64,000 nucleotides of DNA, taken from Laetmonice hystrix. Lineage: Eukaryota. The position numbers and the translations under genes were made by a program. The notes below the pieces were generated by a model that was given only the letters and a program-made list of their open reading frames with translations, made no database searches and had not been told where the DNA came from. Where the stretch lies: NCBI GenBank assembly GCA_965235115.1, contig OZ249437.1, positions 33,542,001 to 33,606,000 of the forward strand, read 5' to 3'. This document shows, piece after piece, positions 1 to 64,000 of this stretch; position 1 is the stretch's first letter, and every line of letters begins with the position of its first letter.

Positions 1-3000
1 AGACGCTTGGCCCAACAGGGCAGTACGTAAACCCAGCCACCAACATGCTCAGCAGCTTTAGAGATGGCATGCGAGAAGGTGTCATAGCTGAGCAACATGT
101 CGATGAGGAGCCTGTCATCAAGAAGGTTATCGTCAGGGAGAAGATCAAGCTTGCTGTTGAATCTGTTGTCGATCCACGCTACCAACAGAAGATGAGTCTG
201 CAGAAAGCCATTGCAGAAGGCATCATTGACACCGACTCTGGAACTTTAATAAACCCAGAGACAGGTGATTCCATTCATGTAGGACGGGCTTATGAAGAAG
301 GGCTGATCAAAGGACGAATTATTGACACCGTATGCTCCCAAGAAGAGGTCATCACAGGAGGAAGAAAAGCAAAGAAAGCCATCGATAATGTGACATCTGT
401 CTTTGATCCTGTGACACAGAAGGAGGTACCACGAGATGAAGCTGTCAACCGGGGCATCCTCCACCCAGAGACTGGACGGTATATTGACGCACGAAGTGGT
501 CAAAGTATGACCATAGAAACTGCTATTGAGAGAGGCTTTGTGCTGACAAGCGAGACCATCACCACTCTGAAGAAGACATATCAGGTTTTGACTGATGACA
601 GGCCACAGACAGTGACAATTCAAGGCATCCTTGATCCCCGAACTGGCCAGGAACTTTCTGTCCTTGAGGCAATCCGTGAGGGCATCTTCTCTGAGAGAAC
701 CGGGCAGTACATTCATCCCCAGACTGGGGAGAGCATCCCTCTGGATCAGGCCATCGCCATGAATCTAGTAAGGATTGACAAAACAGTGGAGGTCATGGAT
801 GAACGACTTTCTAAGCTGACATCCGTGAAAGACATGAAATCCAATAGATGGATCAGTCCCCAGGCTGCTGTGCAGGAAGGAATTCTCCAGTTGGACAAAG
901 GACTGTACGTCAACACCAAGACAAGACAGTCTATGTCTCTTAGAGAGGCAGTACAGGCAGATCTTATCAGAACAAAAGCAGGTTTCAACATTGATTCGCT
1001 GACTCGGATGACCAGTGAAACCAGGCATGAGCGTCAGACCTTCAATATCAAAGTTGTGATTGACCCCGTCACCAAGGAACAGCTTCATCCAACTGAAGCA
1101 GTTGACCGTGGCATTCTAGACCTCAGCCGTGGAGTCTATGTCAATCCCCAGACAGGAGAAAGCATGCCTATACACGAAGCGTATGAACTGGGCTTGATCA
1201 AGGCTGACGAGATGGAAGGATCTCACGCAGGGCCTGTGCTGTCAGCCACAGCCATCATGGAGACCAAGTCTTATACAGTGACAGCCGCTATCGACACACG
1301 GACTGGAGAGAGGGTCCCTGTAGAGGAAGCCATCAACCGAGGCCTTCTGGATAAGGAAATGGCCAAGTACCATGACTTAAAGAAACAGAGTACCTTGACC
1401 ATCCAAGAGGCCATTGACTGTGGGCTTGTCATCGCTCATGAGGGTGTCAGTGTGCCATCGTCAGCTTCTGTGAGTAGAGAGACAACATCATATGTCATCA
1501 AGTCTGTCATTGATTCACGCACAGGGGAGGAAATACCAATCTCTGATGCAGTCCGGCACAAGATTGTGGACCGCTCAAAGGGAGAATACCTCGACCTTAG
1601 CACAGATGAGATCATTCCCATATCCCTTGCCATCTCAAAGGGCCTCATCATCACTGACACAATTGATGCAGCAACCAGGAAGTCGGCGCTCGTGGAGTCA
1701 GGAATAATGCCATTGGCCACAGTGTACTCGCTCAAGTCCATCAAGGACCCCAACACTGGAGTGTGGTATGATCCAACAGAGGCAGAGAGACGTGGTCTGA
1801 TCAACAAGATCCAGGGAATGTACATTGATCCCATCACAGCCCGCAGCATCAGCATCAAGGCTGCCATCGACCGTGGCTTCATCAAGGCTGAAGAAGTGGA
1901 AGAGCCAGACTACGATGATCTACCCCAGGATGCAACTACCTATGCAACTATAGAAGCAACAAGAGAAGCTGAAGTGGTTCACATCACCACGGTGACGGAC
2001 CTGCAGACAGGTGAGGAGATCTCGCTGATGGAGGCAGTGCGGCGAGGAATAATGAACCCCAACACAGGAACGTACAGAAACAAATTGACTGGCAACACCA
2101 TGACCCTGCAAGAAGCTATCGAACAGGGGTACATCAAGGCTCATACCAAGACCCAGGACACGTTGATGCGTGCCCAGACGCCCAAACTGATGAAGAGCTA
2201 CCATGTGACAGGCGTCATGGACCCCTACAGTGGACAGCAGTTGACTGTTTCTGAAGCCATCAAGCGTGGAATGATTGACACAGAGAAGAACCTCTTCATT
2301 GATGTCATTACCGGAGACCAGGTTCCCCTGGAGAAGGCTATTGAGAAGGGCCACGTCAGGGCCGAGGGCAGCGCAAGGACGATGCAGGCCCAGCAGGTGA
2401 GCACCATGCAGCACAAAATTGAGAGCCAGTCGTTTTTTCGCGAGGCCGGCCTCACCCCGGCCCGCCACCCTGAGGACACGAGTCAAAAGTCACGGCCTCC
2501 TGACTTAGGTCAGACTCCCTCAGAGGCCGTGGCTTCCCAGTCCACGCGGCAGACGTCTGTAGAAGTCAGCCCGGACATACCAGACAAAGGAGGGACAGTA
2601 GACAAAGGGGGAACATTGTACTCTGAAGCAAAAGACAAAGGCCTTATTGATGTTGAAAAGAATGTCTTCTATGACCCAGAGAAAGGAAAGGAAGTTCCAC
2701 TTGATCGGGCCCTAGACAAAGGACTACTCATTGCTGATATCCCCATCAAGATTAAAGAGAAAGAAACGCTGAGGACAAAAACCAAAACAGAAGTTACCAC
2801 AGCTCACATAAATGAGGGCAAAGTGATTGGTGTGGAGAAGTATGAGTCCATAACAGAACCAGCTCCATCAGAAGACAGTGACACCTATCCTGCGTCCTCC
2901 ACAGATGGTACAGCTGACAGTGAAATGACCTTCTATGAAGCACTTCAGCAGGGCCTCATCGACATGCAAGCAAAGGAATACATCAATCCGGTGACTGGTG

Positions 3001-3854
3001 ATAGATTTCCGATAGAAGAAGCTCTAGAAGCTGGATTGCTAGCCGCATCGGAGCCTGGAGGTCGTATGACACTGGAGGAAGCCATAGCACGTGGATATGT
3101 TGATTCTAAGATAGGTAAATTCACAAACCCAAAGACTGGTCAAACCATCACTGTTGATGAAGCAATACTACTCGGGTTTCTCAGTATTCGAGGAAGAAGT
3201 ACAATGCTTGAAGATGAAGATGAGCAACGTGGGGTGTCATTTGCTGAAGCTCTTGAACGGGGTCTTTATGACCCAGTCATGGGCAAGTTCACTGACCCCT
3301 ACTCTGGCAGAAGCATGACCTTAGATGAGGCTATTAAAAAAGGACTCGTAAAGCCTAAACTTCCCAGTGCTGCAGGCGACATCAAAGAACCAACGTCGCC
3401 AAAAAGATCAGCACCACCACCTACACCACCGCCAAGGCCCAAACGACAGAAGAGTAAAGATGCCAAGTTACTGAATGGGAAAGAGGTGGAGAGCGAGCCA
3501 GTCAGAGATGCTGTTCCACAGGAGGGGGTCGAAGCACTGCCAACCAATGGTCATGCAGAGAGTGTGGATACAGCAAACGGCCATGTCCACAAGGAAGAAT
3601 TCACTCAAATCAAAGCAACAACTGCCACACCAGTCCCAGATTTGACAGACGACTCCAGTGATGGAGGCAGTACGTACATCATCCAGCCGGGATTCCAGAT
3701 AGCTGGTCCAGATAAAGTTGTCAACTTGCATACAGGAGAGGTGCTGACCCTACAAGAGGCCCTTGATCGCCACATTGCCGAGCCAGTCGATCATGATTTC
3801 CGTGACGACCAGATGTCAGGGTTCTCGACCAATGTCTCGTCGATCTTTGAGAAG
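1..3854 (+). CDS. shot: Spectraplakin large exon A (5'-truncated), plectin-like repeats plus Pro-rich/acidic linker
   Basis: Frame open from nt 3 (TLGPTGQYVNPATNM...), so the ATG at 45 is internal. DPxTG..SLxEAIxxGLI repeats. Ends SIFEK at AAG|GTGAGA (3854/3855), phase 0. Confidence 0.9.
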
Positions 3855-4077
3855 GTGAGAAATTTGCAGAGTGTGCTAATTCTTGTGGTGTTAAAATTCC
3901 TTGTTGGATCACCTGTTCTTACTAGATTCACTACCAGGATTGGCATCTCTGTAAGGCCTAATGTTAAAAGTAATATTTTGTTTGTTCTTTTTGTCTTCCA
4001 CAGTAAACTGGGCATTGTTCTCACTGCTGTTGTCGTTGTTGAATGTTCTGGATGCACATTCATATATTGACTTTCAG

Positions 4078-7000
4078 GAGGCTAGATTAGAACAGGTTGA
4101 TATGGAAACAGCATCAGTTCTGGATCAACGAACTGGGCAACTCATCCCTGCAACCCTTGCAGCAGAGCAGGGGATTCTGGATTCAAAGACGGGTGAAACC
4201 ATCGATCCAGCAACAGGCAACACGTTGTCTCTCTCGCAGGCAGTCAAGAAAGGAATTCTTGTCAAGTCAACAGAATCAGAGAGACCACTGTCTGAGGCAT
4301 CAACAGTGTCTCAAGAGACAAAGGAGTTGACACCACTCCGCATAACAGAGAGTTCTGATGAGGCAACCATTGAGCGACCAGCCAAGGTCAGCAAGCGTGA
4401 CCCGGCCCAAGTAGTGGTCAGTGAAACCACATCATATACAAGAAGTGACCTTTCAACACCTGAGATTCTTTCGAAAAAATGTGTTACACCTGAGGAAGGC
4501 ATGTCGTTAGCTGAGGCAGTAGAATCAGGTAGTATTGACCCCAAAAATGGCAGTTTCACTGACCAAGTAAGTGGTACTGAAATGCCGTTAAAGGATGCTC
4601 TACAAAAGGGTTTTATTCGTGCTGAAACCACTGGTATTCGCGTATCACACTCACTGGACACTATGACTTTAGGTGAAGCCATCACAAAGAATGTAGTTAA
4701 TGTGGAGGAAGGTGTAGTTCTTGATACCAAAACAGGTAAGGGCACCCCAATAGTTGAGGCACACAGGCAGGGTATTGTCGTGGAGATATCTGCACTTCCC
4801 ACTCTAAAAGACCTAGCTAGGAAAGGCCTGTATGATGCAGAGTCAGGAATGGTAGTTGACGATAGTACGTCAATGGAGTATCCCTTGCAGCTTGCCATAG
4901 AAAAGGGTATGGTAGATCGGAGCTCAGTCAAAGTCCAAGACCCAAGCAATGGTGAAACGTTAACCATAACAGAAGCATTTGAAAGAGGCATAATGGACCC
5001 AGAAACAGGGAGCGTGGTAGACAATAGTACAGGGATGTCTGTCTCATTTGCTGAATCTGTAAAGAAGGGACTCCTGGCTGCTGTGGCGGCACCAGTCATA
5101 GGGCCTCTGTATTTAAAGAAACTTGCTGAAGACTACTTTGACAAAAAAACAGGTAAGGTAAAAGACCCGCAGACAGGTAAGTCGATGACCCTTGAGGAGG
5201 CCATTGATGCCAATGTCGTAGACCCTGATTTGATGAGAGTGGTTGATCCTTCCAGCCAGAGAAATGTGTCTCTCTCTGAGGCAATGCGGGGTGGACTCGT
5301 TGACTCAGCGACAGGAGAACTGATGGATGCCACCCTTGGCCGACCAGTACCCTTCCAAGAAGCTGTCACCCAAGGACTCATTGTTGACACAAGAACTGAA
5401 CAGTTTCCAACTACTCCACACATCGAAGAAATTGAGGAACCAGAGGACAAAGAGAAGTTTGTTGAGATGATCAAGGAACTGTTGGAGTCACAGGCATCCC
5501 TTTACGACCCACTAACAGGGAGCACCATGTCTTTAGAAGAAGCCATAGCATCTGGCTTGGTTGATACCGAAAACTGCATGGTAAGGGATCCCAGGACTGG
5601 CGACATGGTAACGATAGGAGAGGCTATAGAACTAGGCATTGTTATCAAACCAGAAGACTTGCTAGGGGAGGATTTCACAGGAATTGAAGAAGTCCTCCGT
5701 GATGATGAAGATGAGTGTGATTTAGCCACGCTTGATGGAAAGGCTGAGAGAAAACAACTGAGACCTGGGCTTGAAATACCACAAGTAGGATTTTCCATTG
5801 TAGAAGCCATTCGAATGGGAATCTATGAGCCACAGTCCAATCTCGTGACACACCCAACCACAGACATGCACATGAGGATAACCGAAGCCATGGACATTGG
5901 TCTCATCAATGTTGACAACGCAATGATGTGTGACCCATCTTCTAACCAGACCGTTGCTTTTGGTCTCCTCATGGAGATGGGACTGGTTGACCTCAATAAC
6001 GGGACTGTTCAGGAATCAACAGGCCAGCATATCCGCCTTGAGGATGCTGTAGACCGGGGATACCTCTTTGACGGCAAACAGTTGCCTGAACCAATGTCAC
6101 TGCTAACTATGATTGATGAAGGATACTACAATGTCGAGACAGGCCAGTTCATGGATCCCTCAAATGAAGAAATGATTTCATTGAAGCAGGCTTTAGATCG
6201 AGGCGTGTTGGACGACACGTCAGCAGTGCTCAATGATTCCAAGACTGGTGAAGTGATGAACTTAAAAGATTCCATTAAAGCAGGAATTGTCAACAGCAAA
6301 ACTGGTTATCTCAAGGACACTGCATCCCATGAACTAATCCCCTTCACAGAAGCTCTCGAGCGAAACATATTGATAGCCCGACCAATGTCTATCGCAACAG
6401 CAATAGACATTGGGCTCTTCAACGAAACTACCTCCAAGTTCCTGGACCCCACCTGCCACAGGTTCTTCACTCTCCAAGAAGCCATGGAAGAGGGCCTCAT
6501 AGACACTCTGTCTACCATTGTGAACCCTGCTACAGGTGAAGAGATGGCCCTTGCACGGGCCACTGCTTGCGGAGTTCTGGATGCTAGGCATGGCAATGTC
6601 ATCAATGTCCATACGGGTGAAACATTCTCTCTCAGAGCCTCCATGCGAAGACGAAAGTCTGCAAAGAAGGGCATGTCTGTTATCGAGGCAGTGGACAAGG
6701 GCTTGATGGGTGCTGCTAACACCATAATGGACCCTGAGTCCCAGACTGAGGTTAGCTTACAGGAGGCCGTGGCTGATGGAATTCTTGAGTCCGAGTCTTA
6801 CATAGTCGACCCCGCAACTGGAGACAGAGTAACATTGAGTGAGGCTGTGGATGAAGGCATCCTCGATCTGGCCACTGGCAATGTCATCAACATAAACACA
6901 GGAGAGACAGTCGCATTGTGTGAGAGTGCTTGCCAGCAGCCATATTCTATAGGAGAGGCACTTGAGAAAGGTCTGTACAACCAAATCAGAAACACAGTCA

Positions 7001-10000
7001 CTGATCCAATGTCTGGTAAGGAGGTCACCCTAAGGGAAGCCTTAGAGAGAGGCATTGTTGATCCAAAGTCTAAAATTGTTGATCCTGAGAGCAGACAGAG
7101 GTTAACACTGGAAGATGCAGTACATGAGGGAATCCTTGACCTCTCCAGTGGCATTGTCATTGGATCTAACACCGGGAAGCGTTTGCATATTAGTGAGGCT
7201 CTTCCAGATGAAACAGAAGAAGAGCATGTCGTTGAGGAGTTGCGCCCACTGCTTACCCTGGATCAGGCAATTAGAGATGGACTCTATGATCAAGAAAATG
7301 TTACCATCACCAATCCAGAGACCAAAGAAGTGCTCAGCCTTGAGGATGCCTTGAACCAAGGAATACTGGATCCAGACTCTCAAGTCAGGGATCCACACTC
7401 GAACAAAGCCCTAACCCTTCAAGATGCAGTTGAGAGTGGTGTGATTGATACTAACATGGGCATCATGATTGACACAGTAAGTGGCAAGTCAGTGTCTCTT
7501 GCTGAAGCCTTTGTCAGAGGTCTTGTGGTGGAGTCAGTTGAACCAACTCAGTTGCCACTACCACTGAGAACAGCAGTAGAACAGAACCTGTTCAATGAGT
7601 CCACCGGTCATATCACCCATCCTGACTCTGGTGTCGTCATGAACCTGGAGGAGGCAGTTCAGAATGATGTCATTGCCCAGGACAGCATCCAGATCCGTGA
7701 TCCACACACTGGAAAGTTGACACCGTTTGAGGATGCAGTCGAAAAAGGTCTCCTTGATGTTGAGACTGGGGCAGTCTTTAATCCAGAGACAGGCACAACC
7801 CAGAGTCTGGTCGTGGCTCTTGAAGAAAGGATAATTGTAGAAGGGCCACAACTGCCAATGAGCCTTGAAGAGGCCATAAAACAACATGTGTTCGACCCTG
7901 CCTCTGGACAGGTGACAGATCCTGTGTCAGGTGAGGTGTGCACTCTGGTGGAGGCTGTTGAAAGAGGTCTCCTACTGACCGATACTGTTGTAGTCAGAGA
8001 CCCTAAAACCGATACTGATGTACCCATGGAGGATGCTATCCAACAGGGTATTCTTGATCGGGAGACTGGAGACCTAAAAAACACAACCACAGGAGAAACT
8101 ATCAGCCTGCGGGAAGCCTTAGATGAGGGGCTAGTGGCTGAAGCAGTTGAATCCCATAATGGGGTAGGCGTGGCAGAAGCTGTCAAAGAGGGCCTGTACA
8201 ATCCCATTGATGGCAGGTTCCAGGATCCGTCCAGTGGACAGAAAATGTCTCTGGAAGAGGCAATGGATGCAGGAGTGATCAATCCCAAGCTGACTGATGT
8301 AAGAGTTCCAGGAACTGATAGTGTGGTCCACCTTGATGAGGCTATCCGACTTGGCCTGATTGAGCCAACAGTAGGATTGCTGCAGGACCCTGAATCAGGC
8401 ACTCAGAAAACCATCCTTGATGCTGTGAATGAGGGCATCATCACTGATGTTGTCGATGAGGAGGAACAGGAGCTGGTGGGCGAGCCTGAGGGTCTTAGCT
8501 TACCAGAAGCTGTCGAAGATGGTCTCTTCAATGCAGTGGATGGCACAGTCAGAGACCCGCAGACTGGGAACAAATTGACCTTAGCTGAAGCCATTGAAGA
8601 TGGTATCATAAACAGTGAGAGAACAGCAGTGGTCCATCCTGTTACAAGAAACCTGATTCCACTGGATGAGGCCATTGAAAAGGGCATGGTAGATGCTGAT
8701 AGAGGTGTCCTTGTTGATCCTAAGACAGGCATGGAAATGAGCATTGCTCATGCAGTCTCATCAGGAAAGGTTGTAGAAATTGAACCAGAGAAAGTATCCC
8801 TGAGTTTGCAGGATGCAGTTAGTCAGAACCTAGTTAATCCTGATGGAACCATTTGCGACCCATACAGCGGGCAACCCCTGACATTGAAGGAAGCCCTTCA
8901 GCAGGGTGTTATCAATGCTGCTGACTCGATCATACATCTCCCAGAAAGTGACACCAATTATAGCCTGGAGGAAGCCGTCACACTAGGCATGGTAGACACA
9001 GAGTCAGGTACAGTCAAAGATCCTCATACTGGGGTTGTCCTCAGCCTCAGAGAGGCCGTTGCACAAAAAGATGACGAGGAAGAGTGTATGAGTCTTCTTG
9101 ATGCAATAAGAAGTGGAGCCTATGACCCAAGTACCCATAACATAATAGATCCCATCACAAATGAGCAAATGTCACTGAAAGAGGCCATCGACAATGAAAT
9201 CATAGACGTATCAAAGACCCTTGTTAAAGAACCAGACAGTGGACGTATCAGTACCCTTGAGGATGCCATCTTTGAAGGCACATTTGACCCAGATACTGGA
9301 CTTCTGACAGATTCTCGAAGCAATAAGCAAATACCACTCTGTGTTGCTATTGATCAGGATCTCATCCTCAATGCTGATAAACCCAGTCTGAGCCTGCATG
9401 ATGCCCTAAGAGCAGCGTTGTACGATGAGAAAACTGGGGAAATACGTGATCCTTCAACTGGTGAAGGTCTCGGTCTTAATGAAGCCATTGAAAGGGGAGT
9501 GATTGATGCTGACAAGTCAAGCGTGACGGATCCTGTCAGTGGGAACGTGGTTGATTTGATTGAAGCCTTGAATCAGGGCATCATCAATCCAGCTACTGGG
9601 GAGGTGAGGGATCCCAAAACAGGTAAACAGTGGACGTTGTTGGAAGCAACAGAGAATGGGTACATCCAGGAGATTGAGACTAGGAAACCAATGAGCATGT
9701 ACGACGTCTTCCAACAAGATCTCTTTATTGAAGACACAGGGAAAATACGGGATCCCTACACTGCAGAACACCTCACACTGGATGATGCTGTCGACAGGGG
9801 ATTGGTGAATCAAAGCAGCATCAGGGTGAAAGACCTAGAAAGTGGGCAGTTACTGAGTATGGAACAGGCTGTAGATAAGGGGGTCATGGATGCGAAGACA
9901 GGAGATGTAGTGAGTCAAGATGGAGGTACTCTTACCCTGAAAGAGGCAGTTCTGGGAGGGCTAGCTCTTGTGGTCTGCAAAGCGTCAGGGCTTAGCCTGA

Positions 10001-13000
10001 AGGAGGTTATTGAGCAAGGTATGTACAGACCAGACAGCGGGAAGGTGACCCATCCTGACACTGGACAAGAAATGACAGTGCAGGAAGCAATAGACACAGG
10101 GGTGATTGACTCAGACAAGACCAAAATCAGGGACCCACATAGTGGGAGTCTACTCAGTATGGAGGAAGCAAGAGAGAGTGGGTTGATTGACACCAGTGCC
10201 GGGACCGTAGAGGATCCGTATACTGGAAAGTCACTCAGCCTGGGCCAAGCCATGACTAAACATCTCCTCGTGACAACACAGGAGCCTGGTATGTCCTTAG
10301 CAGAAGCAGCCAAAAGAGGATATATTGAACTTGGCAAGGTGCACGACTACAGACAACCAGACCAACCCGGCAGACTCCTTAGCCTCAGTGATGCAATTGA
10401 AAAAGGTCTCATCGACCCAGCACAGACTCTGGTGAGAGACCTGCAGACAGGGGATCTTGTGCCTCTTACTGAGGCTCTTGATTCTGGCCTGGTTGATGAA
10501 GAAACTGGCAGAATCCGCGATCCAGTCACAGGAAAGGAATGGAGCCTTGAGAAAGCTCTTGCAGAAGGACTTGTCATGGATGCTTACCATCCAGTTGGCC
10601 TTGGTCTTGTCGAGGCTGCTGCCCAGGACTGTTATGATCCAGATACAGGTCTTGTTTCACACCCAGTCACACAAGAACAAAAAACGCTTACAAATGCCAT
10701 CACAGCCGGCTGGATTGACCCAACTAAAACTTGGGTAATACTGCCAGGAAGGGAACCATTGGTGCTGAAGGCGGCACTGGAGGAAGGTGTGTTTGATATC
10801 AAGATGGGCTCGGTGAGAGACCCAACGACCGGACAGGTCATCAGGTTCAGGGATGCTGTTAGAGCTGGTCAGTTAATAGATGGTAAGGAGAGCCCCAGCC
10901 TGGTTATGAGTTTGGTAACTCTAGTTAAAAGTGGAGTGTACAATCCTCAAACTACAGACGTAATCATTGACCCAGACGGTGCCAGGATCAATGTGAAACT
11001 AAAGGTGGCAGTAGAGAAAGGGTTGATTACTGTGGAGGGGACTGGGTATCATAACTTTGCAACTAGCCAGACAATGCCCATCCCTGAGGCAGTTGAAAAA
11101 GGATACATAGATCTTGAAAAGGGCTTGGTGAAGGATCCACAATCAGGTGGAATGATCCCACTGGAAGATGCAGTTAGTAAGGGTATAGTAGTAGAGGTAG
11201 CAAAGGAAGACAGAATTGTGGAAGACAGCACAGAACCAAAAGTGTACGATCCAACATGTGATAAAATCAAGGATCCATCCACTGGTAAAGAAATTAGCAT
11301 CACTGAAGCTGTGGAATTAGGGCTTCTTGACCCAGGTAAAACACTTATTAAGTGTTCAGGCACTGAGCAGACTGTAACGCTTCAATATGCTCTGAGAAGT
11401 GGTCTTATAGACAAGGATGTAGGCAGTTCACTCCCTGAAGTAGAACCAGTGGAGAAAGAAACACCTACAGATGAAATCAGCATCACTGAACTGCCTATCT
11501 CAGAAAAAGCGAAGGCTGGAGAAGATGATGTTGATGCACCATCAGTGATTGACAAAGAGATGAAAAAGCAAGCTTCCACAGAAGATCAATCTCCCCAGAG
11601 TGTAGCTGTGACAGTGGACCGTGATCTGAGGGTAGACAGAAGTCAACCTGGGATGACCATCCTAGAGATTGTGACTGGAAACCTCTTTGTTTCACAGACA
11701 GGACAGGTCAGGGACCCAACTACAGGGAAACCTCTTACAATCAAGGAGGCCATTGCCACTGGTATATTGAATGCTGAACGTTCCGAGATCGTTGACCCAG
11801 CAACCCATCAAATTCTGACCCTGGGCAATGCCATCAGTGCTGGCGTTGTGGACCCGGTATCAGGCAAAGTCTTCAATGTCAAGACAGGTAAGGAGTATGC
11901 CCTTACTGATGCTGTTCAGGCAGCTGATGACATGAATGTTAAACCAGCAGGAATGCCCTTGAAGGAGGCTCTTGACAAAGGCCTCATTGACCAAACCACG
12001 GGTAATGTATCTGATCCTAGAAATGGGGAAACCATGACCTTCATTGAGGCCCTGAACAGCGGCGTAATTGACCCTGCCAGCATGATAAGAGATTCAGTGA
12101 CAGGACAGACCATATCCTTGGTTGATGCCGTTGCTGAGGGCATCATTGACAGTAAGACCGGACAGATGAAAGACCCCGACTCTGAAAAGAATATGACCCT
12201 GACTGATGCTTGCACAAGAGGCATTGTTGAAATAGTTGAGGCTGGATCCCAGAAAACGTTGCTTGTAGTGGATACCAAGCCTAAAATGCCTCTGCTTCAG
12301 GCCATAGAGGAATTGTATGATGCAGACACAGGGAGCTTTAGAGACCCATCAACTGGTAAAAACGTGACCATGAATGAAGCCATTGAAACAGGTGTGGTAG
12401 ACGCCACAGGGAGCATTGTCAAGGATCCTCTAACGGGGACATTCATTCCTCTTACTGATGCAGTGACAAAAGTAGTTGATCTTCATAAGGGCAAAGTTAT
12501 TGACCCCACAACAGGTGTGATGGTAGACTTGCAGACTGCTGTCAGTAAAGGGCTGATACGACATCCAGCAGACAGCAAGGAAGTGCCTGAAAGTCTGCTG
12601 CTGTCAGAGGCCTTTGAAAAAGGGCTCTTTGACCCAGAGACGGGAGAGGTCACAGATCCCAATACCGGAAGGAGGATGACTCTGAAAGAGGCTATCCTCC
12701 AGTCTGTCATAGATAGGGATAAGAGCATGATTACAGACCCAGCCACTGGAGATAGCATCAGTGTAAGGAAGGCTATAGATCAAGGCATCCTGGAGGCAGT
12801 CACAGGCCAGATCCTCAATACGAGAACGGGTGGTCACACTCCTCTATATGACGTTTCAGCCTCTCATCCTTTGAGCCTCGCAGAGCTGAAAGCAAGGAAT
12901 CTGATTGATCTAGTAGCAGGGACAGTGACAGACCCAATTGCAAAGAGGACAGTGTCAATTGGTGACGCTATTGGTGTTCTTCTAGATGGCAAGTCCTGCC

Positions 13001-16000
13001 TTGTGCAGGATCCAAGATCTAAAAAATGGATCCATCTTGACACAGCAGTGACATCAAGAGTTGTGGATGTTGACAGGGAAGAGGTTCTCGATGCCGTCTC
13101 TGGAGAGCCAGTAAAACTGCAGGAAGCTTTACAGAAGAATGTCATTGTAGATGTCGTAAGACCTGACCTCAGTCTGACCTATTTCATAGATAGAGGTCTG
13201 TATGACCCGGTTTCTGGCCAGGTCTTTGACATGCGGGATGGCAAGTACAAGACATTGAAGGAAGCCATCAGCTGTGAGCTTTTGAATGGGGACTCGGTCC
13301 CTGTCAGCTCTCTGAAGACCGAAGAAGAGATTATCTCTGAAAAAGAAGATAAAACAGATGACTTAAAGACACAAGAGTCCAAAGAGGTCGAGAGTGACGG
13401 GCAAGTTGCAGATGTCACAGAGTACCCTGTGAGTCAGACTGAAAAATATAAGACATTAGCAGAGAGAGCAAAGACAGTGCTAACTCTGCGAGATGCCATT
13501 GACTCTGGCGCCCTGGACATCAAGACGGGCCAATTAGTCGATCCTAAGACTGGCAAAGCCATGACACTGCAGGAAGCACTTGTGGCAGGTGTGATTGAGC
13601 AGGACTCGGTTCAGGTCAAAGATCGAAAGTCAGGAACCACGCTGCCATTTAGTGAGGCTGTCAAAGCAGGAGTCGTCAACCCCGAGGCAGGCCAATGCCT
13701 GAACACATCCACAGATGAAAGTATGTCTTTTGCTAAAGCTCTGGCAGTTGGAATGCTTGAACCTGTTGCCTTCCTCACCTTACAGCTGGCCCTAGACAAA
13801 GGTCTGATTGATGCCTCGACTGGAGAAGTTGAAGATCCACATTCGGGTAAAAAGGTCATGCTGAAAGAGGCCGTCAAGTCACGTCTCATTGATCCATCTG
13901 GTACATTTGTCCGTGACCCCAAGAACAGCAAACTGATAACTCTGGAAACGGCCATAGAGAAAGGTGTGGTTGATGGCAAGACGGGAGATATCCAAGATCC
14001 GTGTGGCCAGGCTGTGCCGCTGACCAAGGCCATCGGCTTCATTGTGGAAGTCGAGAGACCGTACAACAGCAGCCTTCCCACGCTGCTAGAGACAGGCTTG
14101 TACAACACAGACACATGTATGATATATGATCCCAGTGCTGGCAAAGAGGTCTCTTTGAGGGAAGCAATTGATGGAAAAATGGTAGACCCTAGGAAAACTC
14201 TTGTTATGGATGGGAAATTAGCATGTAGGATTCCACTTGAGGAAGCAATGCAGAATGACATACTGGATGCAAACACATGCAGAGTCACCGATCCAAGGTC
14301 AGGGAAAGGGTTGGCCTTAGAGGAAGCTGTTTCAAAAGGAGTAGTGTCTCAACCAAAGGATTATGCCCTAACCTTGGCAGAGGCCTTGACAGAATGTGTC
14401 CTCAACGAAGCAGCAGGCACTGTCTATAACTGCGTAACAGGGCTGTATGAACAGCTAGATGATGCCCTGAAATCTGGAACCATTGATGGGCGCCAAACCC
14501 AGGTGAAGGACAATGAGACAGTATCATACATTCCCTTGAGTACAGCCCTAGAGAAGGGCGTCATTAACTCAACCACTGGCAGAGTCAAAGACAAGTCTGG
14601 CAAGGAATTCACAATTAAGGAGGCCCTTCTCAAAGGCCTTATAATTGAAGGCACGTGCCCTACAAGGTCCATCCAGCAAGCTTTGGAAGATGACCTTTAT
14701 AACCACACAACAGGTAGATTCATTGACCCCAAGACTGGAACAGAGATGACTCTACAGGAGGCCATTGCAGCAGGTGTGATTGATGATACGGCACCTCTGC
14801 TCCAAGACCCACAGACTGGTAGGCACTTGACACTTGGAGATGCTTTGAATCAAGGCTTGATTGATGGGTTGTCAGGAAAAATGAAAGACCCTAAAACAGA
14901 ACTTAGCATTGACATTGCAGAAGGCCTTCAAAAGCCTCTTATTGTGTCAGACACAAAACCAACACCAACACCAACACCAGATGCGACCACCAAAGAAATC
15001 TCCTCAGAGACAGACACAGATTCAAAGGCTGAGATTGAAGGTCCTCAAACAGTTACAGATGAAGCCACTGACCTAAAGAAAAAATTAATGAAAGATCCAA
15101 CAACTGGGGAGTCTCTTGACTTGGATGACACAAGTGAAAAACAAACTGGAGAAGAAGATTCAAGTAAAGACAACACCCTAACTCCAGAAGAAGTATCACC
15201 AGTAGGCTCTCCTCTAGATGGTCATGTTAGAGTAAGAGCTGAACCTCTAGGTCTGAGTCTGGAGGAGGCATTGAACAGGGGCCTGCTGGATATTGATACA
15301 GGAAAAGTGGAAGATCCAAGTACTGGAAGGGAGATGTCACTAAGAGAGGCAATCAATGAAGGCCTCATAAGAGATGCCAGAACAAAACTTACAGGGGCAC
15401 ATGGTGTGAGTGAAGTGACCTTACTGGAAGCTCTTGAAAAAGGTCTGATTGACCCTGACACCTGCGAGTTAATGGACCCCAGAACATCAAGAAAGATCAG
15501 TGTAATTGAAGCTGTACAGCAAGGTCTAATAGTAGAGGCCAAGCAGCCTAAGATGAGCATGTCAGAGGCTCTGCAAAGTGGGCTCTACAATCCACAAACT
15601 GGGACGGTCAGAGACCCCGTAACTGGTCAGCAGAGGTCTCTTCTCGAGGCTATCGATGAGGGGATTATAGATGCAAGCAAACCAATATTGGACGATGTGT
15701 CACATAGCAGGCTTACGTTAGGGGAGGCCCTGACAGATGGAGTCATAGACTCTGAATCCGGTGAGGTAAAGGATCCAACTATTCTCGCAGCGATGCATCA
15801 TCTTGCAAGCAGAAAAACACTTGTTCCAGTGCAAGAAACACCTTCCGTCATAGGCGATGAAGCCCCAAAACGGGTTCGCAAAGCAATCACAATCCATGAG
15901 TCACTTCGGGTGAAAGTTCTCAATCCATTATCAGGATTAGTAACTGATCAAAGCACGGGAAAGCCTGTGACCCTTAGTGAGGCAGTTCAGAAGGGCATCA

Positions 16001-19000
16001 TCAATCCTGATTCCTTAAAAGTAAGGGATCCACGTGAGGACAAACTGATCAACCTCAAGGATGCATTCCACAGAGGAATCATTGATCCTCAAAATAGCCA
16101 ACACAGAGACCCAGTCACCGGCCAGACTTTGAAGCTGAAAGAGGCACTTGACTTAGGAGTGGCTCTCATGACAGACAGCGACAAGTCCTGGAGTATTGAG
16201 GAAGCCTTGAAGGAGGGTTTGTACAACCCAGACACAGAAATTGTGACCAATCCTACCACTGGTCAACACATGAAGCTCAAGGATGCCATCGAGATAAGAC
16301 TAATAAATGCCAGCCGTAGTAATCTCCGGGACCCGAGCACTGGAAGACTGAAACCCCTGGACCAAGCCATCAAGGAGGGAGTTGTGGTGGTTGGTGAGGG
16401 TGACCTGAAGGGGGCTCCTGCTGCTGTAACGGTGAAGGAGGCTCTCAAACAAGGTATGATAGTGGCAACCATGCTACTGGCAGATAGCCATGAGGATCCC
16501 TTTAAGGTTGCCACCAGAAAGCTATCTACACAACTCACAATGACAGTCCATCGTAAAATATCTGCTGCCTATGGAAAACAGCCGGAAATCAACCTGGAGG
16601 AGGCCATCCACTCTGGGATCATTGACCCGACCCGTATGATTGTGAAACATCCCATCAGTGGTGAATTCATCCCCATGACCGACGCCATCTCTGAGGGCAT
16701 TGTGGATCTTTCAACTGGCCACTACCACGACATTCAGCATAGGGAGAGCCTGACACTATTAGAATGTTTGGAAAGGGGCATTATCATTGCAGTTGCTGAT
16801 GAAACTGATGTGCAAACAGCCATGGAAAAGGGCCTGTTGGTAGAAGAAGTTGAGCAAGAAGATGAACCAAGCTCACCAGTTGAAGTACCCACAGAGCCTG
16901 CGATGGAAAGTGAAAAGCCAGAAGTGTCTGCTGTAGAGAAAATGAAACAAATAGAGAAAAAGTTGCTCAAAGATGTTGCTAGTGAAACCACAACAGCAGA
17001 GGACTCCTCAGTAGATACACCCATTGCTGACGCCAAGAGGACTGAGTTGACCAAGAAGGATTTATTAACGGGAGAATCTTTGTCATCTGCTGATCCACTA
17101 GATAAGGGTGTAATTGTCAAGGACATAAGACCAACGACCTCGGAACCAAAGGGAATCAGTCTTCACAAGGCCGTCAAGGATGGTTTGTATGACCCAGTAA
17201 CAGGGCGTGTCAAAGATGTAGAGCATAACTGTACCGTCACCCTCCAGGAGGCAATTGATGCTGGTCTCATTGATCCTGTGCAGTCCATCATCCAGGACCC
17301 AGACAGTCATGAGGATCTCAGCCTGCAGGAAGCCATTGACAGGAACCTGGTGGATGGTCAATTCGGAAAGGTGTTTGATCCCAACACTGGAGCCAAGATG
17401 CCCATAAACGAGGCCATCAGGCTAGGTATGGTAGACGCACCAAGGAGTATGGAGGATGAACAAGACGGTGCTGTCCCAGTATTGACAGGTGCTCTTACAC
17501 CAAGGGAACTGCTAGAGAAAGGTCTTGTAGATGATGCCACTGGTCAGCTGACCCATCCCCAAACAGGGAAGCAGTTCACACTAGCTGAAGCCCTTGATAA
17601 GGGTCTTGTGAATACAGCCACCACTGTAGTTAAGGATCCGAACACTGGTCGGTTACTGAACCTGGAGGAAGCTGTCAAGAAGGGCATAGTAGATGGGGAA
17701 TCGGCAGTCTACAACCATCCTACAGGGAAGGAGCCACTCTGCTTCACTGCAGCGATCAAGGAAGGGTTTATAGTGACTTCAGATGAACCAGTTCCACTAC
17801 AGGAAGCCATTTCCAGAGGGTTGTATGAGGCAGAAAGTGGGCTCTTCATTGATCCCAGCACACAGGAAAGGATACCACTTGAAGATGCTGTCTTTGGCGT
17901 GATTGATGCAAATACAACAAGTGTTCTGAATCCTGTAACAAAGGAAACGCTAACACTACAGGAAGCCATGGAATCTGGGCTAGTTGACGGACAGACAGGA
18001 GTGTTCTATACAAAGGGGATGAGTGCAAGTGTACCCCTGAACGAGGCACTGGCCTTAGGTTATGTGTTAGGCTGGGTTGCACGTGGAATTGTAGTACCTG
18101 AAGAACAGAAAGCACAGCCAGATACTTTAGATCTTCAAGTAGAGAAAATGGGTACCGTTACTGAAGCGATCACTGACGACCAACCTCAGGCTGATGCTCT
18201 TACAGACATTCAAACTGTCCTGGAACTTTTGCCAACCACCAAGGAAGGTATGGGACTTGAAGAGGATGCTGGTTCAACCGTGCTTCTTGACCCAGAGACC
18301 TCCAAGCCAGTATCATGGGATGAGGCAGTGAAAAAGGGCATTGTCGACCCATCCACTGGCACAATACTTAAGCCTGCTCAAGGTGAAACAGTTGGGCTAG
18401 AGAAAACGGGCCTAACCATTGGCTACATGGAACCACCGCGATCTGTTGAAGGTCAGACAGCAACTAGTGGGGTTGAAATTGAAAAGCCTGTAGTGCCCTA
18501 TGAGAGATCAGACTCCAAGTATGGAATGTCTCTGGTTGATTCCCTTGACCTTGGACTGTATGACCCAAAAAGAGCTAAGATCACAGACCCAAGCAACAGT
18601 GTGGAACTCTCGCTGGGTGAAGCCATGGATTGTGGGCTGATCAATGATAGCCTCCACGAAGTCGTCAACCCGGTCACAAAGAGAAGGATGGCTGTCGATG
18701 AAGGGGTGAGACAGAAGCTGCTTGATCGCAACCTGACGGTGTTTATCCACCCCGATGGGGAGAACCTTAGCCTAGATGAGGCCAAAAGACGTGGTTACAT
18801 ATCTAAGGGTCCAGATACACCAAAACACCTGTATCTGGTGGATGCCATTGACCAAGGCTTCATTGACAGTCAGACAGGCATGGTAACAGATCCTGTAACT
18901 GGCTCAGCCACACCCATCACCCAGGCAGCAGAAACTGGGCTGCTCGACCTCGACAGTCCACAGGTAAAGGACCCAAGCACTGGAAGGGAGATCACCCTTG

Positions 19001-22000
19001 CTGAAGCAATTGAGCAGGGTATAGTGGACAAACAAACAGGGCAGATTCTCGACCCAACCACAGGATCACCAATCTCTCTCCAAGAAGCAAAGGACAAGGG
19101 AATATTAAAAGAGCACGCTAAGGGGGTCACAATACAGCAAGCCCTGAACACCAGCATCCTGAATCCCAAGACTGGAATGATAACTCATCCTGAAACAGGC
19201 GAGCAGGTCACCATCAATGAGGCCATCAGGAGAGGCATACTGGATGGGGAGTCCCCACAGGTGACGGACCCCTTCATGCAGAGACCAGTTGGGCTTCAGG
19301 AGGCCATTCACAAAGGACTCCTTGATACAGATACAGCCGAAGTGAAGGACCCAAGTGGGAGGTTGCTTGATCTCATGAAGGCTCTACAAGAGGGCTTTAT
19401 CAAGGACCCACCCCCAGGTGTCACTCTCATTGAAACCATACATAAAGGATGGCTAGATCTCAGAACTGGTCTGGTGACAGATCCCATGACGATGAAGCAG
19501 TACAGCCTGAGTGAGGCCATCAAATATGGCCTGATTGATGGGAAGAGATCGATTGTGAAAGATCCGCATAGCAATGAAGAGATGTTGCTGCAGGATGCCA
19601 TACAGAGAGACATTGTTGACGGTGCCACTGGTACAGTAAGGGATTCGCATACTGGAGAGCTTGTATCTCTTGAAGATGCTTACAACCGAGGCTTGCTTAC
19701 ATCTGATGAAGCTAGAGCAGGGTTGACGGTTCAGGATGCGTTAACTAAGACTCTTGCAGCTGAGGAGGAAATGTTTGCTGAAGCAAGCCAGAAGAAGGAA
19801 AAGACTGAGAAAGTGGTCGACATTGTCAGAGATGCAATCATGACACCAGTAGCAGGAAGCATGGTGACGCTTGATAAAACAGTAGATATTGCCCCTAAAC
19901 CTGAAACAAAGCCAGAGGGCCAGAGACCTGCCATGGAGGTTGATGAATCATTGGAAGTCACTGAGGACAAACCTAAAGCACAGTCAGAGGTCCAGAGACC
20001 CGCCACAGAAGATAGTATGACTCTTGATGAACCAGTGGAAGTCACAGGCGACAAACCTGAAACACGGCCAGAGGTCCAGAGACCTGCTATAGAAGATTTG
20101 GTGACTCTTGATGAACCAGTGGAAGTCGCTGAGGACAAACCTGAAACACGGCCAGAGGTCCAGAGACCCGCCACAGAAGATAGTATGACTCTTGATGAAC
20201 CAGTGGAAGTCACAGGCGACAAACCTGAAACACGGCCAGAGGTCCAGAGACCTGCTATAGAAGATAGTGTGACTCTTGATGAACCAGTGGAAGTCACAGG
20301 CGACAAACCTGAAACACGGCCAGAGGTCCAGCAACCTTTTACAGAAGACATGGTGACTCTTGATGAACCAATGGAAGTCACAGGCGACAAACCTGAAACA
20401 AAACCAGAGATCCAGAGACCCGCCATGGAAGGTGAGGTGACTCTTGATGAAACAGTGGAAGTCACAGACAACAAACCTGAAACCCAGCCAGAGGTCCAGC
20501 GACCTTTTACAGAAGACACAGTGACTCTTGATGAACCAATGGAAGTCACAGGCGACAAACCTGAAACAAAACCAGAGGTTGAGAGTCCTGCTACAGAAGA
20601 TGCAGTGGCTCTTGATGAACCAATGGAAGTCACTGAGGACAAACCTAAATCACGACCAGAGGTCCAGCGACCTGCTACAGAAGATAGCGTGACTCTTGAT
20701 GAACCAGTGGAAGTCATAGGTGACAAACCTCAAACACGGCCAGAGGTCCAGAGACCTGCTACAGAAGATATGGTGACTCTTGATGAACCAGTGGAAGTCA
20801 CTGAGGACAAACGTGAAACACAGCCAGAGGTCCAGAGACCTGCTACAGAAGATAGCGTGACTCTTGATGAACCAGTGGAAGTCACAGGCGTCAAACCTGA
20901 AACACGGCCAGAGGTCCAGAGACCTGCTACAGAAGATATGGTGACTCTTGATGAACCAGTGGAAGTCACTGAGGACAAACGTGAAACAAAGCCAGAGGTC
21001 CAGCGACCTGCTACAGAAGATAGTGTGACTCTTGATGAACCAGTGGAAGTCACAGGCGTCAAACCTGAAATACGGCCAGAGGTCCAGAGACCTGCTACAG
21101 AAGATATGGTGACTCTTGATGAACCAGTGGAAGTCACTGAGGACAAACCTGAAACACGGCCAGAGGTCCAGAGACCTGCTACCGAAGACACGGTGACCCT
21201 TGATGGAAGAGTGGAAGTCACAGATGATGAACCAGTGGAAGTCACCGTGGACAAACCAGGAACCCAGCCAGATATCCAGAGACCTGCTACAGAAGATGCG
21301 GTGGCTCTTGATGAACCAGTGGAAGTCACCGTGGACAAACCAGGAACCCAGCCAGAGGTCCAGAGACCTGGTACAGAAGAAATGGTGACTCTTGATGAAC
21401 TAGTGAGAGTCACTGAGGACAAACCTGAAACACGGCCAGAGGTCCAGAGACCTGCTACAGAAGACACGGTGACCCTTGATGGAAGAGTGGGAGTCGCAGA
21501 TGATAAACCTGAAACACAACCAAAGGTCAAGGATGCCTCAGCCAAAGATGATGTAGATGGCGATCTTGATCAGCTTGAAACCAAAGCTGTTGACAAAGAG
21601 ACCATGGAGCGAAAGAAGAAGGACCTGGAGTCAACGACATGGGCAAAGGATGATAATGCAGAGGATGCCGAGAAACCTTTAGCAGGAATGGAGGAGAGCC
21701 AAGGGGTTTCTGTACAAGACTTGCTGACAGGTGTTGCTGTAGTTGAAAAAGTAATTGATACTGAGGTCAGCATTACGGAGGACAAACCATCGGAAAAGGA
21801 AGAAGTTATTGAAATTGACAAGTCTCCAGTTGATGCAGCAGCTGCAGTCGACACTGAAACGGTCAAAGATGTTGTAGGCAGGGATGAAATTCAAACCAGG
21901 GAATCTCCCCCCGAGACCCCATATGAACGACATGCGTTAACTTTCTCGGAGGTATTAGGTCAAGGACTGTTTGATCCCAGAACAGGTAAAATCCAAGATG

Positions 22001-24834
22001 AATACAGCGGAAAAGAACTAAGTATAGCCAAGGCCATTGAAAGTGGCTTGCTTGACAGAACTTCATCCATAATGGTTGATCCAAAGACAGGAAAACAAAC
22101 AAGTGTACAAGATGCTATTGATTCTGGCAGCCTGGATGGTGAAACAGCAGAAGTGAAAGTTTCTCAAACTGGAGAAGTTCTCTCCCTTGATGAAGCAAAA
22201 CGGAAAGGTGTGGTTGAACTTATCAGACCAAAGCCTGCATTTAATATAATTGAAGCTCTCAAGCAGGACTTGATTGATGCATCTGGAAAAGTAAAAGATC
22301 CTGTAACACAAAAGCAGTACAACTTGGCTGAAGCAATTCATGTTGGACTTGTTGACAGCACACAGACTGAGATTGTTAATCCCTTGACAGGTGAAACCCA
22401 AAAACTGACTGAGGCGTTGGAGAGTGGTGTTATCAATGTGGATGAGGGTACAGTTTATGACACAGAACATGACCAACACTTGTCCCTCACTGATGCTGTA
22501 AAGGCAGATATTCTGATGCAGATCCCAAGTCTGACAATCCTTGAAGCCCTGCATCAAGGACTGTTGGATCCCAAAACTGGGGCATTCAAAGAACCTGTCA
22601 CAGCCAAAGAACGCACCCTAAGTGAAGCCATCAAAACTGGTTGCCTTGATAGTAAGAGGCCAGCGTTGATAGACCCAGCCACGGGAACGGTGTTGACCCT
22701 GCGGGAGGCCCTGGAGGGAGATGTGATCAATCCTGTCACAGGTTTGATGACAGACCCTGCCACGGGTCTACCAATGCCTTGGGACACTGCCCAGGCTAAG
22801 GGTCTACTGATATCATACGAGGCCACACCGGGGTTAACCCTGTGCGACGCCATGGACCAGGGTCTCTATGATGAGGAAACGGGGAAGATCCAGGACCCAA
22901 GAACTCGAGTATTCCTATCAGTGAGAGATGCGGTGAAATGCGGGCTGCTCAGTGCTGACAAGCCTGAAGTCGTTGATGGTGGTGATGTTATTAGTCTACA
23001 AGAGGCTCTTGATAAAAACTTAGTGAACAGGAAGACAGGGAGAGTCAGGCAACCCCAGACAGGAAAACAAATCCCCCTGCATAAAGCTAGACAGGAAGGA
23101 ATAGTTGTCCCAGTTACACCAAAGAGAGGACTTACAATTATTGAAGCCCTTGATAAAGGCTTAGTTGATCCCAAATCAGGAAAGGTGACTGATCCAGAAA
23201 CGAGAAAAGTGTACTCATTAGCCAATGCAATAACAACAGGGCTCCTAGATCCTGACTCCCAAATGATGGATCCCAAATCACAAGAACCAGTAAGCCTTGA
23301 GAAAGCACTTGATCTGGGAATTATTGATGGGAAGAATGCTAATGTTACAGAGCCTAGCACAGGTAAGCAAATCCCCTTGCATGAGGCCCTAGAGAAGGAT
23401 CTTCTCAAAGAGAAACAACGCACTAGTCTAACTTTCTCAGAGGCCATAGAACAGAAGTATTTCAATCCAATGACAGGGAAGGTGTCAGACCCAGAGTCAG
23501 GTAAAGAATACAACATCCAAGAGGCTATCAAGGCAGGAATTTTAGATGGGGAAAGGTCTAAAATAGTCGACCCAGCTACAGGTGACAGTAAGAGTCTGCA
23601 GGAAGCTTTGAATGATGGGATATTGGATCCTGACAGTGGGAGAGTCCGAGATAGCAGGAACGATGAAAAGGTTGTTCTTAGTGAAGATGTTAGTGATGAA
23701 CCTGAGAGTATCAGGACTACGTTAGGACTCACCTTAGCTTTAGCTGTAGAAGCAGGATTCATAGACCCAAAAACAGGCATGGTCAAAGATCTAGGGAGTG
23801 GGAGGGAGATGCAGCTTAAGGAGGCAGTCAAGGCAGGCATTCTTGACGGTTCAGTAGAGGAGATTGTTGATCCAATCAGAAAGAAGTCGGTAAGTCTGGG
23901 AGATGCCCTGAGGACAGGGCTCATAGATGAAGCCTCAGGTTGCCTTGATGACCCGATCACCAAGAGGCTCATTCCCCTAGACCGAGCTGTAGAGACAGGG
24001 CTGGTTCTGGAGGTGCAGCCAACCATTCCAGTGGAGAAAAGTTCTCCAGTAGGTTTCACCATTAAAGAAGCCCTAGATAGGAACATCCTCGATCCAACAA
24101 CTGGTTTGTATACAAACCCAACAACAGGGGAGAAGTTTAATTTTGGTGAAGCTACTGCCAAAGGCTTGTTAGACGCAGTGTCTCCTCAGGTGTACGACCC
24201 AGAAACTTGTAATTCAGTGTCACTTCCAGAAGCTATTGAGAAGGGCTTGGTGACTGAAACTGGTGGCCAAGTCAAAGATGTTAGGACAGGAGAACTCCTG
24301 TCTCTTGATGAAGCCTGCAAAAAGGGCTTGATCAAGGGGGTGAAAGGAAAGAAGCCTGGTTCCATGTCTCTACAAGAGGCTATGGCTAAAGGTCATTATG
24401 ACATTGCCAGTGGGTTGTTCACTGACCCTACAACCGGGAAGCAGCATGACTTGGCTAGCGCCATTGTTGCTGGACTCATCGACCCAACACGGCGGAATGT
24501 TTCACCAAAAAAAGTACTCCAGACAGACACTGTGCGTGAAGGTTTTGTTGCAAGAGCTCCACTTCCTGAAGACGTGGGCTATGAGCATGAAGTGGGAGTG
24601 CAAAAAGAACTTGCTGTAGGTTTCACAGCAGCGAAGCCCTTGGAAGGTGTGACAGAAAAGTCTCCACAAGAAGAACTTTCCAAAGGTGAAGATGACACGA
24701 GTGTCAAGGAGATTTCCCCATCAGAGGGCAAGACCTTCTCAGTGGTGTCCGAGGAGCCACAGACAGACATCTTGTTTACCGAAGGCGAGACGCTCAGCTC
24801 TGCTAGTAGTCCAGACGGGGCAAGGGCACATCAG
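4078..24834 (+). CDS. shot: Spectraplakin giant exon B, 20,757 nt / 6,919 codons of plectin-like repeats
   Basis: Acceptor CTTTCAG|GAG (4077/4078), donor CAG|GTAATG (24834/24835), phase 0-0. Uninterrupted ORF (3961-24993 in the track). Confidence 0.88.
19897..21534 (+). repeat. Coding tandem repeat: 18 full copies of an 84-bp (28-aa) unit plus 2 partial copies inside giant exon B
   Basis: Consensus KPETRPEVQRPATEDSVTLDEPVEVTGD. Period 84 nt checked (20041, 20125, 20209). Full units span 19969-21504, one carrying an extra 24 nt. Confidence 0.95.
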
Positions 24835-27800
24835 GTAATGGTGACTTTCACGGTTGTGCCCCACCCTCTTCATCCATCCACATCATCTCATAACTTCATG
24901 CTGCAACAGCAGTGCCCTCAGCCAAAACAAGTGGCCCGTTTCCAAGCAAAGTTGATCTGGAAGAAATGTGTGATGACAAAAATAAGGCCATAGGCATTAA
25001 CCCTGCTAACAAGTGTACTTGGTTAGAGTGATTCACACGCATAGCAAGCAGCTTGCTGTAGTCCCTAAGCTGCAGTACCCTACTGTGTGGCACTCCACGT
25101 CTTTCTTTTGTTATGTCCATTGTGTCGGATGGCAGCGGTAGGGTCTTAGATCCCGGCGCCCCGATGGCGTCGTCCGCCAGCCCTGATGCATGCAGGGGAA
25201 AGGTTGGTGACAGTTCACCAACCATCCACTGTCTATCCTTTCTTTAACTGCCTTCAACACCATACAGAATTAAGGATAGTTTGTGTGATGATGTTGAAAC
25301 GTTCTGCTGGTCTAACCACTGTATGAGCACAAGGTCCTGCATGTTGCTGTATGAAGGACGTGCATATAACAACCAAAGACAAACATTTTAAATCACAGCA
25401 CCTCAATGCATAACAGTACCTTACATACAGTATTTCACAAAGCTCTTCACGGTATGGTTTACGTCTATGCACAATAAATCAGAAACATTATGTTGCCTAT
25501 TTGCCAGGGTCTTTTTCTTTTATTGGGATCAAAATTATTATTATTGTATTCCTTTTCGTTATTTGATATCTGAGCAATATCTTGTTATTTGAATTCTGGT
25601 AAATAAGCAATATAAGCACAGTTGGAAAAAGCAGGCATACCTTCAAGCAGTGCAGTCCAAAAGAACTCATGGTATCGACCTATCAAGATTTGCTTATATG
25701 TTGCTTCAAATGTTGAAGTCTCTCAGCCCTAATTTGTGTGTGTGTGTGTTTGTGTCCGTGACATGGGCTGCCATTGTGTGTTAATCACCTTTAAAACAAG
25801 AAATGGCTGTGTGTGTCCAAGAAGCATGTGTTATATATGTCACATGCAGGCCAGATGAAAGAATTATTAGTAATTTGTTGATTGTAGTGCATGGTGTTGG
25901 ACTGATGTCTAGAGAACGCTATTGATTACTTTTATGTGTATTGCTTTTGTGTTTAAGTGAACAAATCTGTGATCATTGAAATTAGTGCTTACTTCATGAA
26001 ATAGATTCTAAAGTTAAGAATCATTACCTAAGTACCCGATACAAATACTGATTACCGGGGTATAAAGAGAATTCCTTCCAAAATTTGTAAAAACCTAACT
26101 CATGAACTCGATGAGCAATTATCGTTTTTTTTTATATGCTCTGTTTCATTATTATTTACTTAATTTCAATATGTATTTTACAAAATTGAGGAATCGCTAA
26201 TTGTTAAGTGTTCATGATATAGGTTTATTTAAAATATTGATTGAATCATTAGCTGGTTATTGTAATGCCAATTTCTTCTGCACGTGTCCAGCTGACATCG
26301 GGAGGAAGACTCTAGAAATATTCTAAAAAAAGATAGATGTTAAACAAGTTTCTTGTGCATTCATAAATATTTAGTCATTATGAACACTCTCATTTTACAT
26401 CCCGATAGAAGCAGATAGAAATTGACAAGAGGGAAGTGGGGTAAATTGATTGATTAATATTAAGTCAGAGAAATTTATTTTGGTTAAGACATCAGAAATG
26501 GAAAGGACAAAATGCGCTATGTAAAGTAGTTATACTTTAGAAATATATATGTACATAGGATAAGTACGTCCTACCAGCTTGTAGAAGTGTATGACCTGTA
26601 TCCAGCTGACCACGAAACGCAGCAGGACTGAGTGCTAATTCATCAGTATAGAGAATCAAATTTATTTTCTCCGTATTTCTGATTTTTGAAGATACATTGA
26701 AATTATTAAAAAAAATTGGATTTTTTTCTCTGAAATGTGTACTGCTGCATGGTGTGATCAGTTACTGATACAGTTTTTGGTTGCTGTTTTTTTTCTTCTT
26801 TCATGTGCCTATGTGTAAGTTAGATTATGACATGAGTATGTCTGCTAGAATTTCTGATTTTGTTCCTACAATCAATATGTTATATATCTGAAATGTAAGG
26901 TTATGACCCCACGCAGAGAGAAACCTCAGTTTTCAATGACAAATCCTGTCCTCTGTGATTCTGTTCCCTTTGTCCGTATCTGTTTGTTCTGTGTCCGGTT
27001 GCCCCAATATGGATGGCCTCTTGACTATGGCAAGTGTTGATTGGTGGATTTTTGCTTGTAATTGCATCATGTGACTTGGGTCTCCGATTCCCATTGGTCT
27101 GTTTCAGCAAATGCCTGTGTGTGATAATACTTTGTTTCAGTTGTTTACAGCTTGTTTGTGTAGAGGTCAGATTGGTCAATGTGCCTCTTGCAAACATGTA
27201 GAAAACTGTTTCATATATGAAATTGCTTTTCATTCTCTCCAATACTTAATTAGTGATGTCTTAATGCAGGGAATGATAATCACTAATTATTCATTTGATT
27301 AGCCTTTCTTCCATGAAAAACCATGATTTGCATGTATACAAATAATTACGTCTCCAGTTTGCAGATGAAAGAAACAGAAATGATAATGCAGTTTAATGTC
27401 CCTGCATGAAGTATTAACAAATTAATCATGTGCATGCCTGTCATATCCTCAATTTTGATTTAATACAGCGAATCCCCCAACATCTTACAGAAAATGCTGT
27501 GATACCACCTGTTGGATTTCTCTTCAATTTTTGAGGATTTTATTTTGGTACTTCTGTTTTTCCACATTATTTCTGTCATAAGAGAGGATGATTACTTCTC
27601 TTGCACTAGACTTTCCATATATATAAAAAGTGTGTTACAGAACAGAATACGAAAGACTTTTGATTTAATTTTAAACTGCAAACATTTCCACCGACACCAC
27701 ATTAGGTTTCCAACCACACAAAGGAAACACTTGCCATTGAGTTTTGTTTCCCTGTGCCTGTCTTGTGTTTCGTTGCCATGGGAGCCACACCATGGCAACC

Positions 27801-28993
27801 TTGTTTGTTTGATTCCTTTTAGTTTCCTCTCACCTCCGTGTATGATTTGTTCACCTTCCTCCGTGCCCGTATCCCTGTCAGTTGTAATATTGGTTGTCAG
27901 TTTAACCACCTTCAACAAATACTCTCTCACTCAAGTCGCCAAAACTACACACAATAATTCTCCACAGTAAACATACTAATCAACTACTTATAAGGTAGCG
28001 TGTGCTTGAAGCCTTACCACCTTAATATATGCCTCTAATTATTTTTTATTTTTAACATAGTGAGATGTTTCTTGAAGTATTTTTAATATTCCCGATAGAT
28101 GCAGATTTTGGAAACTAGCATGCTTTTGCTTTGTTAATTTGCTTCTGTTAACCATGCATCTGGTAAGCCGATGGAAATCTACCCGTCTGTGTGACCAGTT
28201 GCTAAGAAATACCATAATGTTAGAACCTGCCCTTGCTTTTAAACTTCTTTGGAACTGGGCCATTGTAGTTTTATAGACATGGGACTCATGACGATTCAGA
28301 TGCCTTCAATTCATCCTTCCAAGGCATCCAGTTATAAAGATGATCAAGTTCCTTCCCTCGCCTTTTTTCAGATATCATTCATCATTCCCCGTGGCTGTTC
28401 TCATTTAAATGAATAAGATTATATTGCAGAGACCTTTCCGCCGTAAAATCACTCAAACGCCCTCTGGTATGCATACAAATTCGCTGCAGTTATATCAGGC
28501 TGAAGCCCCTTTTTACAGTGATTTTTTAGGCTTAATATTTAAGACGTGAAATCTGTGAAATCTTCAAGAAAAAAGTTTGTGCAGTAATTAGTCTGTTCAA
28601 TGATTGCCCTACCAGAGGGGCTGTGAGTTGGTTATTGGAGCAGTAATGAGGTTGACCAGGGCATGACTGTGGCAAACAATGAAAGGAGAAAAAGTTTTCA
28701 ACAACTTTATAAATTACTAACTTGCAGTCGGTGTTGGTGGCATCATCATTAATTTAGAGGGGGTAAATTTTGTTGTAACTGTTGTGGTGCTTTGAATAAG
28801 TTATGATAACACAGTATAGGAGTCTTGCATGATAAATTCTTTAAAGTTGTAATTGATGATGTTATGATTTTGAAAAAAAAGTCGGGATCTGCAGCTATAA
28901 GGCAGGGCAACACTCTAACTATCTAATTTTGTAGCATCGTACGTAGTTCATGTTTTTTTCTCTGTGCTGATGATCATTTTGTGGCGTTGTTAG

Positions 28994-29140
28994 GTGAAGT
29001 TGGATGAGTTGTACGAGCAGCTTACGCAGGACCTGCGTAATCAGCGCAATTGGTTGAGTAACGCCGAGCAACAGTTGCTCAACCAGATACCAGCATGTGA
29101 CAACAGTGCCACACTACAACAGCAGCTTGACGACCAGCGG
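28994..29140 (+). CDS. shot: Spectraplakin exon, first spectrin-repeat exon
   Basis: TAG|VKLDELYEQL...QQLDDQR|GTAAAG, 147 nt, phase 0-0. Confidence 0.85.
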
Positions 29141-29300
29141 GTAAAGTTATCCTTACGTTAGCAGATCTCTCTGATTCTGAATCTCTGGGTTTCATGTAGA
29201 ATGTTAGTGGAGAATTTCTGGAAACAGTAAACTTGAGTAGCATTGAGTAGGCTATAAACCAGTTTCCTTATACCCCTAATAATTTACCACTATGATACAG

Positions 29301-29456
29301 GCATTGTATGGAGAGATAGTAACACACCAGCAACCCATCCTAGCGCTCGTCTACCAGGCCCAGCAACTCCTCGAACACAACAAGGCTGACTTCACTGAGG
29401 AACAGCTCAGCAAACTGGAGAACCTCATTATCGAAGTCAGGAAGAAACTGGAATTG
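29301..29456 (+). CDS. shot: Spectraplakin exon, spectrin repeat
   Basis: CAG|ALYGEIVTHQ...RKKLEL|GTAAGA, 156 nt, 0-0. Confidence 0.88.
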
Positions 29457-29632
29457 GTAAGACATGTAAACTGTATGTCACTGACTCTTGCCACTCTGTG
29501 ATTCTCAGTGAATCAAGAAATTAATTGATTGGTAAAACAAAAGGAAAGAGGGGGGAGCAACCCCAAACCTTGAGTTGATATGTTGATACTCTTTTTAACT
29601 CGATGATGAGATTTGATGACCAACTTTGCCAG

Positions 29633-29815
29633 GTGTACGGAGAGAGCGAGGGACGTGTGCGCTCACTGACAGCAGTCCACGGGGAGCTGGACAAGTTTGA
29701 GGATGAAGTCGGGAAGTTTGATGGCTGGATGAGTGAGGCTGAAGGCACCCTGCGGACAGGGCAGAGAGCAGGGGGAGACGTGGAGAGACTCCGTGACCAG
29801 ACTGAGAAACATAAG
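29633..29815 (+). CDS. shot: Spectraplakin exon, spectrin repeat
   Basis: CAG|VYGESEGRVR...QTEKHK|GTAAGG, 183 nt, 0-0. Confidence 0.88.
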
Positions 29816-29959
29816 GTAAGGCAGCCACTTTGAATACAGAATTCTCAAGTTTGAAAAAATAAACTTATTTTCACATATTTTTGAAACTGTAAGATGTTAC
29901 ATTAGGGAAGGTTTATAAATAGGGTTACCTGAGGTAATATTTTTCTTGATTAATTTCAG

Positions 29960-31351
29960 GCATTCCTCGATGATGTCACTGCACATGCTGCTGATCTGCG
30001 CTTCATTAATATGGCAGCTCAACGTTTCCTTGACGAGGCAATGCGCTACCAGAAGGACTTGAGAACTTTTGCGAACAACCTCCAGAAATCGCCTAAGGGT
30101 AAGCGCGCAGCTGATGCTACAGACTTCCAGGAAACGCGAGAGAAAGTTCGATCATCAAATGAACGATACCAGAACCTAAAAACGAATTGCGAAGCCTTGA
30201 TGGAACGTTTACGGGATGCTCGAGAGAGGCAGCGTGAGTACAACGAAGCCATTTTCAAGATGCAAGCATGGCTGCTGGATGCCGAAGGACGTGCCAAGGC
30301 GATCAAGTCCGAACTGATCGGCAGCAATCCAATGGCAATCAATGACCAGCTTGACCAGGTCAAGGCTCTCAGTGCCGAGGTGTTTGCACATGGCAAGAAC
30401 CTAGACGAACTGAAACGAGCTGCAAGGTACTTTGTGGACAAGATGAAAGAACTTGGAGCGGACGATGTGACACTACATGATATTGAGGAACTGGTAAACC
30501 AGCTGGCTGACCGGCATGGCTTCGTGACCGCTGAGACCACAGCGCGCTCCAATGTACTGCAGACAGCCCTCGTCCAATCACAGGGTGTCCAGGAAGGCAT
30601 TGATAGCCTCCTCGTTTGGCTGCGTGATACAGAGAACTCGCTGGGCTCCATGCGTCTCATCAGCCTCAACGAGAATACTCTTAATGACCAAATCCAAGAA
30701 CTGCAAGTGCTGAAGGCCGACATTGAAAGCCACATGCCCAGTGTGGACTCGGTCAACAAGTCAGGTTCCGAGATGATGAGGTCGAGCGAGCCCGAGGTGG
30801 CCCAGGTGATGGGAGACAAGCTGTCCGATCTCAACAACCGCTTTGAGGCAGTCGCCGTCACATGTAAGGAGAGGGGCGATGACCTAGAGATGGTCTTTGA
30901 TAAACAGGCCGAGTTCTCAGACCGAGTCGAGAAGTTCAACGAGTGGCTCAATCCCACTCTGGAAACACTCGAGTCGAAAGAAACCACCCAACTTGACACA
31001 GCAGAGTTTAAAGAAAGACTTCGTGACATCCAGGTGGACCTTGAATCGAAACTTGCAGAACTTTCCATAATCCGTGACATTGGGCAGGACCTCGTGTCCA
31101 GCCCCAAAACTAAAGACGTCACTAGGATCAAGGACACAATGGCGGAGTGTGAGCGGAACTGGCATGACTTTAACGACATCCTGGCAGACAAACAGAAGGA
31201 GGCCCTGTATCGTGAGGAGCAGTCCAGTCGCTATGCCGAGGCCCGCGATGCTGTCCTCAAGTGGCTTACAGTCACAGAAACCAAGATAGACAATCTAGAA
31301 CCAGTGGCCATTGATGTGGAGATTATTGCCAAACAAATAGAGGAATTACAG
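29960..31351 (+). CDS. shot: Spectraplakin exon, about 4 spectrin repeats
   Basis: CAG|AFLDDVTAHA...KQIEELQ|GTAAGG, 1392 nt, 0-0. Confidence 0.92.
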
Positions 31352-31620
31352 GTAAGGCATGCATTTCTATAAAAAATATCGGCGATGTGCTCTAAATATC
31401 TGATACTGTGGCCGTACCCAAATTGTACCATTGCTGCATTAATATGGGTACTTTTGGTTTCTGTCTGTAATAGTCATCAGGGAATTTAAAGCCTGCTTTT
31501 TGTTCAACATTAGATACCATCGCATAATGCATGCGTCACTATCTGTAAACATTTCAGAACTGTATCCCTCAAGGACTTAACGTTTCACAATTATTAAAAT
31601 GAACTTATGTTTTATTGTAG

Positions 31621-31735
31621 CCAATGCTGAAAGAATACGAGCAGTACAATCCTAAGGTGGATGAGGTTAATGAACTTGGCAATACATTCGATGCCCTCCA
31701 ACGCGGTGAACCTATGGCAAGTCCCGTCCGTCGAA
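31621..31735 (+). CDS. shot: Spectraplakin exon, spectrin repeat
   Basis: TAG|PMLKEYEQYN...ASPVRR|GTAAGT, 115 nt, 0-1. Confidence 0.88.
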
Positions 31736-32542
31736 GTAAGTCATTGTCCTTACGCCAGTCCCAGCCTTTCTACTCCATAGATAACCCTCATAGAGAAACC
31801 AAGCTTTTCCACCTATTTATAGTCATAGATCTTAGCAATTTAGAGTTTTCTCCATAAGTAGTGTGGCGTTTTGCGATATTCATAAACAGCTGCCCTTGCC
31901 TGACCATTTTGAGTGATGCATGATAGAATGTTTCTGGTTGATGTTCAGCAAAGGGGATATTTTAAAAGTTGAAATTTAAGATTGTCTCAGTGTTTTTGAC
32001 AAAGCCATGGCTGTCAATAGATTTCTAAAATTGTTATTGGTGTTATGCAAAATTTGCCATTCTAATTTGTAAAAGAATATTTTGGCTAGTCATAGAATAC
32101 AAGAAAGAAAGTTGATGCATATTGCTGCTATTTGAAAAGTTTTGAGTGAATAGAGGCAGTTCTGCGTTTTGGCTTGCTTTTGTGAGGCTAAAATCCCAGC
32201 AGCTGGTCTAGCCAAGACAGCGTTTACTGCTTCCCCAGCCAGCTGGTCTGCATAATTTACCATAGGATAATTAATTATGTAAGATTAGTGCGACCTACTC
32301 TATCTGAACTTTACCACCCATTCTGTGTCAGAATTCCTGGACCTACAGGCTGTCTCTAGTCCTGGCCAATATAGGGTACGAAATAAGAACATGCTTCGAA
32401 ACAAGGCCTTCCGACCCTCTTTGTAGTCCTTGTCATTTTCCCGTAAAACCACAGATGTACAAAAGAGCCGTGTCGAATGCTTTGACTGTAAGGTTGTCTT
32501 TGTTATGTGTTGGTCCTAGCGTGTAGTGGTGTGGTATTTCAG

Positions 32543-32686
32543 AGTCGAGGAGAATTGGTCGTAACTCGCTGAGTTCCCCCATCAGACAAGCCCCATCACC
32601 CACTACCATGCTCAGCCCTTCGAGTGAGTCGAGCGGTGTCAGTAGCCACAAGAGCTCATCTGACAATCTCCTTGCCGCGCTCGATG
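32543..32686 (+). CDS. shot: Spectraplakin Ser/Pro-rich insert exon (possibly alternative)
   Basis: TTTCAG|(K)SRRIGRNSLSSPIRQAPSPTTMLSPSSESSGVSSHKSSSDNLLAALD|GTTAGT, 144 nt, symmetric phase 1-1. Confidence 0.75.
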
Positions 32687-33383
32687 GTTAGTACAGCATA
32701 AGTGCTGCCCTCTACACCACCAGTCCTGTCGCTAAGCAACAATTTAGCCAGTGCTTTTCTCCCCACTGGCGTTGCCTGTTCTCTCACTATATTGCCGCCA
32801 TGCTTTTTATTATTAACCTTTCGTACTACATAAAATGTCCCATTACATTTTTAGATTGCCTTCACTTGGACCTTAAGCCTTATGTTTCACATGCCCACGG
32901 GCTATCTACTATACATGCCCGATTTATATGGTTTTACATTTCCAGTGTTGTAATTACTGTTGTGTATTGTTGATAAGTATCTATAGAAACCTTCCAGTAA
33001 GTTGATCTGTTTAGTTACATTATTCTATATGGGCGAGAGACGATATAAGTATGGCAGGAAATACTGTTTTCATACGTTTTGCATATGGATATTTCATAAT
33101 GTATTACTCTTTGCATGTTTAGAGCAAGTACACATTGAACATTTTCTAAGTATCTCTTTTTATGCTTGTTAAACTATTTATTCATGAAGACACTGTAAAG
33201 CTTATAACCTATATCATAAATGGTAGTAAACTTGAGACAAGTTTATCAGAATACATTAGAGTAATCTGTGACGTATCTGCAGTCGCGCCTCTTTTGCTGA
33301 TCGTTAAACAATGTAAGGCATTATAAGATTGTTGTCGAAATGTGAAGTTCTTTATTCTTTATTGCACCTGTTTGCTGGCACAG

Positions 33384-33622
33384 ATCTTACAGAGACGCAG
33401 CAGCAGTTAGTTGGCCTCAACCAGAGGTATGACATTGTTGGGGAGCGACTCGCTGACCGTCAGAAGGAGATGGAGTCAACTCTAGAGAAGGTCAAGGTTT
33501 ACCTCCAGGACGTACAGGAGATTTTAACATGGCTGGAGAACAAAGAAGGTTCCTCTACTCCACTGGAGGCGGCTCTCCCAACACAGGAGGAGGAGGCGAA
33601 GAGACAATTGAAGGAACACCAG
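33384..33622 (+). CDS. shot: Spectraplakin exon, spectrin repeat
   Basis: CAG|(D)LTETQQQL...RQLKEHQ|GTAACT, 239 nt, 1-0. Confidence 0.88.
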
Positions 33623-33801
33623 GTAACTACGCACCTTATATGAGTAAGCTATAGACTCCAAAATATGAGGAGAGTAAATGGCTAGGACTTGCCTGTCCGT
33701 CTCCAGTGTCTTGAATTTAAGGGTGGGCCAAAAACGTTGGCTAGAGTTTAATTTTTTTTTATTATTATTATTGACACATGTTGTTTGTGATTTCTGTATA
33801 G

Positions 33802-33931
33802 AGTTTCCATGAGGAACTTCTGAGCAAGGAACCAGTGATGGCAACCCTTAGGTCCAAGGCCCAGGAACTCCTCAAGAATCGTGAACACGTGTCTGGGATG
33901 AAGGACGTAAAGAAACAGCTCCGACAGTTAG
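33802..33931 (+). CDS. shot: Spectraplakin exon, spectrin repeat
   Basis: TAG|SFHEELLSKE...KQLRQL|GTGAGT, 130 nt, 0-1. Confidence 0.88.
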
Positions 33932-34188
33932 GTGAGTAATTAGAGATTAACAGCTATTAAATATTACATAATTGACCAAGGAAGGTTGCATGATGTCCAG
34001 CTAAGGCGTTTTGAACTTTTATTGCAGTTTACTTTCAGAAATGTCAGTCAAAATGTGGTTTTACGTAACAGAGGCTAAAGTTAACTGTTTAAAATTATTT
34101 TCAGGTTTTACAATCTAACTGTGTAGCTTATTTAGCAGCAGAAGAAGAAAGTGAAATGTGATTATGTTTTGGTTATTTAATGAAACAG

Positions 34189-34388
34189 AGAAACGTTGGA
34201 AGGGTCTAAAAGAACTATCAGAGGGACGACGTAGGTCGCTAGAGAGCCTGGTGGAGGATATAAAGGACGCCCGAGAACTGTACGATCAACTCAAGGGCTG
34301 GCTCGCTCAGAAAGAAAAGATGGTCACCATCCTCGGTCCTATTGTCATGGAACCTGCAATGGTTAACAACCAGCTGCAGCAAGTCCAG
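34189..34388 (+). CDS. shot: Spectraplakin exon, spectrin repeat
   Basis: CAG|(E)KRWKGLKEL...NQLQQVQ|GTAAGC, 200 nt, 1-0. Confidence 0.88.
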
Positions 34389-34677
34389 GTAAGCCAAAGC
34401 ATGTAGGAATTGTTTGATTACAGTTGTTCTTTTTTAAGACGAAACAAAATGTACAGGCTAGTTAATTTTATCTTCATTTGATTGAGTATTAATTTTAGAT
34501 TTCAAATTCAGTATGTTGATGAAATTGGTAAATTTAGGGTAGTTTTTGGCATTGGTCAAGAAACAGTACACACAGGCAAGGCGAACAACTTGTTGTGCTA
34601 TACACTTTATTAATATCAAACCAGGACCTGCTTGACCAAGAAGGTAGTTGAATGGTTTTCTTGGTTTTGTTTTGCAG

Positions 34678-35173
34678 CTGCTGCAAGAAGAGATGAAGAG
34701 CCAACAACCCCAGTACGAACAGTTCATCCAATGCAGCCTCTCTGTCCTCGAGAAATGTGACCCCACCTCCACGGACGCCCAAAACCTCGACAAACACATT
34801 AAGGAAATTAATAAAAGTTGGGATAAAGTTCAAGGTCGACTGGAGGAGCGAGAGGTGACGCTGAAGGAGAATCTGTCGTCGTGCACTGAGTATTACAATG
34901 TACTACAGGCCCTGACGGAGTGGCTGCCCAAGGTGCAGGAGAAGCTGGACGCCCTGCCTGCCATCAGTACGCAGGCTGACATGGTTGCCGACCAAAAGGC
35001 CCAGCTCAGGGAGCTGACGGACGAGGTTGAAGGACAGCGGCCGCAGGTGGAGAAAGCAGCAGCACTCTGCAGGCAGCTGGTCGACTCCACCAGGGAAGGC
35101 TCTGCCAAGTTCGACCTCAAGAACAAGCTGGCCAACGTCGAGAAACTATACAATGATATTACCAAGAAATTAG
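34678..35173 (+). CDS. shot: Spectraplakin exon, spectrin repeats
   Basis: CAG|LLQEEMKSQQ...NDITKKL|GTGAGT, 496 nt, 0-1. Confidence 0.9.
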
Positions 35174-35385
35174 GTGAGTGCTGGCGGAAAGAAGGTTCTG
35201 ATGTTGTTGCTTTGTAAAAATGCAAGAGAAACCTGTACCTAAAGCAAAAATCTGTGGTATAGTGAAGTATGATCATTGGGTCCTGGTGCTAGGACTTATT
35301 ATATGGAGTGTGTGCCAGATAGAAATAGAGGGACCAAAGCAGTGTGTGGTGTCTGATTTGTGATGTGACGTCATCTCAATGGCAG

Positions 35386-35552
35386 ATGGCCGCCGACTCC
35401 AACTGGAGGGAGCCGTGCAGGAAGGTCAGAAGTTTACAGCATCGCTAGCAGAGTTAGAGCAGTGGATGGTAGACAAACAAGGCGAGATCGACTCGATGAC
35501 TCCCATTTCTGGACAACAAGACGTCCTCATGAAACAGAACAGAGAAAGTGAG
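35386..35552 (+). CDS. shot: Spectraplakin exon, spectrin repeat
   Basis: CAG|(D)GRRLQLEG...KQNRESE|GTAAGG, 167 nt, 1-0. Confidence 0.88.
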
Positions 35553-35693
35553 GTAAGGCTCAGCTGTAGGCTTCATCTCGTAAAGGGTGGCCTGCATTGT
35601 AGATCGTACTCTTAATATCATTTTTTAGTGAGGTGATTTAACACGAATTTCTCACAGGAAAATATTTTAAAAGAGGTGTTTCAATTTCTACAG

Positions 35694-36023
35694 GCACTCC
35701 AGAATGAGCTGAGCAACCGTGAGCCAAGCCTGCGTCTGGTCCTTGACAAGGGGCAGCAGGTGATCGACACAGCGTCACCAATGTCAGACGTGTCGGACCT
35801 GAGTGATCAGCTCGACGGTCTAAGGTCGGAATGGAAGAAACTGAAGCTGAAAGCTGCAGAGCGTGACGCCAAGCTTAAAGAGGCATCAAAGCATGCCGAG
35901 CGTTTCAATGCAGATGCTGAAAACATGTTGGCATGGCTACAACTTAATGAGGAGAAGCTTGATGGAGCCTCTTCCATTGGCCTTGACAAGGATGTGGTTG
36001 CCAAGCAACTAAAAGAATCTCAG
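35694..36023 (+). CDS. shot: Spectraplakin exon, spectrin repeat
   Basis: CAG|ALQNELSNRE...KQLKESQ|GTAAAA, 330 nt, 0-0. Confidence 0.9.
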
Positions 36024-36225
36024 GTAAAATAGAAATTAAGTTTTCAGAATCAGTCCGAAAAAAAGAAATGGCAAAGAAACCATTCCAATGTATGAGATAA
36101 TCGTAATTTATATATCCTTTGCCAGTTGGTGTCCTACTCAGTTGTCATTGGAACAAAGAAATTAAGAAAATATAAATTTCTTGCCATATCTACATAGAGG
36201 ATAATTATAGCAATATTACTTGCAG

Positions 36226-36376
36226 GCTTTCCAAAACGAACTGCTCCGTAAGAGCCGTGACCAGGAGGGGCTGAATGCCGCTGGCAGGGCACTTGTTGAA
36301 AACACAGAGGCTGACCATGCTGCAGTTCAGGAGACTCTCAGCGATGTTAACACCCGCTGGGAAAACCTCAACTCAG
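36226..36376 (+). CDS. shot: Spectraplakin exon, spectrin repeat
   Basis: CAG|AFQNELLRKS...RWENLNS|GTATGT, 151 nt, 0-1. Confidence 0.88.
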
Positions 36377-36484
36377 GTATGTAGGCAGCGTTCTCCTTCA
36401 TGTTAAAAGGTTCTTTCACTTCTTTTGAAAAGTATTGAAAAAGGTACAAAACAGCAGAAAAATATATTGGTGGTTGTGTTTCAG

Positions 36485-36654
36485 GAGTTGTTGATCGAGT
36501 GCAGAGCCTTGAGGACACTTCACAGAAACTGCACGAGTTTGATGACGTCCTGCAGGACCTGGACTCGCAGGTGAAGAAGTGTGAAGATAAACTCACCTCA
36601 CACAAGGACCTCGGCTCAGCAGCTAAAGACAGGAAACACCTAGATAAGCTTAAG
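36485..36654 (+). CDS. shot: Spectraplakin exon, spectrin repeat
   Basis: CAG|(G)VVDRVQSLE...HLDKLK|GTGGGT, 170 nt, 1-0. Confidence 0.88.
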
Positions 36655-36876
36655 GTGGGTAGGACTTTCATTTTGATATACATACACTCAAGCCTGAATT
36701 TTTATCTTGATGTCATAACCATAATTGTTGTCCTAATTGATAAGAATTTGTGGACGATTTCTATATTTAATACAAGAAGAAGTACATGCTTGATGCTTTA
36801 GGTAAGAATGTAAGTTGTCGCAAGTTTCCTTCTATAGAAAATTAAATATGTAACAAAAAATGCAACATACTTTTAG

Positions 36877-37092
36877 GGTCTACAAGAGGAGGTGACAGCC
36901 CTGCAAGCTCAGATGGAATATGTCAAGGACTTCACCGATGGTTTGGTCACTGACGCCGTCGACGGAGCTGATATATCTCTGGTTACAACTGACTTGGATA
37001 ACCTCTCGGCTCGCTATTCTGTCCTGAAAAACGAGGTTGACGATGTCCTGCTAGATATTGAAGCTGGTTCAGAGAATGTTGCAGTGCTTCAG
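36877..37092 (+). CDS. shot: Spectraplakin exon, spectrin repeat
   Basis: TAG|GLQEEVTALQ...ENVAVLQ|GTGAGG, 216 nt, 0-0. Confidence 0.88.
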
Positions 37093-37238
37093 GTGAGGCG
37101 AACAGAACTTGAATCAGATTAAAATAATGCATTAACTTTTGTGACAAAATGATTTGGGGCCGTGAGAGTGTACAGAAGTTTATGAACGTTTTGAAAGTGT
37201 GTGCATGTTTCTAGAAAGTGAGTTGGTGGCTGTTACAG

Positions 37239-37352
37239 AATGAGATCCGGAGTTTGGCGAACCAGTTCGTGGACATGGAAGACGAGCTGGAACGCAAGTC
37301 ACCGTCAGCCCGTGATCGGGACAGCATCCATGCCCAGATTGATGATGTCAAG
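37239..37352 (+). CDS. shot: Spectraplakin exon, spectrin repeat (second possible donor at 37430)
   Basis: CAG|NEIRSLANQF...QIDDVK|GTAAGC, 114 nt, 0-0. Confidence 0.87.
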
Positions 37353-37458
37353 GTAAGCTTACACAAAGATCAGTTGTACTTGTCAGCCCGTGATCGGGAC
37401 AGCATCCATGCCCAGATTGATGATGTCAAGGTGAGCTTACACAAAGATCAGTTGTACT
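37303..37458 (+). repeat. 78-bp tandem duplication spanning an exon end and its splice donor
   Basis: 37303-37380 repeated at 37381-37458 with 2 differences. Donors AAG|GTAAGC (37352) and AAG|GTGAGC (37430). Confidence 0.95.
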
Positions 37459-37602
37459 CGTACCTCTGTGTTCTCGGAATGACATGTCTTAAAGTGTGAT
37501 TGGTGTATAACTGAAGGTATTAAGAGAAAAGTCTTTTGCTACATATTAAAAGCTTCAAGTTGATACCTGAGGATAGCTTTGACATTGCTTGTTGTTCTCC
37601 AG

Positions 37603-37716
37603 GGCTTCATCCAGACCGTGGCGAACAAGGAGGACGACCTGGAACATTTGGAGAGACAGTGTCGCCAACTCACAGATGATGGCTACTTGTCAGATGTCGA
37701 GTCATACCTCGGCCAG
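37603..37716 (+). CDS. shot: Spectraplakin exon, spectrin repeat
   Basis: CAG|GFIQTVANKE...ESYLGQ|GTACGA, 114 nt, 0-0. Confidence 0.87.
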
Positions 37717-37937
37717 GTACGAGAAAACTGAAAGAGTAGTCTATAAATAGAGGCAGTGAAAAATTATAAAACTTACCTTTCTTTAACTGTTGGAAAGATG
37801 TGTAATGTTCGCCTCCCCCAAACTGTCAACAATATCTTAAATAGTACTGAGCACCTCCCACAGAAATCGCCATCCTTTGGTTTGGGTGTAGTAGGTGTGG
37901 TTTGAAGTAGTAATTTGACGTTTGATCCTATCATTAG

Positions 37938-38150
37938 GTGGACAGCCTGAGAAAGCAACATGTAAAGCTGACTGATCGAGCCAACCAGCGTGCAGGAGAG
38001 CTAGAGGAAACTCTGGGTAAACTGGACAACTTTTACCGGGATGTAGAGCAGGCCAATGCTGACATTGACAGCCTGGTGGATGCACTGACAGACCAGAAAC
38101 CTATCAGTGGAGAAATCAAGGCAATTCGACAACAACAGGACGAGTTCAAG
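37938..38150 (+). CDS. shot: Spectraplakin exon, spectrin repeat
   Basis: TAG|VDSLRKQHVK...QQDEFK|GTAAGT, 213 nt, 0-0. Confidence 0.89.
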
Positions 38151-38393
38151 GTAAGTCGAGCTTTGTCAGATTCTTTCTTCATGTCAGCGTTGGGGTGTGT
38201 AAAGTCAGGGCTTGCATTATGATTTTTGGGGAATCCTAATGTTACGAGTTTATTTTCAGCAGATAAAATAATTTTTTTAATGTAGAAAGTACAGCGAATA
38301 TTTCAGACGTGTAGAACCGGCTGATTTGTGTGACCCATAAAGAGGTATAGAAAATGTAACTACAACATGTATGTTGTATTTTCTCCCTGCCAG

Positions 38394-38726
38394 CGGTTCT
38401 GTAAGGACGAGGTAGAACCGGTCCAGCGAGAGATGGATGTCTGTAACAAGGTTGGCCAGGGCCTCATCCAATCAGCCGCAGGTAACGTCAACACTGCCGA
38501 ACTGGAGTCAGAGCTGGAGGTCCTCAACAACAAGTACGTGCATGTCCAGGAGAAGGTGCATGACCGCGACAGGAAACTCGACACAGCACTTCTCCAGTCC
38601 GGCAAGTTCAAAGATGCTCTGGCGTCTCTGATGGAATGGCTGGCTGAGACTGAGGACTTGGTGGCCAACCAGAAACCGCCCTCCTCCGACTACAAGGTCG
38701 TCAAGGCACAAATGCAGGAACAGAAG
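38394..38726 (+). CDS. shot: Spectraplakin exon, spectrin repeat
   Basis: CAG|RFCKDEVEPV...QMQEQK|GTATGT, 333 nt, 0-0. Confidence 0.9.
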
Positions 38727-38897
38727 GTATGTTTTAAAGTTCTTCATATAGCGTTTCATTTACCGGGGGGGTAATGTCACTTTTTTAAGGACTTTAGAGA
38801 TAGGTGAGAATTGTTAGGAAAGATACTTGCTGTCTGCAGTTGGTTTCCTTACGTTTTGATGCCTTTTGTTAAATTTCTGATTATTTTCTGACTGTAG

Positions 38898-39533
38898 TTC
38901 CTGCAGCGCATGCTGGATGATCGAATGCCAAGTGTGAAATCTGCACAAGAGATTGGAGCAGACCTGATCAACCAAGCGGAGGAGGGGGAGAAAAAACAAG
39001 TGGAGGAGCAACTGCAGGACCTGACCAACAGATGGAACAGCATCAGCCGAGCAGCTGACGACCGGCGCAATGCACTTGAGACGTCGCTGCACCTCGCTAA
39101 ACAGTTCCACGACCACATGGAGCCCTTCTTTGACTGGCTCGACAATACGGAGAAGAAACACGGGTCTCTGGAGGCTGTCGGAGTGGATTCCGGAATCATC
39201 AGGAAACAGATGGAAGAAGAGGACCAACTGTTGGCAGACGTGCAGGCCCACAAGGACGACTTGGATCATGTATTGTTGAGTGGTCACGAACTGCTCAAAC
39301 AGAGCAGTGGCGACGACCAGAGCAAGGTGAGAGACACGATGGAAGGGCTGAGAGAGCGATACGAGGAGCTGGCCGATCGCTGTGCTAAACGGCAGCAGGA
39401 TCTGGAAGAGGCTCTGCCACTGGCCGAGAGGGTGCTTGACACACATGAACAACTCCTAGAATGGGTGCAACAGATAGAACCGGAACTCCGGATCAAGGAA
39501 CCCGTTGGACCCGAGGCGGAGGAACAAGTTGCT
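38898..39533 (+). CDS. shot: Spectraplakin exon, spectrin repeats
   Basis: TAG|FLQRMLDDRM...EAEEQVA|GTGAGT, 636 nt, 0-0. Confidence 0.9.
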
Positions 39534-39860
39534 GTGAGTATAAACACATACTGGAAGATACGAAATTTTATCCAAGGTGGGCAATAAGGTACAGGTTAAG
39601 GCTTTTTTCAGCTGCCGTTCTGAGACACATACCCATATATTTGTTTGGATATTTACCCAATCCTCCTTGCATATCTTTTGTGTGCTTTCTTATGAGTAAC
39701 ATTTTGAAGCTATGATTTCTTATAAAAACAAACTATGTAAGAACAAGTTATTTTGATCTAAGGCTGTTTGTGTTGTGTGCAGACTCTGGCTTCCTTATGT
39801 AAGCGGCAGCGACGGGCTTGATTGTACTGTATGCTAACGCATGTGTGGCCCCATGTACAG

Positions 39861-40067
39861 AGGTTGCAGGAAACCCTTGAACAGTGCCGACCACTCCTTG
39901 AGGACCTCAATCGCTATGCTCCACAATTGTGCCAACTCTCACCAGGAGAGGGCGCTGCTAAGATTGATGACCTTACAGCTAAGGATAACAAGAAGGTGTC
40001 TGCGATCAGTGACCAAGTGCAAAAACGTGCAGACAAGATTCAGTTACAGAGGCAAAAGTCCCAGGAG
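39861..40067 (+). CDS. shot: Spectraplakin exon, spectrin repeat
   Basis: CAG|RLQETLEQCR...RQKSQE|GTATGA, 207 nt, 0-0. Confidence 0.88.
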
Positions 40068-40388
40068 GTATGACACTTACTTTTTGTAAACTCTTCACAT
40101 CGCTTTCTTTGACATGCTCCACTGACTAGTTCTAAAATGGGTACCAAAAGCTGCTTTGCTTATAGGAATACCAGTTTTCAAATTCTCACTCATTCATTGT
40201 TCACAGATTTCTTTTACATACATGATTCGACCTCTAATGGTTTCCTAAATAGTGTGAATTTGGGTGCGATATAAATTCGGCCTCTGGTTGTGAACCTGTT
40301 AGGGCAGAGGACTTTGACCTGTCTATTACTCAGATTGGCTGGCTGCATTGCTTAACTTTGTGTTGTACCATTTGTGCTGCTTGCCTAG

Positions 40389-40436
40389 CTACGGAAGCTG
40401 TATCCATGGCTCTGCTATTATGATACCATGGACGAA
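40389..40436 (+). CDS. Candidate 48-nt cassette exon (LRKLYPWLCYYDTMDE)
   Basis: TGCTTGCCTAG| ... |GTGAGT, phase 0-0, no stop. No transcript evidence. Confidence 0.4.
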
Positions 40437-41319
40437 GTGAGTGTGTGGGGCGAGCCATCGTAGCAGTTCATCAGAAATGGTGTTTTAAAGGCTAACAATT
40501 AAATAAAGTTTGATTTGAAGTAATAGTTCAAGGCAAAAGGGACAGTTTTGAAATGTTGGCATGATCTGGTTTATGGTTTTTCCCCTATCCTTGTTTCATC
40601 AGTTTCCCTTTAAGTGGGGCTTTGCTGAGTTAAAGAAGATATCTGTTGTATTCCTCTGTTTCATTGTGAACCTGGTTACCACGTTTTGTTCCCTAAATAT
40701 TTCTAATTTTACATTGGTTTATTTCTCTGGTAGATAATGTATTTGTCATTTTAGTCTTCATGATGAAGACGACAGTGAAATTTTGGTGGTTTTGTTGACG
40801 TAAAAATATGTTCTCTTCCCTGAAACAAATTTACGTCATGATACCAGTTTTGGTTATCCTAATTACTTTTAATAATGGATACGCCAGGTTAAATGTGTTA
40901 TGGAATTCTAAATCTTCCTCTGTTTAATGATAAGTTTAAAGGGATGAAGGACATAAAGGTTTTCTGGAGCTCAGCTGAAAATACTCCCTTTACTTTCCAT
41001 TGCAGGAAAAAGCGAATATCGACTGAACCGAACAAGAAACTTAATTGGTGTTAGATAATTGGTACTCGAAATTTGAGCTATATATAAAATACTTTTGTGT
41101 TTTCATTTGTCGATTTTTCATAGCCTCTCCAACTTTCACCTTGTGTTTCCTTTTGCAGTATACATTGTACTCCCACCCCCACCTTACCCCACCCCAATGC
41201 CCACTGTATATTGGTATCGTGGTTCCTCCTTGACTCATTACTATGAACCCCACTATCACCACCATTCCAATCTAGCACCCTAATCCGTGTCCTAAACTTG
41301 TGACGTTGATACTTTCCAG

Positions 41320-41439
41320 TTAATCCATGATATAGACGATCTCCTCGAGTGGTTCGGAGACACGGATCATACGATCCAGGTGGCAGAACCAATCAGTTCC
41401 AACCCGGACCAACTCCGGATACAGCTCCGGGACCACAAG
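41320..41439 (+). CDS. shot: Spectraplakin exon, spectrin repeat
   Basis: CAG|LIHDIDDLLEWF...QLRDHK|GTATAG, 120 nt, 0-0. Confidence 0.87.
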
Positions 41440-42301
41440 GTATAGACTCGGGTTTCCTGGTATAGACAGAAATCTGAACTCTTTTCTATGTGACTTGTTT
41501 ATGTTTTGACCTGTGGCTATAAATAAATTAAGCTCTACACGAGATGCGCCCAGTGGTCTCCTGGACCTTTTTTACGGTTTAGAAATGACTCTTATAAAGT
41601 ATCGACCCTGTAGAGTTTGATGTGGGAAGCAATAATGATTTTTTGGTACCGTTATGCCAATAGCAGAATGAAAGCAGTCTTGAAGCCCAGGTAGTGGTGA
41701 GATAGACTTCAGTTTGTGACTCTTTCTTCCGTGCTGCAGGCAAACACGCATAGCTTTAGTTGTCTGAGATCTGCCCCCAACATTTCTGGCCTGCTTAGTG
41801 CAGAATAGGTAATCTGGACGGTGCTATCTGGAGAGTTTTCCAATCTTTCTCTGTGCCCATTCATGTTCTTCTCTCTTATGGTCAGAAGAGATTGAATATA
41901 AACTCGAATCATTGATATGTGAGACCATGGTATACATATGCTGAATTTGAAATGATAATGCATTTTAACAGGTAAAAGTGGATCTCCTATCTGGACATTG
42001 TCCTTTTAATCGCATCAAGAACTGGTTTTAAGATGGCCCCCTTTTTTTTATACAACAGACAAGATCATTTTTACGGAGCCTTTCTTTCATAAGATAACAT
42101 TAAAACCCTTTTTGGGTCCCCACCTCTTGATAAGACTGCAGAGGTCCCTGACTCTGGTGTACCCAGCCCAGCTGCAGATGACGTTCCTCTGCCAGGGCTT
42201 GTGTTTTAGATTGCACATTTCCTTTAGGTACACTGCTTTTAGAGACAGATCAAACTTACTTCATGCTCTCCAGAGCATAAACGAACCAATGAACCTTACT
42301 G

Positions 42302-42540
42302 GTAAGTTGAAATTTGGTCGTAAATTTACTAATGCTCCCTCAGGAGAATGAACGAACTAGTGTCCCACCCATTGCCTCCCAAAATGCCTCTGCCTCCCCC
42401 AGACTACTCTGAGCGGGCAGAGGGCATTTCCTTAGATGAAACGAAACAACGAAAACCTCGTTAAATAGTGCTGACGAGGGAAACAGAAGAGCGCCTCTCA
42501 TTAGTTCGTTCAGTAAATTTACAACCAAATTTCAACTTAC
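42302..42540. mobile_element. Small foldback/MITE-like element with 29-bp terminal inverted repeats
   Basis: GTAAGTTGAAATTTGGTCGTAAATTTACT (42302-42330) versus 42512-42540 (1 mismatch). The inverted match extends further via TGAACGAACTA. No clear TSD. Confidence 0.55.
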
Positions 42541-42650
42541 AATTAAGTCTCATTTTCTCTTTAAATTATGAGGCATACACTTAGAGTAAGTTTCCATGCT
42601 TCTGGTTGAGGTGGTTGTTTATGTAAGTCTACAACTCTGCTTCCGGACAG

Positions 42651-42977
42651 ACACTGAATGATGACATTACAAGTCAGAAGAGTAAGGCTCGGGACCTGGT
42701 ATCAGCCAGTAAACGTCTGCGCCGCGAATCGTCGTCCGAGGAAGACCCGGTCATCAAGGACAAACTGGATGACCTGAAGAACACGGCTGACACAGTTACC
42801 AAGATGAGCGCAGACCGTCTGAGCCTGCTGGAGCAAGCGGCCCCGCTGGCAGCCCACTTCCACGAGACACACAGCGACCTCCTCAAGTGGTTCGATGAGA
42901 TGGAGGCAGAGGTCCGGCAGCAGGAGGCTCCGGCGCTCAATGCTGAACAGATCAAGCAGCAACAAGATGCTGTCAAG
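42651..42977 (+). CDS. shot: Spectraplakin exon, spectrin repeat
   Basis: CAG|TLNDDITSQK...QQDAVK|GTAAGG, 327 nt, 0-0. Confidence 0.9.
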
Positions 42978-43171
42978 GTAAGGCTCTGCAAATATTTTGG
43001 TCATGAATGATCTTTATCAAATAACAGGAGTAGGCATATTCAACATTAATGAGAATTGATAATCTGGCGCCCAGGGTATTGAACAAAAACGTATGTTTCT
43101 ATAAACATCTTATTCTCAGAAAGACAAAAAGGCCAAAGAACAGTTTACAAAGGTTATTCATTATCATGTAG

Positions 43172-43378
43172 GTGCTGAGGCAGATAGTAAGTGACAAGAA
43201 GCCCCTGGTGGACCGCCTCACCAAGACAGGTACGGCGCTGCTGAAACTGGTCGGCGAGGAGGACGGAGACCAAGTGGCTGCCATCATGGATGGCGACACA
43301 GGACGTTTTGATACCCTCAAAAACAGTGTACGGGAGAGGTCCAACTTCCTGGATGAGGCACTCCAGCAAACATCAGAG
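43172..43378 (+). CDS. shot: Spectraplakin exon, spectrin repeat
   Basis: TAG|VLRQIVSDKK...LQQTSE|GTGAGT, 207 nt, 0-0. Confidence 0.89.
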
Positions 43379-43590
43379 GTGAGTAGCTGTGCCATTGATC
43401 TCACCGACCGTAAGATGTGCCATGTGTCTGTTCAAGCCACATTGGCAAGTAAAAATCAAGTATTTGTAATACAAACATGTAATAGTGATAAGCTTATTAA
43501 AAATTTAAATAAATTCATACACCATAAGTTTCTCAGATGTGTTATATAATTAACATTGTGTTGACAAATGGTGCACTCTGATGGTGACAG

Positions 43591-43816
43591 TTCTCGGACA
43601 AACTGGAGGGCATGCTGGAGACACTGACCACAACGGCCGAGCAGGTCGAGAAGGCTGAACCCATCTCTGCTCATCCCGACAAACTGAGGGACCAGATCTC
43701 GGACAATGTCACCATCATAGAGGATCTCGACAAGAAATTGGGAGCCCTAGAGGCCGTCGCTGATACGGCTGAGGAACTCTTGAACCAGGCTGGCATGGAT
43801 GACGAGTCAGCTAAAG
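43591..43816 (+). CDS. shot: Spectraplakin exon, spectrin repeat
   Basis: CAG|FSDKLEGMLE...DDESAK|GTGAGG, 226 nt, 0-1. Confidence 0.88.
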
Positions 43817-44062
43817 GTGAGGGCAGGCACATCATAACATGAGGTCGCAGAGTAAATTGGTTTGTTTAGGTTGGAAAACGGTTCCCACATTGGGACAAGA
43901 AGGATAATAGCGTTCGTCAGGGGGCAATTAAGGAAATTCTTCGGGCTTTTGTCGGAATTGCAATTGATCAATCATATTGCATTTGAACGGCAAGTGATAA
44001 AACTTTTTTTTGATAAAGTAATAGGCAGTTCCGTCAATAATCATCTTGTGCTGCCCTTGCAG

Positions 44063-44289
44063 AACTGAGAGACAAAGTGAATGAGCTGCTGACTATGTAC
44101 GACAAGATCAAAGAGAGTGCAGAAGATCGGAATAGGGCCCTTGAGAACACACTGGGTGTGTCAGAGAAGTTCTGGGATGATCTGAATGGACTGGCGGGAA
44201 CACTTAAAGATCTCCAAGATACCTTGGTTTCACTTGAACCTCCAGCACTTGATCCAAACACGATCCGGGAACAGCAAGATGCACTCGAA
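44063..44289 (+). CDS. shot: Spectraplakin exon, spectrin repeat
   Basis: CAG|(E)LRDKVNELL...QQDALE|GTAGGT, 227 nt, 1-0. Confidence 0.88.
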
Positions 44290-44518
44290 GTAGGTTGAGC
44301 CTTTAAAATATCAGAAATTTGTATGACGTTTTTACGTTTTTAGTTGATAGATTTAATTAAGTGGTAAAACATATTCGCAGGTCCCATGTAAATTTATTGT
44401 ATGCTTGGGGTCACATTAGAACAGCAGTTTGCCATCGAGTTTTAGTGAAAATGTGGAGCCGATGTGGAGTATTTTTGAAAGCAAGAGAAAAATGCTGATA
44501 TTTGATGTCTTTGTGCAG

Positions 44519-44743
44519 ACTATCCGCGAGGACATGGAATTAGTTATGCCCGAGGTTGAGCAGATCCATGAGACGGGCGAGCAACTCGTTGGATTGTGTG
44601 GGGAGCCAGACAAACCAGAGGTCGAGAAAAACATCGATGACCTCAACACCAACTGGCATGACGTGAACTCACAGTGGGCCACCCGCCAGAAGCTGCTTGA
44701 TGAAGCCCTGAACCGCGCGACCCTCTTCCAGGAGGAACTCATG
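44519..44743 (+). CDS. shot: Spectraplakin exon, spectrin repeat
   Basis: CAG|TIREDMELVM...FQEELM|GTGAGA, 225 nt, 0-0. Confidence 0.89.
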
Positions 44744-44750
44744 GTGAGAA

Positions 44751-45202
44751 CCCCTCTGTGACGTCCGTACCGTAGTGCCTTGACATCTCTCAGGACCGTT
44801 CATGAGTCCCCTCTGTGACGTCCGTACCATAGTGCCTTGACATCTCTCAGGACCGTTCATGAGTCCCCTCTGTGACGTCCGTACCATAGTGCCTTGACAT
44901 CTCTCAGGACCGTTCATGAGTCCCCTCTGTGACGTCCGTACCATAGTGCCTTGACATCTCACGACCGTTCATGAGTCTCCTCTGTGACGTCCGTACCATA
45001 GTGCCTTGACATCTCACGACCGTTCATGAGTCCCCTCTGTGACGTCCGTACCATAGTGCCTTGACATCTCTCACGACCGTTCATGAGTCCCCTCTGTAAC
45101 GTCCGTACCATAGTGCCTTGACATCTCTCACGACCGTTCATGAGTCCCCTCTGTGACGTCCGTACCGTAGTGCCTTGACATCTCTCACGACCGTTTATGA
45201 GT
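44751..45202 (+). repeat. Intronic minisatellite, 8 copies of a 55-57-bp unit
   Basis: Unit CCCCTCTGTGACGTCCGTACCATAGTGCCTTGACATCTCTCAGGACCGTTCATGAGT starting at 44751, 44808, 44865, 44922, 44977, 45032, 45089, 45146. Confidence 0.96.
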
Positions 45203-45272
45203 GTTGAGTTGGATCTAGGTCCATAGATTTGGCTCGGGAATCGTTGTTGATGTATTGTGTTTCTGGTTGCAG

Positions 45273-45545
45273 GAAATCTTGGTGTGGCTACAGGGCATGG
45301 AGGAGCGTCTGACGGGGCTGGGGTCCATCGGCACCGACGTCGACAGCGTCAAGCGCCAACTGGACGACCTCAAGGAGTTCAAGGAGCTCGTCCACCCCAA
45401 ACATCTCGACATCCAGTCGCTCAACCAGCAGGCCCACGACCTGACCCGCGACAGTCCCACCGAACAGGCGACTGCCATACGCGAGCCCATGCTTGACGTC
45501 AACAAACGCTGGGATGCTCTCATCGACGGAATCTCGGACAGGAAG
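45273..45545 (+). CDS. shot: Spectraplakin exon, spectrin repeat
   Basis: CAG|EILVWLQGME...GISDRK|GTGCGT, 273 nt, 0-0. Confidence 0.89.
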
Positions 45546-45908
45546 GTGCGTGTCGTTTATCATTTTGAATACTCGACTTGATGATATTGTTGGTGTGCCT
45601 GGTAAAGATATGGTAGGATCCAGGAAAATTCCTCTTATTGTCAGTCTTGTTTGTGTAACGTTATAGACTGTGCAAAGATTTTGTCCCCTCTGATGAATCA
45701 CTTTAATAAAATAGAAGTTATCACAGTTAAACCAGTCACAATTAAATGCAATGTGACCATAAATGTTATCACCCCATGATTAGACCTTACTTGAACATTC
45801 TGGTGGCATTGTCAAGAGACAAGCATTTTAGACCTATAGTTGAGCTTGTAACTTTTGACGTGCTGGTGACGTTTGGGTCATGACTATTCCTCTTGCGTTG
45901 TGCCGCAG

Positions 45909-45923
45909 GGAGAGCTGGTGCTC
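45909..45923 (+). CDS. Candidate 15-nt microexon (GELVL)
   Basis: TTGCGTTGTGCCGCAG|GGAGAGCTGGTGCTC|GTAAGT, phase 0-0; upstream TGC motifs, downstream GCATG cluster. Confidence 0.55.
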
Positions 45924-46864
45924 GTAAGTTCTCGAGCCTTCATTCCCTGGCCAACGCTCTGGTTTGCTAGCCCTAGTGAATGGCCATCTGTTTCTCAGTA
46001 GTTTTCTGCTCCTTGTTTTTAAAAACAAATGTTTGAAAAAGAAGAATTACCTTGTATAGTTGACTGCGGACCTGGGGCGTTGGCGGTGTGTTTTTGACAT
46101 ACGGGAGTAAAATGCGTGTTTGACGTCCTTGAGGCACTGGCTCAAGGACACGTGGACGTCTCGTGTCCTGCATCTTTCAGATTAAAACTCCCAAATTGTT
46201 GTTAACAATTGTTGTTAACCTCATCTTGTCCTAACTCATGTTCGACCCTGACCTCTCTGAGACGTCAGGTCTGCATGCTGTGACCCTGTGATGACCTCTG
46301 CGGCAAGTTTGTAGCATGTTGTGCACCAGGTCAACCCCCTCAGGTCATCTACTCCATACCCTAGTCCTTCTGTCGAACTTCACAGATCAGAGATCAAATA
46401 TGTATTTTCTCAATACAACCATCTCTTAGTCGAGCTCTTCCTACCTCAGTTGAAACTTTTATTTAACAATTGACAGTTTGGTTGCAAGTTTACAGCAAAC
46501 ATTTTAGTTCTTTTGTTATAAACATGGTATTGATGCATGTAAAAAAAAGCATGATTTTCGTTTTTTTTTGATTGTGTAATTTATTATTTACAAGCACAAG
46601 GGTAGTGCAGAGTCATAATCATAAACTTCCTCTGTTATATAGGTTTATAACAAAAATACACTAGTGGTTTTACTCCTTTTCATTTCTTTTTGTTTTTAAT
46701 ATTTGGTCAAAGTATCAGATTTTTACCAGGGTTGCAGTACATCAGCAATGAAACATATGAATGTTTCACTTTTATGTTTAAACATCAGTGTTGAATTAAA
46801 GTAGCATGCAGCTCAATATTTTTTGGTAAAAGAGATGACCTTACAAGTGTACTGTTATTTTCAG

Positions 46865-47020
46865 ACCAAACTGCAGAGTGCGCTGCTGAATCTCGGCCAG
46901 TTCCACTCGGCCGTGGACGAGCTGCTGTCATGGTTGGCTCGCACAGAGCGGATGCTCGATGAAGGAACACCTATATATGGGGATCCACGCCTCATCGATA
47001 TCGAGTTAGCCAAACACAGG
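46865..47020 (+). CDS. shot: Spectraplakin exon, spectrin repeat
   Basis: CAG|TKLQSALLNL...ELAKHR|GTGAAT, 156 nt, 0-0. Confidence 0.88.
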
Positions 47021-47180
47021 GTGAATACATTTTCCCCAACGACATTCTTCTTTTTTGTCACGTAAATAATTATCTAACAGAACCAACCTGATAATCAGTC
47101 TCATCAAATGCCTCCCTTAATGTGTTATACAGTTAGACAAATTCAGGAAAATATTCAACAACCATTTTCTTTATTGGCAG

Positions 47181-47378
47181 ATCCTAATGAATGACATTGG
47201 AGCACACCAGGCCAGTGTGGATTCTGTCAATGATGCGGGCAAGCAGGTCATCTCAAGTGAAGGAGGTGCAGAAGCGACGTCGACGAGAGATAAGTTGGAT
47301 GAACTCAATACGACATGGGACAGAACACTGGCCAAGACACGTGACCGACAGATTGAGTTGGAGGAGGCCCTCCGGGAG
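47181..47378 (+). CDS. shot: Spectraplakin exon, spectrin repeat
   Basis: CAG|ILMNDIGAHQ...EEALRE|GTAAAC, 198 nt, 0-0. Confidence 0.89.
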
Positions 47379-47518
47379 GTAAACGTCTCACACACTCAAA
47401 ACCTTATTACAGATTTTAAAAAAAGTTTACAGTGAACCCATTCAGTAATATACCCATGAAAAGACTTTGTTTACAAGTGAATATATATGTTGAAAAATGT
47501 GAATGTGTTTATGTGCAG

Positions 47519-47647
47519 GCAAAATCCTTCCATGATGAGATGCAAGACATGCTGATTCGACTGAGTGAGATCGATGGACAGCTGATCACTGCCAAACCTG
47601 TGGGTGGTCTACCAGAGACAGCCAAGGAACAGCTCGAGAAGTTCCTC
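47519..47647 (+). CDS. shot: Spectraplakin exon, spectrin repeat
   Basis: CAG|AKSFHDEMQD...QLEKFL|GTGAGT, 129 nt, 0-0. Confidence 0.88.
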
Positions 47648-47827
47648 GTGAGTACAGTCCCTGCGAACTCGTCATGTTGTCGTACGGACAGGATAACGGC
47701 AGATTCCTGGACAATCACTCAAAATGAGCAGACACTAGTTATTATATAATATATATTTGTATAAAAATTGTCTTCCACATTTGAAGTATTGGGTTAGATG
47801 TGATCGATGCTGTTTTGCGGTTTCAAG

Positions 47828-47998
47828 GAGGTGTTTGAGGAGATGGCAACACTGGAACCTCGAGTGGGCACACTGGTGCAGAATGGTGAAGCTCTTGTCA
47901 CAAAGTCAACTGATCCGTCAGGCCAGTTGTTGCGACAGAACCTCCACAACCTGCAGACACGCTGGGACAACATCAAGGCAAGGGCCAAGGACAAGAAG
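47828..47998 (+). CDS. shot: Spectraplakin exon, spectrin repeat
   Basis: AAG|EVFEEMATLE...RAKDKK|GTAAGA, 171 nt, 0-0 (AAG acceptor). Confidence 0.85.
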
Positions 47999-48116
47999 GT
48001 AAGAAGTGTTTACCAACTGTTTTGTAATCTGAGAGGATTTTCTTCTTGACTTTTCGTTTTCATTTAGAGTATCATGGTGGAATTTGTTTACTGTATTTGT
48101 TTTTTCTTCCATCCAG

Positions 48117-48479
48117 GTGAAGCTGGAAGAGGCTGTGTCGCAGGCTGACAGCTTCCACGAGGACCTGAACAAATTTATCGGGTGGCTCACGGAGAAAGAG
48201 CGGGTCCTGAACGGCCTGAAACCAGTCAGCCGGGTCATGGAATCGGTCCTTGGCCAGATCGAGGACCACAAGGGGCTCCAGAAGGACATCTCAGGTCACC
48301 GAGAGGTCATGGTAGCGCTCGACAAGACTGGAACACACCTCAAGTACTTCAGTCAGAAACAGGATGTCATCCTCATCAAGAACCTCCTTTCCTCAGTACA
48401 ACATCGGTGGGAGAAGGTGGTGTCGCGGTCCGCTGAACGTACCCGTCAACTGGACCATGGCTATAAGGAGGCCAAACAG
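48117..48479 (+). CDS. shot: Spectraplakin exon, spectrin repeat
   Basis: CAG|VKLEEAVSQA...GYKEAKQ|GTACAC, 363 nt, 0-0. Confidence 0.9.
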
Positions 48480-48742
48480 GTACACCTATATTAATATTCT
48501 GTCATTGTATCAGAAACACACATTGCAGTATTTTGTCCAATATTGTAACAACACCTATTACTGTCAGCACATCGCATTTATGTGTTTATTTTAGACAATA
48601 TTGCAGTGAGCTGTCCTGTGTTTCTTTACATCCAATGTATTGTAAATTTACTTCCTACAAGTGAATTCTGAAAGTGCTACTTGGGATTTTATTCTTTAAA
48701 AGATTATGGAATAAATTGTTCTTTTATCTTTTTCGACTACAG

Positions 48743-49029
48743 TTCCATGACTCTTGGAGGGAACTCCTCGACTGGTTGGTGGAGAGTGAAGCTGCTTTAG
48801 ATTCTGACTCGCACATCTCCAACGATTCGGACAAAATCAAGGCACAGATAGCAAGACACAAGGAATTCCAACGTATGCTTGGCGCCAAACAACCTGCCTT
48901 TGACAACGTCAGTCGTATGGGTAAACGACTCAAGGACAAAAGTCCCAAACAAGATGTACCCATTATACAGGAAATGCTGAATGAAATGAAATCAAGGTGG
49001 AACAACATCTGTACAAAGTCTGTGGACAG
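48743..49029 (+). CDS. shot: Spectraplakin exon, spectrin repeat
   Basis: CAG|FHDSWRELLD...CTKSVD(R)|GTAGGC, 287 nt, 0-2. Confidence 0.9.
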
Positions 49030-49254
49030 GTAGGCTTGTTAGACATATCTGTAACTGTCAGTAGTTGAAAGGTTGCTGTGGGGTTTGGATGTGACGTAAT
49101 AATTGTTTTTTTCAGGCCTAAAGCAATCCACAGTTGTCCTTGATTGGGAAGCTTTATTTTATAACCATTTTCAATTACGTCAGTGACTTTGGAAATATGT
49201 GTTGCTGATGTATCAAGCCAGTCAATGATGCCTTTGACGTATGTGATGTTATAG

Positions 49255-49738
49255 GCAGAGGAAGCTGGAGGAATCGCTGCTGGTCTCGGGACAGTTCAAG
49301 GAGGCGCTCCAGGCGTTGTTAGACTGGTTGTACAAGGTAGAACCAAACCTGGCGGAGGACCAACCACTCCATGGCGACCTGGATACGGTGAACAGCCTGG
49401 TGGAGGAACACAAGTCCTTCCAACACGAGCTAGGCAAGCGACAGCCCAACATCTCCTCCGTCAAGAAGGCTGCTCGAGAGATGATGGAGAAATCAGACGA
49501 GGACCACACCCACCTCCAGAACCAGCTCATCGACCTCACCACCAAGTGGGACAAGATCTGCAAGATGTCTGTCGCCAAGCAGGACAGACTGGACGACGCT
49601 CTGCAGCAGGCTGAGGACTTCCACAAGAAAACCCATGGACTGCTGGACTGGCTGGCTCAGGCTGAGCGACTACTCCGGTACCAGGGCGTCCTACCTGAAG
49701 ACCAGGACTCACTTATCAAGCAGCTGGAAGAACATAAG
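49255..49738 (+). CDS. shot: Spectraplakin exon, spectrin repeats
   Basis: TAG|(R)QRKLEESLL...QLEEHK|GTGTGA, 484 nt, 2-0. Confidence 0.9.
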
Positions 49739-49916
49739 GTGTGAATCAAGAAACGGATGGGAAAGGATTTACTGTACAGTTGGGTTCTGTGGCGCGTTCA
49801 TCCTTGGAGAAACTGTCATATTTTTTTAAGATAGAAGAATAACAGGAAGACACTTATTTTTATTCTAAATTTCTTTTGAAATATGAGTGAAGAAAAAAAT
49901 GTGTTTGATTTTACAG

Positions 49917-50060
49917 AAGTTTTTGGGTGAACTGGAAGACAAGGAAGCAGACCTCCAGGAGGGTCTCCAGGCCGGTCAAGACATCCTCAAGCGCTGCCAT
50001 CCAGACGCCACGACAACAGTCAAACACTGGTTGACCATCCTCCAGGCCAGATGGGAAGAG
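49917..50060 (+). CDS. shot: Spectraplakin exon, spectrin repeat
   Basis: CAG|KFLGELEDKE...QARWEE|GTTCGT, 144 nt, 0-0. Confidence 0.87.
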
Positions 50061-50280
50061 GTTCGTTGACTGCTCAAACCTTTTGTGTGTTTTTAAGCCA
50101 GAAAGGGTAAATGGGTTGAAGTTAAGAATGTTTTTTTTGTTTAACATCCAGTGCTTAGTATAGGCCTCCAACTTTAATGAAAGAAGATACTAGTAATAAA
50201 TTTGATCTTTTATCAGTCATACAATTCTGCCAACCAACCAAAATAAACACAGGTTCTAATGCATCGGCTTTGATGTTAAG

Positions 50281-50606
50281 GTATCCGCTTGGGCTCGGCA
50301 ACGAGAACAGAAGCTTGAAGATGCTCTGAAGGACCTGAAGACAAACGGCCAGCTCCTTGACGAGCTCATGTCATGGCTGATGGGAGCTGAGGCGACGTTG
50401 GTGGTGCAGGATGCACAACCCATCCCAGAGAACATCCCCATTATTGAACAGCTGCTGCATGACCACCAGACCTTCCAAGGTGACATCTCCTCACGACAAC
50501 CCGAGGTGGAGAGACTCACCAAGACTAGCAAACAGAAACCAGCTCTTGAAACTCAGATCCCGACGTCCAGGACGGCCAGGAGGATCGCCACCCCGCGAAG
50601 ACCTAC
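50281..50606 (+). CDS. shot: Spectraplakin exon, last spectrin repeat
   Basis: AAG|VSAWARQREQ...TPRRP(T)|GTATGT, 326 nt, 0-2. Confidence 0.87.
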
Positions 50607-50635
50607 GTATGTTATTTTTTGTGTGCTGCATCTTA

Positions 50636-50916
50636 AGGCCGCCGCACACGACGAACATATTCGCGGACATTTGTTCACGAACAAAAATCCGCTCAAACAA
50701 TTATTGTTCGCGAGCAATTGTTCATCGGTATTCGACATGCAGATGTTTAACAGAAATTCGTGGTTTACCGCAGATGACGAACATTTGTTCGGAAATATTA
50801 AACATGTTGAATACCGACGAACAATTGTTCGTTCGGCGTTTTGATCAACGCACACGAGCGGATTTTTATCCGGGAACAAATGTTCCAGAACAAATGTTCG
50901 TCGTGTGCGGCGGCCT
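50636..50916. mobile_element. 281-bp MITE, PIF/Harbinger-type
   Basis: Perfect 23-bp TIR AGGCCGCCGCACACGACGAACAT (50636-50658 / 50894-50916) flanked by TTA on both sides (50633-50635, 50917-50919). No transposase. Confidence 0.8.
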
Positions 50917-51090
50917 TTAGGCTTAGTATCAAGTTATGACTTGAGTAGATATTCATAGCTAAAGTTGTATGAATTTCCCAAAAGAAAAAAATTCTGGGAT
51001 CGTTCTGTCATGGTGACAGAAAGTTCAGATGGTTGTATTAAAGTGCAGGAACACATAGTTAAAGGAACATTTTTACCTGTCATGGTTTAG

Positions 51091-51232
51091 AAAACGAGAT
51101 GGCACCAGAACACCAGAGCCGGAGTTTAAGAACCCACGGGTCGGAGCGTTGTTCAACAAGTGGCGGCAAGTCTGGCTGTTATCTATGGATCGACAACGCA
51201 AACTGCAGGATATGCTCGACAGACTGAATGAG
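51091..51232 (+). CDS. shot: Spectraplakin exon, end of rod
   Basis: TAG|(T)[47 protein letters not shown]|GTAGGC, 142 nt, 2-0. Confidence 0.9.
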
Positions 51233-51364
51233 GTAGGCAAAAGTTCTTACGGATTTTACCACTGAAACATCATTAAGGACACTAAACATTATAAATCCAG
51301 GAAGAATTTCCAGAAAGAAAGTCAAGAGGACCATTTTGATGCCTTGCTGTACTTCTGTTTTTAG

Positions 51365-51527
51365 TCTGAGAAGATGAAACACTTTGAGTTTGATGAATGG
51401 CGGCGTCGCTACATGCGGTGGATGAACCACAACAAGTCGCGCGTCATGGACTTCTTCCGACGTCAAGACCGAGATCATGATGGCAAAGTGACGCGACAGG
51501 AGTTCATAGACGGCATCATGGCTTCCA
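51365..51527 (+). CDS. shot: Spectraplakin exon, EF-hand 1
   Basis: TAG|[54 protein letters not shown]|GTAAGT, 163 nt, 0-1. Confidence 0.93.
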
Positions 51528-52031
51528 GTAAGTGGTGCCCTAACTGTGAAATTGTACTTTCCATGGGATTTAGGTTTCTATGGGTATAGTCTGATTACAG
51601 TTTAAGTCTGCAGGTGAACCCCGAAGTCAAAATTTGACTTAAACGTCACTGTAGTTGTGTAATCGAATCAGCACCACTACAATGTTAAGATTTCTGGTGA
51701 TAGAAGTAGTGGAATCTATAGTAGGAAAGTACATGTGTAGTGAAATTGAAATAAATATTTCTCCTGTAGTGTAGATGGTTATTTGGGGATCTATAGTGGA
51801 ATGGCCTGAAAAACTGGTGCATTCCTTTGTATCCACGATGTGCATGAGTTCAGTTGATACTGTTAAGTTCCAGTAGATATTTAGAATCGATAGAACGCCC
51901 CGTGTAAAGCTGTAAAAAACCCATAGTCCTCGAATGTCAGGTTAAGACATCGTGCCGTACATTACCACACACATGTGAATATCCAACCCGACCATGATGA
52001 AAAACCTTGTATCTCATGGAATCCCTTTCAG

Positions 52032-52055
52032 CCGAGAGTATGGCCAGACCCACTG
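52032..52055 (+). CDS. Candidate 24-nt microexon between the EF-hands
   Basis: CCCTTTCAG|CCGAGAGTATGGCCAGACCCACTG|GTAAGT, phase 1-1, stop-free. Confidence 0.45.
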
Positions 52056-52957
52056 GTAAGTTGTCAGAGTGCTGCTGCTACTGATGTGAAACTAGGTTTA
52101 AATAGGCAAGAGTCGCCCCCACCCCCTATCATGTCCCACCCACCTTCCTCCCATGTACCCCTGACCTCCTCTGACACCTCCCTTCGCTCCCAAACATGTC
52201 TGCCAGTAGTAAGATATACTCCGTGTCCATGTCTCCACTTGCCGTTCATCCTGGTACATTCACTGCAGGACTCGCAGGCAGCCAGGGTTCTGTTAGGGTT
52301 GACTGACACAGCTAGAGGACCCGTTGATACTTGATTGTTAATACTGTATAAATCTATTTGACATCCATACTAACATTTAACCTTCACCTTACTGGTTCCT
52401 TCGGCCATTGGGGTCGCTGGCGACAAAGGGGTAAGATATCTGAAAGTATGTGTTGTGCACTAGTTGAAGCTACTACTGTTACATTATATCATTTAGTTGT
52501 TCAGAAGCATACATTTTGTATGTTGATGAAGTCTGTCCACACATATAAAAAAGAAGTACCTTCTAGTATGTAGCATTTTGAGATTGAGTTCAGTGTCCTT
52601 TATCTAATTATTTTATTTTTTATAGAATTTTCGAGATCTTTAAGTTGTATAAGTTTTTAAATTTAGTTTCCGCGTAACAAAATTAGATATGAGTATTTAA
52701 GTGCAAGTTTAAGGGCATGGATACATGTTGTATTTTCATGTTTTAGACAGTGTTATCTGGTAGTTAGTTACTCTCACACAGTACAGTCCATCACAAAACG
52801 AGCGTGTGAGAGATCAGGCTAGACAGTGCATGTTAGAACAATGGCTCGTTGTTCTGCCTTGTTAAGACGTATAGTGAGAAGGAAAGGATGTATTAGTGAG
52901 GATTCCTAACTTGGTATAGGACCACCTGTGTACCCAGTACTATCTGTGAATGTGTTT

Positions 52958-53141
52958 GTTAAGGTCATACGCTCCCTTACCTCATAACTTAATAACATAA
53001 TGAGATTTATTGCTAGTCTTTTAGCCAATGGTCAGAAATTTTCCTTCTGCGGCTGCGCGGTGACCGCGCAGCCCCCTCCCACCTGATGACGTCACCACCC
53101 GGCCCATTTGAGCTGGCTAGCTAGTCACATTTTGTCTGACC
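52958..53141 (+). repeat. DIRS left inverted terminal repeat
   Basis: 52976-53141 is the reverse complement of 58815-58981 (one 1-nt indel). 52958-53006 is complementary to the ICR. Confidence 0.93.
53035..53094 (+). promoter_or_regulatory. Putative ITR promoter module: CCAAT box, GC hairpin, CRE/ATF site (mirrored in right ITR)
   Basis: CCAAT 53035-53039; perfect 10-bp stem GGCTGCGCGG-TGA-CCGCGCAGCC 53051-53073; TGACGTCA 53087-53094. Function inferred. Confidence 0.45.
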
Positions 53142-53479
53142 ACGGGTGTACCCACACGTGTTCGTCAGACTATTGCGGAGTTATAGCCTTTGGTCAGGCT
53201 TGGGTTTATTTTTTTCGTTACACAGAAACTGTGAGTATTTAAACCCTTGGTTCTTCTTTCGATTTTCGCTCGCCAGCTTTTCCTGTCCGGAGAGTGTGGT
53301 TTTACGAGCGGTTTGCATTGTTCGTTTGTTGTATTTACCGACTCGCCACGTAATGTGGTTTGGTGTCGGTGCTACCGGTCACCGCTTCGTCTCAGCCTTT
53401 TGACTGTTGACCGGCGGTTGACGAAGCTTCCATGAATTGAGTGACTGGTGTTTAATTTTGGTATGTTTTACCGTCACAG

Positions 53480-55593
53480 ATGACCAGGTGTCAACATGAG
53501 TTACTCTTAGGCCTATGGGACAACCATGACCGCTGCGTCAGGTGCCGGGAGTGTTCGTCTTTGGAGCCGTGCACGGCGCGTGGCTCTACGTATTTTGAGT
53601 AAGCCGAGAAAACGACCGCTGGCGGAGGACGACCGTCGGCGGTGTGAAGCGCTCGAGAGTTGGAGGCCAGACGGGGTCGCGGACCTCGGCTCTCCGTCTG
53701 AGTCGACGGCCGGGGCGGACTCGGTGGCCGGGTCGTCAGTCCGGGGGGTCTCAGCCAGACCTGCCGTCGAGCTTAGGATGTGGTAGGACGACCTCCCCGG
53801 GGAAGTTGGCTTCGGGCGGCGAGGGGGCCGGTGTGGCTCCGGTCTCCATTCGGCGGAGTGGAGACCTGGCTCCCTTTTACGATTGGTACGGGGTCGCACG
53901 CGGTTGACCGTCCAAGTAGACGGGATTCCGTGATGCCTAACTTGACCCAGACGTCGGACTGTCCGCCAGACAGGCAGGGGCAGGACGGCGTCTCGTAACC
54001 TTTCGGAGATTGAGACAGGGTCGCACATGGTTGACCGTCCAAGTAGACGGGATTCCGTGATGCCCAACTTGACCCAGACGTCGGACTGTCTGCCAGACAG
54101 GCAGGGGCAGGACGGCGTCTTGTCCAATCTAGTGGCCAGGGAGGCTGATGACCCGATGTTCGGGATGTCGGTCTCCCAGCCGGTGAACTGTCAGCCCAAG
54201 AGGCAGGGGCAGGGATCCGGCTTACCTGACGGCGGAATGAGACTAGGCCACAGTCAGGGCGGTAACGTTGCCCCCGGGCTTGATTTCTTCAGAGATTTCG
54301 AGCCCGTCGGCGGAGCCCTTCAAAGCGCGGGGGCGTCGAGCGTCCGGCGTGACGAGCCTGTGCGTGACGGCGCTCGCCTTCAGTTCTCACGGGGGAGAAC
54401 TACGACACCCTCGGCCACGATAACACGGGAGTCGGTTAGGCTGGACCCCAACCAGCGGCGTAGTAGGCCCTTTCAAGATGGGAGTGACTCGGTTGCTGAT
54501 CTCTCCCCTCCCCGACTAGTTGCGGAGTCCGGCCCGGTTAGGTCTAGGTCTCCTCTACGTCGTCACCAGCCGTGGGATGGAGACTCCGTGCAGGAGCTTC
54601 CCTTGAGCTTTGCGGAGTTGCGTAGCAAGGCATCCCGCCTCCTAGGAGAGCAGGTTTGCCCGCCTCGTCGGGATTCCCCCTGCTTAGCCATGCCAGCGGT
54701 GCCTGCCTTTCAGTTAGACTGGGGTTCGCCCCTGCCGGAGGTGGTGAATTTTCCGTAGGAGCCAGTAATACATAGATTTGGGACGTCCTCTCGGCTTGGC
54801 TTAAAGGAGTTCCCGGCAAGCCTTCCACGTCGGGCTTGCCAAGCCCACCGGTGGGAGCCCTGGATTCGACCCCTAGTGGTATGGGGACTGGGAATTTCTT
54901 CAAGTTTGACAAAGGAAAGACCCGGCCGAAGATTAAGTGGTTCCGTCCCCAGGACTATTTGCTGCACTCGGGACCTCCAGCTGCCGGTCCCTCGCTAGAT
55001 GGGGAGGCTGCGGCTCTCAACATTTCGGAGCCCTCCAATATTTCGGTTTCTCGTTACCTCTTAGGAGAATTTGACGATAGGGCACGAGCTACGACGGCCG
55101 CGGCGATTTCGGCCGAGTTTTTGTTAGCTGCGGCTCAGAAATCTCTACGCGCTGGGTCCCTTGCGGATGTGGAGGTTTTCTGTCTTCGTCTGCGGTCGCC
55201 CTTCGCCACGTGATCGAGCTACAGGTGCGAACTCAGGCATATGTGATGTTGCTCCGGCGTGATGCGGCTTTAAAGTCTTCAGTCTTATCTGAAGCATCTC
55301 GCACTCTGTTACGCCTAACTCCCCTGCAGGCGGACTGGCTATTCGCGGGTCAGTTGGCAGAGGCTGCGACGCGCGAGAAGGCGGCTTGGGAATTACGTCG
55401 TAGTCTTGAACCCCCAGCGGCTCATTCTCGTTATGGTCGACAAGCTCTACGCCGGCCGTTGCAGCACTTTCGGCCGTTCTACCCCCAGAGTGGGCCGACT
55501 CTTAGGCCGACGGAGTCTATGTTCCGGGGACGGGGACGGGGGCCCAGTCGGGGCCGTCCCCAGTCACGGGGCCGGTGGCGCGGCCGTCCTTAG
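53480..55593 (+). pseudogene. DIRS ORF1 (gag-like), frameshifted
   Basis: N-terminal Cys/His knuckle MTRCQHELLLGLWDNHDRCVRCRECSSLEPC, then frame changes. C-terminal LLRRDAAL...LRLTPLQADWLFAG block typical of DIRS ORF1. Confidence 0.7.
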
Positions 55594-55641
55594 TGGCGCT
55601 CCCTCTCCAGGAGGTGGGGGTCTCCCCTGCTCTCTCGGTCC

Positions 55642-57390
55642 GTGGGTCTGCGCCTTCGGCGTGAGGGCGCGCGTTTTGGGTTGTCGCGATGTGTGGACCC
55701 TTTCTGTCCTCAGGGACGGTCTACGCATCGAGTTTGCGACCGTTCCGCCGCGTCTGTCGCCGGTAGTGAGGCCGTTCAGGCTGCCGCCTGGTTTAGTGCA
55801 ACGCCGTTGCTGACGGAGGTCCGGTCCCTTCTAGACAAGGCGGCTGTGGTTCGAGTAGCGCCAGGGCAAGCAGCGCCGGGGTTCTTCTCCCCGATGTTTC
55901 TGGTGAGCAAGGCGTCGGGCGGCCTTCGTCCGGTCTTCAATCTGAAAGCTCTGAACACTCACCTCTACCGGGAAAAGTTTCAAATGGAGACGGTAGAGGG
56001 AGTGTCACAGAGCTTGAGAGTGGGGGACTGGGCGGTGACCTTGGACATCGAGGATGCATACCTGTCCCCATCTTTCGCCCTCATCAACGCAACCTGCGAT
56101 TTGCTACGGGACCTGAGGACTGTTATCAGTTTACAGTCCTTCCGCTTGTGTTAACGTCAGCACCACGGGTGTTCACGAAACTGGCGGCGCAGGTCGGACA
56201 CTGGGCCCGGCAGAGAGGAATGCTCCTTCACCTGTACCTGGACGACTGGTTGTTACGCAATCCAGATCGGAAGCTGTGGTGCGACCAGGCGGACGGGTTG
56301 CTCCGTACCGTGGCGGAGCTGGAGTGGAGGCTCAACCTTCCGAAGTGTTCCCTTCGACCGTCCCAACAGTTCGTTTATCTGGGATTCCGTTGGGACACGC
56401 TTTTGGGCCGAGTGTTTCTAACCGCCAGATGGCAGGAGAAACTGTGGGCTATTCTCCCGCGGCCCGTTTGTGGGTCCAGGTGTTGGGTTTGCTCAAACTT
56501 GGGGTCACGGGCGGTGCCGTTGGGCAGGCTGCACCTTCGTCCGATGCAGTTCGCTTTGCTGAGTCAGTGGCAACCGTTCAGAGATCCACTGGAAGCGCGT
56601 GTCCCGTTACCCCCGAATCTAGGACTTTGGATCCGGTGGTGGACGGGATGGGAGGCTCTCACGGAGGGCCGGCTGTTTGGACAGAGGGTGCCGACTGTCC
56701 ATATGTTCACCGACGCGTCGTTGACGGGCTGGGGGCCCATCTTCTAGACTGGGAGGCCCAGGGCACGTGGTCCCCGGAAGAGTTGGGGTACCACGTGAAC
56801 GTCCTGGAACTGCTGGCCATTTTCAGGGGCTTGTAGCAGTTCACGGAACAGGTGACGGGGTCCGTACTGTTAATTCATTCAGCCAACGTGGCGTTGGCTT
56901 ACCTTCGCAAGGAGGGGGGCACGCCTTCGGCTCGTCTGTTCCGGATGACGTGGGACATCCTGTGGTGGTGTCGCAACCACGAGGTCGACTTACAGCTAAC
57001 CCACGTCCAAGGGAAGTCCTACCAATGGGCGGATTCGCTCTCGCGGGGGGCAGACTGCCACCGTCGGACTGGTCTCTACGGAGAGACGTAGTCCGGGGGA
57101 TTTTTCAGGTTTGGGGGGAGCCACAGGTGGATCTGTTTGCCACTCGGGCCAGTCATCAGCTCCCCCTTTACGTGAGCCCCTTTCCGGATCAGTGCGCCAT
57201 TGCTGTAGACGCTCTGTCGATCCCTTGCTACGGAGAGTGTTAGCAAGGATCAGATCGGAGAAGGCCACCCTGATTCTCGTGGCCCCCTGGTGGACATCAC
57301 AACCGTGGTTCCCCGATATAGGGGAGCTCCTACTGGATCGTCCCAGGGAGCTACCGGTTTCGGCGGACTTGCTGGAACAGAGGACTGTAC
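55642..57390 (+). pseudogene. DIRS ORF2: reverse transcriptase - RNase H - DNA adenine methyltransferase-like, disrupted
   Basis: PGFFSPMFLVSKASGGLRPVFNLKALN, LDIEDAY, SAPRVFTK, YLDD (56235-56246), FTDASLTGWG, HVNVLELLAI, DLFAT, ILVAPWWTSQPWFP. Motifs are split over all three frames, with a stop at 56834-56836. Confidence 0.92.
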
Positions 57391-57399
57391 AGACTTCAC

Positions 57400-58472
57400 G
57401 CATTTCTGTTGTCCGGGGACGATGCGAAGATCAGGGATTCTCTGGCCCCGTGTCAGAATTTATCTCCCTCAAGCATCGACGGTCGACCCGTTCCGTCTAT
57501 CAGTCCCGATGGGCAGCCTTTGTCGCCTGGGCTGAGGACCGAAGGGTTGATGTCTCCGCTCCCTCTGTTTCGTCAGTACTTTCTACTGACCCAGTTTGAC
57601 CGCGGACTGTCAGTATCGGCGGTCCGGGGGTATCGATCAGCTATGGCATCGACGGTGTCGGACTCGGAAGGTCAGTCCTTGTTCGTCTCGCCGGAGTTGA
57701 GTGCGCTCCTGCGGAGTTTTTTTCCCTGCAAAGGCCGGTGGGGGCCAACAGGGCGCCTCTGTGGAATCTGGCTTTGGTTCTGGATTCCCTAACTCAGCCT
57801 CCCTTCGAGCCGCTAGGGTCGGTGGACCTTATACACCTGACGTGGAAGGTGTTGTTCCTGGTGGCTCTAGCGTTGGGACGGAGGCGGTCTGAGTTGCATG
57901 CATTCGGCGGGGCAGCTGAATACGTGCGGTTTGGGCGGCGGTATTCGGGGGTAACGCTTTAGTTCTTACCGCAGTTCATTCCTAAGAATCAGGATCCAGC
58001 GATTCCTACCCTGGCGGTTTCCTTTCCGGCTTTGTCCCCTGAGGTGGGCCAACATGATGCTGAGCGGCTCCTTTGTCCTGTGAGAGCTCTCAGATTCTAC
58101 CTGACTAGGACAGCAGATCGGCGAGCGTTGTCTGAACGGTTATTTGTCTCTGATGATGACCGGGTTCGTAGAGACATTGCGCCAGCTTCTCTGTCCCGCT
58201 GGCGATGCGAGACGGTAAGGCAAGCTTATGACACCGCCTCGCCAGATCAGTTGACTGTCGGCCAGGTGAGGGCGCACGAGGTAAGGACGTTGTCAGCTTC
58301 TTGGGCTCATTTTAACGGGGTAAGTGTTGGGGACATCATGAAGGCTGCTTACTGGCGGGCGGAGTCTACGTTCACTAAGTACTACCTCCGCCAGATGTGT
58401 GGTCAACGTGATGAGCTCTACAGTCTGGGGCCGGTGGTGGCGGCTCAGACAGTGGTATCCGGGACGCGGTAG
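57400..58472 (+). pseudogene. DIRS ORF3 tyrosine recombinase, disrupted
   Basis: GFSGPV..STRSVYQSRWAAF N-domain, LALGRRRSELHAF (R), FIPKNQ (K), LCPVRAL, HEVR (HxxR), IMKAAYWRAESTFTKYYL (W, Y). Frameshifts, and an in-frame TAG at 57960-57962. Confidence 0.92.
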
Positions 58473-58670
58473 GCGTCTACCGGGGGGAGGGGGGAGGGGG
58501 GAGGGGGGGGAGTGCGAGTGGGATCAGAAAAGCGGAACACTCGAGGGGGAGATGTAGGACGGTGGATCGGGAAGTCCGGAGAAATAGGAACTATTCCGGA
58601 CAACAGGATCCTCTTACAATAAAGAAATTTTAGGTAAATTGTTTTACCTCCTCCCATGCTTAGCACTCGT

Positions 58671-58776
58671 ATCTCATTATGTTATTAAGTTATGAGGTAA
58701 GGGAGCGTATGACCTTAACCAATACAGTTTTAGGGATAAACTGTTTGTTAAGGAATACGCGTACTTACCTCATAAC
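58671..58776 (+). other. DIRS internal complementary region (ICR)
   Basis: 58671-58719 is the exact reverse complement of 52958-53006. 58720-58776 is the exact reverse complement of 58969-59025. Confidence 0.95.
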
Positions 58777-58814
58777 AGTACAACCCTCCCTCCGTCCCCC
58801 CATTTTCTTTTGGG

Positions 58815-59025
58815 GGTCAGACAAAAATGTGACTAGCTAGCCAGCTCAAATGGGCCGGGTGGTGACGTCATCAGGTGGGAGGGGGCTGCGCGGTCACCGC
58901 GCAGCCGCAGAAGGAAAATTTCTGACCATTGGCTAAAAGACTAGCAATAAATCTCATTATGTTATTAAGTTATGAGGTAAGTACGCGTATTCCTTAACAA
59001 ACAGTTTATCCCTAAAACTGTATTG
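58815..59025 (-). repeat. DIRS right inverted terminal repeat with 3' extension
   Basis: Core 58815-58981 mirrors the left ITR. Extension TACGCGTATT...CTGTATTG (58982-59025) is matched by the ICR. Confidence 0.93.
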
Positions 59026-60416
59026 ATTTAGATGGAAAGATGAAGTAGGTTTCATGGCATGATGAATCGCATGGAAACATTCAACAAAACAAATCCTCAG
59101 ATACATACAAGTGTCAGTTTCTTGCCGATTTTCAGGCGTGCTTATTATTTTATATTATCTTTTTTGCTCTAGAAGACGTCGTTTTCAATACGATTTGTAC
59201 ATAGTAATTATGCTGTGAGTTAAGCACTTCTTTATGTGCACTATTAGCTACTTTTAAAAGTATTTTTCCAGGAGCTTTATTGAGTGTCTAAGATATGACG
59301 GTTGTCGAGGAGCGGTAAAGTTTACGATTGTTGGTTTGGAGAGCCAGGAACGGATTTTATAAATGTAAATCTCGAGTTTGGGTTTTGCATGGTCGACATC
59401 AACCACGTTCAGAGGGCGAGGGGGCATTGCTGAGACGTCTCTGTTCTACAGCACTTCCCTTTTTACGAACTTTTCATATTGAATCCATTGATTCTTGTTA
59501 ACATTAAAAATAAGAGCCAACGTAGATATATTATAACACGTGGGGGGATGTGTCTAATTCATAATATATTATGATCTAAAGGAAACCGCAGTGTTATTTA
59601 ATTTCCAGTGGTTTTAGAATTCGCTGTTCTAGGATTTGTTTTTTACCTTTGTTTTGCAACCGGTAATTGATATCTTATAACAAAAAATATTATTTTGCCG
59701 AATTAAATTCGCTGCTGTAGGTTTTATTTATTTATCTTCGTTTTATAACCTTTAATTAATTAATATCTTATAGCAGAAAATTAATTGAGCCAAATTAAAT
59801 TTGTAAAAATTTGACATACTAAAGGAAGTAGCGGTATTTTTGGTTATTTGCTTAATGTGTGTCTAGACAAAGACCCGATACACAATGGTTTTATGTCTAA
59901 CAAATTACATTAATATTGTGACTGGAATCTACTCACAACCTGAGCCAATGATTCGTGTAAACTTAGAATATAAGATCTATCCATTTAATATAAGCGTTCT
60001 CAGATTAAGAAAGTAAAAATCTAATGTTTATTCCGTAAATTTCAGAAAAACAAGGCTAGTTTTATACAACGCTATCATAAATTGGGGGGGGGTTAGTTAT
60101 AGATATATTTATTTACCCTGGAGAATCTGAAAGGATTCGTGCGTCCATGTTGTGTAAATCTTTCGAGATATTTTGAGTGGTATTTCTAGAACAGTCTTGG
60201 GAACTTTTGTCGAGTGCCCTAAGTTGGGTGACGGTGAGGCAAGTGGTCCTCAAATTTAACCTGTTCATGAATACCCGAAAAGTTGATGTATTAATGCCTT
60301 GTACAAAACACCTCTGTATGTAATGGTAGAAGTTTAGTTTTGTACGTCTGCAGAAGAAAAATTGTTTCTGCTTTTGGGTTGTGAAATTGTAATGTAAAAT
60401 GATATGTCTTTCACAG

Positions 60417-60529
60417 AATTCCCAACGACACGTATGGAAATGGAGGCTGTTGCGGATATTTTCGATCGCGATGGTGATGGCTACATAGACTATAAAGAGT
60501 TTGTCGGCGCTCTGCGACCGGACAGCCAG
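60417..60529 (+). CDS. shot: Spectraplakin exon, EF-hand 2
   Basis: CAG|(K)[37 protein letters not shown]|GTTAGT, 113 nt, 1-0. Confidence 0.93.
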
Positions 60530-61220
60530 GTTAGTGCCAAAACACACAAACACCACAATAAGAACTGCACCTTAAGAGCTGTCAGAAGATAAGGCAAAAT
60601 GTTAACTTTCTTGAAGTGGGACCTGTACTGCTGAAACCCAGTCAGAAGCCTCCTTATATCCATGCAGCAGTTCAGAATTTATGAAACTGTGGCACCGAGC
60701 AAAACGGATGTTAAAAATTCATGTTGAGGATTTAACATGGTCCCCACATGTCCGGGAAAGTGGAAAAAGTCTGGAATTTTATATTGGGACCTCCCGGGTC
60801 GGGAAAAGTCCGGAAACTTGATAAATATGTGCTCAAGTCCGGGAATTTGACAGACTCAAATTCTAGGTGGCTGATTCACAGTCAGGGTACCATTCTTTAA
60901 TTATCGTCGATATCCCATGCTAAAAAATGCAGCATGGTCCTGGAAAAAATCATATTATTTAAAGATCCGGGTAAAGTCCGCGAATTTTGGAAAGCTGATA
61001 GTGTAGGAACCATGGAGCTCATGGAGCCATCCAGCATTACACATCCCACCTTCACATTCCTCAAACAAAATTACACCCTCATAATACTGGATCACAGGTG
61101 TATGAGATGTTTCTATCATGGGTCTAAGGAAAGTGTAGAACTAATATATACTAGTACATGAGGTTATGGTGGACTGCGACCGTAACCAGTCGTACTTACA
61201 CCTGACACTTACACTGACAG

Positions 61221-61337
61221 AAGGCGAAGCCTGTGGACGACCAGCTCCGGATACTGGACGAAGTGAAACGCCAGTGTGCCAAGTGTACGTGTGTCAAACA
61301 GTTCCGCATCCACAAGATCGGCGAAGGCAAATATAGA
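61221..61337 (+). CDS. shot: Spectraplakin exon, GAS2/GAR domain N-half
   Basis: CAG|KAKPVDDQLRILDEVKRQCAKCTCVKQFRIHKIGEGKYR|GTAAGT, 117 nt, 0-0. Confidence 0.92.
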
Positions 61338-61670
61338 GTAAGTATGATATAGATAAGGAACTGTTGACTTACGCAGCTAACATCTCCAACTACACGGCAC
61401 CGCTGATATAAAATGTATAGATATTAATATTTTCATTATATATTAAGGCCTATGATACCGCATTTGGTTGCACGTGAATGTTAAGATTCTATATTGTGAA
61501 TTGATGTCTGCGAAATCTACTTAGTTGTATTCATTATGAGCATATCAAATTGTCATTTTGAGAAATTATCTACAGGATGGATTTTATCCATCAAAATGCA
61601 GGATTAAAAAGTAGAAGGGATGCTCGTTGGTGACACGGTGGAGATGTTAATGTTTTGATTTGACCTTCAG

Positions 61671-61788
61671 TTTGGAGAGTCGCAGAAGTTGCGTCTAGTA
61701 CGAATCCTCCGCAGTACAGTGATGGTACGAGTTGGCGGAGGCTGGGTGGCACTCGATGAATTCCTTGTCAAGAACGACCCTTGTCGAG
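61671..61788 (+). CDS. shot: Spectraplakin exon, GAS2/GAR domain C-half
   Basis: CAG|[39 protein letters not shown]|GTGAGC, 118 nt, 0-1. Confidence 0.94.
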
Positions 61789-62614
61789 GTGAGCACGCGT
61801 GGTTTTCTATCCTGGTGTCATTCACGGTTTGTCACTTGATGAGACGTTTGTAGGTTTGCAGGGCCCGATACCGGAAAGATATTATTATATCGGTTGTTAC
61901 TGTAGACAGCTGATCAATATCCCTGAGTCTGTGACAGGTATCGGAAGGTCGAGGTGACAAACCAGTTTTCGATGTGTCCCAGAGATCATATCTTGTGTTG
62001 TGGACCCGATAGAAGAGTTTTCTATAGAAACAAGGCTAACCTTTGACACTCTACACCCTATTGGCGGCCAGACATATAAATGTACAGTCATATAATATAT
62101 GCTTCGAATGAGAAAGTAACATGGGATGGTGGAGACCAAAAGAAAATGTAGAGAGACATAATCTGCCACGCCTTACTAACCACTCAAATTACATGAACAC
62201 ATAAATGCTTCTTAGGATATTAAGGAGAATGCATGCCACCTGCCAGGCAAAGAAAGGGAAACGTTGAGATTTCTTTGTAACTGAGAGAATGTAGTTTAAA
62301 ATGAACCCATTTTCACTAATATATGTTTGTATATTTGCTGGCCACAACAAATTCCTTTTTTTGAAAGACAGTCATCATTTGTTGTAAGTTTTTCTTAGTT
62401 AATACTGGGATAACTATGGAATACGAGACTATCTAAATTTGCATGTGGAAAATATTGCAAATGTGTTTTGTATGAAATATAAAAGGATGACGTCCAAATG
62501 CAGTTTAAGTGAAGAAACTGATAAAGACTGAGATAAAGGTGGTGATATACAATGCCTGGGATGCAGCATGTACTTTTTCCCCTTTTTTCGTGCTCCTGGA
62601 ATTGTTTCCACCAG

Positions 62615-62743
62615 AGGGCATCGGGAAGCAGTTCTACTATGGTAACGAGCTAGCCACCTCTCCGTCGTATTACATAACGCCATGCGCACTCCACACGCCT
62701 ATGTTGGCCAAACATCAGGCCTCACAGCTGCTGCCACCTGCCG
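62615..62743 (+). CDS. Candidate alternative exon after GAS2 (27 nt to 62641 or 129 nt to 62743)
   Basis: TTGTTTCCACCAG| acceptor. Donors G|GTAACG and G|GTGAGC are both phase 1 and the frame is open (EGIGKQFYY[GNELATSPSYY...LLPPA]). Confidence 0.35.
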
Positions 62744-64000
62744 GTGAGCTTTAGCGATGCTGCAGCCGAGTGTGCTTCTCCCCATTGCCTCTTGACCCCC
62801 ATTTGCTGATGGCCTTGAACTTTGACTTCTGCTTGAAGTTTGGATTTTGAGCACTTGCTTGTATCCCATTGAGCATTGATTTGGAGAATATTTCTCATGC
62901 AGGAAAATACGCATCTGCTTCCATTGCAAAAACCTTTTTAAAAGCATGTTGAGCTGCAAATTTTGTGAACTGATTGACACATGCCTGACACTCCCGAGTT
63001 CTTGCTAAAACCAGAATGTATGAACTGGTGGGTGTTTTTACTTTAGCATTTGCCACAGAGCTTTGAATGGTTGTTCCCTGTGGCATACAAAATCATAATG
63101 CCATTACATATTAGAAAATAATGAGACATATGATCAAAGCCACTGATAGCGTTTGAAACAAGCTGAGACGTAATTTCATGGCCCTACGCAGTATCGACCG
63201 ACAAAATGTACGTGAGGCAGTGGGTGACCGGGGAGCACGGCCTCAGTATACACTGAGTGGTCGTCGTTTACTCATTATCGTCGTCGTCTTAGATAGTGGT
63301 TGTCACAAGGTAGACATTAGAGATTGAGGTCACCATGGATTTAGTCTAGAACTGTCATCTATTGAGAAACAGACCTTTTTGACTTTATTGGAGCTGAACA
63401 ACAGAAAGCAATTAGAATCAGTTGTAAGTATGTGAAAATTCCACTCTGGTTCTATGCACAAGGGCCTACAAATCGCTTTTGGGTGATATTTTTTTGGGCA
63501 GTTTGATTAGAATCCACAAGGAGGGAAGTGTCTGTTACTCTTTTATTTTTCTTTCTCCCTTTTTTTCTGTGCCACTTGTATAAGTTCTTGTTTAGAAATA
63601 TTTTGTGTTAATTTTGTGTTTCTCTTCTCTCCGATCTGCCTTATTGCTTCCGTAAAGTTGGCCTCTGGCGACGGAAGCGTTGTCTTTTCAAAAGGCGGTT
63701 CACACCGCGTTGGTGTAGGTTTTTGACTGTTTTTTCTCGGAATGCGTGCCAGCTGCTAATGTTAGGGCATCCACACTAACCCCGTTATGTGACGGTTGTA
63801 TACCTAACCCCTCCAACTCTCTGACCCCAATCCCTGTGCATTATTATGAGATGAGACCAACAGTGCCATGACACGTCCTGCTATAATGGAACCCAATCCT
63901 CTCCACCAGTATGATCATAGAACCTGTGTGGTTGTGCTATATGAAATGTTAGTCCTACCAAAGAGCGTAACTTTATTAGTTTTCGCTCATTTATTTGATC

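What the first reader, a model, noticed from the sequence alone, without database searches (positions are those of the whole stretch)
4078..24834. A 20,757-nt single coding exon makes a spectraplakin of well over 11,600 aa
Seen: one stop-free exon of 6,919 codons, phase 0-0, so it can be included or skipped in frame. With exon A and 42 downstream exons it gives about 11,660 aa before the missing N- and C-termini. Established: Drosophila shot and vertebrate MACF1b/BPAG1b carry optional large plakin-repeat exons. From memory these are smaller, and internal exons above 20 kb are very rare. Inference: a titin-scale linker isoform switched on by one splicing decision. The intact 21-kb ORF argues against assembly artefact.
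Basis: partly seen in the sequence, partly recalled or inferred. Interest (0 to 1): 0.75.

Follow-up and report, generated by a model that had tools for sequence, protein, structure and literature searches.

The report
Giant plakin-repeat exon of a spectraplakin
The 20.8-kb stop-free stretch is a real coding exon of a cytoskeletal linker gene (a spectraplakin); with an 11.9-kb sister exon just upstream it would give a protein of about 16,000 residues, roughly twice the largest fly isoform, but whether the whole exon is used, or skipped, in mRNA has not yet been seen.

Summary
Window 3955-24990 is one open frame of 7,012 codons. Exon B (4078-24834, AG acceptor, GTAATG donor) has 6,919 codons in phase 0-0. 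The other five frames of the same stretch hold 101-644 stops.

Exon B encodes Pfam Plectin repeats throughout. There are about 173 short repeats with a 27-residue period, arranged as 57 modules of about 100 aa. A 780-aa repeat-free stretch interrupts them and holds a PEVK-like array of 28-aa units.

The gene carries the defining spectraplakin domains: CH, plakin-repeat exons, spectrin repeats, EF-hand and GAS2.

- Exon A runs 8,070 nt upstream of the window and is 11,925 nt long. The plakin-repeat region is therefore about 10,900 aa and the full protein about 15,500-16,000 aa.
- The mollusc repeat regions are collinear with exon A alone, so exon B looks like a lineage-specific addition. It is shared with the annelid Paralvinella.
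- Unnamed relatives have uninterrupted plakin-repeat frames of 12-18.6 kb.

RNA support is thin. One small cDNA-derived run holds 22% of the sampled words of 15000-24834 and none of the 4.2-kb intron. No junction into or out of exon B, and no skipping, was seen.

It is a much enlarged form of the optional plakin-repeat exon of Drosophila shot (10,497 nt). "Titin-scale" overstates it.

The parts
1..3854 (+). 3' part of exon A, the first giant plakin-repeat exon. The whole exon runs from 8,070 nt upstream of the window (G000:C2:33533930) to 3854, which is 11,925 nt = 3,975 codons in phase 0-0.
   Evidence: The open frame runs from -8109 to 4067, 4,059 codons. The acceptor is tttcag|TATGCT and the donor GAGAAG|gtgaga. 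Pfam Plectin scores E 4e-93 on the window part. The exon is collinear with Paralvinella P0001 aa 1256-4982 and with the whole repeat region of two molluscs.
3855..4077 (+). 223-nt intron between exons A and B. It is not a multiple of 3. If it were retained, the frame of exon A would stop at 4068-4070.
   Evidence: It has gtgaga...tttcag ends and the lowest GC of the region, 0.39. The frame changes from 2 to 0 across it. No RNA read was laid on it.
4078..24834 (+). Exon B, the finding: 20,757 nt, 6,919 codons, phase 0-0. It encodes about 173 short plakin repeats arranged in 57 modules of about 100 aa.
   Evidence: Pfam Plectin scores E 7e-203 and 6e-195 on its two halves. The AF2 model of aa 1040-1400 has mean pLDDT 83.6.
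19897..21531 (+). Array of 19-20 copies of an 84-nt (28-aa) unit that is rich in P, E, V, T and D (DKPETRPEVQRPATEDxVTLDEPVEVTG). It lies inside a 780-aa repeat-free, very acidic stretch of exon B (aa 5185-5965).
   Evidence: TRF reports period 84, 15.3 copies and 85% matches. blastn self-hits are and the translation and composition. Differences between copies are spread evenly over the three codon positions.
24835..24993 (+). Read-through tail. If the donor at 24834 is not used, 52 more codons follow and then a stop at 24991-24993. An AATAAA lies at 25473. This could give an alternative C-terminus.
   Evidence: Nothing was seen in RNA here; the cDNA run has no contig between about 24130 and 29101 (table 8).
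24835..28993 (+). 4,159-nt intron that follows exon B.
   Evidence: Median GC is 0.36. The acceptor is ttgttag|GTGAAG at 28993/28994. It is continuous in the DNA contigs X1-X3 and absent from the cDNA run X4.
28994..31351 (+). First exons of the spectrin-repeat rod: 28994-29140, 29301-29456, 29633-29815 and 29960 to about 31351.
   Evidence: Spliced contigs of run X4 give the joints 29140|29301, 29456|29633 and 29815|29960. The joined frame has no stop. Pfam Spectrin scores E 4e-19. Homology to scallop P0103 starts at its aa 3866.
31615..51526 (+). Further rod exons (spectrin repeats), mapped only through homology.
   Evidence: tblastn blocks with P0103, P0120 and P0096. Pfam Spectrin scores E 3e-21 at 38904-39563 and E 7e-20 at 49253-49738.
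60398..61847 (+). C-terminal EF-hand exon (60398-60544) and GAS2/GAR exons (61218-61337, 61668-61847). The coding region continues beyond the window, to about +67400.
   Evidence: Pfam EF-hand_1 scores E 8e-08 and GAS2 E 2e-20. tblastn gives 95-97.5% identity over 40 residues of GAS2.

Best explanation
Exon B is a genuine, translated, giant internal coding exon of this genome's spectraplakin gene, the orthologue of shot/MACF1/dystonin. It is the second of two adjacent giant exons (11,925 nt and 20,757 nt). Together they encode about 10,900 residues of 'short' plakin repeats, placed between the N-terminal actin-binding and plakin domains and the spectrin-repeat rod with its EF-hand and GAS2 microtubule-binding end.

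Each 27-residue unit is a beta-hairpin plus one short helix. The second helix of the canonical 38-residue repeat is missing. Three to four units make a module of about 100 residues. Exon B is a very regular string of 57 such modules, interrupted once by an acidic, proline-rich, probably disordered array of 28-residue units.

Inferred: the region works as a long modular spacer with an elastic insert. It would lengthen the cross-linker and add a junction- or filament-targeting surface, as the smaller plakin-repeat exon does in Drosophila Shot.

Exon A corresponds to the whole repeat region of molluscs. Exon B is an extra block that arose, or was kept, in a lineage that includes annelids.

All exon phases here are 0, so mRNAs with A+B, A only, B only or neither all stay in frame. 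By analogy with shot, inclusion is probably regulated, but that step has not been shown.
For: ORF and splice sites:
-. Exon B has 0 stops in 6,919 codons, against 101-644 in the other frames.

Repeat content:
- Pfam Plectin scores E 7e-203 and 6e-195.
- My own HMM finds 173 repeats in exon B and 81 in the full exon A, with a modal spacing of 27 aa.
- There are 57 modules spaced about 100 aa apart.

Missing helix:
- HMMER alignments to desmoplakin 5dzz need an 11-residue gap per repeat.
- The AF2 model (mean pLDDT 83.6) shows one hairpin and one 6-residue helix per unit.
- The best Foldseek hits are plakin repeat domains (5dzz, 4qmd, 1lm7), but with TM-scores of only 0.1-0.16.

Gene identity:
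- CH, Spectrin, EF-hand and GAS2 are found by Pfam.
- The locus is collinear by tblastn with annelid, mollusc and insect spectraplakins from -46,240 to +67,400.

The sequence is old and diverged, not an artefact:
- There is no DNA-level self-similarity apart from the 84-nt array.
- Exon A and exon B are only about 22% identical.

Exon B as an addition:
- Scallop P0103 and Biomphalaria P0105 align end to end with exon A. In the scallop, the terminal PGF...TG.V.T.QEA motif is followed directly by the homologue of the 28994 exon.
- Paralvinella P0001 covers exon A plus the first 40% of exon B.

Relatives keep such frames open:
- Frames of 4,936 (L001), 4,011 (L011), 4,360 (P0002) and 6,207 (P0005) codons.

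Phases.

RNA:
- Run X4 is cDNA-derived, with three GT..AG joints.
- It holds 0.22 of the sampled words of 15000-24834 and a 210-nt error-free contig at 23921-24130.
- It holds nothing in the intron 24835-28993.
Against: - No read or contig crosses 3854>4078 or 24834>28994, so the joining of exon B to its neighbours rests on sequence logic alone.
- X4 covers only about a fifth of the 3' half of the exon, in short pieces, and none of its last 700 nt. An exon used only in part is therefore not excluded.
- Only 6 kb could be laid, and only one study holds this organism.
- The protein libraries used seem to hold nothing longer than about 8,000 aa. 'Largest' therefore means largest among what could be compared.
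- Orthology of repeat blocks at 22-27% identity is hard to establish. The claim that arthropods lack an exon-B equivalent was not settled; their best hits are in fact to exon B.
- The function (spacer, spring, junction targeting) is inference from Drosophila and from composition.
Confidence: 0.78

Rival explanations
1. Exon B, or exon A, is used mainly as a 3'-terminal exon. The donor is ignored, translation runs on to a nearby stop, and the mRNA is polyadenylated. This would give a plectin-like or VAB-10A-like protein that ends in plakin repeats and has no spectrin rod. The roughly 16,000-aa linker would then be rare or absent.
For: The paper on shot states that in C. elegans the plakin-repeat exon encodes an alternative C-terminus (PMC2173965). 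Read-through at 24834 adds only 52 codons before a stop at 24991, and an AATAAA follows at 25473. Retention of the 223-nt intron would stop exon A's frame at 4068. No junction 24834>28994 was seen.
Against: The cDNA run has no contig between about 24130 and 29101, so there is no sign of a 3' UTR either. Both giant exons end exactly in phase 0 with good donors (GTGAGA, GTAATG), and the next exon starts in phase 0. In insects and in the scallop, plakin repeats and the rod sit in one annotated protein. The two readings do not exclude each other.
Confidence: 0.12
2. The open frame is real, but mature mRNAs usually use internal donors or acceptors, so only pieces of exon B are included. The full 6,919 codons would then seldom or never sit together in one molecule.
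For: [quoted passage not shown] The X4 contigs cover only 22% of the sampled words. A relative (L011) has the equivalent region in three separate open frames of 3.4, 12 and 3.2 kb.
Against: The whole 20.8 kb is kept stop-free and repeat-bearing. There is no AT-rich, intron-like island inside it. Parts that were always spliced out would be expected to decay. The patchy X4 cover fits low depth (5-24x contigs of 150-290 nt), and the flanking rod exons are covered just as patchily.
Confidence: 0.12
3. It is an artefact, or dead sequence: a mis-assembled repeat expansion, or a decaying exon that is open by chance.
For: The DNA runs that confirm the sequence come from one sample. That sample may be the one the assembly was made from, so they are not independent. 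The copy number of the 84-nt array could be wrong.
Against: There are no stops in 6,919 codons where 100-640 would be expected. The only DNA-level internal duplication is the array. There are 173 recognisable repeats with conserved motif positions. Homologous giant frames exist in several other organisms. A cDNA contig lies inside the exon.
Confidence: 0.02

Closest known systems
Drosophila Short stop (shot), plakin-repeat exon and 'gigantic' isoforms (Roper & Brown 2003, PMC2173965)
   Same: A single spectraplakin gene carries a very large exon of plakin repeats between the plakin domain and the spectrin rod. The second helix of the repeat is degenerate or missing, so a canonical 4.5-repeat globular domain is unlikely. 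The exon can be left out in frame. The EF-hand and GAS2 C-terminus is shared.
   Different: Shot has one exon of 10,497 nt with 33 repeats separated by 7-128 residues, and a largest isoform of 8,846 aa. Here there are two exons of 11,925 and 20,757 nt with at least 254 repeats. Exon B is a regular string of 57 modules of about 100 aa with a PEVK-like insert, and the predicted product is about 16,000 aa. For Shot, expression and localisation at adherens junctions were shown. Here nothing functional is known.
Vertebrate MACF1b / BPAG1b (dystonin-b) with internal plakin repeat domains, and plectin/desmoplakin C-terminal plakin repeat domains (PDB 5dzz, 1lm5, 1lm7, 4qmd, 2n03)
   Same: The Pfam family is the same (PF00681). 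The sequence profile of exon B modules hits desmoplakin, plectin and envoplakin repeat domains at E 3e-15 to 7e-06. The hairpin and first helix are conserved.
   Different: The vertebrate repeats are 38 aa long and pack as 4.5 repeats into globular domains with a basic groove that binds intermediate filaments (established knowledge; the fold is described). Here the unit is 27 aa and 11 residues (helix 2) are missing. The global TM-score to the solved domains is only 0.1-0.16. The region is strongly acidic, with a net charge of -572 over 6,919 aa.
C. elegans VAB-10A
   Same: The plakin-repeat exon belongs to the single spectraplakin locus.
   Different: According to PMC2173965, in the worm the exon gives an alternative C-terminus. 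Here the exon ends in phase 0 at a good donor and is followed in frame by rod exons. A terminal use by read-through remains possible (rival 1).
Paralvinella palmiformis hypothetical protein LSH36_68g10066 (P0001, 7,866 aa) and unnamed giant ORFs P0002-P0005
   Same: These are the nearest sequences, at 31-41% identity. P0001 has a CH domain, a plakin domain, then repeats collinear with exon A and the first 40% of exon B. The module type is the same: at least 41 modules in P0001.
   Different: These are automatic predictions that no paper I found describes. P0001 stops inside the repeats. In P0002 and P0005 a single open frame runs across what is the A/B intron here, so the position of the split differs.
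Other very large coding exons (titin's largest exon of about 17 kb; mucin MUC16's central exon of about 21 kb). These figures are from my own memory and were not checked here.
   Same: They are repeat-coding, stop-free exons in the 15-20 kb range within giant structural proteins.
   Different: They belong to other protein families. The comparison only shows that a 20.8-kb internal exon is very rare but not without precedent.

Membership tests
Spectraplakin (shot/MACF1/dystonin/VAB-10) | N-terminal calponin-homology actin-binding domain | tested here: met
   L007:3757-3930 (window -46243..-46070) matches Pfam CH at E 1.4e-09, 38.5 bits against a cut-off of 26. It is 79% identical to P0001 aa 61-116. 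Further CH exons follow at -42048 to -35706.
Spectraplakin (shot/MACF1/dystonin/VAB-10) | Plakin domain (spectrin-like repeats with an SH3) after the CH domains | tested here: inconclusive
   About 17 exon-sized tblastn blocks between -21715 and -8251 are collinear with P0001 aa 261-1261. That part of P0001 carries the precomputed plakin-domain Pfam families PF17902, PF21019 and PF21020. The window's own upstream exons were not scanned against Pfam.
Spectraplakin (shot/MACF1/dystonin/VAB-10) | Spectrin-repeat rod | tested here: met
   Pfam Spectrin scores E 4e-19, 3e-21 and 7e-20 on three exons. About 30 homology blocks lie between 28994 and 51526.
Spectraplakin (shot/MACF1/dystonin/VAB-10) | C-terminal EF-hands followed by a GAS2/GAR microtubule-binding domain | tested here: met
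   EF-hand_1 scores E 8e-08 at 60398-60544 and GAS2 scores E 2e-20 at 61668-61847.
Spectraplakin (shot/MACF1/dystonin/VAB-10) | All parts joined in one transcript | tested here: inconclusive
   The parts share strand, order and phase. Only three rod junctions were seen in cDNA contigs. No junction touching exon A or exon B was observed.
Plakin repeat (Pfam PF00681 Plectin) | Sequence match above the curated threshold | tested here: met
   Scores are 305, 657 and 631 bits against a cut-off of 20.5. The profile also hits the solved desmoplakin, plectin and envoplakin repeat domains.
Canonical plakin repeat domain (PRD; 4.5 repeats of 38 aa, globular, binds intermediate filaments) | A 38-residue unit made of a beta-hairpin and two helices | tested here: not met
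   The modal spacing is 27 aa; only 4 of 252 spacings fall at 37-39 aa. Alignments to desmoplakin need an 11-residue gap in every repeat. The AF2 model has one short helix per unit.
Canonical plakin repeat domain (PRD; 4.5 repeats of 38 aa, globular, binds intermediate filaments) | Globular PRD fold | tested here: not met
   PRDs are the top Foldseek hits, but with TM-scores of 0.08-0.16 and rmsd of 14-25 A. The model's pTM is 0.45, so the packing between modules is itself uncertain.
Canonical plakin repeat domain (PRD; 4.5 repeats of 38 aa, globular, binds intermediate filaments) | Binding of intermediate filaments through a basic groove | not testable with these tools
   The only indication is composition: exon B has a net charge of -572.
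Alternatively spliced cassette exon | Transcripts both with and without the exon | tested here: inconclusive
   The frames allow it, since every phase is 0. No inclusion or skipping junction was seen. One read-laying run of 6 kb was available, and the only cDNA run is shallow.

The most novel reading that the evidence does not exclude
An mRNA that includes both giant exons exists and is translated into a cytolinker of about 16,000 residues (about 1.8 MDa). That would be about twice the size of any characterised spectraplakin. Its second giant exon would be a lineage-specific, separately skippable block of 57 regular 100-residue modules built from a shortened plakin repeat, with a built-in PEVK-like spring. 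This would amount to a new kind of extended rod, made from hairpin-plus-one-helix units rather than globular plakin repeat domains.
Probability: 0.45. Interest if true: 0.6.

Novelty: new variant of a known kind. Interest (0 to 1): 0.5.

Why it matters
Spectraplakins connect actin, microtubules and junctions. What their plakin-repeat region does in invertebrates is still poorly understood.

A gene that has tripled this region to about 10,900 residues, keeps it open over 33 kb and has placed two thirds of it in a separate in-frame exon offers a natural experiment on two questions. One is what the repeat region is for: length, elasticity or targeting. The other is how splicing copes with internal exons of 12 and 21 kb.

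The regular 27-residue units and 100-residue modules also give a clean target for solving the structure of the 'short' plakin repeat. The shot authors could not assign that repeat to the desmoplakin fold.

For annotation, the case shows that gene models in this lineage are truncated or split. The best database relative stops inside the repeats at 7,866 aa.

Tried and rejected
RNA evidence
- The look-up of sequencing runs (kind rna) listed no run on record as RNA.
- Of the four runs listed, X1-X3 proved to be DNA. Their contigs run straight through the 4.2-kb intron.
- Only X4 is cDNA-derived, and it has no contig between about 24130 and 29101 (table 8). The junction 24834>28994 could therefore be neither confirmed nor refuted.
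- Reads were laid on 23900-29899, so 3854>4078 was never examined.

Look-ups that failed or gave little
It had no DNA for P0002. The exon structure of the closest relatives is therefore known only from ORF calls.
- The papers library yielded nothing on lophotrochozoan spectraplakins or on record exon sizes. Figures for other giant exons are from memory.

Statistics that did not discriminate
- An RNY codon-periodicity scan could not separate frame 0 from frame 2 and was dropped.
- The codon-position test on the 28-aa array showed differences spread evenly over the three positions (269/283/289) and a synonymous:non-synonymous ratio of 154:457. The array shows no purifying selection on its residues, only on its frame.

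Questions left open
- A blastp comparison of exon A with exon B gave only about 22% identity in every register, so no ancient large duplication could be traced. The origin of exon B was not resolved.
- The organism could not be named. The nearest homologue is from an annelid.

Rejected
- Assembly artefact or chance ORF (see the rivals).

Full report
OBSERVATION

The stop-free stretch exists as described. Frame 0 is open from 3955 to 24990, 7,012 codons. The genome search reports the same open frame independently. The sequence shows a polypyrimidine tract and AG at 4076-4077 and a GTAATG donor at 24835. Exon B is therefore 4078-24834: 20,757 nt, 6,919 codons, phase 0-0.

In the same 20.8 kb the other two forward frames hold 487 and 644 stops, and the reverse frames hold 101-419. 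Chance is excluded.

GC is 0.47-0.49 all along the exon, against a median of 0.36 in the following intron. The lowest-GC 300-nt window of the whole 33-kb coding block is the 223-nt intron at 3855-4077. No second intron-like island lies inside exon B.

blastn of the block against itself finds nothing except the 84-nt tandem array at 19897-21531. The exon is made of old, diverged repeats and is not a product of mis-assembly.

WHAT IT ENCODES

Pfam Plectin repeats score 657 and 631 bits on the two halves of exon B and 305 bits on the window part of exon A, against a cut-off of 20.5.

An HMM grown from one repeat finds 173 repeats in exon B and 81 in the complete exon A. Their modal spacing is 27 residues, and the canonical spacing of about 38 residues is almost absent.

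A profile of a 361-aa stretch aligned with 33 homologues (A1) hits the solved plakin repeat domains of desmoplakin, plectin and envoplakin at E 3e-15 to 7e-06. Every one of these alignments needs an 11-residue gap, and the gap falls where desmoplakin has its second helix.

AlphaFold2 on the same alignment gives a confident model with mean pLDDT 83.6. Each unit is a beta-hairpin plus one six-residue helix. Foldseek ranks plakin repeat domains first, but with TM-scores of only 0.1-0.16. Local elements are therefore shared while the globular domain fold is not. [quoted passage not shown]

At a higher level, exon B is a regular string of 57 modules spaced about 100 residues apart. Forty-seven modules lie before a single long gap and ten after it. 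Exon A is less regular.

The gap (aa 5185-5965) holds 19-20 copies of a 28-residue unit rich in P, E, V, T and D. The array has a net charge of -94 over 545 residues, and exon B as a whole has -572. Copies differ equally at all three codon positions, so only the frame is conserved there, not the residues. This array was noted earlier in the scan (s1-317283).

THE GENE AROUND IT

Downstream blocks on the same strand match the spectrin rod, EF-hand and GAS2 domain of scallop, periwinkle and damselfly spectraplakins. Pfam confirms Spectrin, EF-hand and GAS2.

I fetched 60 kb upstream. This showed that the frame of exon A stays open back to -8109, which is 4,059 codons. An acceptor tttcag|TATGCT lies at -8071/-8070, so exon A is 11,925 nt = 3,975 codons. 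Further upstream lie about 22 small exons collinear with the N-terminal 1,260 residues of the Paralvinella protein. They include a CH-domain exon at -46243 (Pfam CH).

The preceding exon ends in phase 0, both giant exons are phase 0-0, and the exon at 28994 starts in phase 0.

Adding about 1,300-1,400 residues upstream, 3,975, 6,919 and about 3,500-3,850 downstream gives roughly 15,500-16,000 residues.

The rest of the genome has only small plakin-repeat loci, on C29 and C10, with open frames of 214-657 aa.

COMPARISON WITH RELATIVES

Among 5.8 billion clustered proteins the best match is a Paralvinella palmiformis (annelid) prediction of 7,866 aa, at 31-41% identity. It is followed by unnamed single ORFs of 3,989-6,207 aa and then by hundreds of arthropod and mollusc proteins annotated as MACF1, dystonin or shot.

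- Paralvinella is collinear with exon A (aa 1256-4982) and with the first 40% of exon B (aa 5432-7852). Its model then ends.
- The complete repeat regions of two molluscs are collinear with exon A from its first residues to its last. In the scallop the closing motif (PGF...TG.V.T.QEA) is followed directly by the homologue of the 28994 exon.

The junction of exon A to the rod therefore looks ancestral. Exon B is an extra block lying in what is an intron in molluscs.

Module counts agree with this:

| Group | Modules of about 100 aa |
|---|---|
| Molluscs | 9-20 |
| Arthropods | 20-28 |
| Paralvinella | at least 41 |
| This gene, exon B | 57 |
| This gene, exon A | 15-37 |

With the A1 profile, exon B alone scores 4,715 bits. 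The best of 1.84 billion representatives scores 2,799. Those libraries appear to hold nothing above about 8,000 aa, so this ranking covers only what could be compared.

Uninterrupted plakin-repeat frames are also very long elsewhere:
- 10,497 nt in Drosophila
- about 12 kb in many insect contigs
- 14.8 kb in L001
- 12 kb flanked by 3.4 and 3.2 kb in L011
- 13 kb in P0002 and 18.6 kb in P0005

In P0002 and P0005 one frame runs across the place where this genome has the A/B intron. The 20.8-kb exon is thus the extreme of a series.

TRANSCRIPT EVIDENCE

Four runs of one sample hold the sequence. Laid on 23900-29899, three are DNA, continuous through the intron.

The fourth run, X4, is cDNA-derived. 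Its short contigs carry the GT..AG joints 29140|29301 and 29456|29633, and a loose end that maps to 29960, giving the joint 29815|29960. X4 holds 22% of the sampled words of 15000-24834 and an error-free 210-nt contig at 23921-24130. It holds nothing in the 4.2-kb intron.

This favours exon B being part of processed RNA rather than intron signal, but the evidence is weak. No junction into or out of exon B and no skipping junction was seen.

MECHANISM, WITH STEPS MARKED

Shown:
- a conserved open frame
- the repeat and module architecture
- the domain order of the gene
- phase compatibility

Inferred:
- The two giant exons are spliced between the plakin domain and the rod to give a linker of about 16,000 aa.
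- The 27-residue units form an extended modular spacer with one disordered, acidic, elastic insert.
- Inclusion is regulated, as in shot. There the plakin-repeat forms go to adherens junctions, and the repeat exon is treated as an intron in some cells.

The strongly acidic charge argues against the basic-groove mode of intermediate-filament binding of vertebrate repeat domains. That is inference only.

RIVALS

- Terminal use of the exon by read-through: 52 codons, a stop at 24991 and AATAAA at 25473, with the C. elegans precedent.
- Partial use through internal splice sites.
- Artefact, which is practically excluded.

VERDICT

It is unproven as to the splicing switch, and 'titin-scale' overstates it.

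This is a strongly enlarged, two-exon variant of the known optional plakin-repeat exon of spectraplakins. It is noteworthy for its size, its regular short-repeat modules and the lineage-specific second exon.

Noticed in passing
upstream of the window: G000:C2:33533930-33545854 (window -8070 to 3854): Exon A, cut by the window's start, is itself a giant exon of 11,925 nt (3,975 codons, phase 0-0). It corresponds end to end to the whole plakin-repeat region of molluscs.
   Followed up: yes
window 19897-21531: An array of 19-20 copies of a 28-aa acidic, PEVK-like unit lies inside exon B. Copies differ equally at all codon positions (269/283/289), so the frame is kept but the residues evolve almost neutrally. 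It was noted earlier in the scan as s1-317283.
   Followed up: partly
window 3855-4077 compared with P0002 and P0005: In two unnamed relatives a single open frame runs across the point where this genome has the 223-nt A/B intron. A third relative (L011) has gaps at other places. The intron was therefore gained or lost within this group.
   Followed up: partly
window 52958-59025: A GC-rich block (0.59-0.61) with open frames of 270 and 316 codons lies in the intron between the last rod exon (51526) and the EF-hand exon (60398). The scan noted it earlier as a DIRS retrotransposon (s1-317284). I did not examine it.
   Followed up: no
G000:C29:13210889-13212079 (-) and G000:C10:10449698-10551311 (-): Other, much smaller plakin-repeat loci exist in the same genome, with open frames of 214-657 aa. 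They are probably separate plakin-family genes.
   Followed up: no
window 22866-24161 (-), 19734-21569 (-), 4314-5132 (-): Antisense open frames of 270-440 codons lie inside exon B. They are best explained as a by-product of the biased codon composition: one reverse frame has only 101 stops in 6,919 codons. They are not genes.
   Followed up: partly
protein libraries: No hit in either protein library is longer than 7,990 aa, although many cluster just below 8,000. The libraries seem to be capped near 8,000 residues, so giant proteins such as this one cannot be found in them.
   Followed up: no
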